Positions 1-64,000 of a stretch of DNA of 64,000 bases are shown piece after piece. The DNA lies in assembly GCA_965197495.1 (NCBI GenBank), contig OZ240210.1:2876671-2940670 (forward strand), written 5' to 3'. The translations under genes and the position numbers were made by a program. This DNA is from Candidatus Marinacidobacterales bacterium. Lineage in GTDB: Bacteria; Acidobacteriota; Vicinamibacteria; Marinacidobacterales; SMYC01. The notes beneath the pieces are model-generated. The model saw only the letters and a list, made by a program, of their open reading frames with translations. It ran no database searches and had not been told where the DNA came from. Every line of letters starts with the position of its first letter. Within the stretch, counting starts at the first letter, position 1.

Positions 1-45
1 AAGGCTCGTCCAGGAGACTGGATCGTCGGGATCACGCCAAAAAAG

Positions 46-1412
46 GGATGTGTCCCGAGGTTCGTGGAAAAAGAACGGCGCCCTCCGCTCCGTCATCAGA
101 GCATCATATCAGGCGGCAACCTCCGCGTGTTCGAGAACCTCGCTCAGACGTTGGTAGCCGTCGATGCGTCGTAGTTGAATCTGGCCAGAGGCGATAAGCC
201 CAAACAGCAAAGCGACCGCGGACTCCTCGCTGGAGAACGACGCTTGGGTTTTCGTCCGGCGTCGAAACTCGCGGTTGAGATTCTCCAGAGCATTGGTCGT
301 TCGAATCGATTTCCACATGGCACGAGGGAATTCATAGAAGGTCAGCAGCTGATTACCGGCCTCCTCTAGGCTTCGGACGACGGCCGGCGCGAGAGGCGTC
401 CACTTGGCGACGAGCTCGTCATAGGCTTTGCGAGCATCGATCCCGTTCTTGGCGTAGACGATCCGGTTGTAGTCACGCCGGAGCTCACGGCGTGCGTGCG
501 CCGGGCAATGTTCGAGCAAGTTGGCGCGCTTGTGCTCGGTACATCGCTGCAACCGGCACCCCGGCCACTTCTCCAGCGCTTTCGTCAGCCCCTTGTGGCC
601 GTCGCTGATCACTAGCTTGGGAGCCCGGAGTCCTCGAGCCTGAAGTCCCTCCAGCACGGAGCCCCAATGCGTCGAGGCTTCGCTCACCGCCAGACGCAAT
701 GACAACAGACGTTTCTGCCCGTCTGGCGCGACCCCGAGCGCGACCAGTACGGGTACGCTGATCACACGTTTCGCCATCCGCACTTTCAGGAGGAAGCCGT
801 CCAGGTAAACGATCGCGTAGACCTCCTCGCTGAGAGCACGGTTCTGCCATTCCTCGAAGCGCTCCTTCAGCCGGCTAACCACGCGAGACACCGCGCTCTT
901 CGATAGGTGCTCCTCACCGAGCAGTGGTTTCAGCGCTTTGCGGATCCGGCGGCTATTCGCGCCCGACAAGTACGTCCCCAAGATCGCCTCGTCGACCTCA
1001 CGAGTCCGGCGTGCATACCGGGGCAACAGCTCGCTCCTGAACTCTGTCGTCTCTCCCGTTTCCTCGTCTCGCACGCGGGCTCGTGGTACACGGAGCTCGC
1101 GAGTTCCCACCGACATCGTCACGCGACGGGTTTCGGCTCCGTTGCGATACCCACGGCGGTCTTCCGCACGCTCGTAGCTACGACACCCCAGCGCTTGGTC
1201 GACTTCTTCCTCGAGCACGACCTCGATCGCCTCCAGTACCCGCTTACGCAGCCGAAGTTGGACGAACTCCCGGTACTCGCTTACAGACTCCTTCGATATG
1301 GTGGTAGGCTTCTTCATGGCGTAATCCTCCTCCTCGCCTTTCCAGGCGCGGTTTCGTTTTGTTTAACCGGAGGTTACGCCATTCTTATTTCCACGGGAAG
1401 CGGGACAGATCC
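46..1412 (-). mobile_element. IS256-family insertion sequence with imperfect 26-bp terminal inverted repeats and an 8-bp target-site duplication CAAAAAAG
   Basis: Left IR at 45-70 is GGGATGTGTCCCGAGGTTCGTGGAAA; the right end 1388-1413 reverse-complements to GGGATCTGTCCCGCTTCCCGTGGAAA. CAAAAAAG is found at both 38-45 and 1413-1420. Confidence 0.75.
109..1317 (-). CDS. IS256-family (Mutator-like) transposase, 402 aa
   Basis: The translation has the YLDGFLLKVR, ISDGHKGL, CTEHKRANLL and NALENLNREFRRRTK motifs typical of IS256 transposases, and the ORF spans almost the whole element. Confidence 0.85.
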   Translation of the reverse strand: MKKPTTISKESVSEYREFVQLRLRKRVLEAIEVVLEEEVDQALGCRSYERAEDRRGYRNGAETRRVTMSVGTRELRVPRARVRDEETGETTEFRSELLPRYARRTREVDEAILGTYLSGANSRRIRKALKPLLGEEHLSKSAVSRVVSRLKERFEEWQNRALSEEVYAIVYLDGFLLKVRMAKRVISVPVLVALGVAPDGQKRLLSLRLAVSEASTHWGSVLEGLQARGLRAPKLVISDGHKGLTKALEKWPGCRLQRCTEHKRANLLEHCPAHARRELRRDYNRIVYAKNGIDARKAYDELVAKWTPLAPAVVRSLEEAGNQLLTFYEFPRAMWKSIRTTNALENLNREFRRRTKTQASFSSEESAVALLFGLIASGQIQLRRIDGYQRLSEVLEHAEVAA

Positions 1413-1413
1413 C

Positions 1414-1897
1414 AAAAAAGCTCGACAACCAACTTGCTTACGCGATGAGAGTAGATGAATCGCTGACCTTCACGGAGTATTGGTCGGACCGTAGGTTCAG
1501 AGGGAAGCGTCCCCGGTGGCGCAAAGCAGCCCCAATTGTAGAGAAGTGTGGTGATAACTGCTATGCACCGACTAGCGACGGCGAGTTCCGGCAGCTGCGG
1601 TCCAGGCACTGGGATCACGGTAGAAATCGCGAGAATCGGCGGCAGAAGATGACGGACCTCGGGGGCGAGCGCGTCCTTGTCGGACGTCGGTTCTGTTACT
1701 TCGGGGGCGACGCGATTCCTTTCCCTGCTGACGTCTCCTTCCGACCACCCGCTCGGTTCAACCGTGTCAACTTCACCGACGAGGAGAGGGGCGGGCTGCA
1801 AGAATTTCTCGAGGATCTCCCTCAGGGTATCCAGGGCAAACCGAGGAACTGGCCGAAGGATGACGGGTTCTGGCGGGAAAGTGAGCGATGCGGCTAA
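1414..1897 (+). CDS. C-terminal part of hypothetical 'gene A'; its reading frame stays open upstream across the IS256 insertion point and off the window start, so the gene is split by IS256
   Basis: Removing the IS and one TSD copy gives a frame (KARPGDWIVGITPKKLDNQLAYAMRVDESLTFTEYW...) with no stop from position 1 onward. The ORF-track Met at 1445 is probably internal. Confidence 0.45.
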
Positions 1898-2736
1898 TTC
1901 TGAGCCGTAAGGGATTCGACTCATCAAGCGGTGGTTGTCCCAGTCCGATCTTCCCTGACTGCTCCATGATCGCGCTTCCGATCCCAGACAAGCGGTCCCG
2001 TGTGCGTTACCTGGATCTTTCTTGGCGTGGACGCAATCTCGGAGAGCTAGTTGCGAAACTCACTCGCGGGAAGCAGAGAAGCGACTACCGGGCCCATCTC
2101 GACCCCGACCTGAGGCGGGACATTTGGCCAAGAAAGCCAGGTTGGTGTCCAACGCTCGGTCAGATTGGAAGCGCACAGGGGCACCTCCGAAAACAGGGTG
2201 TTGGGCCCGGAGATTTGTTCCTATTCTGGGCATCATTTCGGCGAGTCGATGAGGACCTCCGATGGAAGGGCGGCACCGAGCATCACATTTGGGGCTGGCT
2301 CCAAATCGGCGATGTAGTGTCCGTGGATGAGGTCCTTCGCAACGGCGGCAAGGAATGGGGCTGGGCAATGACACATCCGCACTTGTCCTTCCCGCGCGAT
2401 CCTACGAATACGCTCTACATCGCGTCCGGTGAACTTTCACTGCCTGGGCCTCCGACTCCAGGCGCTGGCGTCTTCGATTATGTCGATGATGCTCGCCGCC
2501 TCACTGCCCCGGACGCGACGAAGCCATCGGAGTGGTCTTTGCCCATCGGATTCTTACCGAAGGGAAGACCGCCACTCAGCTATCACAAGTCGCCAGATCG
2601 CTGGTCCCAATGCGGTCAAAGGGCTCGGCTTCGCTCCGTCTCGCGTGGGCAAGAGTTTGTCCTCGACCTTGCACTGTATCCCGAGTTGATCGGTTGGTTG
2701 ACGGAGATTATCGCTGGGAGCCGAAGGACTAGGTGA
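1888..2736 (+). CDS. Hypothetical 282-aa protein translationally coupled to gene A; possible PUA-like beta-barrel segment
   Basis: It shares an ATGcggcTAA 10-nt overlap with the upstream ORF. The N-terminus reads MRLILSRKGFDSSSGGCPSP, and a GPGDLFLFW...HHIWGWLQIGDVVSVDEV segment resembles EVE/ASCH-type folds. The fold assignment is tentative. Confidence 0.45.
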   Translation: MRLILSRKGFDSSSGGCPSPIFPDCSMIALPIPDKRSRVRYLDLSWRGRNLGELVAKLTRGKQRSDYRAHLDPDLRRDIWPRKPGWCPTLGQIGSAQGHLRKQGVGPGDLFLFWASFRRVDEDLRWKGGTEHHIWGWLQIGDVVSVDEVLRNGGKEWGWAMTHPHLSFPRDPTNTLYIASGELSLPGPPTPGAGVFDYVDDARRLTAPDATKPSEWSLPIGFLPKGRPPLSYHKSPDRWSQCGQRARLRSVSRGQEFVLDLALYPELIGWLTEIIAGSRRTR

Positions 2737-2837
2737 GTCGATGAGCGACAAGAACCGAGAAGAACTCAAAAAGAAGGCAACCGCATACCACGAAGAAGCG
2801 CATGCAGTCGTCTGCCGCCATTACGGAGCCTGCATCG

Positions 2838-2960
2838 GGTTCCCCCGTACGCGCGCGGGGAGATACGGTCTAGAAACGGGATGCCACACTCCCGGCGAGG
2901 ACTTGGATCCAGGTCCTGACGGCGTAGCCGGGGCAAGAGGCGTGCCGCGCGTGGACCTGC
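2838..2960. repeat. About 120-bp dispersed repeat ('repeat E'), second copy at 24415-24535
   Basis: The string gggttcccc(c)gtacgcgc...cagaaacgggatgcca..ctcccggcga.gac.tggatc...ggggcaaga recurs at about 85% identity in the two places. Confidence 0.6.
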
Positions 2961-3139
2961 TGCCTGGTTGGGATCGTTGTTAGGACACGCCGCCAACCTC
3001 CTCTGGGTGTCCGATCGTGTCCGAACGTGGGGCCTTCTAAGCCAGACCGCGTGGCTGTTGACTTCAGGCGGAAATCGATATCCGCGGTAGCTCGGCGTGT
3101 CGCTTTTCATCCGCCCAGTCTGTCAGGCGCCAGCTTCAT

Positions 3140-3505
3140 TTGACAGTACCTCCGCGTGTTATTTGCTATCCGATGATGCTACGATCATCTCGTTATGCCC
3201 CGACGCAAGATACGTGTCCTTCTGGCTGGCTGGGTCAACCGCCAGCAGCAGGATGTGATCGACCACTTGCGAGAGGAGAACCGTGTGCTCCGAGCCGGGC
3301 TTCGGGGCAAGCGTCTCAGTCTCTCTGACGACGATCGGCGCAGGCTCGCCGTCAAGGCCCAGGCTTTGGGCCGCGAGGCGCTGGCCCAGATTGCGTCCGT
3401 TGCCACACCCGCTACGCTTCTGCGCTGGTACCGCTACCTCGTCGCAGCCAAGTACGATGGCAGCAAGAACCGGAGCCCAGGCCGACCTCCGAACGGCGAC
3501 GGAGG
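3140..3505 (+). pseudogene. 5' fragment (about 110 codons) of a diverged IS481-like transposase gene; no terminal IR and 3' truncated
   Basis: The stretch [33 protein letters not shown]...[26 protein letters not shown] is about 90% identical to the N-terminus of the intact transposase at 29578-30654, and homology ends near 3505. Confidence 0.7.
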
Positions 3506-3607
3506 GTCACCAGGGGCAGCGTGACGGAGCGGTTCAAGGCCGTCAAGAACGGGCAGGGGAACGACGATGAACGAGATTGAACCGCTCCGGGTTTTCCGGA
3601 GACTGTT

Positions 3608-3726
3608 TTAGTCGAGTCTCGCCATCTCTAGCGAGCCTTCCTGCGACCGATAGTAGTTCATCTCGTACTCGACGGGGGTGACATTTCCGATAGGCTCCAA
3701 GAGTCGTTGCGTGTTGTACCAATGCC
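3608..3726 (-). pseudogene. C-terminal tail (about 39 codons) of another rve-type (IS481/IS3-like) transposase, cut off by the IS481-like insertion at 3727
   Basis: The translation GHWYNTQRLLEPIGNVTPVEYEMNYYRSQEG* matches the conserved integrase C-terminal pattern (YN..R.H..L...TP.E...NYY). Upstream of it the frame runs into IR sequence. Confidence 0.5.
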
Positions 3727-5157
3727 CCCCGTCCTGTGCCAAAACTCGGCCCTTTTGAAATAGGCCATAAATCAGCAGCTTAGTGTCTGTGTTTGCGCCG
3801 GGGCCAAGGGCCGTAGGCTTTACAATCGTCTGGCCCGAGGGTGTTATCTTCAGCTCCATGATGACGTACCACGTGCAATTCCTACTGCTCGTTCTAGCTG
3901 GCTGGGTCAACCGCCAGCAGCAGGATGTGATCGACTACCAGCAAGAGGAGAACCGTGTGCTCCGAGCCGGGCTTCGGGGCAAGCGTCTCAGGCTCTCGGA
4001 CGACGAGCGGCGCAGGCTCGCGGTCAAGGCCCAGACTTTGGGCCGCGAGGCGCTGGCCCAGATTGCGTCCGTTGCCACACCCGCTACGCTTCTGCGCTGG
4101 TACCGCCACCTCATCGCAGCCAAGTACGATGGCAGCAAGAACCGGAGTCCAGGCCGACCTCCGACGGCGAAGGACATCCGTGAGCTCATTGTGCGCGTGG
4201 CGCGGGAGAACCCGACGTGGGGATATACGCGCCTGCGAGGCGCACTCAAGAACCTAGGACATGAACTCGGACGCAACACTATCAAGAGGATCCTCGCCGA
4301 GCACGTATCGCTCCTGCGCCGGAGCGGGGCAGGAGCATGTCGTGGAGCACCTTCATCAAGGCTCATTGGGGCGCCATCGCTGCGACAGACCTGTTCACCG
4401 TCGAGGTTGTGAACCCGTTCGGGCTCGTCCGCTACCATGTCCTGTTTGTCATCGATATCGCCACTCGCTGCGTGTGCATCGGTGGGATAACGTCGGACCC
4501 CAACGGGGAGTGGATGGAGCAGGTGGCAAGAAACCTCACTGACATGTGGGATGGTTTCCTCCTTGGCAAGCGATACCTCATCCACGACCGGGACCCGCTA
4601 TTCACCGAGGCGGTACGTGGGCTGTTGAGAGATTCAGGCGTGAAGCCCCTTCGCCTTCCCGCTAATAGTCCGAATCTGAACGCATATGCGGAAAGATTCG
4701 TTCTCTCCATACGTCGAGAGTGTCTCGACCGCTTCGTACCTCTCAGTGAGCGACACCTGCGCACAGCGGTACCGAATACGTAGTGCACTATCACACAGAA
4801 CGGAACCACCAAGGTCTCGGCAACGAGCTCCTCACACCTCTGCCGGCAAGCGCGAATGACGCTGGCCCCATCGTGTCGCGAGAGCGACTTGGGGGCATTC
4901 TCAACTACTACTGCCGTGCCGCGTAGATGGTCGCCGGCGACGGTAGCCCCTCGGCGGGCTCGACCGGCGTAGCGTGGAAACAGCTTCAGGAACACGCTTC
5001 GATATTCGCTCTCGACTAGGAGGTCATCTGCATGGTGACGACCCGCCCGCCCAAGACGATTGTAAAGCCCACGGCCCTTGGCCCGGTCGCAAACACAGAC
5101 ACTAAGTTGCTGATTTATGGCCTATTTCAAAAGGGCCGAGTTTTGGCACAGGACGGG
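3727..5157 (+). mobile_element. IS481-like element copy 1, about 1431 bp with roughly 110-bp near-perfect terminal inverted repeats; the transposase is inactivated by two 1-bp deletions
   Basis: It is co-linear and over 98% identical with the intact copy at 29453-30885. A G is lost near 4300 (gcacgtatcg vs gcacggtatcg) and an A near 4780 (gcggtaccgaat vs gcggtaaccgaat), which splits the ORF into 3783-4412, 4337-4783 and a downstream piece. Confidence 0.85.
3840..4925 (+). pseudogene. IS481-family DDE transposase gene with two frameshifts
   Basis: This is the comparison with the 381-aa ORF at 29509-30654 described above. Confidence 0.8.
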
Positions 5158-5164
5158 ATAACGT

Positions 5165-5407
5165 CTATTTGCCGTCGCGTCCCTTACGGTACTTGTCTCG
5201 CAGCTTCTGGGTAAACCGCTTGAGTCTGGCCTTGGCGTGCTCGATGTCTGGCTGTGCGTCCCGCCAGGCGTCCTTGGAGCGAGGTTTGACCTCCTCGTTA
5301 AACACACGTGTGGCGTTGGTTAATGTCTCTTTGGCTTTAGCTCGTACCTCCGGACGACGTGCTAGTTCTCGTGCAGCGCGGATGGCGAGACGTCGCAGGA
5401 GGGTCAT
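5165..5407 (-). CDS. Hypothetical small basic protein of 80 aa
   Basis: It is an ORF only, directly abutting the IS end at 5157, with no recognisable domain. Confidence 0.2.
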   Translation of the reverse strand: MTLLRRLAIRAARELARRPEVRAKAKETLTNATRVFNEEVKPRSKDAWRDAQPDIEHAKARLKRFTQKLRDKYRKGRDGK

Positions 5408-5589
5408 GGCTCACTCTAGTATAGACGGAGCCTTCCTTCCCAAATGATGATCGCAACGACTAAGAGCACGTGGGTCACGGAGAGAAAGCGCTTGAATTCA
5501 CGAGAATTGCCACTATGCCCCAGGCTGGTCAAAATACTTGAGCGCCCAGCGGGTCAGCAGTTTGCAGCTTTCCAACGGCTGCTTGAATC

Positions 5590-5720
5590 CGGCATCGCGG
5601 TCGGATACGTATTCCAGTTCAGCGGAAGGAGTCGCGATGAACTGGAAGACCATGCTGAGCTCGTCGTGTCCAAAAACACAAGCGAACTCAAGATCTGCGT
5701 GCCGAGACGTTTCGGATGAT
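5590..5720 (+). repeat. Fragment of the 5' region of an IS481 lineage-3 element (like 62120-62230) fused to a copy of short repeat A
   Basis: cggatacgtattccagttcagcggaaggagtcgcgATGAACTGGAAGACCATGCT matches the sequence upstream of and at the start of the transposase at 62177, and is followed by cgtcgtgtccaaaaacacaagcgaactcaag. Confidence 0.6.
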
Positions 5721-6062
5721 GATTGCCTGCAAGCACGCCCGCCAACAGACCCTTTCCACTATCGCCGTGGACAAGCCCACCGTCCATTGAAGGGAAGTGT
5801 CACGAGCAGCCGGAAGTAGTTCTCACCGGGGCGATGTCCCGGAAGTGGCGTCGCTCAGATGCCGATTGATGCGGCTTGTGGCCGCGAGCTCCGTGCGGAT
5901 TCCGTGACCACACGGTTATGTTGGCAAGCATGGCCGTCGTGGGCGTCAGCGTGATGTGGAATCGGACCGCCTGATTCACCTGATCATGGTAGGCTCCATC
6001 CGTTAAGAATCAGGGACGGCACCCGGCGAAAACTTGATGCCCTCGGAGACATTTCCCGGACA

Positions 6063-6497
6063 CGAATTCGAGGTTTGACCAATTCGAATTCCGCTATTCG
6101 CCTTCTCCTCAGACGCGATCTAGGCGTTAAGCGTCTTCTCATTGTCTGCGCGATTAAGCGCAAAAATGGACACGATAAGCCCCCAAATCGCCCCAAATTG
6201 CCCGTTGATGGCCTGTTTTGCTCTGTTTCTGATCGTTTCCAGCCAAGAATCGGAAGCTCCACTCGAGCCTGCCGACTGCGATAGCCGGAAAGGTGTTCCC
6301 GTCGACGAAACGTCCGCCGATGAGACGTAAAGCCTTTTGCAACAATGCGTAACGGCCGGAGCCGCCTCCGGAGGGTTTACGACACGGCCCTCTTTCAGGC
6401 GTCCAGGAGGTTGAGGTTTGCCGTATAGAAAAGCTGATTGAAGCAAATTCGATTCCGGCTCGAACGACCACCCGTCGATGATGCGTGCGTGGGCCAG
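6063..6497 (+). repeat. About 435-bp repeat C, copy 1; an inverted partner lies at 12812-13243
   Basis: The reverse complement of 12812-13243 aligns with this segment over its whole length at roughly 85-90% identity, with one indel of about 15 bp. Confidence 0.75.
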
Positions 6498-6705
6498 CAC
6501 GTGACAGAAAGTGACTCACGCCCGGCGCAGCTCGTTCGTAGCGCGCAAGGTGTCCAAGCTCGACATCGTCCAGGCTACGCTCGGGGTTCCGTTGTAGCGA
6601 CGCGGTATCGAGGAGATGGCGAAGCGCTTCGAGATCGGTGCACCCGAGCTCGAGGGCGTGGGCGACGGTCTCACGAAGCTTGTCGTATCCGTGCTTGCGC
6701 CCTCG

Positions 6706-7007
6706 TCCTGTGCCAAAACTCAGCCCTTTTGAAATAGACCATAAATCAGCAGCTTAGCGACTGGGCCAAGGGCCCTTAGGCTCTACAGTTACCCAAAACC
6801 CGCGGTCGACGTTCGAGAGCCGCGGCCGTTTCACCGAACGGCGGAGGACGGCGAGCTGCTGCCGAAGAGCGACATTGTCGAGAGCCAGCTCGCGACGAGC
6901 CTTGAAGACGGAGATGAGAGCGCGAACAAACGACGAAATCAAGCAGGCATGGTGCCGGCAGACTAATCAAGTTTGGGGCGCCCGGATGAATAAATAGAAG
7001 GCACAGG
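6706..7007 (-). mobile_element. 302-bp MITE-like element with termini GTCCTGTGCC...GGCACAGG; its left subterminal 70 bp equals the IS481-like IR, and it carries a 62-codon relic of a transposase N-terminus
   Basis: Near-identical copies lie at 17105-17413 and 18503-18788. The internal ORF reads MISSFVRALISVFKARRELALDNVALRQQLAVLRR, an HTH-type transposase N-terminus. Confidence 0.7.
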
Positions 7008-7018
7008 CGGCAGAGGCG

Positions 7019-8041
7019 ATTCACGCCACTCGTGGCAGTACGCCGCGCCTGAACCAGAACGCGCTGGTGTTTCTTGCGGCCGACAAGGTGCGGCTTCAGG
7101 ATCTCGAGGACGCGATTCGCCGGTATCTGGCGTGGGAATCCATCGTTGAGGACAAGAAGGTCCTGAACCTGGACCAGCAGCAACTCAAGCAGGCCGAAGC
7201 CCAGCAGCAAGCGGCGAACGGTACTGCGACGGCACAACTGCCTGAGACGTATCAGTGGGTCCTCGTGCCCACGCAGCGTACGCCGCAGGAGGCCATGCAG
7301 TGGCAGGTACTGAGGCTCGGAGGTCAGGATCCGTTAGCAGTAAGGGCCTCGAAGAAGCTGCGTGCGGACGAGCTGTTGCTGACGAGTCTCGGGGCCACCG
7401 TGCCCAGAAAGTACCTGGACGACATTCCGCTGTGGCGTGGAAACCACGTTGACGTGCGCCAGCTCACCGAGGATTTCGCTCGCTACCTATATCTTCCGCG
7501 CTTGGCCGATAGCAAAGTACTCGTACGGACTATCGAAGACGGCATCGGATTGCTCACTTGGCAGACCGATACCTTCGGGTTCGCAGAGAGCTTTGACGAG
7601 ACCGATGTCCGGTACCGTGGTCTCCGTGGTGGGCAGGTCCTTAGGCTCGCTGCGGGTGCGTTGGGGATGCTCGTGAGACCAGACGCCGCGCACACACAAT
7701 TGGACGCCGAGGTTCTCCCCAGCAAACCGGAGACTGGCACGAGCCCACCCACGATACCGAGCACCGACAAGTCGCCGGTAGAGCCACTAGGCAAAGCTCC
7801 GGAGCGCCTGACGCGGTTTCATGGAACGGTGCGGCTTGCCCCTGCCCGCATCGGCCGGGATGCCGGCCGGATCGGCGAGGAGCTCATCGCGCATCTCTCG
7901 GGCCTTGTCGATGCAGACGTGCAGGTGACCCTAGAGATTGAGGCGCACATGCCAAATGGCGCGCCTGAGCAGGCCGTTCGGACCGTCACCGAGAACGCGC
8001 GGACACTGAAGTTCATGAGTCAAGGGTTCGAGAAGGAGTAG
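7019..8041 (+). pseudogene. C-terminal about 340 codons of a large DUF499-like (defence-island ATPase family) gene, 5'-truncated by the MITE at 6706-7007
   Basis: The frame is open from the MITE boundary (a stop lies inside the MITE end) and reads ...NQNALVFLAADKVRLQDLEDAIRRYLAWESIVEDKKVLNLDQQQLKQAEAQ...YQWVLVPTQ. The family assignment is from memory of DUF499 C-termini. Confidence 0.5.
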
Positions 8042-8172
8042 GCTTCTCGTGAAGACCCAGAAGGAGTCCCTTTGCGGAAAATCGTGTCCTGAACAACCAG
8101 AAGAGGACGGTGGCTTCTGTCCGTCTTACCGGAAAGCTCACTCTCGAAGGGGACCGTTTTATGGGAGTAAGG

Positions 8173-8535
8173 TTAGGTGACGTGAGTATCCAAGGCAACA
8201 TCAAACCACTTCGATCGCTCGTTGAGTCCCTTCAGGTTCGTGGGTCGTGGAATCGAAGTTGCTCCGGTTCTCGGAGTCGACGTTCCTTCCTCATCAGCAC
8301 CTCCTTCGCTTTTCGAAGAACAATTCTGAGCCTCTTCATCGCCGGGAAACGGGCCTGGAACCAGACGTTCGACCTCGCACAGCTCTCCGATCAGGCGAAG
8401 CACTTCGGAGCACGCCTGCGGGTAGTGCTCGCTGGCTTCATCGAACTTCCGTTTGACGTGCGCCCAGCAATGGGCGAGTCGAAGCTCGGGGGCATCGCGA
8501 TCACTCGCTGCTTTTCTGGTGTTGTGGATGGTCAC
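8173..8535 (-). pseudogene. IS66-family transposase (TnpC) internal/C-terminal fragment
   Basis: It carries the HCWAHVKRKFDEA motif characteristic of IS66 TnpC, and no full-length ORF is present. Confidence 0.6.
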
Positions 8536-8596
8536 ACGCGTGACAGAAAGGTCATTCTAGATCCGAGCTGTCGGGAATCGAGCGCAGCTTTCGGTA

Positions 8597-10963
8597 TCAG
8601 AAGCGAAACAGCTTCGTGAACTTGACCGCGAACGTCCTGTTCAACAGGATGGGAAATCCATCCTCGTTGGTGAGCCGGCCGTCGCTATAAACCACGAAGA
8701 GGTCGCTCCCTGGTTCGTATTCCCACCGGAATCGCACGTTGGAGCTCAGCGTGTTGCTCGTGGAGTTCCACTGAAAAAGCGCTCCCACGAACATGCGGGG
8801 TGACATCGAGTATGTGATCCGGCTGCTCACGAGGCGGGCCGCGAAATCCCCTTCCTCGAGGCTCACCCAGTTGAGCGAGAGTCGCGGCTCGAGCGAGAAC
8901 TTCGGTGTCACTTCGATGCGACCGTTGAACGCGAGCTCGTTGCGGCCGCCGCTGAAGAAGCTTCCCGTACGGTAGCTGACGAAGCCCGGCACCGGTCGCT
9001 GCGCTCCGAACCGGTACGCAACGTGGACGTCCTGGAAGTCGTAGCCGCCGATGGGCAGGATGATGCCGTCCGAGATCTCGAACTCCTCGGCCAGGAACTC
9101 GAACTGCGGGTTGTACTCGACGGTTAGCTCGTCGCCGGCCTCGAACTCCGCTTTGAATTGGGCCTGAGCACGACGTGTCTGAAGCTTTCCGGTGGGCTCG
9201 CCGGTGATGTAGTCGAAGGTTCCTTGGAATACGAACCTCCGGACGAGGTCGATCGAAGCGGGCCGTGGGCTGAACCGTGCCTCCACGAAACTGCGGGTAA
9301 ACGCCTGCCGACTCGTGAACCCGAGCTCCGGCCGAAAAGCCTCGCCCACTTTGAGGCGCTGGACCTGCAGGCCATAGCGATCTCCGTTGTAGTCGAATCG
9401 TCCGAGATAGCTGGTCTCGTCCCCAACGATCTGCGTACCGGTGGCGAGTGGTGTGTGGCTCAGCGCGTAGTAGGTGTTGATGGTCACGTTGGTACCGAAG
9501 AAGAAGTTGCCATCCAGGCCGAAGAGAGAGTTCGACGTTCCGGGCTCGGACAGCGACGTCGTGCGGTGGGTCGCGATGACGCCGATATCGCTTCGGCGAA
9601 GGATGTCCCGCCGGAACCGCAGCACAGCGAAATTGGTGGGCTCCACGAAACCCTCGACGCCTCGGGTCTGAATGTTCAGAGCGCCAACCCGGAACGGGCC
9701 GGCACGGCCGGTCACCCGCCCTCCCACCTGAATGGGGTCCACGCCGCTCGACGTGAGCCCGATGCGGCGGCTGAAGAACATGATCGGCGTCAAGTTCCCG
9801 ATCGACCTACCCGGACGAAAGCCGAAGTCCGGTCGGCTCTGCACGCCAGCAAAGGAGAAGATACTCGCCCCTTCGAGAAAGAACTCTCGTTTCTCCGGGA
9901 AGAACAGGCTGAAACGGGTCAGGTTGACCTGCTGTTGATCCTCCTCGACCTGCGCGAAGTCGGTGTTGTAGGTGAAGTCGGCAATGAGACCCCTGGTCAG
10001 CCCGTACTTGACATCGAATCCGGCGTCCGCGTTCCAGTCGTTCGACACGACGGGCTCCGCGTCATTGTTGGTTACGGACGCCGTGATGCCGTAGGCCTTG
10101 AGCTCCAGATTCCGCGACGATGCTGGAGCCTCCAGCCCGACCAGCGTCGCGGATTCCGACATCCGGTAGACCCCCCTTAGGCCGTGCGACCGCGCAACGA
10201 GGGACAGGTAAGAGTCCTCGTTCTTCCACTTGACCGCGCGGCGAATATTGATGCTCCAGACCTGATCCCTCCCAGCCTTGTACCGGAGAGACTTGAACGG
10301 AACGGCTATCTCCACAATCCAGCCCTGCTCGAACGTCGAAGCCTTCACGTCCCAGACCGTGTTCCAGTCCCGATTGATCGCCTGGCCCTCGTCACCGAAC
10401 TGCTGGTCTCGGAGCGCCCCGAGCGGATTCGTCTGGAACATGAAGCCATTCCGGCGGTCGTAGAACGTGTCGAACACCACCGTGACGCTCTCGTTCTGGT
10501 AGATGCCGAAATTGTCCCGCCGCATTTCGTTGACGACCATCCTCTCCGGGTGGCTGTCCCAGCAGCGCATGCCGACGTAGATGTTCCTGTCGTCGAAAAA
10601 AACCCAGGCCTCGGTTTTCTCCGTAGCGGGCTCGCCCTCGTCGGGCACCTGCTGGATGAAGTCGCTGACCGCAGTTACCCGGGTATAGATGGCGTCGTCC
10701 AGCTTGCCATCGAGGACGAAGGGCTCGCTGAGACGGTTCGCGCGAAGAGTCACTCGTCCCTGGTCGTCGCGAGCCACCACTTCGGGCGGCTCTGGCGCGG
10801 GTGGTCCGTGCAGGTCGACGTCTGCGGGAGTGTCTTCATCGTGCCCGTCATCACGGTCGTCTGCCCTTGCCTGCGCGGCCAGCGTCAGTGCGAGCAGAAC
10901 TGACGCCGCGACACACCAACCCACGGGTGCTTCCGCCATTAAATGTTGGTGATTTGTACGCAT
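8597..10963 (-). CDS. Outer-membrane protein with an N-terminal CBM9-like domain and a DUF5916-type beta-barrel; signal peptide present
   Basis: The 788-aa ORF has an N-terminal hydrophobic leader, RANRLSEPFVLDGKLDD / WDSHPERMVV family-9 CBM-like segments, a long alternating beta-strand region, and a C-terminal ...FTKLFRF aromatic end. Confidence 0.55.
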   Translation of the reverse strand: MRTNHQHLMAEAPVGWCVAASVLLALTLAAQARADDRDDGHDEDTPADVDLHGPPAPEPPEVVARDDQGRVTLRANRLSEPFVLDGKLDDAIYTRVTAVSDFIQQVPDEGEPATEKTEAWVFFDDRNIYVGMRCWDSHPERMVVNEMRRDNFGIYQNESVTVVFDTFYDRRNGFMFQTNPLGALRDQQFGDEGQAINRDWNTVWDVKASTFEQGWIVEIAVPFKSLRYKAGRDQVWSINIRRAVKWKNEDSYLSLVARSHGLRGVYRMSESATLVGLEAPASSRNLELKAYGITASVTNNDAEPVVSNDWNADAGFDVKYGLTRGLIADFTYNTDFAQVEEDQQQVNLTRFSLFFPEKREFFLEGASIFSFAGVQSRPDFGFRPGRSIGNLTPIMFFSRRIGLTSSGVDPIQVGGRVTGRAGPFRVGALNIQTRGVEGFVEPTNFAVLRFRRDILRRSDIGVIATHRTTSLSEPGTSNSLFGLDGNFFFGTNVTINTYYALSHTPLATGTQIVGDETSYLGRFDYNGDRYGLQVQRLKVGEAFRPELGFTSRQAFTRSFVEARFSPRPASIDLVRRFVFQGTFDYITGEPTGKLQTRRAQAQFKAEFEAGDELTVEYNPQFEFLAEEFEISDGIILPIGGYDFQDVHVAYRFGAQRPVPGFVSYRTGSFFSGGRNELAFNGRIEVTPKFSLEPRLSLNWVSLEEGDFAARLVSSRITYSMSPRMFVGALFQWNSTSNTLSSNVRFRWEYEPGSDLFVVYSDGRLTNEDGFPILLNRTFAVKFTKLFRF

Positions 10964-11149
10964 CCCTTTGCAAAGAAGTCGCTTACGCTCAATTTAGCGC
11001 GCGGCGAAGGTCGTGAGCCCTATTTTGGCTGTAATTTAATGCACCGCAAAGTCTTAGCGTTATCTCACCAACACTTAACCCTAATCGCAAATAAACGTCA
11101 CCGTGTCTGAGGTCTTTGGCCCCGTGAATAGCACCTTTTCCAGGTTCTG

Positions 11150-11943
11150 CATACACCGTGCAGAATCACCTATAGTGGCGGCGAGCGGGTGCCCCAGCAC
11201 GAGCTTCTCGCCTGCGCCCAGTGCGGCTGTTTCGCGTTTTCGTGCTTCGAAGATTTTGCGATTAGGGTTAATAGCAGAAGCACCTCTTCGTTACGATCGA
11301 GGTCTGGTCTCGGCTCTGGCCATCGACGGTGACGGGAAGGCGAAGCTATCGGAACACTCACGCTCTGTTTCGCGACCTTTCGAAGCGGATGAATTTCGAG
11401 CGTCTTCCCTTGATCGTCACGGATGGATTCGAATTCTACCGGAAGGTCATCCGTCGCTTCTTCGGGCCAGCGTGTCTCTACGGCCAGGTCCTCAAGACGC
11501 GCAGGAACGATCGTATCATCAAGGTCGAACGCAGAGCGCTGCACGGAGCCGCGTGGCGATTTGATGACGCGCTCAATAACTCCGAGGACTCCTCGACATT
11601 GAACACGTCGTTCATCGAGCGGTTGAATCTGACGATCCGGCAAAGCTCAGCATACCTTTCGAGACGAACACTTTCCCACGCTCGCTCGACGGAGAGGCTC
11701 GATGAGCACCTGGAGTTGCTCCGTTGCTATTACAATTTCGTCCGACCGCACGGAGCTCTGAAGTTCGGACGTGAGATCCGAACTCCAGCCATGCAAGCCG
11801 GTCTGACCATTCGACGGCTCACCTTTCGAGACATCTTCTTGGCGACGACGATTCCTTTGTGGTTGCAGATCGAGGTTTTCCTACTCAGTTGGGCGCGCAA
11901 CCCGGTCTCTTCCGAACCTGTACCACTGCCCGCAGCCGCGTAG
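11150..11943 (+). pseudogene. IS1-family transposase remnant, with an InsB-like C-terminal part at 11329-11943 and a possible InsA-like zinc-finger segment upstream in another frame
   Basis: LIVTDGFEFYRKVI...IERLNLTIRQSSAYLSRRTLSHARS...LELLRCYYNFVRPHGALKFG parallels the IS1 InsB C-terminus, and an upstream frame has HELLACAQCGCFAFSCFEDF. Confidence 0.5.
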
Positions 11944-12155
11944 CAACATATCTGGACTCCTCAATCAACACCTTTCTCAAAAAAGTCTTCCTCAGAGCTG
12001 CTCGTCCAAATCGGTGACGAGTGGGTCAGACTGCAAACATATCTACGGCCTCAGTGAGGAGCGTCTTGGGTGCTCCGGGCCATGACGGGAAATCCGCGCG
12101 CGAGGAGCCAATCACTTTGAGCGACCTCTGAGGGCCAGTGTTGCTATCGGCTTGA

Positions 12156-12217
12156 CCCCGTCCTGTGCCAAAACTCGGCCCTTTTGAAATAGACCATAAA
12201 TCAGCAGCTTAGTGTCT
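12156..12217 (+). repeat. Solo IS481-like terminal inverted repeat (62 bp) with no element body
   Basis: ccccgtcctgtgccaaaactcggcccttttgaaatagaccataaatcagcagcttagtgtct matches the IS481-like IR and is then followed by unrelated sequence. Confidence 0.7.
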
Positions 12218-12229
12218 ATGGTGCGCTCC

Positions 12230-12345
12230 CGTGAACGGCTTGGCGGTAGTAGACCCGCCGTCCCTTCTGTGCCGCGGCGATCGCGAGGCTGATCGCGAGA
12301 TGGGTCTTACCGACGCCGGGCGGTCCCAACAAAACGCTCGGGTGG
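12230..12345 (-). pseudogene. IstB-like (IS21 helper ATPase) P-loop fragment
   Basis: The minus-strand translation HPSVLLGPPGVGKTHLAISLAIAAAQKGRRVYYRQAVHG is a Walker A plus an IstB signature, with only about 38 codons present. Confidence 0.5.
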
Positions 12346-12640
12346 CCTCTTTTCCGACGCTGCACGGCCCGGTCAGCGCCCTCTCCCCAATCTGGCGCAA
12401 ACGTGGCACTCGAAAATCGAGATTAGAGACCAATACCGAAAATGAGGCCTGTTCAGGCCTTATAGCGCGTCTCTGGTGACACCTAATCTTGAAAAACCAC
12501 GCCAACCGCGCGGAAAATCTCATCCGTCTCTGCAGTGCCACAATTGGCCAGACTGGGTGGCGGATGGTGCAGGTTGGAGCTATCCGGTCTCGGCAAAAGG
12601 TGGTCCAGCTTTTGGCGGAAATCCTCAAACAGAAAAGCCA
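12340..12640 (+). repeat. About 300-bp repeat D; second copy at 24610-24910 and a partial copy at 30886-30935
   Basis: ctcgggtggcctcttttccg...gcgcaaacgtggcactcgaaaatcgagattagagac...ccaaccgcgcggaaaatctcatccgtctctgcagtgccacaattgg...ggtggtccagcttttggcg recurs at about 88%. Confidence 0.7.
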
Positions 12641-12811
12641 GTGGAGATTCAGGAGGTTTCGAGTTTCGCGCATTTATTGACTTTATTGACGCGTACACAG
12701 GTTTTGCGAAAAGGCTGTTTTACGCCCTCTCGGGTTTCAACCATGATGCCAATTTCGTTCCATCCTCTTCCCCTACAGTGATTTAACGGCCGCTGTCACG
12801 TACTGGTTCCC

Positions 12812-13243
12812 GCACGCATTATCGACGGGTGGTCGTTCGAGCCGGAATCGAAGTTGCTTCAATCAAATTTTCTATACGGCAATCTCAACCTCCTGGACGC
12901 TTGAAAGAGGGCCGTGTCGCAAACCCTCCGGAGGCGGCTCCGACCGTTACTCATTGTCGCAAAGGGCTTTACGTCTCATCAGCGAATGTTCGTCGACGGG
13001 AACATCTTTCCGGCTATCGCAGTCGGCAGGCTCGAGTGGAGCTTTCGGTTCTTGGCTGGAAACGATCAGAAACAGAGCTAAATAGGCCATTAACGTGCAA
13101 TTCGGGGCGATTTTGGAGCTTATCGTGTCGTTTTTCCACTTAATCGCGCAGACAATGAGAAGACGCTTAACGCCTAGATCGCGCCTGAGGAGAAGGCGAA
13201 TAGCGGAATTCGAATTGGCCAAACCTCGAATTCATCCAGCGGA
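12812..13243 (-). repeat. Repeat C copy 2, the inverted partner of 6063-6497
   Basis: This is the alignment described under 6063-6497. Confidence 0.75.
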
Positions 13244-13414
13244 GTTTTACGGAGGAAACGAAGATGACTCCGCAGACGGTCCAGTACAAGGAGCTATCCG
13301 AGTCTGGAAACCATGACAGGGAATTTGGGCGAGTTTGAGGCTGATTGGTGGAGGCCAGTGTCGGAGAGCAGCTTGCTGCTAACCGAGGCCATTCACGAAG
13401 TGGGCGCTGGAGGC

Positions 13415-13837
13415 TCACAGCGTTTTGACGAGCACACGCTGTTTCTCCCAATCGTCGGGAAGCGGATGATGCAAGAGGTAGCTCGAGGTCAGCCCAACGG
13501 GCTGGTGGCCTTCGACAATGGCGCGGACGATGTCGGGTGCCAGGAAGGCATAGCGGATTGCCTTGCGCACGCGGTCCGTTGGGATGGCGTTTTCGGTGGC
13601 AATCTGCTCATAGGTTTTGCCTGCTTTGATTCGGTCGAGCCAGGAGAGGGCGTTTCTGATATTGCGCAGGAGTGTGCGGTCGACGGATTTCGTGGGGTTG
13701 CCCAGAACGAGCTTGGTCTCGACGCCGCGTCGACGCAAGCGGAACGGTGCGAGGATGCGGAGTGCATTCTCGCGAATGCGCTCGGGCCCCATAGAGAGGC
13801 AAGCAGCGAACGTATTGCGGTCGAGCAGGATGGACAC
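13415..13837 (-). pseudogene. Probable C-terminal fragment of a recombinase-family or mobile-element protein
   Basis: The motif ...IRNALSWLDRIKAGKTYEQIATENAI...AFLAPDIVRAIVEGHQPVGLTSSYLLHHPLPDDWEKQR resembles the C-terminal extension of some serine-recombinase-family proteins, but no catalytic domain is present. Confidence 0.3.
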
Positions 13838-14015
13838 AGAGCCGGGGCTGATATCGACCCGCCGGATGAGAGGGAGCAGGCGGGCTACCGAGGCACTATC
13901 ATCATTAGCCCATGTTTCCCTTTTAGGTGTCTAAGTCATTGAAAACAAAGGATCGAGATCGGCGGTTTGTCTCTACGCTGACAGCACCTCCTCGGAGAAG
14001 GCTGGCGGGTCGCGT

Positions 14016-14886
14016 TCAACGATGCCGAGTGCAGACGACCCGGACCGAGCGTAGCGCTTGTAGTGCCTCGGTTGCGGACAGGTCGAGTTCGGCGACCTTG
14101 AGCTTTTTCTCAAGAGCCCGATGCACAAGGAAGGCCAGCGTAGCTACGAAAAGATGTGCCTCCACACGCTCATCGGTCTGGTGGTAAACGGGACGCATCT
14201 CAATGACATCCTTAAGGCATGAGAAGGCTCGCTCGACCTCGTTTAGGTCCTTGTAAAGACGCACGGCGTCGACCGGAGAGAGGTTTTGCTCCTCGGTTTG
14301 AATAACGTACTTTCTGTTCTTTGCGGGCATGCAGCTGGTCGAGCGTTCGGTACCATTGCTTGAGTTGGCGAAACTCCACGCGAACCCGCGGGGAGCGACT
14401 CGCTCGCCGTTCCCCATCATCGCGCCACTGCGGCACCCACCGCCGCCCCTGCCGGTCGCAGACGAAGTCGGTCTCGAGCCAGCGCGCCAGACCGTGCTCG
14501 CTTGACGGAGCACATAGCCGGTTGGCGACCAGCACCAAAGCTCGCTCGCTTAGCGCCACTCCGTCCCGCTTGCCGCGGCCCCCGAGCCGGTCGAGAATCT
14601 GCTCCAGCCCGAACTCGCGCCACAGCGTCGCCGTCACCAGCATCGGACCCCAATCCCACGCGTCTGCCCCCGCGACCTGCTCGGCTGCTCGCTCGGTGTC
14701 GGCCGGTTCACCGGCCCCAAGCAACCGATTGAGGGAGTCGAGATTGGCAACTAGGAGATCCTTGCGCCCCAAGTTGCACACTACGCGTTGCTTCGGCTTG
14801 CCGTGCTCCCGATACGACTCGACCAGGCGGACATACCCATGTTGAACCCCTTTGCCGCCTGCGGCCCGAACGATGCGGAAGAACAT
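14016..14886 (-). pseudogene. Internally deleted IS1634-family transposase, with its N-terminus at 14212-14886 and its C-terminus at 14016-14513 in another frame
   Basis: The N-terminus MFFRIVRAAGGKGVQHGYVRLVESYREHGKPKQRVVCNLGRKDLL and the C-terminus LYKDLNEVERAFSCLKDVIEMRPVYHQTDERVEAHLFVATLAFLV match IS1634 termini, but the central DDE region is missing. Confidence 0.6.
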
Positions 14887-15224
14887 AACCTGTCCTCACG
14901 CATACTACATATCATTGTCCACGATTACAACGTATTAATGGCGCTCAAAGCACAATCTCTGTCTCTACGTTTTGGGCGAAATTCAACCCCCGTTCCTTTG
15001 AATTCAGTCACTTACGAGCGTTAGGGTGCTCATAAAGGGTAAACATGGGTTAGTACCGGAACACAGCCCGTCTAAAAAGCGACGCACCGAGGCGAGCTCT
15101 TGCACCCGTATCCCGAACAGCGACTGCGCGTCATGACCCGAGGTAGGAGCCCAGTGCGTTAGCAGCGCTCGCTGGGATCTGTGCAGGGGGCCGCCCGTAA
15201 GGGCGGTCCCTACCGCGAACGACG

Positions 15225-15262
15225 TCGAGCTCGACGTACTACTTGCACCATACGGGTTCCCC
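15225..15262 (+). repeat. 37-bp direct repeat, copy 1, containing the 12-bp palindrome GTCGAGCTCGAC; copy 2 is at 16987-17023
   Basis: (a/g)tgtcgagctcgacgtacta(c/t)ttgcaccatacgggtt is present twice in the same orientation, 1.76 kb apart, bracketing the HNH nuclease gene. Confidence 0.75.
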
Positions 15263-15559
15263 CGCTGATGCTCAGAGTGCCGACTATAATAATGATGATG
15301 GACTCGCAACCGACCTCGCATCGCCCGACAGGGACCGCAACCCGCTGACCCGGGTCTCGTGCTGGGCGCGCGGGCCGAGGTCGCGGCGCCCATGTGCACA
15401 AGCGCCTGCTTACAAGTTTTTGGAATTGCGGGTCTTGAGTTCGTTTGTGTTCTTGGACACGACGGGTTCACGCGTGTGTCTGCCCGCTGCCGACGTGACT
15501 GATACAATGGGCCGATGCGACCCAACTCGCCGAGCTAGTAGCCAAGGACAATCGATTCA

Positions 15560-16486
15560 ATGACTGATAACGACCGTGATACCCAGATGCGAATGGCGGC
15601 TTTTGAGCACGTTCGAGAGCTGCACGAAGTCCACGATCAGCTGACCGCAAACGAGTTGAAACCAGGTTTTGTTTTCGACGGCGAGCGCATCCCTCTCATC
15701 AATCCGCAACGCGGCATTTTCAAGCCGCAGCAGATGCGGTTCTTGCTTTCGATCAAGACCGTATTCCCGAGACCGGGCAGCAAAATCTGGTACGACGATC
15801 AGCGCGAAGTTCACCGCCAAATATTTGAGGGTGACGAAACGGTGGATTACGCATTCATGGGAAGAAATCCAGAGGCTGCTGACAATCGCTGGCTGCGCCA
15901 AGCGTTCGAGAACCAAATACCGGTGATCTATTTTCTTGGCATCGCGCCCGGCCGCTACCAAGCTATGCTGCCAGCATTCGTTGCAGGGTGGGACGCCGAG
16001 GCATTAAAGGCGCGCGTTGCGTTTGGAGTGCTCGGTCAAGAAGCGCTGGCGCCACCGAAGAACGTCCTGGAACGGCGCTATGCTCTGCGTTCGGTCAAGC
16101 AACGATTGCACCAGGCATCGTTTCGAGAAGCTATCATCAGTGCCTATGACGGCCGCTGCGCACTATCGAGGATACCCGAACCACTGCTACTGGACGCGGC
16201 GCATATTGTTGCGGACAAGGATGAACGGCTTGGTCAACCGGTGATCCCCAACGGAATCCCACTATCGAAAATCCATCATGCTGCCTTCGACGCGCATTTG
16301 ATTGGCATTGACCCGGACTACCGCTTGCATGTCTCTGATCGACTGCTCGGCCAGAGCGACGGCCCCATGCTCGAAGCATTAAAACGGCTCAACGGTGGAA
16401 CCATTCACCTACCCAGCCGCGTCAAGGACCGACCGGATCGAGACCGGCTTGCGCTACGCTTCGACCGCTTCAAGGCGGTGGCGTGA
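15560..16486 (+). CDS. HNH-family nuclease of the putative restriction/type-IV class, with an HNH_2-like C-terminal domain and an N-terminal domain of unknown function
   Basis: RLHQASFREAIISAYDGRCALS...LLDAAHIVADKDERLGQPVIPNGIPLSKIHHAAFDAHLIGIDPDYRL fits the HNH_2 pattern (Q..FR..V...Y...CA..G...LE.aHI.p......N.l.L....H..FD...). Confidence 0.7.
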   Translation: MTDNDRDTQMRMAAFEHVRELHEVHDQLTANELKPGFVFDGERIPLINPQRGIFKPQQMRFLLSIKTVFPRPGSKIWYDDQREVHRQIFEGDETVDYAFMGRNPEAADNRWLRQAFENQIPVIYFLGIAPGRYQAMLPAFVAGWDAEALKARVAFGVLGQEALAPPKNVLERRYALRSVKQRLHQASFREAIISAYDGRCALSRIPEPLLLDAAHIVADKDERLGQPVIPNGIPLSKIHHAAFDAHLIGIDPDYRLHVSDRLLGQSDGPMLEALKRLNGGTIHLPSRVKDRPDRDRLALRFDRFKAVA

Positions 16487-16689
16487 GATGCCCGCCGTCG
16501 CTCAATGAGTAAGGTCAACTTGAACCAAGGTAAAGATGGTGCGGCGGTTGGCAGTCGACTTGATTGGGAGAGGAATACGAGAGGCTGAAGGCGCTGGAGA
16601 GCGCCAGTGCGGGAGAAAAAGACGAGAGGACAGGAAAGACCGATAGCGAATGATTGCGGACCACCTGATCGGCATCGAGCAGTTCGAGG

Positions 16690-16760
16690 CGGACCTCTCT
16701 CCACCTTACCCTTGGTCTTCGCACGATAAGGCCGACACGCACGGGCTCGGAACTGCCAGT
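16690..16760 (-). pseudogene. rve-integrase (IS21 IstA-like) fragment
   Basis: Only the short relic FAHHWQFRARACRPYRAKTKGKVER (..HYGF.PR.C.P..P.TKGKVE pattern) is present. Confidence 0.35.
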
Positions 16761-16986
16761 GATGCGCGAAGCGAACAAACTCCGGATTCTCGGCTAACGG
16801 GCCCAGCGTCGAGTGCCGCGAGCGACTCGGCGGCCTACTATCGTGCAGCTGCCTGAGTAGATACGTTCGAGTGCCGTCCAAGCCGCCCCGTGGGTTTCGT
16901 ATCGTCGTGGCATTGACCTCGGCTGGCGGCCCATCGAATCCTCGCTTCGCGCAGATCCGGTCATTGACCCTCCACAGGCCGATGTC

Positions 16987-17023
16987 GAGCTCGACGTACT
17001 ATTTGCACCATACGGGTTATTCG
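16987..17023 (+). repeat. 37-bp direct repeat, copy 2
   Basis: This is the repeat described under 15225-15262. Confidence 0.75.
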
Positions 17024-17104
17024 CCGGACGGCGGGGCGCGCCAGTTGGACGGAACGGATGGTCTGGAGGAGAGGTCTGCTCGGGGTCGCCTATCGCAGAA
17101 CCGC

Positions 17105-17413
17105 GTCCTGTGCCAAAACTCAGCCCTTTTGAAATAGACCATAAATCAGCAGCTTAGCGACTGGGCCAAGGGCCCTTAGGCTCTACAGTTACCCAAAACC
17201 CGCGGTCGACATTCGAGAGCCGCGGCCGTTTCACCGAACGGCGGAGGACGGCGAGCTGCTGCCGAAGAGCGACATTGTCGAGAGCCAGCTCGCGACGAGC
17301 CTTGAAGGCGGAGATGAGAGCGTGAACAAACGACGAAATCAAGCAGGCATGGTGCCGGCAGACCGGAGACTAATCAAGTTTGGGGCGCCCGGATGAATAA
17401 ATAGAAGGCACAG
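17105..17413 (-). mobile_element. MITE-like element, copy 2 (309 bp)
   Basis: It is over 97% identical to 6706-7007 and has the same embedded 62-codon ORF (17154-17342). Confidence 0.7.
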
Positions 17414-17469
17414 ACCGATTTGCGCTATCATGAATCAACCCAAGGCCATCGACCCGACACAATTTCCTC

Positions 17470-18189
17470 ATGAGTATGCTGCAGTCTTTTCAATGGTTGA
17501 CGCTTGCTATCACCGCGGTCGGGGTCGTGGGTTGCAGTTCCTCCATGTCCCCATCCTCGACCACGGAACCCGAGTCATCTCCACCGGCCGAGACTGCTGA
17601 ACCCGAGGCGAGAGCCGAGTACACCGTCACTTTCGATGCTTCCTGGAGTAAATCGACCCATCCCGAAGACTTTCCTCCCAACCCACACTTCTCCGGATTG
17701 ATCGGTGGCACGCACAACGACGACATTCGCTTCTGGATGCCCGGAAGGAAGGCGTCGGATGGGATCAAAGCCATGGCCGAAAGGGGTCTTAAAACCCCTC
17801 TCAACGAAGAGATTCGAGCGGCTCGCGACGAGGGAACGGCGGACAGGCTTCTTTCAGGTGATGGCATTCCTCGATCGCCTTCAAGCGTGTCTCTCGATTT
17901 CGCGATCCGGCGCGATTACACTCTGGTGACGTTGGTCTCGATGGTGGCACCGAGCCCCGATTGGTTCACCGGGGTTTCGGCCTTGAGCCTTCTCGAAGGA
18001 GGCCAATGGGTCGAGGAACTAACAGTGGAGCTCTTTGCTTACGACGCAGGCACGGACAGCGGAACGACTTACAACTCCGCCAACGATCCCACCTCACCTC
18101 GCGAGTCGATCCAGCGAATCGACGGACGTCCGCTTGCGGTTGGCGGCCAAGTCGCTCCGGTGGGGACCTTCACCTTTACTAGGCGCTAG
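17470..18189 (+). CDS. Spondin_N-domain lipoprotein
   Basis: It has a lipoprotein signal (LTLAITAVGVVGC) followed by YTVTFDASWSKSTHPEDFPPNPHFSGLIGGTHN, which is characteristic of the bacterial spondin_N domain. Confidence 0.6.
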   Translation: MSMLQSFQWLTLAITAVGVVGCSSSMSPSSTTEPESSPPAETAEPEARAEYTVTFDASWSKSTHPEDFPPNPHFSGLIGGTHNDDIRFWMPGRKASDGIKAMAERGLKTPLNEEIRAARDEGTADRLLSGDGIPRSPSSVSLDFAIRRDYTLVTLVSMVAPSPDWFTGVSALSLLEGGQWVEELTVELFAYDAGTDSGTTYNSANDPTSPRESIQRIDGRPLAVGGQVAPVGTFTFTRR

Positions 18190-18337
18190 GCTCACGCTTG
18201 GTGCGAGCGGGCCAGTCGGCAGGGACCGGTTTCATCGGACGACAAAACGCTGCAATCGTCGTGGTTTTGCTCATACCGACGGCGCAACTCCTCCACCGTT
18301 CGATCGATGTCGTCTCCAGCAACGCAGCAGAGTCCAT

Positions 18338-18400
18338 GCCCGTCGTGTCCAAAAACACAAACGAACTCAAGACCCACGCGCCGGGACGTTTCGGATTAGA
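18338..18400 (+). repeat. Short repeat A copy (cgtcgtgtccaaaaacacaaacgaactcaagacc...cgtttcggat)
   Basis: It is one of at least eight copies; the others are at 5662-5720, 15434-15466 (rc), 24323-24381, 33318-33375, 34010-34140 (rc, long form), 36803-36930 (long form) and 36962-37005. Confidence 0.7.
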
Positions 18401-18502
18401 GGTGTCTAGGCTTGGTTGTGCCTTCTATTTATTCATCCGCCAGCCCCATGGGTCGGAAGTCAGCCCTGCGGCGCGAAATACCCTGGATTCTGCGCGGATT
18501 CA

Positions 18503-18788
18503 TTTGAAATAGACCATAAATCAGCAGCTTAGCGACTGGGCCAAGGGCCCTTAGGCTCTACAGTTACCCAAAAACCCGCGGTCGACGTTCGAGAGCTGCG
18601 GCCGTTTCACCGAACGGCGGAGGACAGCGAGCTGCTGCCGAAGAGCGACATTGTCGAGAGCCAGCTCGCGACGAGCCTTGAAGGCGGAGATGAGAGCGCG
18701 AACAAACGACGAAATCAAGCAGGCATGGTGCCGGCAGACCGGAGACTAATCAAGTTTGGGGCCCGGATGAATAAATAGAAGGTACAGG
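18503..18788 (-). mobile_element. MITE-like element, copy 3, truncated at the left end; it lies next to an inverted fragment of the MITE right end at 18395-18440
   Basis: It aligns with 6728-7007, and ccttctatttattcatccgc at 18421 is the reverse complement of the MITE right end. Confidence 0.6.
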
Positions 18789-19229
18789 GCACTCAGGGCA
18801 CTACTCCCAGCGCGCATTCAAAGGTTGGAAGGGTGACGACGAGGTGATCGTCCCATGGAAAGGTTAACTAGTTCCTGTCCAGAAACACCATAACTTGTGG
18901 TGTGCGACAGGCCTACCGAAGATGTGGGTATTATACGGTTTCGGTAGGGAACTTCGTAGGGTTGAGAGCGAATGAAAATCTTGGACGAAACGAGAGGCGA
19001 ATCGTCAGGAATCCAAGGCTATGGGAGCGGAAGAGTAATAGTTATTATCTTGATAGATGTCTCGCCATCACCAGTAGATTGCAGGTGATGATGGAACCCC
19101 ATACGTACGATTTAAAAGAAGGCAATGAGCGCCATGTGCATCGGTCGAGACCAAAGACTCGTTTCAAGAACGAAATGACGCCTTCGATCCCGCAGCGAAA
19201 TCGCCGCAGGCGTTGATAGACCCAGGAAC

Positions 19230-19396
19230 TCTTGACCATATCGGGGCGCGTCCCAGTTCACAAGCTTGCCGGCGGTGAGCGAGATCCAGACGGTCAGGCT
19301 CCCGCGGTTGCGTAGACCCGCCTCATATTCACGCCAATTCCTCACGCGATAGGCCTTCTTCACATACTTCCGCTGAGTGCGTTTGAAAATGCTCAT
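19230..19396 (-). pseudogene. IS5-family transposase N-terminal fragment (about 55 codons)
   Basis: MSIFKRTQRKYVKKAYRVRNWREYEAGLRNRGSLTVWIS parallels the N-terminus of the intact IS5-family transposase at 37923 (KKYHVRNWAEYNEGLRRRGDLTVWF); downstream of it the sequence is unrelated. Confidence 0.6.
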
Positions 19397-19526
19397 GGGG
19401 AACCTCGAATCCGCGAGTACAGGACAATTGTGGACCTAGATCGCGAGTTGTGCACCAAGGCAGGGCGTTGTCGCCTTCGCCGCCGCCGTCGTCCCATTCG
19501 ACCGCGAACCAGTCCTGATCGTCCGC

Positions 19527-19616
19527 ACTTACGGCCCTTGGCCCGGCCGCAAACACGGACACTAAGCTGCTGATTTATGGTCTATTTAAGAGGGCCGAGT
19601 TTTGGCACAGGACGGG
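19527..19616 (-). repeat. Solo IS481-like terminal IR (about 90 bp) abutting the stop codon of the CotH gene
   Basis: ggcccttggcccggccgcaaacacggacactaagctgctgatttatggtctatttaagagggccgagttttggcacaggacggg is the IR, and no transposase lies to its left. Confidence 0.7.
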
Positions 19617-19621
19617 CTCGG

Positions 19622-22015
19622 TTAATCTCGTTCCCAAGTCCCGTATTCGTTCAGAGCACTCCATTCGTCGCCCCGCCGTGAACGTCCCTTGAGATTAGGA
19701 GAGAAAGGAACCGTCGAAACGGCTTCGCTGAAACTGTGTGCCGTGGGGTTCCGTGGGTCGCTTCCATCGAGGGTGTAGTAGACCTTTTCCGCTCCCGCCG
19801 GGCGACGGATGGTGATGCTGTCAGAAGCTCGCTCGAACCCCGGCGGGTCGATGGTAGGATAGTAACCATGGTTTCGAAGTGCCCGAATGAACTTTTCGAC
19901 ATTCCCGTCCATCAAGCCTAGAACGTAGTCCCGCGCTCGCTTCCAATGCACATCCCGCGTGCGGGGACGATTCTCCCGTCCAGGGGCTGCGTCGCCCCAC
20001 CGGGCCGACTCACAAAGCATCGCCGGCTCCACATAGTCCGCTAGCCTCCGAAAATTGGTTTGGTTTACATGGTCTGCAAGGGGGCCGCCATCGTAGCAAG
20101 CACGATAGACGTGATCCGCGAACTCCAGCCGGAACTCTGGGCTGTCCGCCAAAGCCATCCATAGTTGGTGTAACGCGGACGTTCCGCCGGACACGAAACT
20201 TGGCGGAACCCAAGCCCCCGCGTGCCCGTATTTATGAGAGTAGAGCCCGTAGGTTATCTCCGCATCCCAGCAGAAATACAGTCCGGCACCAGGAGGGTGA
20301 ATCCGAATCCCTCCGTACCAATTTTGCTTTCCCCAATCTCCCATGCCGGAAAACCAATTCAGCAGGATGTAGTCGCTGAACTGGGCCGTATTCAATAGGG
20401 TTTTCATCTCCTGGTACTTTGCGGGCTCCGAGAGATCATTGTCACGCGCATAACGGTAGACGGTGATATACCAGCGCGGGTGGTTCGGCTTGCCGACTAC
20501 GCCAGAATGGTTGATAGCAAACCAGTCAGCCGAGTCACCACCATAGTACGAAGCGAGAAAACGCCGGTCCGGACGCTCCACCGCGTTGTATACGCCCCAG
20601 TAAATCCCGTTCAGGTAGAGATGCACAAAAATGCCGCGCGCGGCGTTATCGCTCAAAGAAAGCTGCGAGTCCCGAACGTGTTGGTCGCGGACATAGACCG
20701 CCAACTCGCTGATATCGCCTCTTCTCGACCAGTTTTCTTGCCCACCTGCCCGCAGAACGATGGTGTTGAACTCCTTCACTGCAGATTCGGCATGGTGCAC
20801 GGCGCTCTCGAAAAAGGGGTATCTCAACATTCCCGGACCGAAGTCTTTGCTGAAGACTAGGCGGAACGATCGCTTTTCCTCGGGAAACGTCTGACTATGC
20901 GCTCTAATTCCGCAATCGACCTGGAAGCCCTCGAAGTCCGAAAACTTGCTCGGGTAGAGGAGCTCAACCGAGGCGGGACGGGTTGGTGGACCCTTATCAA
21001 TGTAGAGCCCGTAGCTCTCATTAAAGAGGTGGTCCCCATCCATGACGATGGAGAGGGTGGGAATCGATGTCAGTCCTTCCACGAACTCCAGCTGGTTGCT
21101 CGTATTCACAACATCGGGATCGATCTCGATGTCGAGATCTGCGTACGGAGCCATATTGGAGGAGCGAAACGGGGCCGGATAATCGAATGGCAGAGCCGCC
21201 TGCTCCTTCACCGTGGTCGGAAATATATAGGTATGGGTGTCGACGTTCGTGCTCCTCGCACCAGCTTTGTACGCTATGGCCCGAAGGACGGTCGTTTTAG
21301 CCACAAGAACCTTGTTGCCGACGATTCCATGACTCACGCTCGGCTTACTGCCGTCGGTGGTATAGACGATCGTTGCGCCGGGAGTGGCGGTGGTGAGGAT
21401 CACTTCGAAAGGGGTCTCATAGAAGCCGCGGTCGTGGCTGAACTTCGTATCGCCTACTGAGTGCGTCCGGCCGGTTCGGCGATGCCAATCATTGAAGAAC
21501 TCGACCGATTGCCCAACCGGTTGTGCAGGGGCGCTCGCAAGAAGAACCGGCTCTCCCCAAACCGGAACCAGTGACTGCCGATGCACCGCGCCCGAGGCGT
21601 CCAGCACAGGCCGTGCCGTGAAGCTCAGCGAGACCGTTCTCCCCTCCCACGGAGTGAGATCAATCATGCGGTCGTTCCAACGATTCCCCTCCTGTGCAGC
21701 AAGGGTCTCGCGAAACGCGCGGCTCCGCTTGTCATCGACGTCGATCTCGATCAGGAACTCTGTCTCGGGCAGACCGGCACTGGGTGTGCCTAATACGGCC
21801 ATCGAGAATTGGAGCACGGCGTTCTGCGGTACCTTTAGCGGGGACACCCACGTCGAGCCGTCCAACGCTGTTCGGGACTTTCCTTCCAACTCCACTTCCC
21901 TGGAAGGCTGAGAAGGATCGAGAAGGGAAACAGGGCGCGTTCTCGGTAAGTCGCTGCAAGCCGCTGCGGATGCTAGGAGCATCAGGACGACCAGCGTGTC
22001 GGTTCGTCTCCCCAT
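19622..22015 (-). CDS. CotH-family protein (CotH kinase-like fold) with a lipoprotein-type signal peptide and a chitobiase/hexosaminidase-C-like beta domain
   Basis: The likely start is MGRRTDTLVVLMLLASAAACSDL; the ORF-track start at 22417 adds 134 low-quality codons. It contains the CotH motifs VHLYLNGIYWGVYNAVE, FSDYILLNWFSGMGDWGKQNWYGGIRIHPPGAGLYFCWDAE and ATIVYTTDGSKPS. Confidence 0.65.
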   Translation of the reverse strand: MGRRTDTLVVLMLLASAAACSDLPRTRPVSLLDPSQPSREVELEGKSRTALDGSTWVSPLKVPQNAVLQFSMAVLGTPSAGLPETEFLIEIDVDDKRSRAFRETLAAQEGNRWNDRMIDLTPWEGRTVSLSFTARPVLDASGAVHRQSLVPVWGEPVLLASAPAQPVGQSVEFFNDWHRRTGRTHSVGDTKFSHDRGFYETPFEVILTTATPGATIVYTTDGSKPSVSHGIVGNKVLVAKTTVLRAIAYKAGARSTNVDTHTYIFPTTVKEQAALPFDYPAPFRSSNMAPYADLDIEIDPDVVNTSNQLEFVEGLTSIPTLSIVMDGDHLFNESYGLYIDKGPPTRPASVELLYPSKFSDFEGFQVDCGIRAHSQTFPEEKRSFRLVFSKDFGPGMLRYPFFESAVHHAESAVKEFNTIVLRAGGQENWSRRGDISELAVYVRDQHVRDSQLSLSDNAARGIFVHLYLNGIYWGVYNAVERPDRRFLASYYGGDSADWFAINHSGVVGKPNHPRWYITVYRYARDNDLSEPAKYQEMKTLLNTAQFSDYILLNWFSGMGDWGKQNWYGGIRIHPPGAGLYFCWDAEITYGLYSHKYGHAGAWVPPSFVSGGTSALHQLWMALADSPEFRLEFADHVYRACYDGGPLADHVNQTNFRRLADYVEPAMLCESARWGDAAPGRENRPRTRDVHWKRARDYVLGLMDGNVEKFIRALRNHGYYPTIDPPGFERASDSITIRRPAGAEKVYYTLDGSDPRNPTAHSFSEAVSTVPFSPNLKGRSRRGDEWSALNEYGTWERD

Positions 22016-22602
22016 CAAGTGTTGCGAGCTTATCAAACGCGCGTTTCTAAATGCTAGGCCAAGGGCGTGGCAAAGAGCAAAAAAGAGCGGGCTATTTTGC
22101 GAGTTTTGCAAGTCACTCCAAGAGGCCGGCCCTCGGAGGGGTTCCGTCGCATGCGCGGGGGAGATAGACCGGGTGGCGCCGACAGGCGCAAAGAAGCCAT
22201 AGGGGGCGTAACGTCCGACCGTTGTCGACGCCGGACGCGGCCCTGCTTGCTGGCCTCCCAGCTGGCCGGCGTGGACAGCGAGACCGCTGCTGTCGATCAA
22301 GATGTGCAACGGCGTCTTCTGCTTGTCCTGCGCGTACGGGGACCCCGAATCGCCGGCCACAACGTCACCCTCCCAGGGTATTGGTGTCACCTCGTTCGAA
22401 TGGGCGAGGATCTCCACGACCGCCTAGGGGCAGCCCTGGTGTTCAGAACAATAGGCCGGATATTCGAAAACAATCGCAAGAGCGAGCCTCTCCAACATTC
22501 ATAAGACGCCGGTGGCATCGTCAGGTCGACCGGTACGGAAAATCCGACGTGGCAGGTCTAAACCGCGCAATCAACGCTGGATCGACTTTTTGCGGAGCAC
22601 AG

Positions 22603-23582
22603 TTTACTGGGGCGTATATAACGCGGTGGAGCGTCCGGATCGGCGTTTTCTCGCTTCGTACTATGGTGGTGACTCGGCTGACTGGTTTGCTATCAACCAT
22701 TCCGGCGTAGTCGGCAAGTCGAACCACCCGCGCTGGTCTGTCACCATGTACCGTTATGCGCGTAAGCATGACCTCTCGGAGCCCGTAAAGTACCGGGAGA
22801 TGAAAACCCTATTGAATACAGCCCAGTTCAGCGACTACATCCTGCTGAATTGGTTTTCCGGCATGGGGGATTGGGGGCGAAAGAATTGGTACGGAGGGAT
22901 TCGGATTCACCCTCCCGGTGCCGGACTGTATTTCTGCTGGGATTCGGAGATGACCTACGGACTCCTCTATAATAAAGGGCACGCGGGGGCTTGGGTTCCG
23001 CCCGAGTTCGTGTCGGGCGGAACGTCCGTGCTACACCAACTATGGATGGCCTTGGCGGATAGCCCAGAGTTCCGGCTGGAGTTCGCGGATCGCGTCTACC
23101 GCGCCTGCTACAATGGCGGTCCCCTCGCGGACCATGTAAACCAAACCAATTTTCGAAAGCTAGCGGACTACGTGGAAGCGGCGATGTTTTGTGAGTCTGC
23201 CCGCTGGGGCGACGCGGGCCACGGAAGGGAGAATCGTCCCAGCACGCGGGATGTGCATTGGAAGCGGGCGCGGGACTATGTTCTAGATTTGATGGACGGA
23301 AACGTCGAAAGGTTCATTCGAGCACTTCGGGACCATGATTACTATCCCACGCTCGACCCGCCGGTGTTCGAACGAGCTTCTAACAGCATCACTATCCGAC
23401 GCCCGGTGGGAGCGGAAAGGGTCTACTACACCCTTGATGGAAGTGACCCACGAAACTCCACGGCACACAGTTTCAGCGAAGCCGTTTCGACGGTTCCTTT
23501 CTCTCCCAATCTCAAGGGACGTTCAAGGCGTGGCGACGAGTGGAGTGCATTGAACGAATACGAGACTTGGGAACGAGATTAA
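22603..23582 (+). pseudogene. Inverted partial paralog (C-terminal about 326 codons) of the CotH gene; no start codon and the 5' region is unrelated
   Basis: It is about 90% aa-identical to the C-terminal third of 19622-22015 (YWGVYNAVERPDRRFLASYYGG ... NEYETWERD*), and its stop is likewise followed by CCGAGCC plus an IS481-like IR. Confidence 0.7.
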
Positions 23583-23590
23583 CCGAGCCG

Positions 23591-23765
23591 GTCCTGTGCC
23601 AAAACTCGGCCCTTTTGAAATAGACCACAAATCAGCAGCTTAGTGTCTGTGTTTGCGACCGAGCCAAGGGGCGTGGGCCTTACAATCGTCTGGCCAAAGG
23701 GTGTTATCTTCAGATCTATGATGACGTACCACGTGCCATTCCTACTGCTCGTTCTGGCTGGTGAC
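23591..23765 (+). repeat. IS481-like left end (IR plus the first about 25 codons of the transposase), with no body beyond about 23765
   Basis: gtcctgtgccaaaactcggcccttttgaaatagaccacaaatcagcagcttag...ATGATGACGTACCACGTGCCATTCCTACTGCTCGTTCTGGCTGG is followed by unrelated sequence. Confidence 0.65.
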
Positions 23766-24609
23766 CTGACCTGTGCTCCGCAAAAAGTCGATCCGGCGTT
23801 GATTGCGCGTTTTAGACCTGCCATGCTCGGCTGCTTTGTGCCGGTCGACCCGACGACGCCACCTGCGTCTTAGGAACGAGGAGAGGCTCGCTCTTGCAAC
23901 TGTTTTCCAATATCCGGTCTATTGTTCTGGATGTCAATGGCAACCGAAAATTGCACACTTTTGTGGAGGGCTTCCACGCGAAGGTGACGCTCTTGCGGTG
24001 GTTGCGCTTGTCGGTGTTGGGTTGGGCGGAGGGAGCGTAGCGATCGGAGTCCAACCCAACACGCGTCGCAGATTCGCAGGACATGGCTGTCAGGACATGG
24101 CTGTCAGGGCGCGGGTCTCTCGCGACCTTGATCGGACGCGGACCGTATCAGGTTCTGGTGCTCCCGCATCCGGTTGTGCCTTCCATTTATTCATCCGCGC
24201 GCACGGAACTTGATTAGTCTCAGGCTGTGGCCGGGGAAGAACCGCAGGCTATTGTTCTGGCGCCAGGGCTGACCCTAGGCGGTGGTGGAGATCCTCGCCT
24301 ATTCGAACGAGGTGACACCAATGCCGTCCTGTCCAAAAACACAAACGAACTCGAGACTGGCGCGCCGGGCCGTTTCGATCGTCATCGCCCCGTAGCGAGC
24401 CCCAGATCTGGGGCGTGTCGGAGGCGATGTCGGCGATTCGGGTTCCCCGTACGCGCAGGGAAAACACCGTCCAGAAACGGGATGCCATGCTCCCGGGCGA
24501 AGACCCTGGATCTGGGCCTGGGGCAAGATGGAAATCCAGTAGGCCAGGGCCGCACCTGGACCAGAACTGCTAGGCGAGCTACGCTGCGGTATCCCCGGCC
24601 TCGATTCTG

Positions 24610-24910
24610 GGCCTCTCGGGTGGCCTCTTTTCCGCCGCCGCACAGCCCGGTCAGCGCCCGTTCTCCCCTTTAGCGCAAACGTGGCACTCGAAAATCGAGA
24701 TTAGAGACGAATACCGAAAATGAGGCTCGTTCGGCCTTTCTAGCGCGTCTCTGGTGCCACCTACCCCTGCAAAACCCCGCCAACCGCGCGGAAAATCTCA
24801 TCCGTCTCTGCAGTGCCACAATTGGGCAGACTGGGTGGCGGATGGTGCAGGTTGGCGCTATCCGGTCTCGGCAAAAGGTGGTCCAGCTTTTGGCGTAAAT
24901 CCTCAGAAAG
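24610..24910 (+). repeat. Repeat D, copy 2
   Basis: This is the alignment described under 12340-12640. Confidence 0.7.
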
Positions 24911-24955
24911 AAGATGATCGATCACGGAGGTGTCACGAGTAGCACGTGACGGGTT

Positions 24956-25579
24956 CTATTCGGGCGTGTCAGGGAATTGGACGGGGTCGCGTTCAACGGC
25001 CGCGTGATAGACCTTAATGCCAAGTTCGCGGGTGTCACGCGAGCCCACGATCAGATTCGCCGGCACGAACGTCCGGTCCACGGTGATCTGAATCTCGGCC
25101 CTGTCCCCATTGCCCAGCGCCGCTGCGGGAAGGGGAATACGGCGGCGGTGCCGACCGGAAGCCTCTGCGACTAATAACTGCAGCAGTTGGTCGCCGACGC
25201 TGACCGTGACCGCCTGCGGTGCGCTTGCGGCGTAGTCGAGGGAGAATGTTGCGTCTGCTTTCGGGTTCAAAAACGACAGCGTGGCGGTCTGATGGGTCCA
25301 TCGCCACGTCGATTCCGGAGCCGTTTCCTCCGGGTACCAGCCGCTGGTGTAGGCCAGTGCAAAGGGGAGGCGCCTTTTGTCCACGGTCGTGACCAGCCAC
25401 CCATCGTAGTCGGCGTAGGCACAACACCCCGCAATGATCGGATGTTCTTCGCCAGACGTTCGCGGCCAGCGCGTCAACTCCCAGAGTCCCCAGACGAGCG
25501 ACGCGGAAGCGGCACCGCTGCCGATCCCCATCACGAATGTTCGTCGTGAGATGCGGCGTGTCATATCAGGCACCTTCAC
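24956..25579 (-). CDS. Tat-signal small subunit of the gluconate-2-dehydrogenase subunit-3 type, partner of the adjacent GMC oxidoreductase
   Basis: It has a twin-arginine leader RRISRRTFVMGIGSGAASASL, is 207 aa long, and its start overlaps the GMC stop by 4 nt. Confidence 0.5.
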   Translation of the reverse strand: MKVPDMTRRISRRTFVMGIGSGAASASLVWGLWELTRWPRTSGEEHPIIAGCCAYADYDGWLVTTVDKRRLPFALAYTSGWYPEETAPESTWRWTHQTATLSFLNPKADATFSLDYAASAPQAVTVSVGDQLLQLLVAEASGRHRRRIPLPAAALGNGDRAEIQITVDRTFVPANLIVGSRDTRELGIKVYHAAVERDPVQFPDTPE

Positions 25580-26964
25580 CGTGACATCGCGAGAGTGTCA
25601 GCCAGTCGCAGCGACAGCGCGACAATCGTCAGCGTTGGGTTCGCGTACCCTCCGGTGGGAAACACAGATGACCCAGCCATGAACAGGTTGCGGTACCCGT
25701 GCACCCGGCAGTCTCGATCGACCACCGAAGTCGACCGACTCGTGCCCATTCTGGTCGTCCCCATGATGTGCCCGCCACCGTCCGCCAGCTGGTACAGGCG
25801 GTCGTTGTGAATGCGTACCCGGCCCTTCTTCGACTCGATCAGCGATTCTCCGAGGAGCCGCAGCATCGTCTCCGCGTTGAGGAAGTCCCCGGCGTTGAAG
25901 ATACATCGGACGCCGGGTCGGTAGAACCCTGCGGCATCGCGTTCGCCGGTCAGAAACACACGGTTACTGGCAGAGGGCAACATTTCAGATCGTACAGTGC
26001 TGGTGTAGTGATAGAAGGACTTCCCATGCTCCCTGGACAGATACTCGACCATTGGATGATCGGTGGTTTGGTCCTGACAGTCCACACTGCACCCGAATAG
26101 CCCGTGCTGCATCGTCAGGGCATCGTCCGGCACCATCGCATGGGTGGCTCCCCCAAAGGCAGCGGGCCTAGGTTGCAGGTTTAGGTCTTCGTCAAGCACG
26201 AGTTCGGCCACACGCCTGAAATGCGGATGCTCCATCAGGAACTTCCCTGCCTGGTCGCTCTCGTTGCCGACCGGGACCGCACCGTCCGAGCGAGGCTGAA
26301 GTAGCAGTTGCGCGTTGCTGATGCCGCCGCCCGCGAGGACGACCGGCTGTGCGGGATCGATGGCAAGCTGGTGCGTGGTGCCTGAAGAATGATGAAAATA
26401 CGTCAGCGTCCGAACCGCGGAGCGCGACGTATCGGCGTCGAGGCCAACCACCGAGGACGCGAGCGCAACGTGAATCGTCGGGGACTTCTCCAGTACATCG
26501 AAATACTTGAGGGCAAAGCGGGTCGGAGCAGCTCTTGAGAACGGCCGGTAGACGAATCCCGGCACCAAGGGCGTCTCGACATCGACGATGGAGGCGTCCC
26601 TGTCCAGGACTTCAGCCGCGCGCCGATAGTACGGCACCAGCTCGGGGCGAGTAATCGGCCAGCGAACGCCGACGGCCGGGTTATCGAAATCCCGCTCGCG
26701 CAGCGTGACGCACCAGCCTGTCCAAACCTTTGAGGTGCCACCGAGTGTGCGGATAGAGTGTCTATCCCACCAGCCGTCCCGGAGGTGTCCGTAGTTGATG
26801 GCGTTTGGCATGTCGGCCCGCACGTCGATTGCAGTTCCAGACTCAAAGAGCAGTACCTTCTTATTTGCCTTGGCCAGCTCCAAGGCGAGCGTGATACCCG
26901 CCGGGCCAGAGCCGATCACATAGCAGTCGTACATCTGGCGGAGCGTGCCGGAAGTCAGCCACAT
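25576..26964 (-). CDS. GMC-family FAD-dependent oxidoreductase
   Basis: It has an N-terminal Rossmann YDCYVIGSGPAGITLALELA, a GGGISNAQLLLQ segment, and the C-terminal GMC signature GTTRMG...VVD...RVHGYRNLFMAGSSVFPTGGYANPTLTIVALSLRLA. Confidence 0.8.
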   Translation of the reverse strand: MWLTSGTLRQMYDCYVIGSGPAGITLALELAKANKKVLLFESGTAIDVRADMPNAINYGHLRDGWWDRHSIRTLGGTSKVWTGWCVTLRERDFDNPAVGVRWPITRPELVPYYRRAAEVLDRDASIVDVETPLVPGFVYRPFSRAAPTRFALKYFDVLEKSPTIHVALASSVVGLDADTSRSAVRTLTYFHHSSGTTHQLAIDPAQPVVLAGGGISNAQLLLQPRSDGAVPVGNESDQAGKFLMEHPHFRRVAELVLDEDLNLQPRPAAFGGATHAMVPDDALTMQHGLFGCSVDCQDQTTDHPMVEYLSREHGKSFYHYTSTVRSEMLPSASNRVFLTGERDAAGFYRPGVRCIFNAGDFLNAETMLRLLGESLIESKKGRVRIHNDRLYQLADGGGHIMGTTRMGTSRSTSVVDRDCRVHGYRNLFMAGSSVFPTGGYANPTLTIVALSLRLADTLAMSR

Positions 26965-27477
26965 TACACCCGGTAGAATACACTACGGCGAACCTGACAC
27001 CATGAACGCTCCTGACACCCAGCGGGATGAAACGCCGTGCCGGCGTGGTGGAAAGCGTACGTACCGGAGACAGCAAATCACCACCCGTCCCGAAATAGAC
27101 ATCGGGTTAGAAGCTGGGTAACTTCACAAGAGGCGCGCACTGCGGTTGGTTTGCTCCGCTTCCTAAATATTCCGCAAAGAACCTAACCCATCCCAAATCC
27201 AGGTGGAGATTCCAGACTCGGCCCACCTGGGGCGTCTCGCCTTGGTTCTTGGGTGAACGATGTATTGGTGGCTCGCTCCTCAATTTTCGGGGCCGCACGA
27301 AGGCTCGTCGACTCACCACAGGCTTGCTGTGCGGGCAGCAATTGCTAGTGAACGTAGAAAATAGCTCTCTGTACGAAAGTTGCTAAATCGGGACAGATCC
27401 GAAAAAGGCGACCTGCTGTTTTGCCCCGCCGCTCGGATCTGCTACCCTTCAATCACTCGGTAGAACTGGTCTCGATG

Positions 27478-29205
27478 AATAACGCTGACGACAAGTCCAA
27501 AGTCGGTCGAGATTGGACCGCCTTCGTTGTCGCGTGGATCCCCTACTCGTTGTTGACCTATAGATTTTGGCACAACATCGACGACGCCTTCATCAGTTTC
27601 CGTTACGCGAAGAACTGGGCGATGGGATACGGCCTCCGCTACAACGTGGGGCCTCAGCAACCGGAAGAGGGATACAGCAACTTCCTGTGGGTCGTAGTGT
27701 GCACGTTTGTCGAGTACTTGGAACTCGACATTACTTTCTGGGCACCGATGCTCGGTTTCGCCTGTGGCTCTTTGCTCTTGTACCTCGTTTTTCGAACGCT
27801 ACGGGGAGATTTCGGCATGGAGCTCGGTGTGGCTTTCTCCATCACCCTGGGCCTCGGCCTTTTCCCACCCTACGCTTTGTGGTCGACCGGTGGCATGGCC
27901 ACCATGGCGTTCGCCCTTTCCACCTTCGCGACAGCCTACTTTCTCGTTCTACGATCGGCGGGCATCGCGCCTTACTGCGGTGCGCTCGCCGGTGTGGCCA
28001 TGGCGTTGTTGCGTACCGAAGGCATTGCCTGGGCTTTGCTCATCGCCCTGCTGAGCATCGTCACCCGACGGATGAGAGGGGAAGCAGTCTGGCGACCGGT
28101 GGCCGTCTATATCGCGATCGTGGGCACCGCTTTCTCAGCCTATTTCGCATGGCGATATTCCTATTACCAGCTTCTCTTCCCCAATCCGGTCTACGCTAAG
28201 GTTGGTTTCAGCCCCGAAGTCGCACTGCGAGGCTTCCGCTACGTGGCCACCTTCGCTCTCACGTTTGTGACACCGCTTCTTTTGTTGCCGGCGGCTGGCT
28301 ATGTGGCCTGGCGGGAAGCACCGAAGCCGGTAGCGCTTGCCCTCGGGACCTTGAGCCTCGCATTTCCCGTCTACGCGGCGGCAATCGGCGGGGATTGGAT
28401 GCCCATGGAACGGTTTCTGATCCCCGGACTCGCCTTCGGAGTGCTCTTGATGGGATGGTTGGTGGCTCGGCTGTGGGAACGCCTGTCATCGCGCCTTGTG
28501 GTCATGGCGGTAGTGATAACGACGATCACGGTGGGTCTCCTTCCTGCATGGAACGTGCATCTGGTACCAGAGTCGGTGCGCCGCGTCTTTCATTTCCGCT
28601 ACTTTGGATGCTGCGGATATCTCACCGAGTACGATATGTGGAAGAGTGAAAACGACCAAGCCCAGGAAGAAGACAAGGAAGCAGCGCTGGCGCTGGAGAA
28701 GCGCTTTAAGCCAGGAGACAGCATCGTGTCCGGCCGTATAGGAGCACTCGGCTACTATTCCAACCTACACGTCTACGACCGCTTCGGTCTGGTCGACCGG
28801 CGCGTCGCGATGCTCCCCAGTACATTGGTCCGTTCCCCGGGGCATGACAAGAAGGCTTCGCTCAGATTCTTTTACTCGGACGAACCAACTATCCTGCGCA
28901 GCGAGAGGATCGACGGACCTCCACCTAGCCGAAAGAATCCAGGGTATCCGCTGATTCGGCGTGTCCGAATGAAAGCTGAGGAATGGAAGGAATGGTACCG
29001 CCCGTCGTGGCAGCGATACGTGCCAGAGGTTTTGCCTCTGAAACCGTCGCCAGACGGCAGCCCAAACGTGCTCATGGTCTGGCGGTTGATCGAGGAAGAG
29101 CCCCGTGTCGCCACACTTCCCCGTCCCGAGCGCGTCGCCACGCGCAAGAAGCGCGCTAGAAAAGTGTGGAATGACTTTTTCACTGGGTTGGATTCCGGGA
29201 CGTAG
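27478..29205 (+). CDS. Polytopic membrane glycosyltransferase (GT-C fold, ArnT/PMT/arabinosyltransferase-like)
   Basis: There are at least ten predicted TM helices in the first 400 aa, the extracytoplasmic motif NIDDAFISFRYAKNW sits near the first loop, and the C-terminal domain is soluble. The start may be 27421 or 27478. Confidence 0.5.
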   Translation, partial: NNADDKSKVGRDWTAFVVAWIPYSLLTYRFWHNIDDAFISFRYAKNWAMGYGLRYNVGPQQPEEGYSNFLWVVVCTFVEYLELDITFWAPMLGFACGSLLLYLVFRTLRGDFGMELGVAFSITLGLGLFPPYALWSTGGMATMAFALSTFATAYFLVLRSAGIAPYCGALAGVAMALLRTEGIAWALLIALLSIVTRRMRGEAVWRPVAVYIAIVGTAFSAYFAWRYSYYQLLFPNPVYAKVGFSPEVALRGFRYVATFALTFVTPLLLLPAAGYVAWREAPKPVALALGTLSLAFPVYAAAIGGDWMPMERFLIPGLAFGVLLMGWLVARLWERLSSRLVVMAVVITTITVGLLPAWNVHLVPESVRRVFHFRYFGCCGYLTEYDMWKSENDQAQEEDKEAALALEKRFKPGDSIVSGRIGALGYYSNLHVYDRFGLVDRRVAMLPSTLVRSPGHDKKASLRFFYSDEPTILRSERIDGPPPSRKNPGYPLIRRVRMKAEEWKEWYRPSWQRYVPEVLPLKPSPDGSPNVLMVWRLIEEEPRVATLPRPERVATRKKRARKVWNDFFTGLDSGT

Positions 29206-29452
29206 GTCGTGCCGATGTCGTATTGCGCCTGGTAGCGCTCGATGTTCCGCCATAAATCGGCAAGCCCGCAGTGCAAGCCAACGGGCGTGGTGCTGTTGTG
29301 AATCTCGGTAATTTGACAGCAATGGCACCGCCCGCGTGGGCGGAGGTCATCGGGGAGTGACCGAAATCGTTCGTTCACTCGAAAGTACCCCATGGACTCA
29401 TCTCCTCGGCTCCACGCCCGCGTGCGGCGTCTCACCGCGCGGCAGGCACGCA

Positions 29453-30885
29453 CCCCGTCCTGTGCCAAAACTCGGCCCTTTTGAAATAGGCCATAAATCA
29501 GCAGCTTAGTGTCTGTGTTTGCGACCGGACCAAGGGCCGTAGGCTTTACAATCGTCTGGCCCGAGGGTGTTATCTTCAGCTCCATGATGACGTACCACGT
29601 GCAATTCCTACTGCTCGTTCTAGCTGGCTGGGTCAACCGCCAGCAGCAGGATGTGATCGACTACCAGCAAGAGGAGAACCGTGTGCTCCGAGCCGGGCTT
29701 CGGGGCAAGCGTCTCAGGCTCTCGGACGACGAGCGGCGCAGGCTCGCGGTCAAGGCCCAGGCTTTGGGCCGCGAGGCGCTGGCCCAGATTGCGTCCGTTG
29801 CCACACCCGCTACGCTTCTGCGTTGGTACCGCTGCCTCATCGCAGCCAAGTACGATGGCAGCAAGAACCGGAGTCCAGGCCGACCTCCGACGGCGAAGGA
29901 CATCCGTGAGCTCATTGTGCGCGTGGCGCGGGAGAACCCGACGTGGGGATATACGCGCCTGCGAGGCGCACTCAAGAACCTAGGACATGAACTCGGACGC
30001 AACACTATCAAGAGGATCCTCGCCGAGCACGGTATCGCTCCTGCGCCGGAGCGGGGCAAGAGCATGTCGTGGAGCACCTTCATCAAGGCTCATTGGGGCG
30101 CCATCGCTGCGACAGACCTGTTCACCGTCGAGGTTGTGAACCCGTTCGGGCTCGTCCGCTACCATGTCCTGTTTGTCATCGATATCGCCACTCGCTGCGT
30201 GTGCATCGGTGGGATAACGTCGGACCCCAACGGGGAGTGGATGAAGCAGGTAGCAAGAAACCTCACTGACATGTGGGATGGTTTCCTCCTTGGCAAGCGA
30301 TACCTCATCCACGACCGGGACCCGCTATTCACCGAGGCAGTACGTGGGCTGTTGAGAGATTCAGGCGTGAAGCCCCTTCGCCTTCCCGCTAATAGTCCGA
30401 ACCTGAACGCATATGCGGAAAGATTCGTTCTCTCCATACGTCGAGAGTGTCTCGACCGCTTCGTACCTCTCAGTGAGCGACACCTGCGCACAGCGGTAAC
30501 CGAATACGTAGTGCACTATCACACAGAACGGAACCACCAAGGTCTCGGCAACGAGCTCCTCACACCTCTGCCGGCAAGCGCGAATGACGCTGGCCCCATC
30601 GTGTCGCGAGAGCGACTTGGGGGCATTCTCAACTACTACTACCGTGCCGCGTAGATGGTCGCCGGCGACGGTAGCCCCTCGGCGGGCTCGACCGGCGTAG
30701 CGTGGAACAGCTTCAGGAACATGCTTCGATATTCGCTCTCGACTAGGTGGTCATCTGCATGGTGACGACCCGCCCGCCCAAGACGATTGTAAAGCCCACG
30801 GCCCTTGGCCCGGTCGCAAACACAGACACTAAGTTGCTGATTTATGGCCTATTTCAAAAGGGCCGAGTTTTGGCACAGGACGGGG
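29453..30885 (+). mobile_element. IS481-like element copy 2, intact (1433 bp), with about 110-bp terminal IRs beginning CCCCGTCCTGTGCC
   Basis: It has a complete single transposase ORF, and its IRs are near-perfect inverted copies over about 110 bp (e.g. ...cagcagcttagtgtctgtgtttgcgaccgg / rc of ...ccggtcgcaaacacagacactaagttgctg). Confidence 0.85.
29578..30654 (+). CDS. IS481-family DDE transposase with an integrase core domain
   Basis: It has an HTH N-terminus ([25 protein letters not shown]), a DDE core (LFVIDIATR...IHDRD...FTE) and an rve C-terminus ([17 protein letters not shown]). The start may be 29509 or the MMTYH Met at 29578. Confidence 0.85.
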
Positions 30886-31013
30886 TGGCGGATGGTGCAG
30901 GTTGGAGCTATCCGGTCTCGGCTGGAAACTCTAAACTGAAGTTCCTGGCTGAAAAAGCCAAGATCCGGTGTTGATCCAATGAGATAGTTGGAATCAATGG
31001 TGCTGGCTTCTGT

Positions 31014-32993
31014 CTACACGGTGATACCTTTGAGCAGGTCGTAGGCTCTCTGCTGTTTCGAGTCCGGAGTTGTCGTGACATCGAAGGTGGGCTCGTCGGG
31101 TCCGGCTTCCGGTCGCCGACATTTGTTTCGGACGATGTTGCTGAGAAGGCGCAGCAGCGTGCGGAAGCTGGAAGCTCGACTCCCATCGTCAAGCTTCTTG
31201 GTTTGTATCTTGCGCAGGGCGGCCTCGGAGCGCTTCGCCGGAGCGACGGGGTCACGCTCGGCCTTCGCCTGCTGCTCCTCGTCAGAGAATACTAGCGGGC
31301 GCCAAACCTCCATCATGTGCCACAGGACGTAGTAGGCCAGCATGCACAAGAAGATGTGCGCCCGGACTCGGTTTTCGCGCCGGTGACGAATCGGCCGCAC
31401 CTTTAGGTCCATGCTCTTGAAGGAACGAAACGCCCTCTCGACCTGGGTCAGCAACTTGTAGCTGCGCACTGTGTCGTCGGTTTTCATCCGCTGCTCAGCA
31501 AGACTGGTGCGGATCACGTAGATGCCGTCAAGGGCAGCTTCCGTAGTGACCTTTGTGTCGTCGATTTCGAAGCTAAAGCGGTCGTCGCGAATGTCCAGCT
31601 TGAAGTGCTTGCCGACTTTGTACTTGTTGAGAACTCTGCCTACCCGCACACCGATTTTATCTTTACCATGCAGCTGACCCCGCCCGATCCGTTGGCGAAT
31701 CCCTCCGAACTGCTTAGCGATCGTCCCCATGTGTCGCTTCCACCGCTGGAGCCGTTTGTTGGCGAGCTCAGAGTTGCCGTTGGCGAGGCGCGAGGCGTCG
31801 GCATCCATCGTTGTCTCGTCTAGCTCGAAGTCGAAACCGTCGTCACGGATGTCGAGCCTGTAGTACCTGCCGACCTTGTACTTGTTGAGGAGCTTTTTCA
31901 CTGCAGCACGGATGTCCTCCTTGCCCTGCAAACGGCGCCGCTCGACCATCCGACAAACTTTCTCCAGCTCCTTGCAGGTCGCTTCGAGCAGAGCACGGCG
32001 CTTGTGACGCCGCCTCTCGGCCAGCTCCGGATTGCGGCAAGCGACCAGCCTCTCGTTGGGGAAATCCGGGTGCGTCACCTCAAACAGATTCCGCTCGTCG
32101 AATAGCCCCATCTGGAGCACCCCATCGTTGATGAGCTTGCGAATCGGTTCGGGACGCAGAGCGGTAATCCAGTCGACACCGTCCATCTCCCGCAACTCGT
32201 CGATCTGGGTCTGGGTGATCATTCCGCGGTCGCCCACCATCACAAACTGCTCGATGCCGAAGCGCTCTTGCACCTTTTCTACCTGAGGCAACAGCGTTTT
32301 GGGATCGCCCGTGTTGCCCTCAAAGACCGATACCGACACGGGGATGCCGCGTTCGTTGGTCAGCAGGCCGTAGTTGATCTGCAGCTTGCCTTTCTTGCCG
32401 TCACGGTCGTATCCGAGGCGGGCGATCGGACAACTCACCCCCTCGAAGTAGCTTGAGGTTAGGTCATAGAGCGCCAGGCCGTCGTTTTGGAGATGGCGCG
32501 CCGCGAGTTTTTTTTCGATGACCTCCTGGCGTTTGAGAACCCAGTCCATGGCGGCATAGAGATCGTCTTCGCGGGCATCGCTCACCCCCAGGATTTCGGG
32601 CAGTGTGGTTGTGTGCCACCACTGGCTAGTCGCCAGCTTCGACTGCGGTTCGAGGATCCGGGCGACTACCATGGCCACGACCAAATCCCGCTCTGGTGAG
32701 TGTCGAGAACCAACGAGCTTTTCGAAACCGAGCTGTCTCATGGCGCTGAGCACCGCGTCGACGTGGCCATGGTGCAGGGAGCCGTTCTCGACGATTTTGA
32801 AGGCGACTTCAACCGAGACGAGCTTTTCCCCTTTGAGAATGCGTCGGATGGCGTCGACTGCGTCCATGGGCAATTTGGACAAGTTAGCGAGCGTGCGCTT
32901 GCGGACGTTTCCGCCCACCCGATAGGACTCACGCAGCAGGACCGCGGGGGTAGAGTTGCGATTGGGGATGATGTGGGTATGCATGCCCACCAT
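31014..32993 (-). CDS. IS1634-family (IS4 superfamily) transposase, 659 aa
   Basis: It has the N-terminus MHTHIIPNRNSTPAVLLRESYRVGGNVRKRTLANL, a central YDLTSSYFEG...MVGDRGM and a C-terminal YKLLTQVERAFRSFKSMDLKVRPIRHRRENRVRAHIFLCMLAYYV; element ends were not defined. Confidence 0.8.
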   Translation of the reverse strand: MVGMHTHIIPNRNSTPAVLLRESYRVGGNVRKRTLANLSKLPMDAVDAIRRILKGEKLVSVEVAFKIVENGSLHHGHVDAVLSAMRQLGFEKLVGSRHSPERDLVVAMVVARILEPQSKLATSQWWHTTTLPEILGVSDAREDDLYAAMDWVLKRQEVIEKKLAARHLQNDGLALYDLTSSYFEGVSCPIARLGYDRDGKKGKLQINYGLLTNERGIPVSVSVFEGNTGDPKTLLPQVEKVQERFGIEQFVMVGDRGMITQTQIDELREMDGVDWITALRPEPIRKLINDGVLQMGLFDERNLFEVTHPDFPNERLVACRNPELAERRRHKRRALLEATCKELEKVCRMVERRRLQGKEDIRAAVKKLLNKYKVGRYYRLDIRDDGFDFELDETTMDADASRLANGNSELANKRLQRWKRHMGTIAKQFGGIRQRIGRGQLHGKDKIGVRVGRVLNKYKVGKHFKLDIRDDRFSFEIDDTKVTTEAALDGIYVIRTSLAEQRMKTDDTVRSYKLLTQVERAFRSFKSMDLKVRPIRHRRENRVRAHIFLCMLAYYVLWHMMEVWRPLVFSDEEQQAKAERDPVAPAKRSEAALRKIQTKKLDDGSRASSFRTLLRLLSNIVRNKCRRPEAGPDEPTFDVTTTPDSKQQRAYDLLKGITV

Positions 32994-33440
32994 AATAGCC
33001 TATGTATCAATGTGTATCAAATCATAAAAGGCTTTAGACATGCCTACATATTGCAACCCAAAATTAGCCTCTCGGCGTCCCTAAAGACGCGTAATCATTG
33101 GGGATTCACACTGTCAGTGGGTTCATTCGACCAAGGAACTTCAGTCTAAAACAAAGAAGTGACTCGACCTCGGCGGGGACCTTCGGTGTTATCTAAAATG
33201 GCTGGTGCTCGACGATTGAATGCCGGTCCAGGTCGGACTGTACCCTTCGCAGATGATGGACATGAGAGGGGCAATTTTTACAGTTTTTACAGTATCTCCC
33301 AGGAGGCGGTGTGCGCTCCCGTCGTGTCCAAAAACACAAACGAACTCAAGCCCCGCGCACCGGGCCTTCGGTCACTACCCTCCCCATTCTCCGAAACAAG
33401 AACTCTGAATCCGTAGACCTGAGATGCCCGTCCCTGTGAA

Positions 33441-33890
33441 TCATTCGGCGGTGCCATCGGGGGCCACACCGTCTAGGATCGCCCACGCGATACTCCGCTG
33501 CGCATCGCCGAGCCAGTCTAAGACCTTGAGCGCGTCCAGCATATCCGGCGTAAGCCACACCCCAAGCCAGGGGAGCTCCACATGTTGAGCGGCGACCGCG
33601 CCTTGAGCCACAAGCCAGGCCCGGCCCTGCCACGCCGAGGCCGTGTCTGTAGCCACGACACACCGGACGAGCGGGAGCCGTCGTTTGGAAAGCGTGAACG
33701 CCGCTCCCCCCGTCCACTCCTGGTCCACCGAGACAAAGTAACCCGGAAAATTGGGAAGCTTTGCACGTCCCCGCGCCCGAGCTCGGGTCAGGGCAGGGAC
33801 GAGCTCGACCAGGATCTCATCAGAGACCTCAGACCTCGGGGAGCGCCGGACGTGTCCCGTGTTCAACGTCACATGATTCAAATAGTCCAC
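33441..33890 (-). CDS. Hypothetical 149-aa protein
   Basis: It is an ORF only (MDYLNHVTLNTGHVRRSPRSEV...) with no recognisable family, and it sits between short repeats. Confidence 0.3.
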   Translation of the reverse strand: MDYLNHVTLNTGHVRRSPRSEVSDEILVELVPALTRARARGRAKLPNFPGYFVSVDQEWTGGAAFTLSKRRLPLVRCVVATDTASAWQGRAWLVAQGAVAAQHVELPWLGVWLTPDMLDALKVLDWLGDAQRSIAWAILDGVAPDGTAE

Positions 33891-34009
33891 TCGCCCTCCC
33901 TTACCCCTCGCCCGCTCTTCCGAGCGCCTGTCTTCGAGTTCTGCTCGCGAGGTCTGCCATCCGTAAGAAAGAAGATTGCGTAACGCTGGATCGACTTTTT
34001 GCGGAGCAC

Positions 34010-34140
34010 AGCTGGATCGGCGTCCTCATGACCGAGGATTCTAGCTTCCATTGGCCAACCAAGCGTATACACGTCTATTCCGAAACAGCCCGGCGAGCCG
34101 CTCTTGAGTTCGTTTGTATTTTTGGACACGACGGGCCACC
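34010..34140 (-). repeat. Repeat A long form (about 130 bp), inverted relative to the copy at 36803-36930
   Basis: The reverse complement reads ccgtcgtgtccaaaaatacaaacgaactcaagagcggctcgccgggctgtttcggaatagacgtgtatacgcttggttggccaatggaagctagaatcctcggtcatgaggacgccgatccagc, which is about 88% identical to 36803-36930. Confidence 0.7.
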
Positions 34141-34181
34141 AGCGTCATTCGCGGTCCTGCTCACCTTGATGGCCTTGGGCG

Positions 34182-36824
34182 TTAGAAGTTGAGGAGGGCC
34201 TTCACGCCCAAGGTTCGCGGTGGGTTGGTCAGGAAGAAGATCCGGGCGCGGGTTCCGCGCTCGCGGTCGAACGACAGAAGAGCCCGCTCGTCGGTCAGGT
34301 TGTTGATGTACAACGACACGTCCCACTTCTCGCGACGAACGCCGACGCGCAGGTTGAGGAAGTTGTAGGCCGGCAGCTTGGGATCGTATGTGAAGGTATC
34401 CTGCGTAAGCGGGGCACCGATGGTGTTGGCTCCGAAAGAGAGCAGGTCCAACGTGCCGAGGTCCTGGTCGCCGACTTGGGTAAAGCGGTCGCCGACGTGC
34501 TGGTAAGTAGCGGTCACGTAGGGCACCGACTCCCCCGTCTGCCACTGGTAGGTGGCTGCGGCGGCAAGCTGGAACCGGGGCACGGTCGGCAGCAGCCGCC
34601 CACCCACGATTCCCGTTGCCGAGGTCGGCTCCACGGTGGACTGCAGTTTCGAATCGTTGATGCTCGTGGAGATGGCAAAGTCGAAATTGCTGCTCGGCGC
34701 GAGCTCGAAATCCAACTCGACACCGGTGCTGCGGGAGTCGGGGACGTTGAAGATGAGGCGGGAGGAACAGGATCCGGCGGTCACCGTCGCCTGGAGGTCG
34801 CTGATGTCCATGTAATACACGGCCACGTTCACGGAACCGCGGTTGTTCAGAAGCCTGGACTTGGTGCCGACCTCGTAGTTCCAGGTCGTCTCGTCCTCCC
34901 AGTTCTCCCGGCCGCCGAAAGTGGCGCGGTCCTCGGGAGTGCACAAAGGCACGTTGAGCGGGTCGTTGATGCCGCCGAGCCGGAAGCCCTTCGAGACTTG
35001 GCCGTTGAGGATGGTCTGGTCACTCAGATCGTAGCTGAGAATCACGCGCGGCGCCACGCCGTTGGCTGTGGTGGAGCCGGGCTGCGACACCAGGGAGACA
35101 CCGTTGTTGTCGTTACCGAAGATACCGTCGAAGCTCTGCTCCTTGTCCTCCGAGAAACGGTAGAAGCGCAGGCCGCCGGTGAGGCGGAACCGGTCGGTTA
35201 TGGACACGGTCGCTTCACCGAAGAGCGCGAACTGGTTGAGCTTGTAGCCGAGGTCTGAGAAGAACAGGCTGTCCTTCGGCGCCCGCAGTCCTTGCGTGGG
35301 GATCCCGGTCAGATCCTCGAAGCCGGTCACCGGCAGGTTCTGGCCGTAGTCGCGGTCGGTGTAGCTGTAGAAGCCGCCGCCCACCCACTGGACGCGGTCG
35401 CTGTCGCCCGACAGGCGTAGCTCCTGCGTGAAGACGTTCGCGACGGTGGCGTCAAACAGCGGCGTGTCGAGGGTGTACACCTCCTCCGGCAGGCCGATGC
35501 TCCCGCCCGTGATGCTGGCGCCCAGCGCGGTGGTGTCGCGTATCACCAGAACGTCGCGATAGATATAGGAGGTGATCGAAGTGAGCACGACATTACCGAA
35601 GTCGTAATGGAAATTCACGTCGGCGAGCACGAAGTCATCGGTGAAGTCTTCCTGGAGCTGGACGAACTGCTCGCGCTCACCAAACGTGACGGCGGGCCGG
35701 GTGGTGGTGAACGGGTTCGCCAGGATGTTGAACTCGTCGACGCGGTTCCAGCCGTCCGTCTCCATCCTCTGATAGATGATGCGCGGGGTGATCGCGAACT
35801 GATCGTTGGGTGCTATCGTGACTGCTACCCGCCCCCCGTAGCGTTTGCCGGTGTTGACGTTGTCGTCGATGCTGAGGTCCGGCCGAACCTCGCCGATGAA
35901 GCCGGGGACCCGGGTGTAGTAACCCACGACGCGGACGGCAGCGGTGTCGCTGATGGGCGCGTTGAAGCCCAACTTGACGTTGCCTCCCGGGCTACCAGTA
36001 TTCGTCACGCCACCGCCAAACTCGGCAAACCCTTCGGTCACACCCAGCTCCGGGTAGTTGCTGATGTAACGGACCGTTCCCGAGAGGGAGCCGGAGCCGA
36101 ACAGCGTTCCCTGCGGGCCCCGCAGCACCTCGATGCGGTTCACGTCGAACAGGTCGAGGTCGGGCGTGAACAGTGAGAGGGAGATCACGGACTCGTCCAG
36201 GTACACACCGACCTGTTCCTTGACCCCCGGCTGATCGCGCACGATCTGGCCGGCGGAGATACCTCGCATCGCGACCTGGCTCTGGCCGGGGCCCAGGCTT
36301 TGTACGGTGAACCCGGCTACGTTGGCAGCCACGTCTTCGATGGTCTGAGCGCCCCGGTCGCGCAGGACATCCTCGGTCGGTGCCGCCACCGAAAACGGAA
36401 CGTCGTGCACCAACTCCTCGCGCTTGAGGGAGGTGACTGTGACCTGTTCCGCGAACGGCGCGACCGCGAGGATGACGTCCACGGTCAGGATTGTGCCGGC
36501 TTCAAGGGTGAGGTCCCTTCGGGTGTGCTCGGCAAAGCCCTGGAGCGTTACTGTCAGGGAGTAGATGCCGGGGGCCAGGCTAATGGAGTAGCTGCCGTCG
36601 CTTGAGGTTGTGGCCGCACGTCGGGCGTTGGTTGCCTGGTTAGTGATCGTAACCGCAGCGCCCGGCACGAGAGCACCGAGTGTATCGCTCACTTTGCCTA
36701 TGATACGTCCCTCCGAAGACTGGGAGTAGCCGGGCAGGCCGTACAGCACGGCAGCCAGTACCACGAAGCTAAGAAACGAAAAGCGGCCCATACCTGATGT
36801 CACCCCGTCGTGTCCAAAACACAA
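34182..36824 (-). CDS. TonB-dependent outer-membrane receptor with an N-terminal carboxypeptidase-regulatory-like (CarbopepD_reg) domain
   Basis: It has a signal peptide, a SEGRIIGKVSDTLGALVPGAAVTITNQATNARRAATTSSDGSYSISLAPGIYSLTV domain, plug-domain motifs and an 880-aa barrel with a C-terminal ...GVKALLNF. Confidence 0.8.
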   Translation of the reverse strand: MCFGHDGVTSGMGRFSFLSFVVLAAVLYGLPGYSQSSEGRIIGKVSDTLGALVPGAAVTITNQATNARRAATTSSDGSYSISLAPGIYSLTVTLQGFAEHTRRDLTLEAGTILTVDVILAVAPFAEQVTVTSLKREELVHDVPFSVAAPTEDVLRDRGAQTIEDVAANVAGFTVQSLGPGQSQVAMRGISAGQIVRDQPGVKEQVGVYLDESVISLSLFTPDLDLFDVNRIEVLRGPQGTLFGSGSLSGTVRYISNYPELGVTEGFAEFGGGVTNTGSPGGNVKLGFNAPISDTAAVRVVGYYTRVPGFIGEVRPDLSIDDNVNTGKRYGGRVAVTIAPNDQFAITPRIIYQRMETDGWNRVDEFNILANPFTTTRPAVTFGEREQFVQLQEDFTDDFVLADVNFHYDFGNVVLTSITSYIYRDVLVIRDTTALGASITGGSIGLPEEVYTLDTPLFDATVANVFTQELRLSGDSDRVQWVGGGFYSYTDRDYGQNLPVTGFEDLTGIPTQGLRAPKDSLFFSDLGYKLNQFALFGEATVSITDRFRLTGGLRFYRFSEDKEQSFDGIFGNDNNGVSLVSQPGSTTANGVAPRVILSYDLSDQTILNGQVSKGFRLGGINDPLNVPLCTPEDRATFGGRENWEDETTWNYEVGTKSRLLNNRGSVNVAVYYMDISDLQATVTAGSCSSRLIFNVPDSRSTGVELDFELAPSSNFDFAISTSINDSKLQSTVEPTSATGIVGGRLLPTVPRFQLAAAATYQWQTGESVPYVTATYQHVGDRFTQVGDQDLGTLDLLSFGANTIGAPLTQDTFTYDPKLPAYNFLNLRVGVRREKWDVSLYINNLTDERALLSFDRERGTRARIFFLTNPPRTLGVKALLNF

Positions 36825-36930
36825 ACGAACTCAAGACCCACGCGCCGAGACGTTTCGGATGAGACATGTCTACGCTTGGTTCGCCAATGGAAGCTAGAAC
36901 CCTCGGTCATGAGCACGCCGATCCAGCCCT
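36803..36930 (+). repeat. Repeat A long form, plus a second short copy at 36962-37005
   Basis: This is the alignment described under 34010-34140. Confidence 0.7.
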
Positions 36931-37026
36931 TGACAGGGGCATCTTCGTGTACACACTGGCGCGTCGTGTCCAAAAACACAAACGAACTCAAGACCCGCCT
37001 GGGCTGCAACAAGCAGGTGCAGATGG

Positions 37027-37584
37027 CTAAACAGCCTGGAGGGCATAAGTGGCCAGCCCGATGGCCGCCACATGGTCGTTGCCCCCAACGACCTCGAGCC
37101 GGCAGGTGGCGAGCGAGCGTCCCTTGCGGACGACCTCTCCGATGGCGAGCAGGTCTTCCTGGACTCCCGCCAGCAAGCTCATCTTGAACTCCACCGTCTT
37201 GACCGTGGAGCCCGGCGAGACCGAACCCACCGCGAAGTTACCCGCCGTGTCCGCCAGCAGACCGATGAGACCCCCGTGGATGACGCCATGACTTTCTTCG
37301 AACTCGGCCCGAAACGGCAAACGCACGCGCGCCACGCCGTTCTCGCAAGAGCTGAGTGTCATGCCCAGGTAGCGGCTGATCGGAGCCGCCTCGAAGAGTT
37401 GTTTGAGTTTTTCGAGATGCGCGGAACGTTCCGTCGTTTCACCCACCCGCTGGTGGCGGACACCTTCGGGCAGAGGAACCGGCACCGGCTTGGGTTCATT
37501 GCGGGGAGCCGAACGAGGCCGTGCAGCGGCTTTCTTGCTAGCAGGCCCCGAAAGGATGTCTCTCTTCCTTGGTCCTTCTTTCAT
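37027..37584 (-). CDS. PaaI-family hotdog-fold thioesterase with an N-terminal basic extension
   Basis: The motif HGVIHGGLIGLLADTAGNFAV lies in a core of about 130 aa, preceded by a 50-aa Lys/Arg/Pro-rich extension. Confidence 0.7.
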   Translation of the reverse strand: MKEGPRKRDILSGPASKKAAARPRSAPRNEPKPVPVPLPEGVRHQRVGETTERSAHLEKLKQLFEAAPISRYLGMTLSSCENGVARVRLPFRAEFEESHGVIHGGLIGLLADTAGNFAVGSVSPGSTVKTVEFKMSLLAGVQEDLLAIGEVVRKGRSLATCRLEVVGGNDHVAAIGLATYALQAV

Positions 37585-37730
37585 ATCGAGACACGCTCCA
37601 CGATGTTGCGAGTGACGTGCTGTCTACGCCGATCATAGAACTGTGTGGCCCGAGGGGTTGGAGTGTCCGGCTAGATACTGCACGTCCTCCAGGGGCACGT
37701 TCTGGCTGAGTATATCCGTGATCTCCATCA

Positions 37731-37880
37731 CGCGGATGAATAAATAGAAGGCACAGGTCATCTGCATGGTGACGACCCGCCCGCCCAAGACGATTGTAAA
37801 GCCCACAGCCCTTGGCCCGGTCGCAAACACAGACACGAAGTTGCTGATTTATGGCCTATTTCAAAAAAGGCCGAGTTTTG
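37731..37880 (+). repeat. MITE right-end motif (gcggatgaataaatagaaggcacagg) fused to an IS481-like right IR whose last about 7 bp are replaced by the IS5 insertion
   Basis: The sequence tcatctgcatggtgacgacccgcccgcccaagacgattgtaaagcccac...ggccgagttttggc stops 7 bp short of the IR end, exactly where the IS5 IR begins. Confidence 0.6.
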
Positions 37881-38969
37881 GCGGCGTTGTTGCACCGCTC
37901 TGGCTGAGAGCGAAATCCGCCTATGGTGGTGGCCGAGGTATGTTCGAGCATGAAGTATCCCAAGCGCTGCCAGTACAAGCACGCGAAGCAGAAGAAGTAC
38001 CACGTTCGCAACTGGGCGGAATACAACGAAGGGCTGCGCCGCCGGGGCGATTTGACAGTCTGGTTTGACGAGGAGGCAATCGCGAACTGGAAGGCCGACA
38101 AGACCGGTGAGCCTGGCGGTCAACGGGTCTATTCAGACATGGCGATTGAAACGGGCCTGGTTGTCCGGATGGTGTACAAGCTCGCCTACCGACAAACCGA
38201 AGGCTTCTTGCACTCGATCGCCTCGCTTCTCGGGCTCGGTATCGAGATCCCGGACTACTCGACGTTGTGTCGGCGCTCGAGGTTGCTCCGCAAGAAGCTG
38301 CGGATTCTGAAAGCCGCGAGCACTCAACCCATCCACCTGATGATCGATAGCACGGGCTTGAGGATTCATGTTGGAAACGCTCGCAAACCGCCAAAGCAGC
38401 GCGCATGGCGCAAGTTGCACATCGCCGTTGATCGCGAGACCGGCAACATTGTTGCGTCCGAACTGACGGCGTCACGAGCTCGCGACGCAACCCGAGTCCC
38501 CGCTTTGCTAACACAGATTCAAGCACCTCTAGTGTCGGTGGCGGCGGACAGTGCATACGACAAGGAAGCGGTCTACGAAGCCATCGAAGCGCACAGTCCT
38601 GGACGAAAGACGCGCGTGGTGATTCCGCCGCAACGAAACGCGACGCTCAGTCAGAATTCGAACACCGCCATGCAGGAGCGCGATCGCCATATTCGCGCAA
38701 TCGAAAGACACGGCCGACGTGAATGGTACAAGCTCTCAGGCTACACCAAGCGAAGCATGGTGGAGAACGCGGTCTATCGTTACAAGGCGATCATCGGGCC
38801 GGAGATGCGGGCTCGAACGTTGGCGAGGCAACGAGTTGAACACCGAATTGGGTGCGAGATACTCAACAAGATGGCTGCGCTCGGGATGCCCGATACGTAC
38901 TGCGCCGGGTGACTCTGCAACCGGCACAGGGAGGTCAGCGATTTGCTCCGGGCCGTGCAACAACGCCGC
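37881..38969 (+). mobile_element. IS5-family insertion sequence (about 1.09 kb) with 15-bp IRs GCGGCGTTGTTGCAC, inserted into the IS481-like IR relic
   Basis: The left IR at 37881-37895 matches the right IR at 38955-38969 (gtgcaacaacgccgc), and the element contains a single 329-aa transposase ORF. Confidence 0.7.
37923..38912 (+). CDS. IS5-family (IS903-group-like) DDE transposase
   Basis: It has KKYHVRNWAEYNEGLRRRGDLTVWF, LMIDSTGLRIH and VAADSAYDKEAVYEAI ... RSMVENAVYRYKAIIG. Confidence 0.8.
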   Translation: MVVAEVCSSMKYPKRCQYKHAKQKKYHVRNWAEYNEGLRRRGDLTVWFDEEAIANWKADKTGEPGGQRVYSDMAIETGLVVRMVYKLAYRQTEGFLHSIASLLGLGIEIPDYSTLCRRSRLLRKKLRILKAASTQPIHLMIDSTGLRIHVGNARKPPKQRAWRKLHIAVDRETGNIVASELTASRARDATRVPALLTQIQAPLVSVAADSAYDKEAVYEAIEAHSPGRKTRVVIPPQRNATLSQNSNTAMQERDRHIRAIERHGRREWYKLSGYTKRSMVENAVYRYKAIIGPEMRARTLARQRVEHRIGCEILNKMAALGMPDTYCAG

Positions 38970-39040
38970 AAAAAATCGCGAAGGGATGACGTTTCATGTC
39001 CTATTGGACGGGTAAGAGCGGGAAAACGTTTCCTGTTTTT

Positions 39041-40315
39041 CTAGCGCTTGCGGCGAAAGATCGTTTTCGCGATGAAACCTCCCCAGAGAAGTCCCGGCAC
39101 CAAGATCAATAGGCTCATCAGGCGCAAGAGGCCGGGGATGGCAGTCGTCGCTTGATCGAGCGCCCACCCGGAGAGCCCAGCGCTCGTCGCCATCGCGAGG
39201 GTCAGAAAGGCATATTCCGTGGAGAACACCCGTCCGCGGATCTGTTCGGGCAGCTTTTGGAGTAAGAGCTGAGTCGAGAAGACCCAGAGGGTGCCGCCAC
39301 CCGTCGCCCGGATGAGCGTGCCGATGAGCACCGCGCCGAAGCTCGCGAGCGTCGAGATGATGACGAGGCCTACGCCTATCGCGACGTACGAGATGAAAAT
39401 CGCGATTTGGAGTGGTCTCTCGCGATCGCCCGTGAAATAGCGCGCGGCGATCGGGCCGACGCCGGAGCCCACCCCGATCACGGCGTAGAGGATACCGAGG
39501 CTCATGCCGCCGCCTTCGCCAATGACGAAGAAATCCCGCGCGAGTGTCACCTGAATGACCTCGCAAGCGCCCACAACGAAGAGCGTGAGGCTCGCTTTGT
39601 GAAGCGCCACCGCGAGCGTTTCGAGGTTCCGCACCAAATAGCGCAGCCCCTCGACAAAGTCGCGGAGAGCGGCGCGCAGGCTCTTGTCGTGAGTGTCTCG
39701 GCGCTCCGGCTCGTAGCGGATACGCGTGATGAAATAGGCGGAGAGAAGAAACGTGGCTGAGTCGATGATGAAAGCCGGATAGACGCCCCATCCGCCGGCC
39801 ACGAGGCCGCCCGCGGCCGCGCCCATTGCGAGCATGACCGACCACGTCGTCCCGGTGATGGCATTCGCGGTGCCGAGCTCTCGAGAGGACACTAGATCCG
39901 GCAAGATGGCGTTGCGTGTCGGGAAGAAGACACCATGCATGGCGAGCTGGATGGCGGTAAGCGAGTACAAAAACCACAGAAGCTCCGAAGAGCGTACGAG
40001 GAGAAAGCCGAGAACGACGACGGCCCGCACGACGTCCGTGAGAATGAGCAGCTTCTTGCGGTTGTAGCGGTCGGCCGCGACGCCGGCGAGCGGGCTAATG
40101 AGAAACGGCGCCAGCATACGTACGACGAAGAGGCCGCCGACGGCCAAGCCCGAGCCGGTGAGCGAAGCGACGAGTGAAGCGGAGGCGATCAGGTTGAACC
40201 AGTCGCCGAAAAGGCTGACGATCTGGCCATACCAGAGGTACTTGAAGTTGCGGTTTCCGCGGACGAGCGCGAAATAGCCGCTGCTATCTTGGCGCTCGGG
40301 TCTTCTCGGGTCCAA
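39041..40315 (-). CDS. MFS transporter
   Basis: It has 12 TM segments and the MFS loop motif GVAADRYNRKKLLIL; the family assignment is generic. Confidence 0.7.
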   Translation of the reverse strand: MDPRRPERQDSSGYFALVRGNRNFKYLWYGQIVSLFGDWFNLIASASLVASLTGSGLAVGGLFVVRMLAPFLISPLAGVAADRYNRKKLLILTDVVRAVVVLGFLLVRSSELLWFLYSLTAIQLAMHGVFFPTRNAILPDLVSSRELGTANAITGTTWSVMLAMGAAAGGLVAGGWGVYPAFIIDSATFLLSAYFITRIRYEPERRDTHDKSLRAALRDFVEGLRYLVRNLETLAVALHKASLTLFVVGACEVIQVTLARDFFVIGEGGGMSLGILYAVIGVGSGVGPIAARYFTGDRERPLQIAIFISYVAIGVGLVIISTLASFGAVLIGTLIRATGGGTLWVFSTQLLLQKLPEQIRGRVFSTEYAFLTLAMATSAGLSGWALDQATTAIPGLLRLMSLLILVPGLLWGGFIAKTIFRRKR

Positions 40316-40445
40316 GCGCGCAATCTTAGCAGCTATTGGCCACTAGTCCGCGCGGCCATATCGGCGACCAAGACCATGCGGCCTCCGGATAAGCTATCGG
40401 TTGTCCCCAAAACGTCAGGATAGCCGGTAGAAGCCTACACCGAAT

Positions 40446-41945
40446 TCATCGCTCCTGCGGTTCGAGCTTCTCGCGGGCGATACGGTTCTGTGGGTCGAGC
40501 TCGATGACTCTCTGGTAGACGCTCACCGCATTGTCGGAGCGGCTCGCTTCCTCGTGAAGCGCGGCCAGGCCGAGATGGGCTTCCAAGTCCTTGTCGTCGA
40601 TCGCGATAGCGTGCTCGAAATGCGCTTGGGCGGATTCCCAACAGCCAGGATTCTGCGCGAGCCACTGAGCCAGAAGCCGGTGATAGCTGCCGTTTGTAGC
40701 CTCTAGCTGCACCGCTAGGGTTAATGCCGCGATGGCGTCGAAGTAGTCTCCGCCGTTGCGGAGCCGTTTGGCTTCAAGGAACACGAGCTCCGCTTCCTCG
40801 GCATCGGTGCAAGATAGGATGGCGACCGGTTGGGCGCGGGGATCCAACGTGAGAGCTTCGATCGTCTCGCTGCCCGTGAACCCGGCAGCCTGACCCTCGA
40901 GCCGACTATCGTAGACTCGGCGCGATTCGGGCACGCTGAGCGCTTCATAGGCCTCGCGCACCTTCAGCCGCACCTTCGAAAGGCGCTCTTCCACGTTGCC
41001 CAGATTAGCGCTGAAATGTGCTTTGGGCTCGAGCGATGCCATGACTTCATCATAGGCCTCTCGCACTCTCTTGCCCGACGCACCGAAATCGATGCCGAGA
41101 CGATCGTAGAAATCACCGAGCTCGAGCGCGGAGTGGCGCGCTGCGAGCGAATCGCGGAAGCGGCGCTCTTCTTCGGTCATGTCACGCGTTTCGTCGGCGT
41201 CGCTCGACGGGCGGGTTTTCCGTTTCTCTCCTGGCTCTTCGATATCCAAAACGCCAGCGAGCACGAGCGCGTAGATCCGCCGAAGCGACTCTTCTTCGCC
41301 GAGCGGTGATGTGGACACGACATCGCCAATCGAAGCGCACTCTTTCACACGCGACAAGATGAAGCCATCCTCTTGAGTAACGGGTATGCTCAACCGTTCT
41401 CCCTCGGCGAGCTTCAAGCCGTTGTTCCAGGACCCGACGCCGGCACGAATCGCCACCATGTTGGTGACGCGGCATGCACCTTCATAGATCACTTCCGCCG
41501 TGTGAAGCTCGAGCATGAGCTCCTCCGGTACGGGGTCGTCTACGGCTTCGAATCGGTAGTCGCCTTCGTCCCAAGTGAATACCGAATAAATAATGTCCTT
41601 GATTTGGATGGCGACGTAGCGCTGCATCTCCATAGGACTCACCCAGCCCATTTCGACGATCGTCTTGCCGAAGCGTTCGTCCGAGCGCTGCATGACACGA
41701 AACGACAGGTCGAGGACGGAGCGGTCGATCTTGCCGGCCTGAACGAGGCGCTCGCCGAGCTTTTCCTTTTCCACGTTGGTGCCGGCGAAGACGATGTGGC
41801 CGTCTTTGAAAACGAGATGTTTCGTGGCGTCGCGGTTCCACAAATGAAGGTTGCCTGTCGCTTTCGCGCGCCAAAGATCGCGCACGATGCGGGGAAGTGA
41901 TGCGGTCTCTAGACGTCCTTGATTCGAGAGGTGCCCGGTTTCCAT
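40446..41945 (-). CDS. DUF4388 (PATAN-like) domain plus a DnaJ J-domain plus a TPR-repeat protein
   Basis: It has the N-terminus LPRIVRDLWRAKATGNLHLWNRDATKHLVFKDGHIVFAGTN, a J-domain DFYDRLGIDFGASGKRVREAYDEVMASLEP and C-terminal TPR-like helices. This architecture is typical of Myxococcota. Confidence 0.65.
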   Translation of the reverse strand: METGHLSNQGRLETASLPRIVRDLWRAKATGNLHLWNRDATKHLVFKDGHIVFAGTNVEKEKLGERLVQAGKIDRSVLDLSFRVMQRSDERFGKTIVEMGWVSPMEMQRYVAIQIKDIIYSVFTWDEGDYRFEAVDDPVPEELMLELHTAEVIYEGACRVTNMVAIRAGVGSWNNGLKLAEGERLSIPVTQEDGFILSRVKECASIGDVVSTSPLGEEESLRRIYALVLAGVLDIEEPGEKRKTRPSSDADETRDMTEEERRFRDSLAARHSALELGDFYDRLGIDFGASGKRVREAYDEVMASLEPKAHFSANLGNVEERLSKVRLKVREAYEALSVPESRRVYDSRLEGQAAGFTGSETIEALTLDPRAQPVAILSCTDAEEAELVFLEAKRLRNGGDYFDAIAALTLAVQLEATNGSYHRLLAQWLAQNPGCWESAQAHFEHAIAIDDKDLEAHLGLAALHEEASRSDNAVSVYQRVIELDPQNRIAREKLEPQER

Positions 41946-41980
41946 AGCAGGGCAGTTCCTTGCAAGGAGAGCGCCAAACT

Positions 41981-43516
41981 CTAACTATCCGTAAATGAGT
42001 CAGTTGTGCTTCCAGGGGGTCGCGCGATCGTAGGGGAAACCCTACGCGCGTCACCTCGTTCAGCGTCGACCACGCGGCCGTCCGGCTCGAGTCGGCCGGG
42101 GAGATCGAGCCCTTTGGAGAGCTTCGCAAACCCGTCATAGAGCTCGGCACGTTCGTGTCGCAATTGCTCGAGTGCCGCTTTGCGGCGATACCGCGTGAGA
42201 CGCACGCGAATCGAGCGCACCGTGTGCTTTGCGAGGCGCTGATAGTTGAGCACGACATAGGCGCCCGCCGCGCTCAAGAAAAAAGCAGTGACTCCTGTCC
42301 AAAGTGGTGAGCCCGGTATCGCCGGATAGATGGGCTCGAGGAGTCGATTGCCGAGGGCCACGAGCAAGGCGACCACGAGCCATGTGACGGGAAAAGCAAT
42401 GGCTCCGGCGACGAGCTTGAGCGACGCTTCGTCCTTTTGTTTGCGCGCGGCCGTTTTCGACACGATCCACACTGCGAGCGCGGCGGGCACGTTCACGATA
42501 TAGCCGAGGATCAGGATTGGGGGGAGCAGCAGATAGACGAGCATGACTTGCAGCACGAGGATGGCGCCGAGCCAGGGCGAAGCGAGTCGCGGTGAGCTGT
42601 CGAGTTCGTGATCGTGGAGCCCGAGCTCCCGCATGTCCTCGTCATATTCTCGAACGCGGGCAAAGAGGTGCTCGACTTCCTCGGGGTGTGTGCCTATGCG
42701 CGTGTTGTAGCCCGTCCACATTCGTGAGAACGCGAGGACGCGCTCCTTCATGTCGGGACGCGGGGGCGAAGCGCTGGCGCGATGGGCTCGCTCAGCGCGT
42801 AGCAGCTTCCGCCCTCGGTGCATTGCGTGGTGATGCTGCCAACTCTCGGTGGCGTGGACGACCTGATGGAGCACCCGTTCGAGCTCTCTGGTCAGCTTTC
42901 GATACAGCTCGCGTTTTGCTTCGCTCGACGCTTCTGGGGAGAGGGTCTTGTCGAGCTCGAGCGGCGGGTGGATGGCGACGAGCACGCTCGAGCCCAGAAG
43001 ACGTTTCTGGTCGTAGTGCAGACCGATAGGGATGATGACGGGAGGCGGGGCATTCTCGGGCGTGAGCTCGCGAGCACGGTAATAGAGCCTCGCGGCGCCC
43101 GTTTTGAGCTCCTTCGGGAAAGGCTCGTCATGGCTGTCTCCTTCCGGGAAGAGAGCGGAGAACTTACCCTCCGCGATCGCCCCGGCGAGCGCGTCGAGAC
43201 TCTTCCGGTTGGCCGCGCGCCGCGTCTCTTCGTCTCCACCGATAAAATCCCGACGCCGATAGACGGGCACCATCCTGAGTGCCCGCATGAGCTGGCCGAG
43301 GACCGGCCACGCGAAAAGCCCGTGACGGGCGCCGAGAACGATCGGCCGCGGAAAATGAACAAGGACGAGCCCGCCATCGATGATCGCATTGGGATGCCAC
43401 GAGACGACGAGCCCGCCACCGTCTTCGGGAATGTTCTCGAGGCCGGTGACCTCGATGCGATGAAAGAAGATGCGGAGCAACCAACGCACGAAGGAGACCG
43501 CGACACGATAGAGCAT
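41981..43516 (-). CDS. 1-acyl-sn-glycerol-3-phosphate acyltransferase (PlsC-family) with a C-terminal membrane extension
   Basis: It has the acyltransferase HX4D-type block WHPNAIIDG and FPEGDSHD, followed by three to four TM helices. Confidence 0.6.
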   Translation of the reverse strand: MLYRVAVSFVRWLLRIFFHRIEVTGLENIPEDGGGLVVSWHPNAIIDGGLVLVHFPRPIVLGARHGLFAWPVLGQLMRALRMVPVYRRRDFIGGDEETRRAANRKSLDALAGAIAEGKFSALFPEGDSHDEPFPKELKTGAARLYYRARELTPENAPPPVIIPIGLHYDQKRLLGSSVLVAIHPPLELDKTLSPEASSEAKRELYRKLTRELERVLHQVVHATESWQHHHAMHRGRKLLRAERAHRASASPPRPDMKERVLAFSRMWTGYNTRIGTHPEEVEHLFARVREYDEDMRELGLHDHELDSSPRLASPWLGAILVLQVMLVYLLLPPILILGYIVNVPAALAVWIVSKTAARKQKDEASLKLVAGAIAFPVTWLVVALLVALGNRLLEPIYPAIPGSPLWTGVTAFFLSAAGAYVVLNYQRLAKHTVRSIRVRLTRYRRKAALEQLRHERAELYDGFAKLSKGLDLPGRLEPDGRVVDAERGDARRVSPTIARPPGSTTDSFTDS

Positions 43517-43618
43517 GGTGAAATCGTAATGAGAGATGGCACCGATGTCGACCAGCCCGGAGGGTGGAAACGACGCTCTCTTGGACTATGATGCTCCCTC
43601 ATCCGAAAGGAGACTACG

Positions 43619-45136
43619 ATGTCCGGTCCGAGCGAGCCCGATGACCCCGAGGAAAACGACGAGAACGCCCCGACGGAAGAAGAGGAAGAAGACTTTGCCG
43701 CCATGCTCGAGGCGTCTCTACAGCCGTCATCTTTGCAAGAAGGTGATGCGGTCGAAGGGACGATTGTTGCCCTCGGCTCCGACGTGGCTTTCGTGGACGT
43801 GGGCAGCAAAGGCGAGGCGACCATCGATCTCGTAGAGCTCACCGAGCCTGGTGAGCCCGGTGAGCCTGGACAACGAGACTCGGTGAAAGTTGGAGATATT
43901 GTCAAAGCTGTCGTTGTTTCCACTTCCGGCGGTATCAAGCTTTCGCACAAGCTCGCACGGCAAGCCGCGACGCGCGAAGCTCTACAAGACGCGTATCACT
44001 CGGGGCTCCCCGTCGAAGGGCGCGTCGAGAAGGCCATCAAAGGCGGTTTCGAAGTTCGTTTCTCCAGCCAGCGTGCGTTCTGCCCCATCTCTCAAATCGA
44101 TACGCGCTATACCGAAGATCCGTCGATTCACGAGGGCAAGGTCTACACTTTCCGTATCGTCGAGATAAAGAGTGACGGCAAAGACGTTGTCGTATCGCGG
44201 CGATCGCTCCTCGAAGAAGAGGAGCGGGAGCGCGCCGAGGAGGTCCGCAAGCTCATCGTTCCCGACGCCGTTCTTCCGGGCCAGGTCGTATCGGTGCGCG
44301 AATACGGCGCCTTCGTCGACCTCGGTGGAGGCGTCCAAGGATTGCTTCATGTCTCGGAGATGAGCTGGTCGCGTGTGACCGATCCCTCGACCGTCGTCCA
44401 ACCGGGCGACGAGATCACGGTGCAAGTCCTGCGCGTCGACGAGGAGCAAGGGAGGATTTCGCTCGGCTTGAAGCGGCTTCAAGCCGATCCGTGGCTGACG
44501 GTGTCGACGACCTATCGCGTCGGTCAAGTGATGAGCGGCCGCGTCGTGCGCCTCGCCGATTTCGGAGCGTTCATAGAGATAGCGACGGGTATCGAAGCTC
44601 TAGCACATGTCTCCACGTTCCCACCGACGGGCAAGGCCGATGGATGGAAAGCGAGTGTTTTGCCGGACACCGAGATCGCGGTCGAGATCCTGACGATCGA
44701 CTCGGAGCGCAAGCGCATGGGGGTGGCCGTCGTCGATGAAGGCTCTGCCCGTGCCGAGAGCGCGCACGCGCAAGCTTCGAAAAAGGTCGAGCTCGGCGCT
44801 CGGCTCGTCGGTAAGGTCGAGCGCCACGAAAATTACGGCGTCTTCGTTTTTCTCAAGCCGGGGACCACGGGTTTACTTCCGGTCGAAGAGACCGGCCTCG
44901 ACCATGGCGAGGATCTTCGAAAGGCTTTTCCCGTTGGAAGTGACGTGGAGGTGATCGTGCTCGATATCGATGCCGAGCGCGGACGGATCCGCTTGAGTGC
45001 GAAAGCCGTCACCGAAGGCCGAGAAAAGAGGGAAGCGCGTGACTATGCCGAGCGTCAGGACAGCGCGCAGAGCGAAAGCTTTGGCTCTCTCGCCCAGACG
45101 CTCCGCGACGCGATGAAAGGCGGCGGCAAGAAGTAG
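43619..45136 (+). CDS. S1 RNA-binding-domain protein with multiple S1 repeats (RpsA-like), an acidic N-terminus and a basic C-terminus
   Basis: It has four to five repeats of the S1 pattern (G..V.G.V..I..fGaFV.l..g..GLlHvSe). Confidence 0.65.
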   Translation: MSGPSEPDDPEENDENAPTEEEEEDFAAMLEASLQPSSLQEGDAVEGTIVALGSDVAFVDVGSKGEATIDLVELTEPGEPGEPGQRDSVKVGDIVKAVVVSTSGGIKLSHKLARQAATREALQDAYHSGLPVEGRVEKAIKGGFEVRFSSQRAFCPISQIDTRYTEDPSIHEGKVYTFRIVEIKSDGKDVVVSRRSLLEEEERERAEEVRKLIVPDAVLPGQVVSVREYGAFVDLGGGVQGLLHVSEMSWSRVTDPSTVVQPGDEITVQVLRVDEEQGRISLGLKRLQADPWLTVSTTYRVGQVMSGRVVRLADFGAFIEIATGIEALAHVSTFPPTGKADGWKASVLPDTEIAVEILTIDSERKRMGVAVVDEGSARAESAHAQASKKVELGARLVGKVERHENYGVFVFLKPGTTGLLPVEETGLDHGEDLRKAFPVGSDVEVIVLDIDAERGRIRLSAKAVTEGREKREARDYAERQDSAQSESFGSLAQTLRDAMKGGGKK

Positions 45137-45307
45137 AGCCAAGTAGAACCAAGGAGAACACGTCAAGCACTAGACGGAACTTCCGCCGGCTAGACGCATG
45201 TAAACCCGTACGTTTAAAGCAGATGCGGCGGTTCGAAATGTAATGTGTAAGCATGTAATAGTGACAGAACAGTTTATTTTACTGATTTAATCCTGTATAG
45301 TCGGCGC

Positions 45308-47038
45308 ATGTACATCGCCAAGGTGCCGAACCGCAACTCGCCCCCAGCGATTCTCATCCGCGAAAGCTACCGCGAAGGCGGTGCGCCCAAAACGAGGACC
45401 GTCGCCAACATCTCGAAGTGGAAGCCCGCTCGAATTGAAGCTCTTCGCCAGTTGCTGAAGGGCAACGTGGATTTGGGTGAGGCTCAGCAGTTCGAGATCA
45501 CCAGAAGCAAGCCTCACGGACATGTTGCGGCCGTGCTGGGAACGCTGCGCAAAGTTGGCCTCGAGCGAATCATCCATAGCCGCCAGCGCCGAGAGCGTGA
45601 CCTCGTCGTGGCGATGATTGTGGCGCGAATCGTAGAGCCGGGCTCCAAGTTGGCCACGGCCCGTGGTCTATCGAAACAGACCTTGACTTCGTCATTGGGT
45701 GAGTGTGTTGGAGTTGAAGATACCAACGAGGATGAGTTGTATGATTCCCTGGATTGGCTTTTGAGCCGCCAAGCAGCCATAGAGAAGAAACTGGCGAAAC
45801 GCCATCTGCAGCAGGGCAGCCTGGTTCTCTACGACTTGACGTCGACTTGGGTAGAAGGTCGGTCGTGCCCTCTGGCGAAGCTCGGTTACTCGAGAGACGG
45901 CAAGAAAAACAAGTTGCAGGTCGTGTTCGGCTTACTGTGTGAGCGTGATGGTCGGCCGGTCGGGGTAGAGGTGTTCGAAGGCAACACCGGAGATCCCGCA
46001 ACACTGGGGAGCCAAATTCGCAAAGTCCGAGAACGTTTTGAGCTTGACAGTATCGTCTTCGTAGGTGACCGAGGGATGATCACCGAAGCCCGGATTCGCG
46101 AGGAACTTCGACCGGAGGAAGGTCTCGAGTGGATCAGCTCACTTCGTGCCCCTCAGATTCAGCGACTTGCAAAAGACGGAATGCTGCAGCCTTCTCTGTT
46201 CGATGAACTCGACCTAGCGGAGATCCATCATCCTAGCTTCCCTGGTGAGCGACTCATCGCCTGCCGCAACCCTCTTCTTGCTACCGAGCGGGCGCGGAAG
46301 CGAGAAGAGATGCTTGTGTCGACGGAGTCAAAGCTAGAAGTGATTAGCAAAGCGACGAAGCGAGACCAACGTCCTTTGCGAGGCAAAGATACCATCGGCA
46401 TACGATTGGGTCGAGTGTTCGCTCGGAGCAAGATGGGCAAGCACTTTCGCTACACCATTACGGACGACGGCTTCGACTTCGAGCGCGACAACGAAAACAT
46501 CGAGCGTGAGGCGGCCCTCGACAGCATCTATATCATCCGAACAAGCCTCACCGAAGAGGCCATCTCCGCAGACGAAGCTGTCAGGACCTACAAAGGCTTG
46601 GCAGTCGTTGAACGCGCTTTTCGTTGCTGCAAAACCGTGGATTTGAAAGTACGGCCCATCTATCACTACAACGCTGAGCGAGTTCGAGCTCACATCTTTC
46701 TTTGCATGCTCGCCTACTACGTGGAATGGCACATGCGAAAAGCCCTCGTCCCGATCTTGTTTGACGACGACGACCCTGACGGTGCCCATGCCAAACGCTC
46801 ATCCATCGTCAGCCCAGCAACGCCTTCAGACTCCGCCCAGGCAAAGGCTTCTACCAAGAAGACTCCCGACGGGTTGCCCGTTCACAGTTTCAGAACGCTT
46901 CTTTCTGATCTTGCTACGGTCACGAAAAATCAGGTCGAAAACGAAGCCCGCGGCCTGTCCTTCGTCAGCATCACTCGCCCCACACCCTTGCAGCACAAAG
47001 CATTCAACCTGCTCGAAATCAACCCCCGCACGATGTAA
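45308..47038 (+). CDS. IS1634-family transposase, second lineage (576 aa)
   Basis: It reads MYIAKVPNRNSPPAILIRESYREGGAPKTRTVANI ... YDLTSTWVEG ... VGDRGM ... YKGLAVVERAFRCCKTVDLKVRPIYHYNAERVRAHIFLCMLAYYV. Confidence 0.8.
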   Translation: MYIAKVPNRNSPPAILIRESYREGGAPKTRTVANISKWKPARIEALRQLLKGNVDLGEAQQFEITRSKPHGHVAAVLGTLRKVGLERIIHSRQRRERDLVVAMIVARIVEPGSKLATARGLSKQTLTSSLGECVGVEDTNEDELYDSLDWLLSRQAAIEKKLAKRHLQQGSLVLYDLTSTWVEGRSCPLAKLGYSRDGKKNKLQVVFGLLCERDGRPVGVEVFEGNTGDPATLGSQIRKVRERFELDSIVFVGDRGMITEARIREELRPEEGLEWISSLRAPQIQRLAKDGMLQPSLFDELDLAEIHHPSFPGERLIACRNPLLATERARKREEMLVSTESKLEVISKATKRDQRPLRGKDTIGIRLGRVFARSKMGKHFRYTITDDGFDFERDNENIEREAALDSIYIIRTSLTEEAISADEAVRTYKGLAVVERAFRCCKTVDLKVRPIYHYNAERVRAHIFLCMLAYYVEWHMRKALVPILFDDDDPDGAHAKRSSIVSPATPSDSAQAKASTKKTPDGLPVHSFRTLLSDLATVTKNQVENEARGLSFVSITRPTPLQHKAFNLLEINPRTM

Positions 47039-47095
47039 GCAGTACACACACCTCTCTTCAAAAACAAAGCCAATGATGCCCACACTTACGCTTGT

Positions 47096-48064
47096 TCATC
47101 CGTGGAAGGTCCGACTAGAAGAGAAAGCTCGCCACATCTCGTCTACACGTTGGAGCTCACGCCGGTATTCGACCGGAGGCAGATCGAAAGCCCGCTTGAA
47201 TACCCTAGCAAAGCTCGCCGGTGACATGCGTAGAGCACCGGCGATGTCTGACAATCTCTCGGGACGGTCATAGGCGCGGTCCAATGCTTTCTTGATATCG
47301 AGCGCGGTCTTCGAAGGGCTTGCGACGCGTCCGACATCGAGAAATTCTTTCGCGCGTTCGAGAGCGCCCATCATTTCCGAGATCGTAGAAGGTGCGACCG
47401 AAGGCGGCGGCGCGAAAATGACGGGTCGACGTGGCGCGCCCTTGGGAAGTCGCTTTCTTGACGTGAGTCCGATCCATTGCCCACGACAACGCGAGAGGAT
47501 GGCGCGCACGATCGAGAAGGGAGGAAGAAAGATGCCATGAGTGCTCTCTGTGGGCGCGACGATGCGATCGCCTCGTTGGTACGCCATCGTGCCGCGAGTC
47601 ACGTCGACGAGGCCGCATTGCCAATAGGGCCCAGTCAGCTCATCACGGATGGCGACGTTTTTCACGAGGACCTCTCGCGTCAGGCGAAACACCCCTTCTT
47701 CAGCGATCTGTGCCTTGCCTCGAACGTAGATGGGGCGTGCGTTACGCCGGCGCCGGCCGCTCACGAGAGCTTCTTTCTCGATGCGCGCCCACTTCTTGAT
47801 TTGCGCCTCGCGATGCTGCGCGAGAGAGCGATTCAGTTGCCGCTCTTTCCAAACGAGCCGAACGGGATGGCGAGACGCTGTGTAGCGCGCCCCTCGTCCC
47901 GAGTTGTGCTCCGCGACTCGGCGCTCGAGATCGGTAGTAATACCGGTATAGAAACTTCCGTCCGCGCAGCACAGCAGGTAGCAATAGTAGAGTCGTGTGT
48001 CGATGGCCGAAGCATAGCAGGAATCGGGCGCCTGAGAATAGCCTGAGAATCGCTTGAGATTCAC
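47096..48064 (-). CDS. Fusion protein with an N-terminal GIY-YIG nuclease domain and a C-terminal AraC-type HTH
   Basis: YYCYLLCCADGSFYTGITTDLERRVAEHNSG is the GIY-YIG motif, and the C-terminus has LSDIAGALRMSPASFARVFKRAFDLPPVEYRR, an AraC-family recognition helix. Confidence 0.55.
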   Translation of the reverse strand: MNLKRFSGYSQAPDSCYASAIDTRLYYCYLLCCADGSFYTGITTDLERRVAEHNSGRGARYTASRHPVRLVWKERQLNRSLAQHREAQIKKWARIEKEALVSGRRRRNARPIYVRGKAQIAEEGVFRLTREVLVKNVAIRDELTGPYWQCGLVDVTRGTMAYQRGDRIVAPTESTHGIFLPPFSIVRAILSRCRGQWIGLTSRKRLPKGAPRRPVIFAPPPSVAPSTISEMMGALERAKEFLDVGRVASPSKTALDIKKALDRAYDRPERLSDIAGALRMSPASFARVFKRAFDLPPVEYRRELQRVDEMWRAFSSSRTFHG

Positions 48065-48075
48065 CTGAGAATCAA

Positions 48076-49527
48076 ATGATAAGCTTTCTTGATATGGATC
48101 AAGGAAGAACGTTCGAATTGGACGCGCGAGATGCGTTGAGCGCCGATGCGTTGAGACGATTTGCCCACGACGCGGTGGATTGGATGGTCGACTACATGAC
48201 CGAGCCCGGCGGCGACGGGCCGATCCTTTCTCCCGAGCTCACGAAGGACGTCTTCGACCTCTTTCGCGAAGAGCTACCGATCGAAGGGAGCGCACCCGCC
48301 GCCGTGTTCGAGGAGTTTCGCGAGAAAATCGTGCCCCATGCGACGCACCTTCAGAGCCCCGGGAACTTTGCCTACATCCCAAACTCGACGGGCGTCGTTG
48401 GTGTCGTCGCCGACATCTTGGCGGCCACGATGAATCAGAACGTCAGTCTCGTTCGAGGAGGACCCACAGCCGCTGCCGTCGAGGCTCAGGTCGTCGGCTG
48501 GCTACAGTCTCTGCTTGCTTATCCCAAAAGTGGCAGTGGTGTTCTCACGAGCGGCGGCTCGCTGGCGAACTTGATGGGGCTAGCGCTTGCCCGCCATCGA
48601 GCCGGCGCCGGAGACGATCTCACTTTCTATTTTTCGGAAGAGACCCACAGCTCTATGGACCGAGCGTTGCGATTTCTCGGGCTTCCTCCCGAGGCACTCC
48701 GAAGGCTGCCGACCGACGACAAGTTCCGCATGAGCCCGGAGGCCCTGGAGCAGGCTGTCAAAGACGACCGCGCTCGCGGAAAAAGGCCCGCCGCCGTCGT
48801 CGCGACCGTAGGGACGATTGGCAGTGGCGCGGTCGATCCACTCGAAGAGCTCGCAGGCGTTTGCGAGCGCTATGGCCTCTGGCTCCACGTCGACGGCGCC
48901 TACGGGGCTCTATCGGCGGCTGCCGAAAGCGGCGCATGGATGCGCTCGGGACTCGCGCGCACGGACTCCCTCTCCATCGATCCGCACAAATGGCTCTTCG
49001 TTCCCGTGGGCACGAGCTGCCTGCTCGTGCGCGATGTCGACTTCATGCGGCGCTTCTTCACGGTGGTGCCGGAATACCTGAAAGTAAGCGCTTCCGAAGG
49101 TGAGATCCGCCAACCCATGGAGCATACGATGGAGCTTTCGCGGCGCTTCCGCGCGCTTCGGCTCTGGATGTCGCTCAAAGTCTATGGAGCGCGCGCCGTA
49201 CGGGAGAAAATCGAAGATCACCTGCGATGGACGCAACTTTTCGCGTCCTGGGTCGAAGCGGCCCCGGGTTTCGAGCTGTCCGCGCCGGTGATGACGAGCA
49301 CCGTGTGCTTTCGTTACGTGCCTTCCGAGGTCGAGAGTGAGGAGGCACTCGACCGCTTGAACGAAGAGCTCATGGAACGGATGAATCGCGAGCCCGGACT
49401 CTTCGTCTCGCGCAATCGACTGCGTGGACGTTTCACGCAGAGAGTGTGCATCACCCACCTCCGGACGACCGAAAACGATATTCTTCGTTTGTGGGAGTCG
49501 TATCAGAAGTTGGCGGTGACGTTGTAG
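48076..49527 (+). CDS. PLP-dependent group II decarboxylase (aromatic-amino-acid / diaminobutyrate decarboxylase-like)
   Basis: It has SIDPHKWLFVPVGTSCLLVRD, with the PLP lysine, and GSGAVDPLEEL...WLHVDGAYG. Confidence 0.75.
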   Translation: MISFLDMDQGRTFELDARDALSADALRRFAHDAVDWMVDYMTEPGGDGPILSPELTKDVFDLFREELPIEGSAPAAVFEEFREKIVPHATHLQSPGNFAYIPNSTGVVGVVADILAATMNQNVSLVRGGPTAAAVEAQVVGWLQSLLAYPKSGSGVLTSGGSLANLMGLALARHRAGAGDDLTFYFSEETHSSMDRALRFLGLPPEALRRLPTDDKFRMSPEALEQAVKDDRARGKRPAAVVATVGTIGSGAVDPLEELAGVCERYGLWLHVDGAYGALSAAAESGAWMRSGLARTDSLSIDPHKWLFVPVGTSCLLVRDVDFMRRFFTVVPEYLKVSASEGEIRQPMEHTMELSRRFRALRLWMSLKVYGARAVREKIEDHLRWTQLFASWVEAAPGFELSAPVMTSTVCFRYVPSEVESEEALDRLNEELMERMNREPGLFVSRNRLRGRFTQRVCITHLRTTENDILRLWESYQKLAVTL

Positions 49528-49543
49528 ACGGCAAGTGCGGCCT

Positions 49544-50707
49544 TCAAGCGCATGAGACGATTGCCTTGACGAGGCGCGCGACCTCTTCCTCGGTGTTGAA
49601 GAAATGACAGGCGACCCGAAGGAACCGGTGGTCTTTGACGCTCACGAGAAACTTGCGTTCTTCCAAGCACGCTTGGATCTCGGCCGCGTGGCTCATCTCG
49701 AAGCTCACGATGCCGGCGCGCTCCTCCCATGCGTCGGAGGTCGCAGCCTCGAGGCCCGCGGCTCGTGCGCATTCGAGTAGCTCCGTCGTGAGCTTCTTGA
49801 CGCGTGCCTCGATGTTCTCGAGCCCGAGCTCTCTCAAGAACTCCGAGGAGCGCTTCAGCACCGCGAGGCCGAGATGATTCGGGTTGCCATACTCGAAACG
49901 GTGCGCGCCCGCGGCGAGCTCGAGCGTCTCATCCCACTTATTGGGCGACGCAAAGCTGAACTTCGCGGCATAGGGTGGCTCGACCCGCGGGATGACGTCT
50001 TCGCGCACGTAGAGAAATCCAGCCCCCGCGAGACCGAGAAGACCTTTGTGGCCGCCGCAGGCGATCGCGTCCGCCTCGAGGGCGACGAGCGGGGTCGCCA
50101 GCACACCCACGCCCTGGATCCCGTCGACGACGAGCAACACGTCACGTTCGCGGCACGCACGGCCGAGCGCTGGCAGACCGAAGCGATATCCAGTCCCGTG
50201 GGTGACCCAAGATACCGCGACGACGCGCGTGCGCGCGCTGAGTTTTTGGATCAAGTCGGGAGCTCCGCCGGACGCGATCGTGATCGTGACGCCACGCTCA
50301 GCGAGACGCCGCCAAGGGAGCAGGTTGGCCTCGTGCTCGAGATCGCTGACGATCACTTCGTCTCCTTCACCGAGGCCGAGGCCGGAGGCGAGGATGTTGA
50401 TCCCCTCCGAAGTGTTCTTGACGAAGGCGAGCGTGTGCGCGGGTGCGCCGACGAGCGCGGCCAGCGACGCGCGGGTTTCTTCGCACCGCTCCGTTTCCTT
50501 CATAACATCCGGTAGGTTGGGTTGAGGGTCCCAAGTAACTTGGGACGCGTTCACATGCGTCGAGCTGTCTTCTACCGACGAGGTGGCGGACGTCATCGCC
50601 AGCACTGCCACTGCCATTGTCATTGTCGTTGTCATAATCAGTGCGATTCTTCTCATAAGCGCTCCTGTCGAGGCCCTCGTCTCGGGGCCGTTACACCGTG
50701 CATCCAC
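49544..50707 (-). CDS. Class-V aminotransferase-fold PLP enzyme (cysteine desulfurase / epimerase-like) with an atypical N-terminus
   Basis: It has LVVDGIQGVG and ACGGHKGLLG (PLP-Lys) and RASLAALVGAPAHTLAFVKNTSEGINIL, but the first about 50 codons (MTTTMTMAVAVLAMTS) do not look like the usual YLDNAATT start, so the true start is uncertain. Confidence 0.55.
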   Translation of the reverse strand: MDARCNGPETRASTGALMRRIALIMTTTMTMAVAVLAMTSATSSVEDSSTHVNASQVTWDPQPNLPDVMKETERCEETRASLAALVGAPAHTLAFVKNTSEGINILASGLGLGEGDEVIVSDLEHEANLLPWRRLAERGVTITIASGGAPDLIQKLSARTRVVAVSWVTHGTGYRFGLPALGRACRERDVLLVVDGIQGVGVLATPLVALEADAIACGGHKGLLGLAGAGFLYVREDVIPRVEPPYAAKFSFASPNKWDETLELAAGAHRFEYGNPNHLGLAVLKRSSEFLRELGLENIEARVKKLTTELLECARAAGLEAATSDAWEERAGIVSFEMSHAAEIQACLEERKFLVSVKDHRFLRVACHFFNTEEEVARLVKAIVSCA

Positions 50708-51615
50708 ACGAGACGTATCACACGAAAGCGGTGTCCGCGATAAGGCTCGAGGAGCTCGACTATGCGTTCTTCGGAAGCCCGCTCTTCGCCCGCCAACAAA
50801 TAAGCGATCGTGTCAGGGAGATTGTAATCCCCGAGGAGCAACGCATCGGGTGCGCCGAGCGCTGTACCCTGCACATAAGCGATCGTCCAGGGCCCGATGC
50901 CGCGTATCGCGGCCAGACGCTGAGCGAAAGTTTCGGCGCCCATCCCGGCGGCCTCTTCGATGCGCGCCGCGTATTTGGCGACGCGTTGGATCGTACGGGC
51001 TTGTTTGGGGCGCACACCAAGCGCTATGAGCGCGTAGTCGGGGGTCGAGGCGAGCGTTCGCGGGTCGGGTGGAAGACGGAGCTCGACCGGTCCGGGCGCG
51101 GGCGCGCCGAGCTTTCGTACGAGCTTGCCCTAGGAGCTGCAGGCCTCTTGCCAAGTGATGAGCTGGAGCAACGTCACTTGGACGACGCGGTGGACGATGC
51201 GCGGGAACGTTGGCAAGTGGATCCCCGGATATTGCCGCTATAGCTTTCGGACGACACCGCCGTCCGGCTCGAACGTTTCAGGGTTGTCCTCGAGGCCAAG
51301 AAGCTTCGCGGCGTGCGGCATGAGCCAGGGGGCGCCGTCCCCAAAACCGTGAACGGTGAGCTTCCGGCCGCGTTGTTCCACCGCGAGACTCGCTGGGCCT
51401 TCGGGCGTTCCGAGCGCCAGGGCGAAGGCGCCGTCTTCGAGGCGCAACGTGGGATCATATTTTCCCATGCGCGAGGCCGCCATCGTGCGTCTCAAGTCGT
51501 AGGCTTCGGGTGCTTCGAGCTCGACGGTGATATCGGCCAACGTGGATCCTGTCAGAGCACGTCGCGGCGATGATCGGGGAACACGCGCGATACCTTGTGC
51601 TCGCCCACGCTCCAA
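50653..51615 (-). pseudogene. AlkA-like DNA-3-methyladenine glycosylase II gene interrupted by two in-frame TAG codons
   Basis: The N-terminal domain at 51615-51241, a continuation RQYPGIHLPTFPRIVHRVVQVTLLQLITWQEACSS, and the HhH-GPD part (GIGPWTIAYV...LGAPDALLLGDYNLPD) are all in one frame. TAG codons on the minus strand at 51240-51238 and 51132-51130 interrupt otherwise conserved text. Confidence 0.6.
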
Positions 51616-52228
51616 GCAGACGCCGAGCCATTGGAGAGCGCCGGGTAGTTGAAGATCCGGAACAGTATGAGAGGCCCTTCCGTGTAGAGCCGGGAAAAAA
51701 ATTGACCTCGAGCCCGAGGCTGAGCGCCATGATTTCCATTACGCGCCGGCCGAGCGCGGACATGGCATCCATATAGTCGAGCACGATCGCACCGAGGTCG
51801 CTGTCTTCGGGGAAGAGATTGCGGCCGTGGAGCGGGGTTTTCGTGCGTACTTTGGGGTGGCTCTCGTCGAGCTCTGCGCCGAAATAGGGGCCTTCCTTCT
51901 GGTCTGCGATCCCCGAGGTCAGCTCGGCGCCAGCGGGGAAATAGCCGCGCCAGGCGCGGCCTCCGAGCTCCAGGCGGATCTTCAGCTTGTCGCTTGGCTC
52001 GCGTGCGAAAAAGGCGCGGCTCGCGAGCATCAGCTCGAGCTCTAGCCTTTCGTCGACACCGTGACCGATGATGTAGAAAAAACCACTCTCGACTGCCCCG
52101 CGCCGGATCCGTGCAGGAGCGCCCGCATCTTGAATGTTGATGACGGGCAGGAAAGTCGTTCGGGTCACATGGGCGATCATGAGGCTCTTCGGGCAGTCGT
52201 GCAAATAGCCGGTTGGGCTTTGACACAC
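51552..52228 (-). pseudogene. 2OG-Fe(II) oxygenase (isopenicillin-N-synthase-like) gene, frameshifted in an A7/T7 homopolymer near 51686-51692 and 3'-truncated
   Basis: The N-terminal DIOX_N-like part TFLPVINIQDAGAPARIRRGAVESGFFYIIGHGV is in frame 52228, the continuation ...NFF|SRLYTEGPLILFRIFNYPAL...VGEH is in frame 52226, and the gene ends before the second His motif, where it overlaps the AlkA start. Confidence 0.5.
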
Positions 52229-52403
52229 GGTCTAGGTCGCGGTAGGGTTTTCTTTGTAGAGTGTAGTTTTTCTCTACCTGTACCAGCAGTGGACCGCAGG
52301 GAGAAAAGACTTTGCCCTGTGGTCTTTTTTGTTGCCAGTGCGAGGTCTACACAATACCCCGGCTTCGGCCGGGTCAAATTTTGAGGAAAGGAGGTAGACC
52401 CGC

Positions 52404-52604
52404 ATGGCAGAAGGCACTGTGAAGTGGTTCAACGATAGCAAGGGTTTCGGATTCATTCAGCGTGAAGACGGACCTGACGTTTTCGTCCACCACTCGGCTA
52501 TCGTCGGCACAGGTTTCAAATCGCTCCAAGAAGGTGAGCGAGTCGAGTTCGAGATCACCCAGGGACCCAAGGGACCCCAGGCCGCGAACGTGAAGCCCGT
52601 CTAG
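52404..52604 (+). CDS. cspA: Cold-shock protein (CspA family)
   Basis: [33 protein letters not shown] carries the canonical RNP1/RNP2 motifs in a 66-aa protein, preceded by a long 5' UTR. Confidence 0.9.
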
Positions 52605-52622
52605 TCGACCTGTTCCAGGCTA

Positions 52623-52661
52623 AAAGCCCCGTCGCCTTTTGGCGGCGGGGCTTTATTCTTT
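52623..52661 (+). terminator. Rho-independent terminator downstream of cspA
   Basis: The GC-rich hairpin gccccgtcgcc-ttttg-gcggcggggc is followed by tttattcttt. Confidence 0.6.
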
Positions 52662-53041
52662 CAGGCTAGGCCGCTCGGCCTTCGAGATCACATCGCGCAA
52701 GAGAATAGCTTCTGGCTCGAGACATTCTCCGACGCTCGCGCCGTCTCGCTCCGCGGCTTTCTTTTCGGCGAGGACCTCAAGGAAGTGATAAAGCGCGCTT
52801 CGCGGCTTCGAGAAGCTCGGGCGCCGCGGCAATCAGAAGTCCGTTATGCTCATCGAGCACACCGTATTTCAATCCCTCATGGCTTCCGCCAGCGACGACG
52901 ACCTCTTCGTCTTCGCCGATGATGAACCCGCCGTCCTCGTCATCCATCCACGCGGTACCGTCTTCGAAGCCGATGCGCCACGGCCCCGGTGTGTACTGAG
53001 GCATTGCCCCTTCCCCTTTCTCCCGTCTCTCCTTAACGCAG

Positions 53042-53449
53042 CTATGTAAGAAGTTCGTCCCAATCCTCCCAGCTCAATCCGACGATCCTCGAGAGCTCGT
53101 CCACGTTATGCGTGACGAGCGTCAGTTCGTAAGTCACGGCAATCGAAGCGATCATCAAGTCGTTCGCCCCGATGGATTGTCCAATGCGCTCGAGCTCCGA
53201 GCGAATGACGCCGTAGTTGTTCGAGCAATCGTCATCGAAAGGAATGGAGACGAGCGGCGCGAAAAACGTGTGGAGGACGCGAAGGTTTTCCGCGGGCCGA
53301 GCGCTTTTGCGCGCGCCGTAGACGAGCTCGGCCTTCACGACGGAACAGAGCTGTATCTCGGACGGCGGCTTCGATTGGAATCTCTCGATGAGCTCGGTCG
53401 ATGACTCATTCAGTATCTTGATGCACGCGTTTGTGTCCAGAAGATACAT
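53042..53449 (-). CDS. vapC: PIN-domain toxin VapC
   Basis: It starts MYLLDTNACIKIL..., has acidic residues at PIN positions, and overlaps the upstream antitoxin ORF by 44 nt. Confidence 0.75.
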   Translation of the reverse strand: MYLLDTNACIKILNESSTELIERFQSKPPSEIQLCSVVKAELVYGARKSARPAENLRVLHTFFAPLVSIPFDDDCSNNYGVIRSELERIGQSIGANDLMIASIAVTYELTLVTHNVDELSRIVGLSWEDWDELLT

Positions 53450-53672
53450 CGAGCTCCTCGCGCTCTTCGAGATTCAACGGCTGCGGCCGTACTAGCGGTT
53501 CGCCTTTCCAGCCTCCGACGACCGTCTCGAAATACCCGTCCGGCCACTCATCGGCCACCTGGCTTCGGACGAGCTCCGAGAGAAAGGCGGAAACACTGAG
53601 TCCGCGTTCAGCGGCCCGTCTGCGGACCTCTCGTTCAAGTTCTTCCGGCAGATAGAGATGCAATTGGGCCAT
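53406..53672 (-). CDS. vapB: VapB-type antitoxin (ribbon-helix-helix / CopG-like)
   Basis: It is 88 aa, with LYLPEELEREVRRRAAERGLSVSAFLSELV, a typical RHH N-terminus, and is translationally coupled to vapC. Confidence 0.65.
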   Translation of the reverse strand: MAQLHLYLPEELEREVRRRAAERGLSVSAFLSELVRSQVADEWPDGYFETVVGGWKGEPLVRPQPLNLEEREELDVSSGHKRVHQDTE

Positions 53673-53784
53673 AGCAAATACATTCTAGCACATATAGCGA
53701 GAATGGACCAAGCCTGACAACTGACAACGCCACTCTGCGCAAGGAACTTGACACGTCAGGGGGCAGCCAATAATATATAGCCAT

Positions 53785-54120
53785 ATGACGATACATCGTG
53801 CGCACGCGCTGGACGGCACCTTCCACGCTCTCGGCGACGGAACGCGGCGTGCGATGCTCTCGATGCTCTCTCGCCGCGGTGCGCTCACCGCCGGCGAGCT
53901 TGGCGCGCCCTTCGATATCTCTCAGCCCACGGCGTCGAAGCACCTGCGTGTGCTCGAGCGCGCCGGCTTGCTCACGCGCTCCGTCGAAGGCCGCACCCAT
54001 CGGTTCCGGCTTGTCGAGAGGCGGTTGAAGGAAGCTGAAGAGTGGATCGAGCGGCATCGGGATTTCTGGGAGCACACGCTCGACCGGCTCGGAGACTTTG
54101 TGGAGGAACCTGGTGGCTAG
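53785..54120 (+). CDS. ArsR/SmtB-family transcriptional regulator
   Basis: It has the HTH LGDGTRRAMLSMLSRRGALTAGELGAPFDISQPTASKHLRVLERAGLL. Confidence 0.75.
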   Translation: MTIHRAHALDGTFHALGDGTRRAMLSMLSRRGALTAGELGAPFDISQPTASKHLRVLERAGLLTRSVEGRTHRFRLVERRLKEAEEWIERHRDFWEHTLDRLGDFVEEPGG

Positions 54121-54556
54121 CCAGCTGAGTGTTTTCGTGCGACGGCACGTTCGCGCCTCACGCAAGCAGGTCTTTCGTGCATTCACCGAGCCAGAAATAC
54201 TTCCGCGCTGGTTCTCGCCGAGCGCCGATATAGGAATCGAAATTCTCGAACATGATTTCCGTGTCGGTGGACGCTACCGGTTCGGCTTTCGCTTTCCCGA
54301 TGGTGAGCGAAACACCGTTACCGGCGTGTTTCGCGAGATAGCTTCTGGAGAGCGGTTGGTCTTTACCTGGACATGGGAGCCCCCCGATCCGCATGCCGGT
54401 GTCGAGACGCTCGTGACCATCGTTCTCAGGGAAGAACAGGACGGCACCGAGATCGTCGTGACGCACGATCGTTTTCCGAGGCACGAAATCCGGGATCGGC
54501 ATGATGCCGGCTGGCAAACGACACTCGACCGTCTCGAGATTTTGCTCGTGAGGTAA
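54098..54556 (+). CDS. SRPBCC-superfamily (Aha1/AHSA1-like) protein
   Basis: It overlaps the arsR stop, and RKQVFRAFTEPEILPRWFSP...GGRYRF is the activator-of-Hsp90-ATPase-homolog-like signature. Confidence 0.6.
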   Translation: MWRNLVASQLSVFVRRHVRASRKQVFRAFTEPEILPRWFSPSADIGIEILEHDFRVGGRYRFGFRFPDGERNTVTGVFREIASGERLVFTWTWEPPDPHAGVETLVTIVLREEQDGTEIVVTHDRFPRHEIRDRHDAGWQTTLDRLEILLVR

Positions 54557-54558
54557 AC

Positions 54559-54984
54559 ATGAAAAAGTATTTGAATGCCGGTTTAGCCTATCTGCTCGTC
54601 ACTTTCCCTCTCGCTTTCCTGTGGCATTTGGTCGTCTTCAAGGAGACCTACGACGCGCTCCGGATCTTCAATCGCGAGGAGCCGATCGTGGCGCTCGGCT
54701 TTTTCGTCATCCTGTTTCAAGGACTCCTCCTATCCTACGCCTATCCTTTGTTTTACCGGGGCGGCCATCCCGCGAAGGCCGGTCTGAAGTTTGGCCTCCT
54801 CATGGGTCTGTTTCTCTGGAGCAGTCAGGTCGTCGCGGCGGCGGCCAAGCACGAGGTTTCCTCGCTCAGCTTGTGGCTCGGAATCGAAACCGCCTATTTC
54901 GCGCTACAGTTCGCGCTCGTGGGCCTCGCCATCGGCCTTGTCTACGGACCCAATCCTCGGGGGGTTTCTCGTGGCTTACAGTGA
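54559..54984 (+). CDS. Small integral membrane protein (DUF1761-like, four TM helices)
   Basis: This is based on the hydropathy pattern only. Confidence 0.4.
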   Translation: MKKYLNAGLAYLLVTFPLAFLWHLVVFKETYDALRIFNREEPIVALGFFVILFQGLLLSYAYPLFYRGGHPAKAGLKFGLLMGLFLWSSQVVAAAAKHEVSSLSLWLGIETAYFALQFALVGLAIGLVYGPNPRGVSRGLQ

Positions 54985-55300
54985 GAAAGTGGCCGAGCGC
55001 TTGCGGCAAGCCTTGAAGCGAAGGCACGATATTAGCGAGCGGAAGATGTTTGGCGGCATTGCTTTTCTGCTGAATGGCAACATGTGCTGTGGCGTGAACG
55101 ACACCGACATCATGCTGCGTCTCGGAAAGGACGGCGCGGAGAAGGCTCTCTCCGAGCGGCATACCCGCGAAATGGATTTCACGGGCACGCCCCTGTCCAC
55201 GATGGTGTATCTACGCGCTGCGGGCTACCGCAAGGACGAGGACCTCGAGCGATGGCTGAAGCGGGCGATCGACTATGCTAAGACCCTTCCGCCGAAATAG
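54968..55300 (+). CDS. TfoX N-terminal-domain protein; the probable GTG start at 54968 is internal to the ORF-track entry 54791-55300
   Basis: It reads ...RKMFGGIAFLLNGNMCCGVNDTDIMLRLG...MDFTGTPLSTMVYLRAAGY...LERWLKRAIDYAKTLPP. Confidence 0.5.
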   Translation, partial: LVAYSEKVAERLRQALKRRHDISERKMFGGIAFLLNGNMCCGVNDTDIMLRLGKDGAEKALSERHTREMDFTGTPLSTMVYLRAAGYRKDEDLERWLKRAIDYAKTLPPK

Positions 55301-55305
55301 ATGGC

Positions 55306-56034
55306 CTAACGATTGCAGCTGACCCAATCACCGCGGGGCGTGCGCCTCTTGGACCAGACGTACCAGTACTCGCCGTCATAGGTCCAAAAGCCCGCCTCGA
55401 GAAACTGTCCGTTGTGCTGTGTCGCTTCCCGGCAGGCGCGCGACTGATAACAGCCGTCGCGGTCTCCCGGCATCCGCACGACTTGCTTCAGTCCCTGGCG
55501 GAGCCGTTCGAAATTCGTGCCGCATTTTTCGGTGAGCACGGCCCGCGCGTCCATCTCCCGATTGACCCTCGGGCGGGCGCGTGTGCCTTCCGTCTCGCAA
55601 CAGCGATATCCCTCCCATAGCTGGATCGACTGCTGCATGCGTCGAAATTTACCGATGAACTCGGCATAGCTCCGTTCCTCGAGTAACGCCCCCACGGCCT
55701 CGAACGACCCGTAGAGCGGGCTCAAGTAGAGCGCGGGATCGCAGCGGATGCAGCTAATGGTGCCGCCCGCCTCGGTCTCGGCGATGACCTCTTCGAGCGC
55801 CGCGAAAGCTTCGTCGAGGAGTCCTTCGATCGCGCGGCACGTCAGAAGCTGCTCCGCTCCCGCGCAATCCGCCGTCGTCAACGAGAGCTGAAAAGCTTCT
55901 TCGAGCTTCGCGCGCACGGCGAGAACACCCGCGTGGTCCGGACCGCCGCAAGGCGGGCAAGGCTCGGGCTCGGCGTTTTGGAAGAGCATCAGCAATATCG
56001 GGGCGTGCAACACGAATCGATACATGTCCTGCAT
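55306..56034 (-). CDS. Hypothetical Cys-rich secreted protein
   Basis: It has an N-terminal hydrophobic leader and about 14 Cys residues, with no family recognised. Confidence 0.3.
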
Positions 56035-56054
56035 TCTATCGCGCGCGTCCGCTT

Positions 56055-57263
56055 TCAGCTTCTCGTGACATCGCGCAATACCCGCAAGAAGTTCTCCCCG
56101 AGGATCTTCTCGACATCCTCGTCGCTATAGCCTCGTTCGAGCAGTATCTCCGTGAGATCCGGATACTGGGTGACGTCCTCGAGCCCGATCGGCGCGACGT
56201 CGATGCCGTCGAAATCGGAGCCGAGACCCACGTGGTCCGCGCCAACGAGCCCGACGACGTGGTCGATGTGATCCGCCACTGCCTCGATCGTGGGCGGTGG
56301 GATCTCCGATTCGCTGCTGCGGGCGAAGGCGAGATGGCGCTCGCGAGCGAACTCATCGAGCCGTTCGGGGTCGCGCTCTTCCGGCACGCTGAAGGTCTTC
56401 ACCACGCTACCACCGCGCGCCGCTTCCCGTTTCTCCATGTATTCCTGGTCGAGAAACTCGGGATAGAAGTTGATCCCAATAACACCACCGTTCTCGCCCA
56501 CGGCCTCGATCATCTCGTCGCTCATGTTGCGCGCGTGATCGCAAAGAGCGCGGCACGAGGAATGCGACGCGATCACGGGTTTCGTCGTGATGCGCATCAC
56601 GTCCCAGAACGTTTCGTCAGAAACGTGGGATATGTCGACGATCATCCCGATGCGGTTCATCTCCCGAACGACGTCCTCCCCGAAAGGGCTGACGCCGTCG
56701 AAGCGCGCGACGTCCGTCGAGGAGTCCGCCCAATTATTGGTGTTGAAATGGGTCAAGGTCATGTAGCGGACACCGAGGCGGTGGAACATTCGCAGAACAC
56801 CAAGATCGTCCTCGATACCGAGGCCGCCCTCGATGCCCATGAGGGCGGCGAGCTTCCCCTCAGCCACGATGCGCCGAACATCCGCGGTGGTCGTCCCGAG
56901 CTCGATGCGATCGGGCGCGGCGTCCAGGAGCCGATAGAGCGCGTCGATCTGCTGCAAGACCCGGCGCGCCGAATGATCGGATCCGTAGATCGGATCCGGC
57001 CAGACGGAGAAGAACTGCGCGTCGATGCCGCCTTCGGCGAAGCGGTGCAGATCGGAATGGCCGTCGGACAAGCGCGCGCGGATGTCGACGTCCTCGTTGA
57101 CCATGCGCTGCAGGATGTCGTTATGCGTATCGACGAGGATCGATCGCGTGTGAACGTCAGCGTCGACGGGCTCGGGCGTAGGGGCGGGCTCGGGCGAGGC
57201 GTAGGCGATCGCGGCCAGAACAAGAAACAAGGGAATCACGAATCGGCGTGTCATAATGGTCAT
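56055..57263 (-). CDS. Membrane dipeptidase (peptidase family M19, renal-dipeptidase-like) with a signal peptide
   Basis: [28 protein letters not shown], and HSSCRAL / GSDFDG metal-ligand blocks are present. The start codon at 57263 or 57254 lies inside the 912-aa ORF-track entry, whose upstream 500 codons are antisense to typA. Confidence 0.8.
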
Positions 57264-57266
57264 CCA

Positions 57267-59102
57267 TTGCAAAGCACCGAGAATATCAGAAACATCGCCA
57301 TCATCGCGCATGTCGACCACGGCAAGACGACACTCGTGGACGCGCTGCTCCATCAAAGTGGTGTGTTTCGAGAGAACCAGGCGGTCCGCGAGCGAGTCCT
57401 CGATTCCGGCGAACTCGAGCGCGAGCGGGGCATCACGATCCTCGCGAAAAACACCGCCATCATGTACCGAGGCGTCAAGATCAACATCGTCGACACCCCA
57501 GGACACGCGGATTTCGGCGGCGAGGTCGAGCGCGCGCTCAGCATGGTGAACGGCGTGATGTTGCTCGTCGATGCCAGCGAGGGACCGCTCCCGCAGACGC
57601 GCTACGTCTTGGGAAAAGCGCTCGCTCTCAAGCTTCCCTTGCTGCTTATCGTGAACAAGATCGACCGGCAGGACGCGCGCGTCCAAGAGGTCGTGAACGA
57701 GGTCTTCGATTTGTTCATCGACCTCGACGCGACCGAAGAGCAGCTCGACTTTCCGATCTTGTACGCGAATGCGCGCGCGGGAACGCTCCGCGGCAACCCC
57801 GAGGGGCCCGAGGGCCCGGAAGGAGAGGATTCGGATCTCCGTCCGATGTTCGACGCGATCCTCGAGAGCTTGCCCGCGCCGAACGGAGACGCCGAGGGCT
57901 CGCTTCAGCTCATGGTGTCGAATCTCGACTACAGCGACTATCTGGGGCGGCTCGCGATCGGCCGCATTACGCGGGGAACGCTGACGGTCGGGGACGACGT
58001 CAGGATCGCCAAAGCGGATGAGAGCATCCAGAAGACCCGCATCACCAAGCTCTTCACGTTCTCCGGTCTCGAGCGCGTCTCCGCCGACGCGGTCGGGGCG
58101 GGGGATATCGTGTGCCTCGCAGGGGTCGAAGGGATCGCGATTGGCGACAGCGTTGTCGACGTGGAAGCGCCCGAGCCGCTCCCCCGGCTCCGGATCGACG
58201 AGCCCACGCTTTCTATGGTCTTCTCCGTTAACTCGTCCCCTTTTGCGGGGAACGAAGGCGAGCACGTGACGTCCCGAAAAATCCGGGAGCGGCTCGAAAA
58301 AGAGCTCTTGACGAACGTGTCGCTGCAGATGGAGGACACTGATACGGCGGACGCGTTCAAGGTCTATGGCCGCGGTGAGCTCCAGCTCGCTATCCTCGTC
58401 GAGACGATGCGCCGTGAAGGCTACGAGCTCACCCTCGCGAACCCCGAGGTCATCACGAAGGAAATCGACGGTGTTAAGAAGGAGCCGTTCGAGATCTTGC
58501 TCGTCGACGTGGCCGAGGCTTATCAAGGCGTCGTCGTCGAGAAGCTCGGCATCCGTAGGGGTCAGATGACGCACATGATCAATCATGGCTCGGGGCGCGT
58601 GCGGCTCGAGTTTCGTTTGCCGTCGCGAGGGCTCATCGGGATCCGAAGCGAGCTTCTCGCCGATACGCGTGGAACAGCTGTCTTGAATACGCTCTTCGAC
58701 GGCTATGACGATTGGCAAGGCTCCGTTCCCAAGAGGCTGATGGGGTCTCTCGTTGCGGACCGTCGCGGGAAGTCGACGGCTTACGCGCTGCACAATCTCG
58801 AAGATCGCGGCGAGCTTTTCATCGGGCCCATGAGGGAGGTCTATGAAGGCATGGTCGTAGGGGAGAATTCCCGTCCGGCCGATTTGGATGTCAACGTCAC
58901 CCGCGAGAAAAAGCTCACGAACATGCGCTCGTCGACGTCAGAGATTGCCGTGAAGCTCACGCCCCATCGCGAGCTCAATCTCGAGCAAGCGATCGAGTTC
59001 ATTCGGGGCGACGAGTTCGTCGAGACTACGCCGAAATCGATTCGACTCAGAAAACGGATCCTCGCCGCGAACCGGCGCCCCAAACGGCGTACGGATCTGT
59101 AA
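57267..59102 (+). CDS. typA: Translational GTPase TypA/BipA; the only in-frame start candidate is TTG 57267
   Basis: [23 protein letters not shown]...[13 protein letters not shown]...[17 protein letters not shown]...NKIDR is colinear with BipA for about 610 aa. The 956-aa ORF-track entry is a long 5' open extension with no ATG. Confidence 0.85.
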
Positions 59103-59144
59103 ACGACGCGGAAGTGTCCATAGAGAAATAAGGTAGACTTCTTT

Positions 59145-59948
59145 TTGCGCTCTTTGTGGACCCAATATGTCGTCGACGTCCGCGCGAAAGTGGATTCAGA
59201 GATCGAGCCCGGCGGGGAGCGTCGCGTCGTCATCATTCTTCTGACTGCGGTCCTGTGTCTGTTCGTCATTCGCTTTGCGGGGGCGTCCGACGAAACGCGC
59301 TGGCTCTCGTCCCTGATGGAGCTCATAGGGTTCGGCACGCTCGCGGATCGGTTGCGATTTGCGCTCGAGGGCTCTCCCAGCGCACGGATGAATCATCTCG
59401 TCTACTGGGCTCTTTGGCGCATCGTGGGCTACGTGATCCTGCCGGTGCTCGTTATCCGAGGGCTTCTCGGCGAGCGCGTCAGCGATTTCGGCCTCAGCCT
59501 CCGCGGGACGTGGGCCTATGGCCGTTTCTATCTACTTCTGCTCCTGGGGGTCGCGCCGGTCGTTGTGCTGACCTCGTTCCATCCCGGGTTTCAGGCGAAA
59601 TACCCCTTCTACGCGCTCATCGAAGGTAAATCTCTCTGGCCCAGTTTTTGGATTTGGGAATTGCTCTATGCGCTGCAGTTCGTGAGCCTGGAGTTCTTCT
59701 TTCGGGGCTTTTTACTGCACGGGCTTTCGCGCCGCTTCGGTTACCTGTCGATTTTCATGATGATGGTGCCGTACATGATGATCCATTTTCAGAAGCCCGG
59801 GCTCGAAGCCTTTGGATCCATTATCGCGGGCTTCGTGCTCGGCACATTGGCCCTCGGAAGCCGCTCGATCTGGTGGGGTGCGCTTGCGCATGTGAGCGTC
59901 GCGCTCTCGATGGATCTCCTCGCCGTCTGGCACAGAGGTTTGCCTTAA
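59145..59948 (+). CDS. CPBP-family (CAAX/Abi) intramembrane metalloprotease
   Basis: It has EFFFRGFLL, the EExxxR motif, FxxxH (MMIHFQKP) and HVSVALSMD in a polytopic protein. Confidence 0.7.
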   Translation: MRSLWTQYVVDVRAKVDSEIEPGGERRVVIILLTAVLCLFVIRFAGASDETRWLSSLMELIGFGTLADRLRFALEGSPSARMNHLVYWALWRIVGYVILPVLVIRGLLGERVSDFGLSLRGTWAYGRFYLLLLLGVAPVVVLTSFHPGFQAKYPFYALIEGKSLWPSFWIWELLYALQFVSLEFFFRGFLLHGLSRRFGYLSIFMMMVPYMMIHFQKPGLEAFGSIIAGFVLGTLALGSRSIWWGALAHVSVALSMDLLAVWHRGLP

Positions 59949-59950
59949 CC

Positions 59951-61081
59951 TTGAATCTTCGAAGCCTTTTTCTTCTCTGCGCGTTGTGCCTCTCGCTCCC
60001 GGGGGCGGCCATGCAGAACGAGGAGCCCGCAGTCGAAGAAAAGAAAAATCCGTTATTTCTACGATTGGCCTTTCAGCCGGGGTGGGTGGCGACCACGTCC
60101 GATTTCCTCGCGGGCGACAACCAGGCGGGCGAGCCGATCGAACATATCCAGGCGTTCAAAGTCGAGCTCGGCTGGCAAACGGACGGCGCCAAGGATTGGG
60201 AGCAGCGTTATCGACTTCCCGCTCTCGGGCTCGGCGTCTACAAGGCGAGCTTCGAAAACGGCAAAGAGCTCGGCGCGCCCGTGGCGCTCTATGGTTGGTT
60301 CACCTGGCCCATTTTCAACGTGACCCGCAAGCTCGACGTCACGACGGATTTGAGTTTCGGTGCGGCGTTCAACTGGAAACCGTTCGACCCCGAAGTAAAT
60401 CCGGCGAATGACGCGGTCAGCACGCGGGTGACGTTCTTCACCGAGTGGGGGCTCCTAGCGCGCTACGCGTTGACGCCCAGGCTCGACTTGATGGCGGGTG
60501 GGATGTTCACGCATTTCTCGAACGGAGGAGCGGGCTTCCCCAACCTTGGCGTCAACGCGCTGACGCCGATCGTCCGCGTCGGCTATCACTTCCAAAACGA
60601 CCGCCCTCGCTACGTCCCCCGAGACCTTCCGCCGTTCGAGCCGTTCTGGGAGATGACGCTTGCGGGAGGTGCGGGGTGGAAGAACGTCGCGCTCGAGGAA
60701 GAGCGGGAATACTTCGGCGTCTTTGCCGCGACTTTCGAGCTCGGACGTCACGTCTCCAGCATGGGGAAGCTCGTGGGCGGCGCCGATTGGACCTACGACG
60801 ACGCGGCCAATGCGGGCCTCGACGAGGTCTCGAGCTCGGACAAACTGGCGGTCGGTCTGTTCGGCGGCTACGAGCACCTGATTGGCCGCTTCTCCATCCC
60901 TTTCTCGGTCGGTTACTATATTGCTCGAGGCCGTGAAGACGACCGGCTCCCAGCGCTCTACCAAAAGATCGGCTTGAAATATCACGTCACCGACAGACTA
61001 TTCGTCGGTCTAAAAATGCGGTTCTACAACTTCACTAAAGCGGACTTCGTCGAGTGGACCCTGGGCTACGACTTCCCGTAG
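59951..61081 (+). CDS. PagL-like lipid A deacylase / acyloxyacyl-hydrolase-family outer-membrane beta-barrel; probable TTG start
   Basis: It has a signal peptide NLRSLFLLCALCLSLPGAA and the HxSNG-type catalytic block FTHFSNGGAG. The ORF-track start at 59648 overlaps the preceding gene. Confidence 0.45.
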   Translation: MNLRSLFLLCALCLSLPGAAMQNEEPAVEEKKNPLFLRLAFQPGWVATTSDFLAGDNQAGEPIEHIQAFKVELGWQTDGAKDWEQRYRLPALGLGVYKASFENGKELGAPVALYGWFTWPIFNVTRKLDVTTDLSFGAAFNWKPFDPEVNPANDAVSTRVTFFTEWGLLARYALTPRLDLMAGGMFTHFSNGGAGFPNLGVNALTPIVRVGYHFQNDRPRYVPRDLPPFEPFWEMTLAGGAGWKNVALEEEREYFGVFAATFELGRHVSSMGKLVGGADWTYDDAANAGLDEVSSSDKLAVGLFGGYEHLIGRFSIPFSVGYYIARGREDDRLPALYQKIGLKYHVTDRLFVGLKMRFYNFTKADFVEWTLGYDFP

Positions 61082-61092
61082 GGTCAAGATAT

Positions 61093-62177
61093 TCATGCGG
61101 CTTCCCGATGGTAGAAACGGAGCAACCCGCCAAGCCGTTCACGGCACTGAATGGCGCCCTCTAGACCGTTAGTCTGAGCGATCGCGGACTCGGGGAACAA
61201 TAAGAGATTGTCCTTGCCTTGATGATTCCTCTCGTGGTGATAATGGGTGACGTACTCCTTCAGCGCGTGACGCAGCGAGTTCTCCCCGAACAAGATGAGC
61301 TTCGAGAGACATTCCTCTTTGACCGATCTCACCCAGCGCTCCGCGAACGCATTCAAATCCGGGCTCCGCGCGGGCAGCCTGATAGGCGTCACGCCAACGC
61401 CCTCAATGGTGTCCCGGAACGACTCGCAGAACTTGGAGTCCCGGTCGTGGATGAGATATCGGCTCGAGGAGAGAAAACCGATATCGGCCATGGTCACGTT
61501 GCGGGCCACTTGAATCATCCACGGTTCGTTCGGATGCGGCGTGATGCCGGCGATGTGGACGCGCCGGGTCGCGAGGTGCATGAAGAACAGAACGTAGTAC
61601 GTCACCAGCCCACCCTGAGTCCACACCTCCGCGGTGAAGAAGTCCGTCGCTGCAAGGACGTCCATATGCGAGCGGATGAACTCCGTCCAGGTGGTGGCCT
61701 TCTTTCGCTCAGGGGCAGGCGGTATGCCGTGACGTCTCAGAATGTTGCCGACGGTTTGGTCACTCACCTCATGCCCGAGCTTGGCTAACGCCCCGGCAAT
61801 CCGGTCGTAACCCCAGGACTTGTTCTCCTGGGCAAGACGCACCACCAACTCTTCGATGTCAGCGTCGACACGCGGCCGCCCTGGGTATTGACGGTTCTTA
61901 GAGCCGTCGAACTTCTTCGCCACAAGCCTCCGGTGCCAGCCCAGGAGCGTCTCGGGCTTCACAATATTCGCTACCACTTCGAGCGCCCGCTTGCCGAGAC
62001 GCTTTCCGATTTCAGCCAGTGTCCGCCGTTCGCCATCGGTCAAGCGCAAGCGACCCTTGATCTGATCCGAAGAATCCGATTCTCGACCACAAGATATTCG
62101 TTCCGCAGGAGAAGCTCCTCGTCCACGGATCCTGAGATATAGGCCAGCATGGTCTTCCAGTCCATCGCGACTCCTTC
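61093..62177 (-). pseudogene. IS481-family transposase, lineage 3 (about 60% identity to the 29578 copy), with a frameshift near 62040-62050
   Basis: The N-terminal 46 codons ([33 protein letters not shown]) at 62177-62040 continue as ...[19 protein letters not shown] in another frame. The rest has an intact DDE/rve signature (IHDRDSKF...YHHERNHQG). Element ends are at about 61085 and about 62400. Confidence 0.7.
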
Positions 62178-62421
62178 CGAAGGACTGGAATACCTATCCG
62201 ACAGGAAGGGTCGATTCAACCGGTCCGCGGGTCCGCGGATCCTGCTGACCCGGTTGTCGTTCGAGTATCTTGACCCTACGGGAATGTGAAGTCGCTCGGG
62301 GCGTAGAACGGTGTTGCCCTCGAGGTTGCCGGTCTTCTGGGTTGCTGAGGTGAAGGCCTCTGTTTCCAAGAAGAGCCCCGCCTTCGTCGGACGTGTTTCG
62401 ATGTGACTACGGCAGGTAACT

Positions 62422-62771
62422 TGGTGGAGGCGGCGGGAATCGAACCCGCGTCCGAAGATCTTCTTCCGAGGCCTCTACATGCGTGTCCGGTTCCCGTTAA
62501 GCTTCACTTCCAATCAGTTAGGAGCCGGCAAGGACCTGATGGAAGTTATCCCCTAAGTTTCGCTGGACACGCGGGGCGAATGTCCGGCTAGCCCACCTGA
62601 ATGACGTTCTTCCCGAGCACGGCGGGCGAAACCCGAGAGAACGTAGCCGGCTTACGCGGCTAGAGCTAACTCTTGGTCAGCAATTGTGTGTTTTCCCACC
62701 GTTTAACGAGGGATGGGAGCTCGGCATGCCACCTCGAAATCAATTATCTCCGTCGAACCCAGGGCGCCCCC
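62422..62771 (-). ncRNA. ssrA: tmRNA (ssrA), 350 nt, with predicted tag peptide ADQELALAA
   Basis: The minus-strand 5' end is GGGGGCGCCCUGGGUUCGACGG...GGUGGCAUGCCGAG, the tag ORF is GCUGACCAAGAGUUAGCUCUAGCCGCGUAA, and the 3' end is GGACGCGGGUUCGAUUCCCGCCGCCUCCACCA. Confidence 0.85.
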
Positions 62772-62986
62772 TTTCAAGTTCTTCTCCACATGTATTTTAG
62801 TCCGATCACCGGTTTCTCGCAAGGAGGCAGTCAGGGCCGCTCGCACGCCGCAACGTCTTTGTTCGTATTGACTTATGTGGAAGTAGGACACATAATGATT
62901 TACCGATTGAGGGGCAAGCGTATCCGGGCCGTTTTGTCGGCCTCAGATGTCTCTCTTAGCAGGACTTACACCACAGCTCCCGATGA

Positions 62987-64000
62987 GTGACGATCAACTC
63001 CGTGCCAAATCGCTAGCCGTGTTTCACGCGCTCGTGTCGACGTGGTCGAATGATCTCCGCGAGGAGGTCTCCGGTCTTCAAGACGAGCTCCTCAGGAAAC
63101 TCGATGTTCTTCAAGATCAGATGTCGAAGTACGAGGAGAACATCGACGAGGAACGCATTCTCGCTTTTGTGCGCGAGATCTCGAGCTTGGCCGGTGGCGG
63201 CGGTGGTGGTGACGGAGGAGGGAGTTCGCTCAAGAGCGTGCGCCAGTCGCTCACGAAGATCGACGGCGGCACGTCGCTGACCCAGGTGTTGACGCTGCTT
63301 CTCGCAGAGCTTGCTCAGTTCGCCCCGCGCGTCGCGCTGTTCATCCTCAAAGGGGGCTCTTGCATTGGTTGGAATGGACGCGGCTTCAACGACAGTCCCG
63401 GCTTCAACGACGAAGGCATCAAGCGCATCTCGGTTCCCACATCGGCCGATACCGTTTTCAGCGAAGTCATCAACTCGCGTGGTTCTTTTGTTGGTGAGAG
63501 CAACAAGCACTCGGACAATATCCAACTGCTCTCGCGTGTCGGCAACGTATTGCCTTCGTCCATCTTTGCCACGCCCCTCGTCTTGCACGATCGTATCGCT
63601 GCGATCGTCTATGCCGATAGCGGTGATGGTCCGGATCCACTCCAGGAGACGGCAGCGCTCGAGATCCTCACCGCTTATTCCTCGAAACTTCTCGATGCTC
63701 TGAGCGCTCAGAAATCTGCTGCCAAGACCGGCGAGCATTTGGCGCTACCGGCAACCCCGCCGCCACGGGCATCAGCCCCGCCGATCACTGAAGCGCCCGA
63801 CGTTCCCGACACAGGGGACGGAGGATCCGGGACGGTCATGTTCAATAGCGCGGATCTCGCTGCTCTCAGCCCCGCGACGGACGCCCCAAAGCCGACCGCC
63901 GCCGCTCCCGCCACAGGGGCGCCCAACTTGGACTCGATGGACTCGGACACCCGCAAGAAGCACGAAGAGGCCATGCGGTTCGCGCGCCTTTTGGTTTCCG
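62987..64000 (+). CDS. GAF-domain protein, 3'-partial because it runs off the window; absent from the ORF track because it has no stop
   Basis: MSDDQLRAKSLAVFHAL... then a Gly-rich linker, a GAF-like core (LTQVLTLLLAELAQFAPRVALFIL...PLVLHDRIAAIVYADS) and a Pro/Ala-rich tail. No stop occurs before position 64000. Confidence 0.55.

Follow-up and report, generated by a model that had tools for sequence, protein, structure and literature searches.

The first gene of a widespread and conserved two-gene cassette, a copy of which lies at the start of the window (the whole stretch of DNA analyzed here, 64,000 nucleotides), has been split by an IS256-family insertion sequence (IS). Genes A and B of this cassette belong to the Pfam families Nmad2 and Nmad3, respectively, and we regard both these identities and the insertion event as practically certain. 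The locus lies in a marine acidobacterial genome, matched most closely among genomes by a Candidatus Marinacidobacterales MAG. It adds a new member to a gene pair that is known but uncharacterized, and the IS insertion in it is of an ordinary kind. The best overall explanation for the cassette itself, to which we assign a probability of about 45%, is that of a cooperating pair of PUA-like proteins acting on modified bases, most likely with a role in conflict.

The IS256 insertion and the reading frame of gene A

The relevant features, in window coordinates, are the following.

1 to 45, plus strand: gene A (Nmad2), 5' fragment, codons 35 to 49; reading frame 0 open from the first position
38 to 45, no strand: target-site duplication, left copy, 8 bp, CAAAAAAG; present as a single copy at the empty site of L001 and L003
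46 to 1412, minus strand: IS256-family insertion sequence, 1,367 bp; boundaries taken from the empty-site alleles
46 to 71, no strand: left inverted repeat of the IS; imperfect, pairing with the right end at 19 of its first 25 bases
109 to 1317, minus strand: IS256-family transposase, 402 amino acids, intact open reading frame; matches NF033543 and PF00872
1387 to 1412, no strand: right terminal inverted repeat of the IS
1413 to 1420, no strand: target-site duplication, right copy, CAAAAAAG; identical in sequence to the left copy
1421 to 1897, plus strand: gene A (Nmad2), 3' fragment, codons 50 to 207 and stop; matches the Nmad2 profile and is colinear with the genes of L001 and L003
1888 to 2736, plus strand: gene B (Nmad3), 282 amino acids, intact; its first 10 nucleotides lie within the end of gene A

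The transposase is an equivalog match to the NCBIfam IS256 model (NF033543; 313.8 bits, with a cutoff of 150) and matches Pfam Transposase_mut (PF00872; E = 4e-88), identifying it as a DDE transposase of the IS256/Mutator type. Like typical members of the IS256 family, the 1,367-bp element in the window has imperfect repeats of about 25 bp at its ends and is flanked by an 8-bp duplication; transposase, ends, and duplication are all alike, and no difference from the family was noted. With respect to the inverted repeats and the 8- to 9-bp target duplication by which the family is recognized, we found imperfect repeats and a perfect 8-bp duplication. Only one copy of the element is contained in the window, and partial copies with 96 to 98% identity occur in the related contigs L003, L084, and L190. 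A scan of positions 1 to 3200 for promoters and terminators yielded no more sites than expected from shuffled sequence.

The exact empty site, consisting of the left flank, one CAAAAAAG, and the right flank, was found in two related assemblies, L001 and L003, which means that the duplication is not merely a chance repeat. In both assemblies, the empty site lies within an intact gene A of 207 codons, with nucleotide identities of 98.5 to 98.7% (L001) and 92% (L003). Cutting out positions 46 to 1420 of the window likewise restores one continuous frame, KARPGDWIVGITPKKLDNQLAYAMRVDESLTF..., colinear with these 207-amino-acid genes. A longer contig containing the window (L002) places the start of gene A at a GTG codon 102 nucleotides upstream of window position 1, from which it follows that the IS sits after codon 49 and that the annotated methionine at position 1445 is internal, being residue 58. 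Neither half of the split gene contains stops or frameshifts, and its lineage-specific changes comprise 0 nonsynonymous and 7 synonymous substitutions, all of which is consistent with a recent insertion.

A preliminary description of this DNA, made from the sequence alone, had proposed most of this: a recent IS256-family insertion at 46 to 1412 with an 8-bp duplication, a continuous frame upon its removal, a gene A beginning upstream of the window, and an internal methionine at 1445. Each of these proposals was borne out. Its wording that the element is bounded by "matching 26-bp IRs" was somewhat generous; inverted repeats are present, but they are imperfect, with agreement at 19 of the 25 first bases (GGATGTGTCCCGAGGTTCGTGGAAA versus GGATCTGTCCCGCTTCCCGTGGAAA).

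Gene A is not intact in the window, where its N-terminal fragment reads into IS sequence. The upstream 34 codons, supplied by L002, contain the N-terminal motif (positions 8012 to 8158 of that contig encode MRIFAYILKVDSGFSPNPFHGWCTLACCKPAIRRKARPGDWIVGITPKK, matching Nmad2 profile positions 2 to 49), and the 150-amino-acid open reading frame that starts from the methionine at 1445 lacks this invariant motif. Column conservation identified D11, C27, C28, K29, and R33 as invariant in Nmad2 and C23, H112, and C206 as nearly so. At the level of the coding sequence, the IS was thus shown to part the conserved N-terminal motif from the remainder of Nmad2 and to inactivate gene A. As an event, such an insertion is routine.

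The Nmad2-Nmad3 cassette

According to the preliminary description, neither protein belonged to a named family, and the pair was a candidate novel module. Both statements had to be abandoned. The part of gene A present in the window matches Pfam Nmad2 (PF18753) with 105.4 bits (E = 3.6e-30; profile positions 37 to 198 of 200; gathering threshold, 26.1 bits), and gene B matches Pfam Nmad3 (PF18754) over its full length with 255.3 bits (E = 8.3e-76; profile positions 1 to 247 of 247; gathering threshold, 27 bits). Pfam names these families nucleotide modification associated domains 2 and 3; they are defined only computationally and are functionally uncharacterized. The domains were probably defined in papers from the Aravind group. 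A literature search for Nmad2 and Nmad3 turned up only DefensePredictor and no functional study of the families, and a search of the PDB by sequence returned no solved structure of either. In gene order, size, and motifs, the window pair agrees with hundreds of homologues, from which it differs in being broken by an IS and otherwise not in kind. The possibility that the two proteins are paralogues was rejected, since a profile-profile comparison of Nmad2 with Nmad3 gave a probability of 0.2%, that is, no detectable relationship.

The genes overlap by 10 nucleotides (ATGCGGCTAA, positions 1888 to 1897), in agreement with the translational coupling proposed earlier, and a stop/start overlap of 1 to 20 nucleotides recurs in 20 of the 22 paired genome loci. 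The search for IS-free pairs elsewhere, also suggested in the preliminary description, was successful. Of 80 genome loci found with Nmad3, 22 have Nmad2 immediately upstream in the same orientation; of 68 informative metagenome loci found with Nmad2, 40 have Nmad3 immediately downstream, an arrangement seen in nearly all of the approximately 45 closest relatives. Known intact pairs include those of L001, L003, and the cultured strain Pseudomonas fluorescens PS662 (L064). Full-length fusions occur in both orders, Nmad2-Nmad3 (P0323 and P0348) and Nmad3-Nmad2 (P0281 and P0286); a further candidate, P0141, looks like a frameshift artifact and was rejected as a fusion. No third gene common to the paired loci emerged when 862 neighboring open reading frames were clustered. 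The 80-amino-acid open reading frame with an HExxH motif that follows gene B is not conserved, with only its first ~58 nucleotides present in L001 and none of it in L003. Taken together, we consider it likely that Nmad2 and Nmad3 work together.

The cassette forms a unit of 1.5 to 1.85 kb that has three different flanks in three close relatives. Moreover, gene A has been disrupted independently at least three times while gene B stayed intact, namely, in the window, in L084, and in P0163 (loci L189/L190). With its changing contexts and repeated disruption, the cassette behaves in the lineage of the window as a dispensable accessory element.

Genomic context and relation to DS-4

The preliminary description placed the pair at the edge of an IS-rich accessory region. 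No delimited island was found; rather, the surroundings of the window are those of an IS-rich genome with interspersed housekeeping genes. Transposases and open reading frames without Pfam matches surround the pair within 10 kb on each side, and the region from 40 to 64 kb carries genes for ribosomal protein S1 and TypA/BipA and metabolic genes between IS copies, on which grounds a tmRNA-anchored genomic island was rejected.

In the related loci, the neighbors of the cassette vary, with a DUF499/DUF1156/SNF2-PLD cluster in L001, type I-E Cas genes with HNH and PIN genes in L084, and an RE_NgoFVII-like gene in L083. When PADLOC was applied to 213 neighboring open reading frames of 24 paired loci, matches were obtained to models for type III and IIG restriction-modification, a CBASS cyclase with phospholipase, AbiEii, type IV restriction enzymes, HmaC, NsnAB, Cas I-E, and PD-T4-3. 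These results are pooled family counts rather than counts per locus, and no enrichment around pairs is claimed; strong matches (Cas1, HerA, and helicase models) were also obtained around 12 control loci with solo Nmad3. Gene A, gene B, and the 80-amino-acid open reading frame themselves match no defense-protein model of PADLOC-DB v2.0.0 at E <= 1.

In a tblastn search with either protein, no match was found among 50,697 phage records, nor was there a corresponding PHROG. The putative viral contigs of IMG/VR yielded 5 Nmad2 loci and 17 Nmad3 loci, with both genes present only in L187, in reverse order. Carriage on plasmids was limited to six megaplasmid or chromid matches.

A link to defense comes from DS-4, an Escherichia coli system found with DefensePredictor, which comprises a thymidylate-synthase-like protein, a kinase, a 5-hmdU DNA kinase, a TIR protein, and Nmad2 and has been validated for phage protection (PMC13092281). 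Over 151 residues, the Nmad2 protein of DS-4 and gene A are 39% identical, and both carry the N-terminal motif GFAPNPFHG.CTLA.CKP.IR...GDW. This homologue is, however, all that the two loci have in common: the window lacks a TIR, 5-hmdU kinase, thymidylate synthase, kinase, or MazG gene, and Nmad3, the partner in the window, is absent from the five DS-4 gene products given in the supplement (PMC13092281). A second Nmad2 clade, in metagenomic relatives of the DS-4 cluster type, overlaps ThsB-like TIR genes, and the TIR-linked Nmad2 clusters contain genes for 5-hmdU DNA kinase, MazG/MazG_C, SLOG, thymidylate synthase, and UDG.

Predicted folds and possible function

Structure models of both proteins were of high score, with a pLDDT of 92.6 and a pTM of 0.88 for Nmad2 (modeled on a homologue 88% identical to the intact Nmad2 protein of L001) and a pLDDT of 95.0 and a pTM of 0.92 for gene B. 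Upon structural comparison, the beta-barrel core of the models resembled several members of the PUA-like superfamily (EVE/YTH/ASCH), and both proteins are predicted to adopt this fold. The resemblance of gene B to EVE/ASCH/PUA-like barrels, already suggested in the preliminary description, thus holds for the predicted core, but the link is distant: a Foldseek search of gene B against the PDB gave nothing significant (best E, 0.14; TM scores, 0.17 to 0.41), and neither protein matches the EVE, ASCH, YTH, or PUA Pfam profiles at E <= 1. In modification-dependent restriction enzymes and RNA readers, the PUA-like fold is used to accommodate a flipped modified base in a pocket. Unlike such readers (the McrB N-terminal domain, VcaM4I, PD-T4-3, and EVE/YTH/ASCH domains), the window pair has no fused or adjacent nuclease or NTPase, and Nmad3, with its many invariant polar residues, is roughly double an EVE or YTH domain in size. 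To the enzymes with an ASCH fold, such as the N4-acetylcytidine amidohydrolase YqfB of E. coli and the ASCH protein of Zymomonas mobilis, the similarity of the window proteins is weak.

Among 45 Nmad3 sequences, the invariant positions include R7, K8, D11, H70, D74, Q97, H99, D109, W135, W137, H163, H165, N174, Y177, Q255, and E256; the window protein, as the first row of the alignment, carries all of them by construction. The polar residues among them may form an active site, suggesting catalysis rather than reading alone. In the model that we favor, Nmad2 and Nmad3 would act as one unit, probably a complex. Catalysis would fall to Nmad3, as an enzyme of the hydrolase or glycosylase type whose substrate would be a modified base or nucleotide; this proposal is based on the abundance of invariant His, Asp, Glu, Arg, and Lys in the protein, together with Trp and other aromatic residues. 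The invariant, Cys-rich N-terminal motif of Nmad2 and its partnership with TIR effectors elsewhere led us to propose that this protein would be the sensing or targeting part. The role of the pair would most likely be conflict-related, with non-canonical bases in invading DNA being recognized or processed. That the cassette recognizes or processes modified bases at all is held tentatively, and anti-phage defense specifically is a less probable, if possible, function. The earlier suggestion of a defense module is plausible as a hypothesis in view of the defense genes near pairs and the presence of Nmad2 in DS-4 but is weakened by the non-defense synteny of solo Nmad3.

This synteny is among the arguments for a different, rather unlikely explanation, in which Nmad3, with or without Nmad2, would be a cellular enzyme, comparable to YqfB, that rids the cell's own DNA, RNA, or nucleotide pool of bases or nucleotides that are damaged or carry unwanted modifications, and in which proximity to defense genes would be incidental to variable regions. 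Solo Nmad3 occurs in conserved order among metabolic genes in 11 to 12 species of Marinobacter and 5 of Halomonas, where the neighbors encode a TRAP transporter, a luciferase-like oxidoreductase, a methyltransferase, a DinG-like helicase, and DAHP synthase. Of these, the DinG-like helicase (713 amino acids) is encoded 37 nucleotides upstream of Nmad3 in Halomonas. One solo locus sits among housekeeping genes. The size of the family (2,831 clusters at 50% identity), its absence from phage genomes and PHROGs, and the PADLOC matches around control solo loci all fit such a housekeeping or repair role. It is less easily reconciled with the paired form, whose surroundings, in the lineage of the window, differ from one close relative to the next, which is repeatedly disrupted there, and which has no conserved housekeeping neighbor common to its loci. 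The other partners of Nmad2 are the TIR and nucleotide modification genes of a validated defense system.

The pair might, alternatively, install or elaborate a base modification on host DNA or RNA, as protection from restriction or as an epigenetic mark. The Pfam name, the JGI annotation of some family members as "putative DNA base modification enzyme with NMAD domain", and the location of Nmad2 paralogues beside genes that form part of thymidine hypermodification pathways (5-hmdU DNA kinase, thymidylate-synthase-like, MazG, and Nmad1) point in this direction. We nevertheless find such a writer function doubtful: the cassette contains no recognizable donor- or cofactor-binding enzyme (methyltransferase, kinase, glycosyltransferase, or radical SAM protein), both predicted folds resemble those of readers rather than writers, neither protein was found in phage genomes, where hypermodification pathways concentrate, and a two-step pathway would hardly be expected to lose only gene A repeatedly. 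Least probable is a toxin-antitoxin or abortive-infection pair, in which one protein would be a toxin neutralized by the other. Tight coupling with overlapping stop and start codons, variable genomic contexts, and frequently nearby mobile elements would suit such a pair, but gene B persists intact where gene A is disrupted and is widespread as a solo gene, so it cannot be a toxin that needs gene A. Single-polypeptide fusions in both orders are atypical of toxin-antitoxin pairs, Pfam searches and fold comparison revealed no DNA-binding antitoxin domain or known toxin fold in either protein, and, at 207 and 282 amino acids, the proteins exceed the size typical of type II systems. The toxin module considered in the preliminary description thus finds no support.

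Within the preferred reading of a cooperating pair acting on modified bases, a more specific version is conceivable but improbable: Nmad2 would sense hypermodified phage DNA (for example, 5-hmdU-derived thymidines), and Nmad3 would be a new PUA-fold enzyme that damages or strips it, together making up a self-contained anti-phage system. If true, the cassette would parallel type IV restriction but without a nuclease, and Nmad2 would serve as a common sensor, coupled either to Nmad3 or to the TIR effectors of DS-4-type systems.

All that the insertion itself has to offer is an empty-site allele, which makes it a clean and datable example. The significance of the locus lies in the gene pair. If both proteins are indeed PUA-like, the pair would widen the known uses of modified-base reader folds and would provide, with just two genes, a simple way into what Nmad2 senses in DS-4-type systems. 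Nmad3 is a large family (~2,800 clusters at 50% identity), part of which is tightly coupled or fused to Nmad2, and Nmad2 is a component of the validated, mechanistically unexplained system DS-4.

Identity of the gene pair and the IS256 insertion

Pfam profile searches identified gene A, cut by the IS256-family element, as Nmad2 (PF18753; E = 3.6e-30 despite the truncation) and gene B as Nmad3 (PF18754; E = 8.3e-76, whole profile covered), which corrects the preliminary description, in which neither protein was assigned to a named family. The locus is thus a new copy of a known, named, experimentally uncharacterized gene pair. No model for either family was found in NCBIfam, PADLOC v2, or PHROGs, nor was a solved structure found for either. 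The Nmad3 family is large, with 5,207 clusters at 90% identity in a word-indexed search and 2,831 at 50% identity in an exhaustive profile search (1,191 with E ≤ 1e-30).

38-45 and 1413-1420: target-site duplication CAAAAAAG (sequence reading, checked by script)
109-1317, minus strand: intact 402-aa transposase ORF, the only one in the element (NF033543, Pfam Transposase_mut)
1888-1897: 10-nt overlap of genes A and B, ATGCGGCTAA (sequence reading)

The transposase is an equivalog-level IS256 match (NF033543, 313.8 bits against a cutoff of 150 bits; Transposase_mut, E = 4e-88). Between both copies of CAAAAAAG lie 1,367 bases, the ends of which are indeed inverted repeats, but imperfect (19 of the first 25 bases matching) rather than the matching 26-bp repeats initially reported. 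The direct repeat is a true insertion signature and not a chance occurrence, because two related assemblies, L001 and L003 (the latter a Candidatus Marinacidobacterales MAG), hold the exact empty site: left flank, one CAAAAAAG, and right flank, within an intact 207-aa gene A that precedes the same gene B. These IS-free orthologous pairs, which the preliminary description had proposed to look for, are 98.5 to 98.7% (L001, across 1.85 kb) and 92% (L003) identical to the window allele. Scripted removal of 46-1420 fused the two open segments into a single frame, and upstream extension of the contig (L002, ENA ERZ25072076) showed that gene A begins at a GTG codon lying 102 nt ahead of window position 1. 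From this start and the empty-site alleles, it follows that the IS inserted after codon 49 and that the annotated Met at 1445 corresponds to residue 58. Neither stops nor frameshifts occur in the split gene, and its lineage-specific substitutions (0 nonsynonymous, 7 synonymous) are compatible with a recent insertion. Apart from the imperfect repeat ends, the anatomy given in the original reading held, including the 10-nt overlap. The event is an ordinary, well-documented IS256 insertion.

Nmad2 and Nmad3 as a conserved unit

The tight coupling seen in the window recurs elsewhere. Nmad2 lies directly upstream, on the same strand, in 22 of the 80 genome loci recovered with Nmad3, with overlapping stop and start codons in 20 of these; a search with Nmad2 yielded 80 metagenome loci, and in 40 of the 68 informative ones Nmad3 lies directly downstream (not in 28; too little sequence in 12). 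Pairs make up nearly all of the approximately 45 closest Nmad2 relatives. Full-length fusions occur in both orders (Nmad2-Nmad3 in P0323 and P0348, Nmad3-Nmad2 in P0281 and P0286), joined by low-complexity, Pro/Ser/Thr-rich linkers, and are strong evidence for joint action of the two proteins. The paired loci have no third gene in common, and homology between L001, L002, and L003 is limited to a cassette of 1.5 to 1.85 kb, with different flanks in all three.

2741-2983, plus strand: 80-aa ORF starting 5 nt past gene B, with an HEEAH (HExxH) motif

This ORF, a weak Peptidase_M41 match (E = 0.043), has only its first ~58 nt in common with L001 and nothing in common with L003; it is therefore likely to be the remnant of a gene rather than a third component of the cassette. 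Separately, three Nmad3-related features lie within 8.5 kb in the gammaproteobacterial Proteobacteria bacterium 005FR1 (L033):

10001-10849: solo Nmad3
12896-13141: Nmad3 C-terminal fragment
16948-18446: full Nmad2-Nmad3 pair

AlphaFold2 models of gene B (pLDDT 95.0, pTM 0.92) and of P0121, an 88% identical stand-in for the intact gene A protein (pLDDT 92.6, pTM 0.88), are both confident predictions. The gene B segment GDLFLFW...IWGWLQIGDV forms a long beta-hairpin in its model (residues 110 to 145), and the structural matches of gene A include YTHDC1 (6.4), PH1033 (5.6), the McrB N-terminal domain (5.3), ASCH (5.3), and VcaM4I (5.0). The EVE/ASCH/PUA-like resemblance noted earlier for gene B is therefore supported by the models and extends to gene A, but without significance in Foldseek (EVE proteins top-ranked at E = 0.14 to 0.7) and without matches of either protein to EVE, ASCH, or YTH profiles. 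Profile comparison detected no relationship between Nmad2 and Nmad3; the modeled PUA-like link is a distant one. Unusually many polar and aromatic positions of Nmad3 are invariant (R7, K8, D11, H70, D74, Q97, H99, D109, W135, W137, H163, H165, N174, Y177, Q255, and E256), which suggests an enzyme and not a reader alone. In Nmad2, a Cys-rich N-terminal motif is invariant (C27, C28, K29, P30, and R33, with C23 nearly so); outside it, H112 and C206 are nearly invariant.

IS-rich surroundings and recurrent loss of Nmad2

IS91, Y1, and ISL3 transposase genes lie upstream of the window, and an IS encoding HTH_32 and rve_3 domains is present in several copies downstream of the pair. At 40 to 64 kb, more IS copies occur among housekeeping genes (S1, TypA/BipA, an M19 dipeptidase, and PLP enzymes) and a tmRNA gene. 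An IS-rich genome, of which the window is one part, describes this setting better than the border of an accessory region, as had been suggested.

61093-62049, minus strand: IS transposase (HTH_32, rve_3) directly beside ssrA
62422-62771, minus strand: tmRNA (ssrA; Rfam, 173 bits; tag peptide ADQELALAA)
3724-5157 and 29450-30884: 1.43-kb IS (HTH_32, HTH_21, rve_3), two copies 98.7% identical; transposase split in the first (ORFs 3783-4412 and 4337-4783), one 381-aa ORF in the second (29509-30654)
6801-6997, 17201-17404, 18577-18778, and L002 7478-7681: ~200-bp repeat (89 to 92% identity), which may be a MITE or IS fragment; the L002 copy precedes the gene A start by about 330 nt
L002 4659-6569: 636-aa ORF without a Pfam match, flanked by transposase genes of the Y1 type and of ISL3, ~1.4 kb before gene A

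Within the same IS-laden lineage, Nmad2 was also disrupted independently of the window copy at other loci. The L084 gene has lost its first 39 codons, and the ~58-bp terminal repeat of a different IS stands in their place (around 7452-7511). This repeat (~56 to 60 bp), from an abundant IS, occurs at least 9 to 10 times in the window:

3728-3783, 5102-5159, 6704-6757, 12154-12212, 17104-17157: L084-type IS repeat
19562-19620, 23584-23643, 29454-29509, 30829-30884: further copies

In L005, Nmad2 is reduced to profile positions 87 to 195, and P0163 is a remnant truncated at both ends, with no adjacent Nmad3 called at either of its loci:

L189 1844-6699: IS110 transposase, N6_N4 methyltransferase-HNH fusion
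L190 947-5934: SIR2_2 protein with a 1,325-aa partner

Such recurrent loss is compatible with a dispensable accessory function. Wherever Nmad3 is still present beside a disrupted Nmad2 (window, L084, and L005), it is intact.

Genomic context and function

The IS-free allele in L001 adjoins a DUF499/DUF7680/DUF1156/SNF2-PLD cluster. The cassette in L084 has a type I-E CRISPR-Cas locus on one side and HNH and PIN genes on the other, and that in L083 has IS elements and an RE_NgoFVII-like gene nearby.

L001 4087-12798: DUF499 (1,002 aa), DUF7680, DUF1156 (724 aa), SNF2/PLD helicase

PADLOC matches among the pooled neighbors of 24 paired loci comprised type III and IIG restriction-modification, a CBASS cyclase with phospholipase, AbiEii, type IV restriction enzymes, HmaC, NsnAB, Cas I-E, and PD-T4-3; these are pooled counts, from which we claim no enrichment around pairs, and 12 solo-Nmad3 control loci gave strong matches too (Cas1, HerA, and helicase models). 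One pooled neighbor, possibly the L001 DUF1156 protein, matched a type III methyltransferase at E = 0. Neither Nmad2 nor Nmad3 was found in 50,697 phage genomes.

Nmad2 proteins without Nmad3 form a second clade, the genes of which overlap ThsB-like TIR genes in clusters with 5-hmdU DNA kinase, MazG/MazG_C, SLOG, thymidylate synthase with Nmad1, UDG, and up to four TIR proteins.

L155 3510-10080: second-clade Nmad2 cluster (also L144, L145, L153, L154, L157, L160, L162, and L166 to L169)

These clusters share the architecture of DS-4, listed as a validated defense system in E. coli by DeWeirdt et al. (PMC13092281), and resemble predicted systems of DefensePredictor; gene A and the DS-4 Nmad2 share 39% identity across 151 residues.

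As the best mechanistic reading, we propose that Nmad2 and Nmad3 would form a module of two proteins with PUA-like folds, which together sense modified bases and process them, probably during genetic conflict. We put the probability of modified-base processing at roughly 0.4; a defense role is a more tentative proposition. The neighbors of the pairs and DS-4 speak for a role in conflict, whereas the solo controls temper the former, and the solo Nmad3 synteny described below and the absence from phage genomes limit that role or weigh against it. The main rival, in which Nmad3 serves in repair or de-modification within the cell, is somewhat less probable still. Solo Nmad3 is syntenic in 11 to 12 Marinobacter and 5 Halomonas species, with genes for a TRAP transporter, an oxidoreductase, a methyltransferase, and DAHP synthase as neighbors. 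In Halomonas it follows, in conserved synteny and after 37 nt, the gene for a 713-aa DinG-like helicase (DEAD, Helicase_C_2), an arrangement that hints at a DNA-repair connection.

L024 7823-9964 and 10001-10846: Halomonas DinG-like helicase and Nmad3 (also L031, L045, L062, and L075)

Less likely than repair are both a role in writing a modification, which we consider improbable, and a toxin-antitoxin role, to which we give very little credence: with Nmad3 intact beside broken Nmad2, many solo Nmad3 genes, and fusions, a toxin B neutralized by A was ruled out, and the toxin half of the original defense-or-toxin proposal becomes unlikely.

Returning to the proposed module, the window copy is broken and both families are already catalogued, so its own value is modest; intact relatives of the cassette are good candidates for experiments.

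Follow-up and report, generated by a model that had tools for sequence, protein, structure and literature searches.

A probable non-functional 3' remnant of an hmaC-type defence ATPase gene at the end of a chimeric IS481-derived element

In the 64-kb stretch of DNA analysed here (hereafter the window), an open reading frame of 324 codons lies just downstream of a short multi-copy repeat. Is it a gene in its own right or the remainder of a larger one, and if the latter, how was the rest removed? The original prediction, made from the sequence alone, took it for the C-terminal third of a DUF499-like defence ATPase that was destroyed by insertion of a MITE followed by deletion. Our analysis indicates that 7007-8041 is very probably a non-functional 3' relic of hmaC truncated at the end of a mobile element, and the path by which it was truncated can be named with less confidence.

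The truncated frame and its family

The ORF at 7067..8041 on the forward strand starts with GTG and encodes 324 aa. It is also annotated, and the database protein P0001 is 100% identical to it. That the ORF is real and that its frame continues to the boundary of the repeat was correctly predicted: the frame is open upstream of 7067 as far as 6998 and is closed by a TAG at 6995..6997 (+), within the right-hand end of the mobile element, also as predicted. The upstream extension had been counted as 16 codons and the translation as 340 aa, while there are 20 open codons to 7007 (23 to the stop) and the translation from 7007 is 344 aa. The 3' relic of hmaC, encoding a DUF499-type ATPase of the Hma or Type-1 BR group, thus occupies 7007..8041 (+), 344 codons.

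The similarity to full-length proteins ends at the repeat. In tblastn searches, alignments of full-length relatives started at 7004-7010, where the ~300-bp repeat ends (~7006), and residues 749-1111 of a 1112-aa homologue (L002:3846-7184) aligned to the relic with 46% identity. At the junction, AAEAIHATRGSTPR of the relic pairs with AAAILESRGTSPR of a full-length homologue. The relic was 60.5% identical to a 565-aa piece of another locus (L001, tblastn). It had 2910 database homologues at E<=1e-5, the best non-self match being 64% identical, and many family members were 57-66% identical to it across the whole fragment. The PADLOC model of HmaC (PDLC00662) matched with an E value of 4.1e-73 (245 bits), with residues 1-342 on positions 584-940 of the 941-position profile. 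Judged by sequence similarity, the assignment to HmaC is therefore far above chance. Only the last ~31-38% of an HmaC protein is retained. The match to HmaC begins at profile position 584, and the relic has neither the N-terminal AAA+ ATPase domain (STAND/ORC-Cdc6-like) nor a HEPN domain. An AlphaFold2 model of the relic was of low confidence (mean pLDDT 66.7, pTM 0.37), and a Foldseek search of the PDB with this model returned nothing at E<=1e-3. A sequence-profile search of the PDB with the relic gave no match.

Payne et al. 2021 (PMC8565338) proposed the Hma (helicase, methylase, ATPase) system. It is an anti-phage system of three genes that resembles restriction-modification, with the Swi2/Snf2 helicase-nuclease HmaA, the DUF1156 N6-adenine methylase HmaB, and the AAA+ ATPase HmaC. 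HmaA protects against phage T4, and its activity was tested in Halomonas (PMC11232893). In a 2026 survey, the Hma group was renamed 'Type-1 DUF499-centred BREX-related systems' (PMC12839542). According to this survey, the Type-1 ATPases frequently carry an N-terminal HEPN fusion, their C-terminus is a variable wHTH plus RRM-like (RRM/ferredoxin-like) region that is thought to sense invaders, and DUF3780 is confined to Type-2 systems (PMC12839542).

The label of DUF499-like defence ATPase was right in kind, but the exact family is HmaC / Type-1 and not that of the DUF499/DUF1156/DUF3780 systems. PF04465, the profile proposed for checking the fragment, did not match it: a Pfam search at E<=1 returned only noise (Spt20, SelA). 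NCBIfam NF042962 (DUF499_antiphage) scored 21.4 bits against a cut-off of 1200 bits, and the PADLOC DUF499 model reached an E value of 4e-4 over 88 residues. The link to DUF499 is real, because longer database homologues of the relic carry PF04465 in their N-terminal and middle parts and adjoin DUF1156 methylases. On sequence grounds, the relic is a fragment of the HmaC / Type-1 BR family, outside the Type-2 branch. Therefore, the DUF3780 partner that had been suggested is not expected here, and the Pfam scan of window ORFs, which took in the small ones only in part, found none. Hma / Type-1 BR is the better family label than DUF499/DUF3780.

Intact relatives show what a complete locus contains. 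At L002, HmaB (E 7.5e-304) is followed by the 1112-aa HmaC. At L005, a SNF2 helicase and a DUF1156 methylase (HmaB, 1.1e-254) are followed by HEPN_Swt1, DUF499, and C-terminal pieces, which are one gene split by frameshifts. Around the relic, the N-terminal part and the partner methyltransferase are missing, as had been noted: tblastn with full-length HmaC and with HmaB found neither an hmaC N-terminus nor hmaB in the whole 64-kb window. A Pfam scan of the large window ORFs, through which hmaA was sought, found no SNF2/helicase or DUF1156 domains; these ORFs encode transposases and housekeeping proteins.

The chimeric repeat and its left flank

The repeat beside the relic had been placed at 6706-7007 and called a MITE. 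It is real, but its bounds measure ~6704-7006, with matches to the other copies from 6701. A second full copy lies at 17101..17413 (+, 313 bp, 96.5% identical to 6701-7006); both of its flanks are unlike those of the other copies, and it has a possible 4-bp direct repeat, ACCG. The third copy, at 18503..18788 (+), is truncated at its left end and is 95% identical to 6728-7007. Thus, the window holds three copies of a repeat of 301-313 bp, all with different flanks.

The two arms of the repeat come from different elements. The left arm (6704..6763) comes from an element that we call IS-A, whose terminal inverted repeat is ~104 nt long; the outer ~60-63 nt of this inverted repeat form the arm. 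It is 92% identical to both ends of the IS-A copies at 3724-5157 and 29450-30884, and equally to solo IS-A ends at 12155, 19616, 23588, and 37882. The copy at 29450..30884 (+) is intact and encodes a 381-aa IS481-family transposase, and the one at 3724-5157 is frameshifted. IS-A was first taken to be IS630-like from HTH matches. This assignment was dropped, as the transposase of the intact copy has HTH_32 and rve_3 domains and its best NCBIfam match is IS481 (1.6e-28). The intact IS-A is a candidate source of transposase acting on the left end of the repeat. The right arm (6764..7006, reverse strand) derives from another IS481-like element, IS-B, of which it holds the 5' end, with the terminus, TGTGCCTTCTATTTATTCATCC, and, at 6790-6942 (-), the initial ~51 codons of the transposase. 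In tblastn, residues 1-51 of a 339-aa transposase (L007:8832-9851) matched 6942-6790 with 70.6% identity (E 5e-17). The IS-B terminus was also found at 24171-24224, 18417-18448, and 37733-37757.

The 'MITE' is therefore best described as a chimera of ends from two different IS481-family elements, rather than as a MITE of the classical kind, whose inverted repeats match; only 8 bp of its ends are complementary (CCTGTGCC/GGCACAGG). It contains no intact transposase, only the 51-codon remnant, and its internal ORF had no match in Pfam and NCBIfam. The two full copies share their boundaries and the internal junction and have different flanks, and thus the repeat has probably moved as one unit. It is, as predicted, a short, multi-copy, non-autonomous element, and with these caveats the term MITE-like is acceptable.

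On its left, the repeat adjoins the 3' part of an istA transposase gene of the IS21 family (6516..6703, -). In a tblastn search against plasmids, this segment matched an annotated istA with 38.5% identity and an alignment covering 97% of the query (E 4e-6), and the ORFs of the left flank had no match in Pfam and NCBIfam. The neighbouring segment 6064-6507 is repeated at 13233-12793. By this sequence match, the left flank of the element is a fragment of IS21 and not hmaC. Since this flank is foreign and on the other strand, a simple insertion into hmaC is insufficient, and at least one further event must have followed. The relic lies in an IS-dense mosaic with IS256, IS481-like, IS21, IS4/IS5-type DDE, and IS110-like fragments.

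The further event need not have been a deletion. Recombination between dispersed repeats or IS-A terminal repeats could have inverted or translocated DNA, in which case the 5' part of hmaC, possibly with hmaA and hmaB, would survive elsewhere in the 9.2-Mb genome beside another copy of the repeat. The many IS-A ends of 60-105 nt and the three copies of the repeat are substrates for such an exchange, with at least 10 such copies in the window. Moreover, the 6704 copy has unrelated flanks and no target-site duplication surrounds it, nor does one surround the copies in the sister strains L009 and L010.

Sister strains and decay of the relic

By way of cluster members with 90% identity or more to the relic, contigs of sister strains were obtained from four metagenome samples, ERZ21829562, ERZ25072076, ERZ25074053, and ERZ28763718. 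On the right-hand side of the relic, substitution divergence between these contigs and the window is only ~0.1-0.3%, and all of the near-identical strains (L007-L010) carry the truncated relic. All related strains have the relic and its right-hand neighbours, the 169-aa ORF and the DUF5916 gene, in the same order and with almost the same sequence. On the left, there are four different contexts. L008 has the junction and the left context of the window (99.94% identity over 18 kb). L009 has an identical junction between element and hmaC and another left flank, with a continuous 159-aa ORF running towards the element. L010 again has the identical junction and carries part of the L009 flank, from which 181 bp beside the left end of the element are missing; in L009, these 181 bp belong to the continuous 159-aa ORF. 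L007 lacks the chimeric element; here the relic meets a full IS-B-like element 33 bp further in, at window position 7040, and the left context consists of unrelated ALGX/MBOAT genes.

These strains also bear on whether the junction is genuine. The genome and its relatives look like long-read assemblies with frameshift-split genes, in which an assembly or sequencing error might produce a false junction. The junction sequence of the window recurs unchanged, however, in L008, L009, and L010, which are independent assemblies of different samples, and therefore it is almost certainly no artefact. The same comparison settles another point of the original prediction, which depended on the frame upstream of 7067 not being closed in corrected sequence: it is not closed.

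The difference between L009 and L010 is the pattern expected for a deletion adjoining the end of an element. An insertion followed by deletion, as first proposed, agrees with the strain comparison, in which DNA at the left end of the element has been variably lost or replaced and the junction between element and hmaC is fixed. The wholly different left contexts of near-identical strains could be a product of rearrangement. Against rearrangement, no N-terminal hmaC fragment was found anywhere in the 64 kb of the window, nor in L007-L010 up to 10 kb from the relic, and the step between L009 and L010 is a simple loss of 181 bp beside the element end, which is deletion-like. We therefore regard rearrangement in place of deletion as possible but clearly the less probable course. 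A 405-aa HEPN_Swt1 protein encoded 8 kb from the relic (L010:18503-19720) was considered as the hmaC N-terminus and rejected, as tblastn was negative and PADLOC identified it as PDC-M34B.

Did the lineage ever have a working Hma system at this position? The fragment might have arrived already truncated, as a passenger of an IS or composite transposon. The relic does sit within an IS-dense mosaic, and the closest intact family sequences are only ~60-64% identical to it. We looked for an intact locus at the syntenic position in close relatives, as had been suggested, and no strain with an intact hmaC at the position of the relic was found in the collections searched. In the genome, metagenome, and protein collections, no intact hmaC was more than 64% identical. 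A scan of genome contigs for homologues of the relic gave only distant relatives (31-46% identity), and a scan of metagenome contigs with 7024-7055 gave no match. On the other hand, the right neighbours are constant across strains and only the left side varies, which fits erosion in situ from the left, and there is no mark of a right-hand transposon boundary after 8041. Arrival in truncated form is thus unlikely. The left side of the locus is undergoing a multi-step and still-ongoing erosion.

The relic itself is decaying. A 14-nt unit, GACGAGCTGTTGCT, is single in the window (7367..7380, +) and in L007. In L010 it is present in four exact tandem copies, and in L009, which is noisier, three exact copies follow a garbled stretch. 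The expansion in L010 creates an in-frame TGA stop (directly after DELLLTSCC), and in L010 and L009 the ORF is broken into 109 or 113 aa and 221 aa. Since the expansion breaks the frame in these strains, the population as a whole does not preserve the relic intact. At 17 of 158 highly conserved family columns the relic deviates, more often than any other of the 36 sequences in the comparison; this is weak evidence, and it may in part reflect the use of the relic as the query for choosing the other sequences. Between strains, there are 2-5 substitutions in the relic and 3-4 in the neighbouring gene, too few for a test of selection.

Could the 324-aa ORF nevertheless be a functional stand-alone gene, encoding the C-terminal sensor region of HmaC (wHTH/RRM-like) and expressed from the end of the element? 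The window, L008, and L007 all keep the 344-codon frame free of stops, and the ORF is annotated as a protein. It also keeps all 72 invariant columns of the 36-sequence alignment, but it does so by definition, being itself part of that alignment. Besides the premature stop in L010 and the disrupted frame in L009, this reading is opposed by the absence of the partner genes and of expression signals: no sigma-70-like promoter was found in 6500-8400, and no ribosome-binding site was evident before the GTG at 7067. Three homologues on long contigs (P0054, P0096, and P0105) that appeared to be stand-alone C-terminal genes were rejected as such, since each belongs to a full-length gene that frameshifts or gaps have split, and the HEPN/DUF499 part lies immediately upstream. 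We know of no activity of an HmaC tail by itself. A functional gene of this kind is very improbable. The same holds for domestication of the C-terminal region in this strain as a stand-alone protein, which would be read from the end of the element and might serve to decoy or modulate a complete Hma/BR system encoded at another site in the genome; we consider it just as improbable. In the annotation, the 324-aa ORF would be better flagged as a pseudogene fragment of hmaC than as a hypothetical protein.

Origin of the truncation and comparison with known systems

The explanation we favor, with moderate confidence, is that the relic arose by insertion of an element and subsequent loss of the 5' part of hmaC by deletion. 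In this scenario, the hmaABC island of an ancestor would have been intact until hmaC was hit, at about codon 748, by the chimeric IS481-derived element or by the IS-B parent of that element. The 5' two-thirds of hmaC would then have been lost through deletions or rearrangements from the left (IS-A-type) end of the element, and the partner genes may have gone in the same events. The loss would have proceeded leftward, by element-adjacent deletion or by recombination among the many IS-A ends. We infer this order of events from the present state of the strains, all of which are already truncated at this position. The chimeric element may itself be an active agent that is erasing a defence island, through nested deletions beside it in one natural population.

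A pseudogene of a defence gene in a region rich in IS elements is an already known and ordinary kind of thing. Taken alone, the hmaC relic carries little weight, as another defence gene eroded by insertion sequences, and its erosion agrees with the known rapid turnover of defence islands. What the near-identical strains add is a small but clean view of how fast IS erosion of a defence gene proceeds.

Among known systems, the relic is closest to HmaC of the Hma system. It strongly matches the C-terminal 357 positions of the HmaC model, and its relatives adjoin HmaB / DUF1156 methylases and SNF2 helicases and often have an N-terminal HEPN_Swt1, in agreement with the literature. In contrast to an Hma system, the locus here is a pseudogene fragment, with no system and with partners undetected in 64 kb. 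The classical DUF499 proteins (PF04465 / NF042962; Type-2 DUF1156-DUF499-DUF3780 loci) are a distantly related ATPase family of similar overall architecture, with weak local similarity to the relic at profile positions ~557-642. However, the HmaC profile fits the relic ~70 orders of magnitude better, while PF04465 is silent. BrxC/PglY of BREX and HmaC have an N-terminal ORC/Cdc6-like AAA+ domain and a wHTH core in common, and BrxC/PglY, like the HmaC-type ATPases, have a presumed scanning or sensing role (PMC12839542). The C-terminal region of BrxC is a coiled coil, unlike that of HmaC. Since the relic keeps only the C-terminus, it has nothing testable in common with BrxC.

The repeat, in turn, can be compared with MITEs, and the truncation with deletions that adjoin IS ends, both of which belong to general IS biology. 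As with a MITE, we find a short, non-autonomous, multi-copy element with distinct flanks and a gene truncated at its terminus; as with IS-end-mediated deletion, sister strains show nested loss of DNA beside one end of the element. What sets this element apart from a MITE is that its two ends derive from two different elements of the IS481 family.

Organization of the window and its repeats

Roughly the first 39 kb of the window (1-39 kb) is an IS-rich mosaic, while the segment from 39 to 64 kb carries housekeeping genes, including those for S1, TypA/BipA, and tmRNA (62422-62771, minus strand; Rfam RF00023, 173 bits). Transposase ORFs are also found amid the housekeeping genes, at 45308-47038 and 61093-62049.

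A further piece of the IS481-family element IS-A, a 287-bp copy of an internal segment (3217-3503), lies just beyond the edge of the IS-A copy at 3724-5157. It matches 3889-4174 and 29615-29900 at 94%, and codes for residues ~36-128 of the IS-A transposase. We also observed an inverted duplication of ~1.07 kb (19531-20604 versus 22603-23674, 90%), each copy of which terminates at an IS-A terminal repeat. The duplication involves two ORFs with CotH/CHB_HEX_C domains, one of 931 aa (19622-22417, minus strand) and one of 356 aa (22512-23582, plus strand).

Another short repeat family of ~35-80 nt was present in at least eight copies on both strands, with 83-97% identity (5656-5719, 15428-15470, 18338-18418, 24324-24377, 33318-33366, 34056-34138, 36804-36881, and 36957-37001). 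This family has no relation to the chimeric element that abuts the hmaC relic, and may represent either the end of a further IS or a REP-like sequence.

HmaC homologues and a HEPN protein

As seen in the metagenome and MAG contigs L001, L005, and L006, frameshifts or gaps in long-read or MAG assemblies have broken up full-length HEPN-DUF499 (HmaC) genes, and many of the 350-600 aa "proteins" in the database with a match to the relic are the resulting pieces. Protein length distributions drawn from such data are misleading. The sister-strain contig L010 encodes, 8 kb away from the relic, a protein of 405 aa whose C-terminus carries a HEPN_Swt1 domain (L010 18503-19720, plus strand). This protein does not derive from hmaC; its PADLOC match is the candidate PDC-M34B (4.4e-14).

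Nucleotide modification and HNH genes

Adjacent genes for Nmad2 (E = 1.6e-22) and Nmad3 (E = 8.3e-76), both "nucleotide modification associated", are located at 1445-2736 (plus strand) and adjoin an IS256-family transposase gene (109-1317, minus strand). The trio is also kept in the sister-strain contig L008, and may belong to a separate module for DNA modification or defence. The window also encodes a 308-aa HNH endonuclease (15560-16486, plus strand; Pfam HNH_2; PADLOC HNH, 1.6e-23). At 90% identity it clusters with proteins that include one from a Candidatus Accumulibacter MAG (370 members in total), a membership that suggests recent horizontal spread of this endonuclease.

What the first reader, a model, noticed from the sequence alone, without database searches (positions are those of the whole stretch)
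15223..17023. HNH_2-type nuclease gene carried between 37-bp direct repeats that embed a perfect 12-bp palindrome
The 308-aa protein at 15560-16486 has the C-terminal HNH_2 signature (Q..FR..V...Y...CA..G, then AAHIV...NGIPLSKIHHAAFD). Putative type-IV or stand-alone restriction nucleases share that signature, and here it is attached to an N-terminal domain of about 160 aa that I cannot assign. The gene, together with 300 bp upstream and 500 bp downstream, is bracketed by two same-orientation copies of (a/g)TGTCGAGCTCGACGTACTA(c/t)TTGCACCATACGGGTT at 15225-15262 and 16987-17023; the repeat contains the palindrome GTCGAGCTCGAC. Direct repeats of this length flanking a single defence-type gene suggest attL/attR of a small integrative cassette or a recombination hotspot. 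The upstream non-coding region 14930-15230 is GC-rich with a strong hairpin (gggccgcccGTAAgggcggtccc) just before the first repeat, which could be a structured RNA or a binding site.
Basis: partly seen in the sequence, partly recalled or inferred. Interest (0 to 1): 0.6.

Follow-up and report, generated by a model that had tools for sequence, protein, structure and literature searches.

The report
Restriction gene between two transposon-end relics
The two 39-base repeats are leftover ends of a common jumping-gene (insertion sequence) family, not the borders of a gene cassette, and the gene between them is an ordinary modified-DNA-sensing restriction nuclease in a defence region wrecked by insertion sequences.

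Summary
It brackets an intact 308-aa HNH_2 gene (15560-16486).

The motif occurs 35 times in seven related 'Candidatus Marinacidobacterales' genomes, and none of those 34 loci encodes an HNH homolog. In all 40 copies the right flank diverges immediately after ...CCATACG. The left flank is mobile-element DNA: the 3' or 5' end of IS481-like transposase genes, or a group II intron 3' end. So the motif is the outermost ~35 nt of an IS481-like element.

In the closest relatives (99-100% identical protein) the HNH gene has only the upstream copy and is followed by an intact type I hsdM-hsdS-hsdR operon. In the window hsdM stops after 48 nt, replaced by stacked IS fragments. One of these carries repeat copy 2.

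The 'strong hairpin' is domain VI of a truncated group II intron.

The parts
15560..16486 (+). Intact 308-aa SRA-HNH gene, predicted to be a type IV modification-dependent restriction endonuclease. The SRA-like domain spans about residues 1-160, a long linker helix 169-195, and the HNH_2 domain about 196-308.
15220..15258 (+). Repeat copy 1. The 35-nt core is CGACGTCGAGCTCGACGTACTACTTGCACCATACG (15220-15254). It is a relic of an IS481-like terminal repeat, here abutted on its inner side by a group II intron 3' end.
   Evidence: The same junction is present in relatives L002, L004 and L005.
16980..17018 (+). Repeat copy 2. It is the outer end of the 'group A' IS481-like right-end fragment.
16799..17018 (+). 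Group A fragment: the last codons of an IS481-like transposase pseudogene ([14 protein letters not shown]..., with an internal deletion), then its 3' tail, ending in the motif.
   Evidence: It matches 20 or more other loci over 56-387 nt, all anchored at the motif end. Translation of the longer copies gives ...[16 protein letters not shown]...[17 protein letters not shown].
15100..15219 (+). The 3'-terminal ~120 nt of a group II intron. Domain V is at 15146-15180 and domain VI, with a GUAA loop, at 15181-15216.
   Evidence: 96.7-97.5% identical to the 3' ends of two complete intron copies in L005. Those copies carry a TIGR04416 RT/maturase (E = 3.4e-100 and 8.6e-112) and Rfam RF02005 D1-D4 (179 bits). 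The intron/exon boundary is read. The fold shows two hairpins, the first with the 2-nt bulge typical of domain V.
15428..15466 (-). Solo terminal repeat of another multi-copy IS family of the window, the 'D9 type' (CCCGTCGTGTCCAAAAACAC...).
16650..16698 (+). A 48-nt 5' stub of the type I methyltransferase gene hsdM. The rest of hsdM-hsdS-hsdR is missing.
   Evidence: Window 15148-16698 aligns at 98-99% identity with L004, L005 and L002. There a 704-aa HsdM starts at the equivalent position and HsdS and HsdR follow.
16696..16804 (-). A 109-nt internal fragment of an IS21-family istA gene.
   Evidence: 99% identical to istA of intact IS21 copies in L041 and L045. NCBIfam IS21 transposase E = 9.4e-10.
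17034..17413 (+). More IS debris. 17034-17099 is the 3' tail of another IS481-like element. 17100-17413 is the end of the 'D4 type' IS family.
14016..14886 (-). IS1634-family transposase pseudogene, in two broken frames.
   Evidence: NCBIfam transpos_IS1634 E = 1.2e-26 and 7.1e-8, both below the family cut-off.
61068..62290 (-). Reference element elsewhere in the window: a near-complete IS481-like IS with 19-bp terminal inverted repeats (TTCCCGTAGGGTCAAGATA). It shows the uninterrupted form of the site into which a motif-ended element is inserted in L026 and L051.

Best explanation
The two repeats are independent relics of the same kind of insertion-sequence end. They happen to lie in the same orientation on either side of a stand-alone restriction gene.

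The 35-nt core (CGACGTCGAGCTCGACGTACTAYTTGCACCATACG) is the outermost terminal repeat of an IS481-like (rve/DDE transposase) IS family. That family is abundant, and now decayed, in this acidobacterial ('Candidatus Marinacidobacterales') lineage.

Copy 2 is the tip of a 220-nt right-end stump of such an IS. It is one piece of a stack of IS fragments (IS21 istA piece, IS481-like stump, further IS ends). That stack replaced the type I restriction-modification operon that follows the HNH gene in close relatives.

Copy 1 is an older solo end upstream of the gene. A group II intron later homed against its inner edge. Only domains V and VI of that intron survive, and they are the 'hairpin'.

The gene itself encodes an SRA-HNH enzyme. 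By analogy with TagI and ScoA3IV, the N-terminal SRA domain would flip out and bind a modified cytosine in incoming DNA, and the C-terminal HNH domain, working as a dimer, would cut nearby. That makes it a type IV defence nuclease needing no partner methyltransferase.

Shown:
- the dispersal and one-sided conservation of the motif;
- the IS and intron identities;
- the truncation of hsdM;
- the SRA and HNH folds.

Inferred:
- the order of insertion events;
- that the motif is the IS's own terminal repeat, since no intact copy was found;
- the modification dependence of the enzyme.
For: 1. Dispersal. A scan of one genome per species found 35 exact matches in 34 loci, all in seven 'Ca. Marinacidobacterales' MAGs, with up to 9 per chromosome. 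tblastn finds no HNH homolog in any of these 8-kb loci.

2. One-sided conservation. In all 40 oriented copies the sequence diverges immediately after ...CCATACG. The other side falls into a few families.
- About 22 'group A' copies share 56-387 nt anchored at the motif. These encode the C-terminus of an IS481-like transposase...[17 protein letters not shown].
- Eight 'group B' copies run from the motif through ~150 nt to the start of an IS481/IS3-like transposase, MDWKTML....

3. Filled versus empty site. Group B copies sit inside the 3' end of another IS481-like transposase gene (flank GGGTTGCTCCGTTTCTACCATCGGGAAGCCGCATGA). The uninterrupted form of that gene is in the window at about 61093-61140. 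The motif therefore arrived as the tip of inserted DNA.

4. Resemblance to other IS ends. The motif read inward matches the window's two other multi-copy IS terminal repeats in ungapped register: 20/37 and 18/37. Shuffles give 9.2 +/- 2.5, P about 8e-5. Those two repeats match each other at 20/37.

5. Relatives. L002, L004 and L005 (protein 99-100% identical) have one motif copy only, upstream, and HNH is followed by hsdM-hsdS-hsdR. Homology to the window ends at 16698, 48 nt into hsdM.

6. Junk map. IS21 istA piece at 16696-16804. Group A stump at 16799-17018. Intron 3' end at 15100-15219.

7. Protein.
- Structure.
- Published SRA-HNH enzymes: TagI in PMC6212794 (title and abstract); ScoA3IV and its homologs in PMC6765204.
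- Defence-island contexts.
Against: - No intact element with the motif at both ends was found. No inverted copy lies within 8 mismatches in any held locus. The closest transposase relatives are only short ORF fragments.
- At least five different sequences abut the motif at the same inner boundary (+/- 4 nt), and identity drops abruptly there. That is also what a preferred insertion site inside an older IS end would give.
- Target-site duplications could not be checked.
- The source genome itself was not among the genomes scanned, so its own copy number is unknown.
- Modification dependence of the enzyme is inferred from fold only. Sequence similarity to TagI and VcaM4I is confined to the HNH part.
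Confidence: 0.85

Rival explanations
1. The motif is not the terminal repeat of the elements seen next to it. It is a 31-35-nt stub of an older IS end whose palindrome (GACGTC / GTCGAGCTCGAC) is a preferred insertion site. Several IS481-like elements, and via their ends a group II intron, have inserted at that point again and again. The two window copies would still be IS debris, but the motif would act as a target, not as a transposase-binding end.
For: - Groups A, B, C/L012, L015, L022 and D all change sequence at the same inner edge of the motif, within 4 nt. Identity falls from 35/35 to unrelated sequence.
- Just inside that edge, groups A and B each carry a second sequence resembling the 19-bp terminal repeat of the window's near-intact IS (ATCGACCCTCCACAGG and TATATTGACCAGACG against TATCTTGACCCTACGG).
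- In L005 the intron family sits exactly after such an IS end.
- IS481-family elements are known, from my own knowledge, to prefer short palindromic targets.
Against: - No motif copy has unique, non-mobile DNA on both sides. The right flank is always unique and the left always mobile DNA.
- The group A tail from stop codon to motif end, about 165 nt, matches the length of the stop-to-end tail of the related D9-type element in L026, which ends in its own ~37-nt repeat.
- The full motif aligns in register with the other IS terminal repeats.
Confidence: 0.12
2. The repeats are attL/attR of a small integrative cassette, or the ends of a mobile unit that carries the HNH gene as cargo. The segment can excise or move as a unit.
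For: - Two same-orientation 39-nt repeats bracket a single defence gene.
- The HNH gene is found in many contexts. An identical protein (P0007) lies on 23 contigs in at least six different neighbourhoods, which share only about 1.25-1.56 kb around the gene.
- 39 nt of identity could support rare homologous deletion (inference).
Against: - No integrase or recombinase lies between the repeats.
- There are 35 motif copies elsewhere, with no HNH gene in any of those loci.
- The nearest relatives have the gene with one copy only.
- Copy 2 is continuous with 180 nt more of IS sequence that recurs with it elsewhere.
- Other HNH copies (L003, L041-L046) lack the motif entirely, and their shared segment has different boundaries.
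Confidence: 0.02
3. The palindrome-containing motif upstream of the gene is a regulatory operator or promoter element of the HNH-hsdMSR operon. The second copy would be a duplicated regulatory site.
For: - Copy 1 lies 300 nt upstream of the gene and is conserved with it in L002, L004 and L005.
- It contains a 16-nt perfect palindrome of the kind bound by dimeric regulators.
Against: - The same sequence occurs 35 times in unrelated contexts.
- L003 keeps a 98% identical gene with only 78 nt of shared upstream sequence and no motif.
- An IS terminal-repeat fragment (15428-15466) separates the motif from the gene.
Confidence: 0.01

Closest known systems
TagI / ScoA3IV (Sco5333) family of SRA-HNH modification-dependent restriction endonucleases (PDB 6ghs; PMC6212794, PMC6765204)
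   Same: - Same two-domain order and size: about 300 aa, with an N-terminal SRA fold, a linker helix and a C-terminal HNH domain.
- The HNH part aligns by profile with TagI and VcaM4I.
- It sits in defence-island contexts.
   Different: - There is no detectable sequence similarity in the SRA domain, so it belongs to a separate clade.
- In some genomes it sits directly beside a type I R-M operon. The published screen found PUA-superfamily nucleases rarely near methyltransferase genes (PMC6765204).
- Specificity is untested.
IS481-family insertion sequences (rve DDE transposase, terminal inverted repeats)
   Same: - The motif adjoins IS481/IS3-like transposase gene ends at the expected distances.
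- It has a sharp outer boundary with unrelated flanks.
- It resembles the terminal repeats of the other IS481-like families in the window.
   Different: - No complete copy with both ends was recovered, and no target duplication was seen.
- The repeat is long (~35 nt) and contains a perfect 12-16-nt palindrome.
Bacterial group II introns residing in mobile DNA (Rfam RF02005 class, TIGR04416 RT/maturase)
   Same: The segment 15100-15219 is about 97% identical to the 3' ends of complete introns in a related contig. It folds into domain V and domain VI hairpins.
   Different: - Only the last ~120 nt remain in the window, so it is non-functional.
- Rfam found no intron family in 14800-17200.
attL/attR of integrative elements, or integron attC cassettes
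   Same: Direct repeats bracket a single accessory gene, and a palindrome lies within the repeat.
   Different: - There is no recombinase.
- The repeat is dispersed and unlinked to the gene.
- Relatives carry the gene with a single copy.
- The repeat is conserved on one side only, as for a transposon end.

Membership tests
SRA-HNH type IV restriction endonucleases (TagI / ScoA3IV) | C-terminal HNH (beta-beta-alpha-metal) nuclease domain with conserved catalytic His/Asn/His | tested here: met
   Pfam HNH_2 E = 1.9e-9, above the cut-off. PADLOC HNH E = 1.6e-23. H215, N231, H239 and H240 are at least 90% conserved in 67 homologs. The profile aligns to the HNH domains of VcaM4I (E = 6.2e-5) and TagI (E = 0.0079).
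SRA-HNH type IV restriction endonucleases (TagI / ScoA3IV) | N-terminal SRA (PUA-superfamily) fold | tested here: met
SRA-HNH type IV restriction endonucleases (TagI / ScoA3IV) | Cleavage depends on modified cytosine (5mC/5hmC) bound in a flipped-base pocket | not testable with these tools
   This needs enzyme assays on modified and unmodified DNA. Pocket residues were not analysed.
SRA-HNH type IV restriction endonucleases (TagI / ScoA3IV) | Sequence-level relatedness of the sensor domain to characterised members | tested here: not met
   phmmer against PDB sequences found nothing relevant. The profile search aligned only the HNH region of TagI and VcaM4I. This is the same architecture in a different clade.
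Integrative cassette bounded by attL/attR | A site-specific recombinase encoded in or beside the element | tested here: not met
   Between the repeats the only ORF with a Pfam or NCBIfam match is the HNH gene. The neighbours are transposase fragments.
Integrative cassette bounded by attL/attR | The repeat is specific to the element: two copies when present, one at empty sites, otherwise absent | tested here: not met
   There are 35 copies in seven related genomes, with no HNH homolog in any of those loci. Relatives with the gene have a single copy.
IS481-family insertion sequence terminal repeat | Lies at the outer edge of DNA encoding an rve/DDE transposase, in the right orientation and distance | tested here: met
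   In group A the transposase 3' end lies about 165 nt from the motif end. In group B the transposase start lies about 150 nt inside the motif.
IS481-family insertion sequence terminal repeat | Sharp boundary with unrelated flanking DNA in different copies, and a filled versus empty site | tested here: met
   All 40 copies diverge right after ...CCATACG. The group B insertion lies within another IS's transposase 3' end, and the intact form of that gene is at window ~61093-61140.
IS481-family insertion sequence terminal repeat | An inverted copy at the other end of the same element, plus a target-site duplication | tested here: not met
   No inverted copy lies within 8 mismatches in any locus. 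Only decayed fragments of the cognate transposase were found. This could mean the family is extinct, or that the rival 'target stub' reading holds.
Group II intron (3' remnant at 15100-15219) | Homology to complete introns with an RT/maturase and D1-D4 ribozyme, a domain V/VI fold, and a 5' GUGCG in full copies | tested here: met
   96.7-97.5% identity to the 3' ends of two L005 introns. TIGR04416 E = 3.4e-100 and 8.6e-112, RF02005 179 bits. 5' GTGCG and the 3' boundary are read. Rfam itself gave no hit on the remnant.

The most novel reading that the evidence does not exclude
The most novel reading still open has two possible forms.

First form: the palindrome-bearing 35-nt module is a specific landing pad. 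Several IS481-like elements, and a group II intron that homes to their ends, would repeatedly use it.

Second form: the SRA-HNH gene is being spread around these IS-saturated genomes as cargo attached to a single IS end (one-ended mobilisation). An identical protein occurs on 23 contigs in at least six contexts. Five of the six shown contexts share the same left boundary at an IS terminal repeat but have different right boundaries.

Either would be a small addition to IS biology and to how defence genes move. Neither would be a new kind of system.
Probability: 0.12. Interest if true: 0.4.

Novelty: new member of a known kind. Interest (0 to 1): 0.15.

Why it matters
It matters little beyond annotation. 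The region can be labelled as follows:
- an intact SRA-HNH (TagI-like) type IV restriction gene;
- the remains of a type I R-M operon destroyed by insertion sequences;
- a group II intron stump;
- two solo IS ends.

The case is a useful caution. In IS-saturated genomes, short direct repeats around a defence gene are more likely transposon debris than attachment sites.

The protein family is very large: 7223 clusters at 50% identity have E <= 0.001. Members are over 80% identical between Acidobacteriota, Alphaproteobacteria and Pirellulaceae. Its SRA domain is not recognised by sequence models, so a biochemical test of its specificity would annotate thousands of genes.

Tried and rejected
- Rfam on 14800-17200 at E <= 5 found nothing. 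The intron identity came instead from homology to full copies in L005.
- phmmer of the protein against PDB sequences gave no relevant hit. Pfam, NCBIfam and PADLOC did not assign residues 1-175. Only structure prediction plus a fold search did.
- I first read the 16405-16881(-) ORF as showing that the motif was an IS21 end. I rejected this because the IS21 piece is a separate 109-nt fragment (16696-16804) abutting the group A stump.
- I first read group A as a left IS end with a start codon 'MDGTRTYLL'. I rejected this once the opposite strand translated to a transposase C-terminus.
- I considered an integron attC. There is no R''/R' core-site pairing by eye and no one-sided conservation would be expected, so I did not pursue it.
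- The search for an intact motif-ended IS found none. There was no inverted copy in the held loci. Homolog searches with the transposase C- and N-terminal fragments returned only short ORFs of 31-147 aa. The look-up of P0416 gave another truncated copy. The JGI metagenome scan gave 0 matches.
- I looked for a second motif copy downstream of hsdR in L004, which would have made the whole HNH plus type I island repeat-flanked. There is none.
Full report
**1. Observation**

The sequence holds a 39-nt direct repeat at 15220-15258 and 16980-17018.
- Copy 1 is CGACGTCGAGCTCGACGTACTACTTGCACCATACGGGTT. Copy 2 differs at two positions.
- A 35-nt pattern allowing 3 mismatches finds only these two places in the window, and none in 100 shuffles.
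- GTCGAGCTCGAC is in both copies. In copy 1 the palindrome is 16 nt long.
- The ORF 15560-16486 (+) encodes 308 aa, with Pfam HNH_2 at residues 200-251 (E = 1.9e-9).
- The hairpin GGGCCGCCC-GTAA-GGGCGGTCCC is at 15188-15210.

- The repeat coordinates are about 5 nt too high.
- 14930-15230 is not GC-rich (57.1% against 59.5% for the window).
- The palindrome is not an unusually stable hairpin.

**2. Surroundings**

The window is saturated with dispersed repeats and IS ends.

Around the gene:
- Upstream are IS1634-type transposase pseudogene fragments at 14016-14886 (-).
- A solo terminal repeat of another multi-copy IS family lies at 15428-15466.

Downstream of the gene, homology to the closest relatives ends at 16698. 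That is 48 nt into what is, in those relatives, a 704-aa hsdM gene followed by hsdS and hsdR. After 16698 the window has, in order:
- a 109-nt piece 99% identical to istA of intact IS21 copies (16696-16804);
- a 220-nt block ending in repeat copy 2 (16799-17018);
- a piece of another IS481-like tail (17034-17099);
- the end of yet another IS family (17100-17413).

So the type I R-M operon has been replaced by stacked IS debris, and repeat copy 2 belongs to that debris.

**3. The repeat elsewhere**

The relatives L002, L004 and L005 (protein 99-100% identical) carry one copy only, upstream of HNH. None lies after hsdR. L003 has a 98% identical gene with no copy at all.

A scan of one genome per species with a 24-nt core gave 35 matches in 34 loci. 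All are in seven 'Candidatus Marinacidobacterales' MAGs, with up to nine per chromosome. No HNH homolog is encoded in any of those loci.

**4. What the repeat is**

I oriented all 40 copies alike. The sequence after ...CCATACG is different in every case. The other side is mobile-element DNA and falls into groups.
- Group A has about 22 copies, including window copy 2. It shares 56-387 nt anchored at the motif. It translates to the C-terminus of an IS481-like transposase (...[12 protein letters not shown]...[17 protein letters not shown]), followed by a ~165-nt tail that ends in the motif.
- Group B has eight copies. It runs from the motif through ~150 nt to the start of an IS481/IS3-like transposase.
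- Group B copies are themselves inserted inside the last codons of another IS481-like transposase gene. The flank encodes ...[12 protein letters not shown]. The uninterrupted version of that gene is present in the window at about 61093-61140. This filled-versus-empty comparison shows that the motif is the tip of inserted DNA, ending exactly at ...CCATACG.
- Read inward, the motif aligns without gaps to the terminal repeats of the window's two other multi-copy IS families (20/37 and 18/37). That is as well as those two align to each other (20/37). Shuffles give 9.2 +/- 2.5.

I therefore take the motif to be the ~35-nt terminal repeat of a now-decayed IS481-like family.

There are caveats.
- No intact copy with both ends was recovered.
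- Several different sequences meet the motif at the same inner edge.
- The alternative, that it is the stub of an older IS end which later elements target, stays open at about 0.12.
- Either way it is transposon debris, not an attachment site.

**5. The hairpin**

Window 15100-15219 is 96.7-97.5% identical to the 3' ends of two tandem, complete group II introns in L005.
- Those introns have RT/maturase genes (TIGR04416, E = 3.4e-100 and 8.6e-112), Rfam RF02005 D1-D4 (179 bits) and a 5' GTGCG.
- The intron ends at ...CCGCGAA, which corresponds to window position 15219. That is exactly at the inner edge of repeat copy 1.
- Folding gives a 35-nt hairpin with the 2-nt bulge typical of domain V (15146-15180).
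- In L005 the intron sits directly after the outer end of an IS481-like element, so this intron family appears to home to IS ends.
- Rfam did not recognise the remnant by itself.

**6. The protein**

The family is very large and unusually conserved.
- 6586 of 8000 scored candidates have E <= 0.001. The top 120 are all at least 81% identical, and the few with a source name are from Alphaproteobacteria and Pirellulaceae.
- 7223 clusters at 50% identity have E <= 0.001.

Sequence models assign only the C-terminal HNH part. An AlphaFold2 model from 67 diverse homologs is confident (pLDDT 95.3, pTM 0.89).
- Foldseek ranks the SRA-HNH enzyme TagI first for the whole chain (E = 1.3e-6).
- The profile aligns to the HNH domains of VcaM4I and TagI.

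This is the architecture of the published SRA-HNH modification-dependent endonucleases (PMC6212794; PMC6765204, read). By analogy, the SRA domain senses a flipped modified cytosine and the HNH dimer cuts nearby. That step is inferred, not shown.

Gene contexts are typical defence islands.
- Type I R-M in L004 and L005, and in Aquamicrobium soli (L040).
- A methyltransferase-HNH fusion gene and a reverse transcriptase gene with an adjacent STM3845-family gene (L003).
- A Qat system (L048).
- A GmrSD island (L049).
- DUF1156/DUF499 and SIR2 genes (L050).

**7. Verdict**

The repeats and the gene are real. The cassette interpretation is refuted. The region is a defence locus eroded by insertion sequences. 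The gene is a new, uncharacterised clade member of a known enzyme architecture. Interest is low.

Noticed in passing
window 62422-62771 (-): A tmRNA gene (Rfam RF00023, 173 bits, full length). A near-complete IS481-like element begins about 130 nt downstream of it.
   Followed up: partly
window 61068-62290 (-): A near-intact IS481-like IS with 19-bp terminal inverted repeats. Its transposase is split by a one-base frame change after the N-terminal ~33 codons. All 95 database homologs of that N-terminal segment are separate short ORFs (31-83 aa). The split may therefore be a programmed frameshift or a general feature of the family, not decay.
   Followed up: partly
window 17100-17413 and 18477-18788, bracketing 17470-18189: A Spondin_N-domain gene (Pfam E = 9.2e-48) lies between two direct copies (93-98% identical) of a ~290-310-nt IS end fragment. 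This is the same 'gene between direct repeats' picture as the finding, again made of IS ends.
   Followed up: no
L041-L046 (gene at 7001-7927 in each): An identical HNH protein (P0007, 92% identical to the window's) is on 23 contigs in at least six different neighbourhoods. These share only 1.25-1.56 kb around the gene. Five of the six have the same left boundary at the outer end of a 'D4-type' IS terminal repeat, but their right boundaries differ. This may be IS-end-driven spread of the gene, or repeated IS disruption of one ancestral locus.
   Followed up: partly
L005 3264-7290 (-): Two complete group II introns lie in tandem, the second starting exactly where the first ends. The upstream one is inserted directly after the outer end of an IS481-like element. 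The downstream one lies about 110 nt upstream of a second hsdM gene, where the HNH gene sits in the other locus of the same contig.
   Followed up: partly
L040 6103-7957 and L048 5073-6924: In two Alphaproteobacteria (Aquamicrobium soli and a Rhizobiaceae MAG) the HNH gene comes as a tandem pair of HNH_2 paralogs (306 aa plus 307 or 318 aa). In one case the pair follows a type I R-M operon and in the other a Qat system.
   Followed up: no
window 19585-20604 and 22603-23619: A ~1-kb inverted repeat (89-92% complementary) whose arms are about 2 kb apart. It overlaps a 931-aa ORF (19622-22417, -).
   Followed up: no
window 3217-5157 and 29450-30884: A ~1.4-kb element is present twice at 99-100% identity, with 117-120-nt terminal inverted repeats. 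It is probably a recently active IS.
   Followed up: no
window 15050-15104: A 55-nt stretch is 98-100% identical to an internal part of a large serine recombinase gene in L043 and L046. It is one more orphan fragment in the mosaic upstream of the HNH gene.
   Followed up: no
window 19377-19462 versus L003 6945-7030: In L003 the sequence right after the HNH gene continues, at 95% identity, with what lies about 2.9 kb further on in the window. This suggests that 16504-19376 of the window corresponds to DNA lost or never present in L003: in other relatives the type I operon, in the window now IS debris plus the Spondin_N gene.
   Followed up: no

Follow-up and report, generated by a model that had tools for sequence, protein, structure and literature searches.

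Contained within the window, by which is meant the entire stretch of 64,000 nucleotides that was analyzed, are three copies of a repeated element of ~306 bp, each of which lies on the minus strand (Table 1). The copies measure 284-308 bp, with the lower value being that of copy 3, which is truncated. A BLAST search of the window using positions 17105-17415 as the query yielded matches at 6705-7006 (96.8% identity over 309 nt, with one 7-nt deletion) and at 18503-18787 (97.2% identity over 287 nt, with the first 23 nt absent). In a previous interpretation of this DNA, referred to here as the sequence-only reading, the copies were said to be more than 97% identical, a figure that is slightly too high. 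An alignment of the three copies together with 40 nt of flanking sequence, prepared with MAFFT, reveals that the homology does not extend beyond the element ends into the flanks, which are unrelated. The copies are therefore not segmental or tandem duplicates with identical extended flanks, an explanation that had been raised in the sequence-only reading, and its proposal of three independently placed copies of a small, non-autonomous family holds.

As can be seen in Table 1, other insertion sequences have ends that contain the first 53-59 nt of the element. Near the copies, only one of the insertion sequences in the window, designated IS-A, has an intact transposase of this group. A gene for a protein containing a Spondin_N domain is situated between copies 2 and 3. 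Positioned against the edge of copy 1 is a frame that is open from that edge and has no start of its own, and thus copy 1 adjoins a 5'-truncated gene; a 324-residue part of this frame showed no Pfam match. No Rfam matches were observed in or near the copies. Scans for promoters and terminators revealed nothing relevant, and nothing resembling a promoter was seen within the copies or close to them.

Table 1. Positions of the small elements and of neighboring features in the window
Feature	Position	Strand	Remarks
Copy 1, ~306-bp element	6705..7005	-	7-nt internal deletion; parent right-end tip (GTCC...) at 6705, parent left-end tip (GGCACA, plus strand) at 7000-7005
Copy 2	17105..17412	-	complete; IS-B nt 1-222 + 1266-1295 + 1301-1359
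Copy 3	18503..18786	-	without the last 23 nt of the parent right end; tip GGTACA
Relic ORF of copy 1	6754-6942	-	open
Relic ORF of copy 2	17154..17342	-	TTG start, 62 codons
Relic ORF of copy 3	18551-18718	-	1-nt insertion, frameshift after residue 48
Sibling piece	18417..18501	+	first 85 nt of a 146-bp-class sibling (TGTGCCTTCTATTTATTCATCCGCCAGCCCC...GCGCGGATTC), head-to-head with copy 3
Solo IS-B-type left end	24175..24227	+	includes ~30 nt of 5' leader; 87% identity with the element
Solo IS-B-type left-end tip	37734..37755	-	22 nt
Right-end piece of IS-A/IS-B	37757-37882		last ~126 nt
IS-A	29457..30881	+	1,425 bp; ~117-nt terminal inverted repeats; 381-aa intact rve transposase at 29509-30654
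IS-A, second copy	3731-5154		frameshifted
Third rve-type transposase	61093-62049	-	318 aa; 34% identity with that of IS-B
First 53-59 nt of the element at other IS ends	3731, 5154(-), 12160, 19613(-), 23591, 29457, 30881(-), 37882(-)		
Open frame beside copy 1	7007-8041	+	
Spondin_N gene	17470-18189		Pfam, 9e-48
IS256-family element	46-1415		402-aa Mutator-type transposase; 8-bp direct repeat CAAAAAAG
IS5-family element	37883-38968		1,086 bp; 329-aa DDE_Tnp_1 transposase
~95-bp small element	22573-22602, 33982-34011		ends CTGTGCTCCGCAAAAAG...CTTTTTTGCGGATCACAG
Ends (CCC)GTCGTGTCCAAAAACAC	5663, 15463(-), 18342, 24326, 33321, 34132(-), 36963		
Inverted duplication	19585-20604 and 22603-23619		~1 kb, 89-92% identity
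CotH/Fn3-associated ORFs	19622-22417; 22512-23582		931 aa; 356 aa

The parent element and its deletion derivatives

The full-length, autonomous parent envisaged in the sequence-only reading was found in related genomes and is designated IS-B. It is 1,359 bp in length (L055:6010-7368, from a related Candidatus Marinacidobacterales (Acidobacteriota) genome), starts with TGTGCCTTCTATTTATTCATCC, finishes with ...GAGTTTTGGCACAGGAC, and encodes a single transposase of 339 residues, the N-terminus of which reads MISSLVPALVSAFKARRKLALENVALRQQLAVLRR.... Intact IS-B reading frames are also present in L081 and L071, and full IS-B copies occur in multiple copies. According to Pfam, the transposase contains an rve_3 domain at residues 243-308 (4e-13), and, more weakly, an HTH_32 domain at residues 74-140 (5.7e-5), the 24 bits of the latter lying under the 33.7-bit cut-off. 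When the IS-B transposase was compared to the window with tblastn, the only matches were to residues 1-51, in the three copies, and to two other rve transposases (31-34% identity). A matching transposase is thus absent from the window, as had been stated. A two-ORF, IS3-like parent with a programmed frameshift, hinted at by L001 (a near-full element with the same left end that is frameshifted) and by two matches of 104 residues, was considered and rejected, as the elements in L055 and L081 are intact and have a single ORF. A sister lineage of IS-B, with an intact open frame of ~350 codons and an N-terminus of MIWLLLRSLVSTFKTRRSLALENLALRQQ..., is found in L004 and L045 (OZ253507.1), and truncated relatives of that lineage occur among the database matches (P0102, P0116, and P0163).

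The top two NCBIfam models for the IS-A/IS-B group are IS481 and IS3, with the IS3 model scoring 59-81 bits. IS481 is the best NCBIfam match for the IS-A transposase (100.1 bits). The C-terminal half of the IS-B transposase, which was the fragment scanned, scored 52.9 bits with the IS481 model and slightly higher with that for IS3. Both the IS-A transposase and this IS-B fragment are far below the cut-off of 224 bits for the IS481 model, NF033577. Members of the IS481 family are characterized by TGT...ACA termini, a single rve DDE transposase, and target-site duplications of 2-15 bp, mostly 6 bp (PMC10045372). IS-B is similar in that it has one ORF with an HTH region followed by the rve core, a left end beginning with TGTG, and a length of ~1.36 kb. 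It differs, however, in the GGACG that is conserved after the right-end GGCACA, in its strongly asymmetric ends, and in its lack of a target-site duplication; no duplication of 2-15 bp was seen around full-length IS-A, full-length IS-B, or the derivatives. Since it falls short on both the curated score and the duplication, IS-B is referred to as IS481-like rather than as a member of the family.

The 3' ~165 nt of IS-A match the IS-B right end, as found in the element, almost perfectly, and IS-A has this right-end module at both of its ends, where it forms the ~117-nt inverted repeats. In the sequence-only reading the same stretch was viewed as an IS481-like left end. That it is shared with other insertion sequence ends was correct, but it is, in fact, the right end of IS-B itself, common to IS-A. 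The IS-A transposase displays rve_3 and HTH_21 matches above the Pfam cut-offs, with HTH_32 just below, and is only 31% identical to that of IS-B. From the sequences, IS-B has the look of a hybrid in which its own left end and gene are joined to an IS-A-type right-end module. The sharing of this module in spite of the 31% identity suggests a modular exchange of ends between the two insertion sequences. The notion that the small element itself is a chimera of an IS-A end and a foreign end was dropped because full-length IS-B has the same right end.

A BLAST comparison of the consensus for the 306-bp class with IS-B aligned it to nt 1-222 (92.8% identity), 1266-1295, and 1301-1359 of the latter, such that ~1,040 bp have been lost internally, plus a further 12 nt. 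What remains of the parent is, on one side, its left end (TGTGCCTTCTATTTATTCATCC) together with the 5' leader and 53 codons from the start of the transposase gene and, on the other, ~95 nt of the right end (...GAGTTTTGGCACAGGAC). The consensus sequences of two shorter classes likewise aligned to IS-B by BLAST, the ~177-bp class to nt 1-95 and 1277-1359 and the ~91-bp class to nt 1-38 and 1307-1359. The ~146-bp class consists of nt 1-23 and 1307-1359 together with 70 nt of unknown origin.

Species-representative genomes were scanned with a 20-mer from the left end, TGCCTTCTATTTATTCATCC. More than 105 stretches contained matches, all of them in genomes of Candidatus Marinacidobacterales (Acidobacteriota, Vicinamibacteria). 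Drawn from the sampled loci (L002-L108) and the window were 66 non-redundant small elements having the same two ends and unique flanks, and these fall into the ~91, ~146, ~177, and ~306-bp classes. The 306-bp class is represented by 16 copies, three of them in the window, spread over at least eight assemblies and on average 96.4% identical in pairwise comparisons. Within this class, three copies are 100% identical, two located ~90 kb apart in OZ250169.1 and the other in a different genome; copy 2 of the window is 99.4% identical to them. Such identity between copies that occupy different sites in related genomes fits the recent movement proposed in the sequence-only reading. The loci of the family cluster in genome islands.

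The reading frame carried by the 306-bp class corresponds to residues 1-53 of the IS-B transposase, and codons 1-51 of the copy 2 frame match the N-terminus of that protein at 88%. The frame was rightly recognized as a relic of a transposase N-terminus, but it is not the HTH-containing part, as had been suggested. Residues 1-53 lie upstream of the HTH region at 74-140 and contribute nothing to that domain. Its reported occurrence in every copy also requires some qualification; it is present in all three on the minus strand, but is frameshifted in copy 3 and starts with TTG rather than ATG. The ATG of the parent has, indeed, been replaced by TTG in the consensus for the class. Among the 16 copies the substitutions in the frame number 30, 19, and 22 at codon positions 1, 2, and 3, respectively, and the codon differences from the consensus include 14 that are synonymous and 56 that are non-synonymous. 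Substitutions are about as dense in the frame (71 in 186 nt) as in the 5' leader (23 in 70 nt). On the basis of the TTG start, the even spread over codon positions, the 14 versus 56 differences, and the leader-like density, the 62-codon ORF is a dead relic without coding constraint. No domain was found in it by Pfam, and the shorter classes retain no more than nine of its codons.

The relic peptide has 201 homologues in a collection of 5.8 billion proteins and 3,685 among 50%-identity representatives. Almost all of these homologues are 48-240 residues in length, are without a Pfam domain, and differ at their C-termini; several extend further into a recognizable transposase N-terminal region (...DRGFWVLLRRIWTDWESVLVIVKPETVIRWHR...). 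This spread is the expected appearance of many differently truncated copies of one insertion sequence. The ORF would be a by-product of where the deletion fell, with no function of its own.

Isolated fragments at three positions were previously taken as right ends. The fragments are real (18417-18439 and 24175-24227, both inverted, and 37733-37756, as located by BLAST), but they are IS-B-type left ends of sibling elements, one of which is fused to copy 3. At the position of the fusion, the same 146-bp sibling is complete in five other contigs, where it likewise lies downstream of the same gene. The window lacks 59 nt from the end of the sibling and 23 nt from the start of copy 3, a head-to-head loss of the kind that would be expected from deletion of the center of a long palindrome. 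The 22-nt solo tip adjoins the right-end piece of IS-A/IS-B listed in Table 1, which is cut by the IS5-like element. This IS5-family element is inserted 7 nt from the IS-A/IS-B right-end tip, and at least 14 copies of it, with 95-99% identity, are present in related genomes.

Flanking sequences and junctions

The left end of IS-B and of the small elements begins with TGTGCC, and the right-end GGCACA is always followed by GGAC, with an additional G in 65 of the 66 members. Counted leftward from TGTGCC, the ORF-proximal end, the flanks of the 66 copies contain C (42), T (13), or G (11) at position -1, G or C at -2 (63), and G at -3 (37). Given that the base next to TGTGCC varies, the terminal inverted repeat conserved throughout the family, and likewise in IS-B, is 6 bp (TGTGCC/GGCACA) and not the 8 bp reported earlier, which in copy 1 includes the variable flanking base. 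After GGAC, the flanks display G at +1 (65), G at +2 (48), G at +3 (57), G or A at +4 (62), T at +5 (51), and C at +6 (34). The consensus is therefore G-S-C before the TGTGCC of the left end and G-G-G-R-T-C after GGAC. IS-A-type left ends show the mirror-image flank, namely RAYCCC before GTCC.

Target-site duplications were searched for in each copy as k-mers of 2-8 nt shared by the left and right flanks within 40 nt. The tips were placed, in turn, at TGTGCC/GGCACA, at GGAC, at GGACG, or at +6 nt. Across the 66 copies such k-mers were no commoner than in shuffled pairings, and the check for duplications was thus negative for the family as a whole. Duplications were likewise not seen around the youngest, near-identical copies and around full-length copies of IS-A and IS-B. 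Inverted complementarity between the flanks of the family copies was also negative against shuffled controls. Copies of an IS256-family element in the same loci served as a control, and three of four are bordered by 8-bp duplications. The lack of duplications around the small elements is not a matter of general scrambling, as those three IS256 duplications are clean. In L002 and L032, the right end of a small family element is immediately followed by the 3' part of the IS256 element.

Wherever the interrupted sequence can be recognized, just one of the two flanks is collinear with it. The sequences interrupted in this one-sided manner include an IS256 gene, the 3' region of IS-A/IS-B, an IS-C-type element, another copy of the family, the Spondin_N cassette, and the interior of IS-A. 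A simple cut-and-paste or copy-and-paste insertion is, consequently, not demonstrated. From a comparison of occupied with unoccupied paralogues, right ends terminate in ...GGACG and IS-A-type left ends start with CGTCC.... An unoccupied palindromic target of the form CCGTCC...GGACGG was not found. When both flanks of 158 elements were used to look for empty sites in all of the retrieved DNA, only one case emerged, an ambiguous one, in which a tandem pair in L060 may be bordered by a duplication of GGG(G). References for an empty site on one flank are provided by L109-type contigs for the Spondin_N side of copy 2 and by the interior of IS-A for the Spondin_N cassette; for right ends they come from IS256, an IS-C-type element, and the 3' region of IS-A. 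Some flanks are shared in part, with one being the same and the other not, as in L111 versus L117 and L113 versus L114/L115. Errors of assembly are an unlikely source of these junctions, since identical ones recur in independent assemblies (the window and L112, L114 and L115, L024 and L048). Possible causes are an end-by-end joining that is free of duplication, frequent intramolecular events, or a later exchange of flanks between the numerous shared end modules.

The Spondin_N unit and other nearby repeats

The Spondin_N protein encoded between copies 2 and 3 is found with an identical sequence on 16 contigs that have different neighbors. The shared unit, GTCCTGTGCC...GGCACAGGAC, is 1,313 bp in length (positions 2786-4098 of L109) and contains no transposase. 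Its order is an IS-A-type left tip (GTCCTGTGCCAAAACTCG), an unrelated small element of ~95 bp, the gene, an IS-C-type fragment, and a complete 146-bp sibling ending in ...GGCACAGGAC. In L109, L111, L117, and L113-115 the unit occurs between different flanks with at least 99.0% identity, and no duplication flanking it was seen in these occurrences. In the window (17415-18501), copy 2 replaces the first ~167 nt of the unit and copy 3 its last 59 nt.

Judged by its composition, the unit looks like a transposase-less mobile cassette that carries a cargo gene. MIC231 of Bacillus cereus, reportedly moved in trans by IS231A, is an example of a mobile insertion cassette. Like such cassettes, the Spondin_N unit lacks a transposase, contains a passenger gene, and is delimited by ends of the insertion sequence type, the left being an IS-A-type tip and the right the shared one; it occurs in several different contexts at 99.0% identity or more. 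It differs from them in that its left end is an inverted repeat of just ~22 nt followed by another small element, and in that no target-site duplication was seen.

Three further repeats deserve description. The ~95-bp small element is also present in L022 (~4955-5055) and L109 (~2810-2900), often beside members of the IS-B-derived family. A repeat family with (CCC)GTCGTGTCCAAAAACAC ends, which resemble the IS-A tip CCCGTCCTGTGCCAAAAC, shows eight matches versus 0.12 expected by chance. Finally, the inverted duplication of ~1 kb comprises the 3' part of a CotH/Fn3-associated gene, and each of its arms adjoins an outward-pointing IS-A-type end.

Origin and spread of the family

Taken together, the repeats very probably represent a non-autonomous element, or MITE if the term is used broadly, that arose by an internal deletion of ~1,040 bp from the 1,359-bp, IS481-like IS-B. 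Bacterial MITEs are derived from complete insertion sequences, are without ORFs, depend on the transposase of the parent in trans, and "sometimes" have direct repeats (PMC3852290). The element is like those MITEs that arise by internal deletion in its size of ~300 bp, its lack of a transposase gene, its possession of both ends of an autonomous insertion sequence (IS-B), its occurrence in many unrelated contexts, and the several independent deletion classes of the one parent. It differs in carrying an in-frame, 53-codon piece of the transposase gene, in having ends that share only 6 bp, and in the absence of direct repeats throughout the family. Because both ends are retained, the full-length IS-B transposase, with its HTH and rve DDE regions, could move the element if supplied in trans. 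We infer such mobilization from the retained ends and from the 100% identical copies at different sites. Since the two ends share only 6 bp, it is from the parent that we assume their recognition by a single transposase. With the parent absent from the window, the copies in this genome may or may not still be mobile.

It is conceivable that the copies are moved by the resident IS-A transposase rather than by that of IS-B. IS-A has the sole intact transposase of the group near the copies, its ends match the first 53-85 nt of the element at 91-98%, and it bears at both ends the 3' module that it shares with IS-B. The two transposases are so divergent, however, and the other end of the element has so little in common with the IS-A ends (TGTGCC only), that this explanation is unlikely. 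Moreover, all of the size classes retain the left end specific to IS-B, and the full IS-B with that end is itself multi-copy. Somewhat less probable still is that the copies spread not by transposition of their own but by recombination or by rearrangement of a repeat-rich island, whether through duplicated segments, ectopic exchange between the shared end modules, or adjacent deletions. The absence of target-site duplications, the one-sided junctions, the elements with one flank in common, the clustering in genome islands, and the inverted duplication beside IS-A-type ends would all be in keeping with such a history. Yet in 66 copies, each between unique flanks, the homology extends precisely to the tips and no further, and the same deletion junction is found in 16 copies over at least eight assemblies. 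The strong bias in the flanks at the tips (T at +5 in 51 of 66) also points to an end-directed, enzymatic joining.

The least probable of the alternatives, and one to which very little weight is given, is that the 62-codon ORF encodes a functional small protein, for example a transposition inhibitor such as InsA of IS1 or the inhibitor of Tn5. In copies 1 and 2 the ORF is uninterrupted, gene callers predicted it in many assemblies, and the segment ELALENVALRQQLAVL has the appearance of a helix that could mediate multimerization. Set against this are the even spread of substitutions over codon positions, the preponderance of non-synonymous differences, the decay of the start from ATG to TTG, and the lack of a Pfam domain. 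In addition, the end of the ORF varies by copy and class; it is frameshifted in copy 3, and most or all of it has been lost from the 177, 146, and 91-bp classes. As MITEs, the repeats are routine.

What the analysis adds is an uncharacterized, IS481-like element, along with the derivatives formed from it by deletion, in the uncultured acidobacterial order Candidatus Marinacidobacterales, on which a literature search found no papers. Hundreds of short "hypothetical proteins" (50-110 residues) in public assemblies are explained as relic ORFs rather than genes, and the parent and consensus sequences can now be used for masking these repeats. The sole potential surprise for specialists lies in the junctions across the IS-A/IS-B group, which are free of duplications, biased toward half-sites, and one-sided. 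A tentative and rather improbable reading of them is that IS-A, IS-B, the four classes of mini-elements, and the Spondin_N cassette share a mode of integration undescribed for IS481-type DDE elements, in which each end is joined independently beside a short half-site without a target-site duplication. The half-sites would be ...RAYCC / CGTCC-TGTGCC at IS-A-type left ends and ...GGCACA-GGACG / GGRTY at right ends. Were this so, each new junction would be accompanied by a deletion, an inversion, or a swapping of flanks, and such behavior alone would build scrambled repeat islands like those observed in this DNA. The missing duplications and the end-specific motifs in the flanks may be a property of the transposase rather than the outcome of later rearrangement. 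For an rve-type DDE element, such a property would be mechanistically odd and would go some way toward explaining how these 8-10-Mb genomes build repeat islands.
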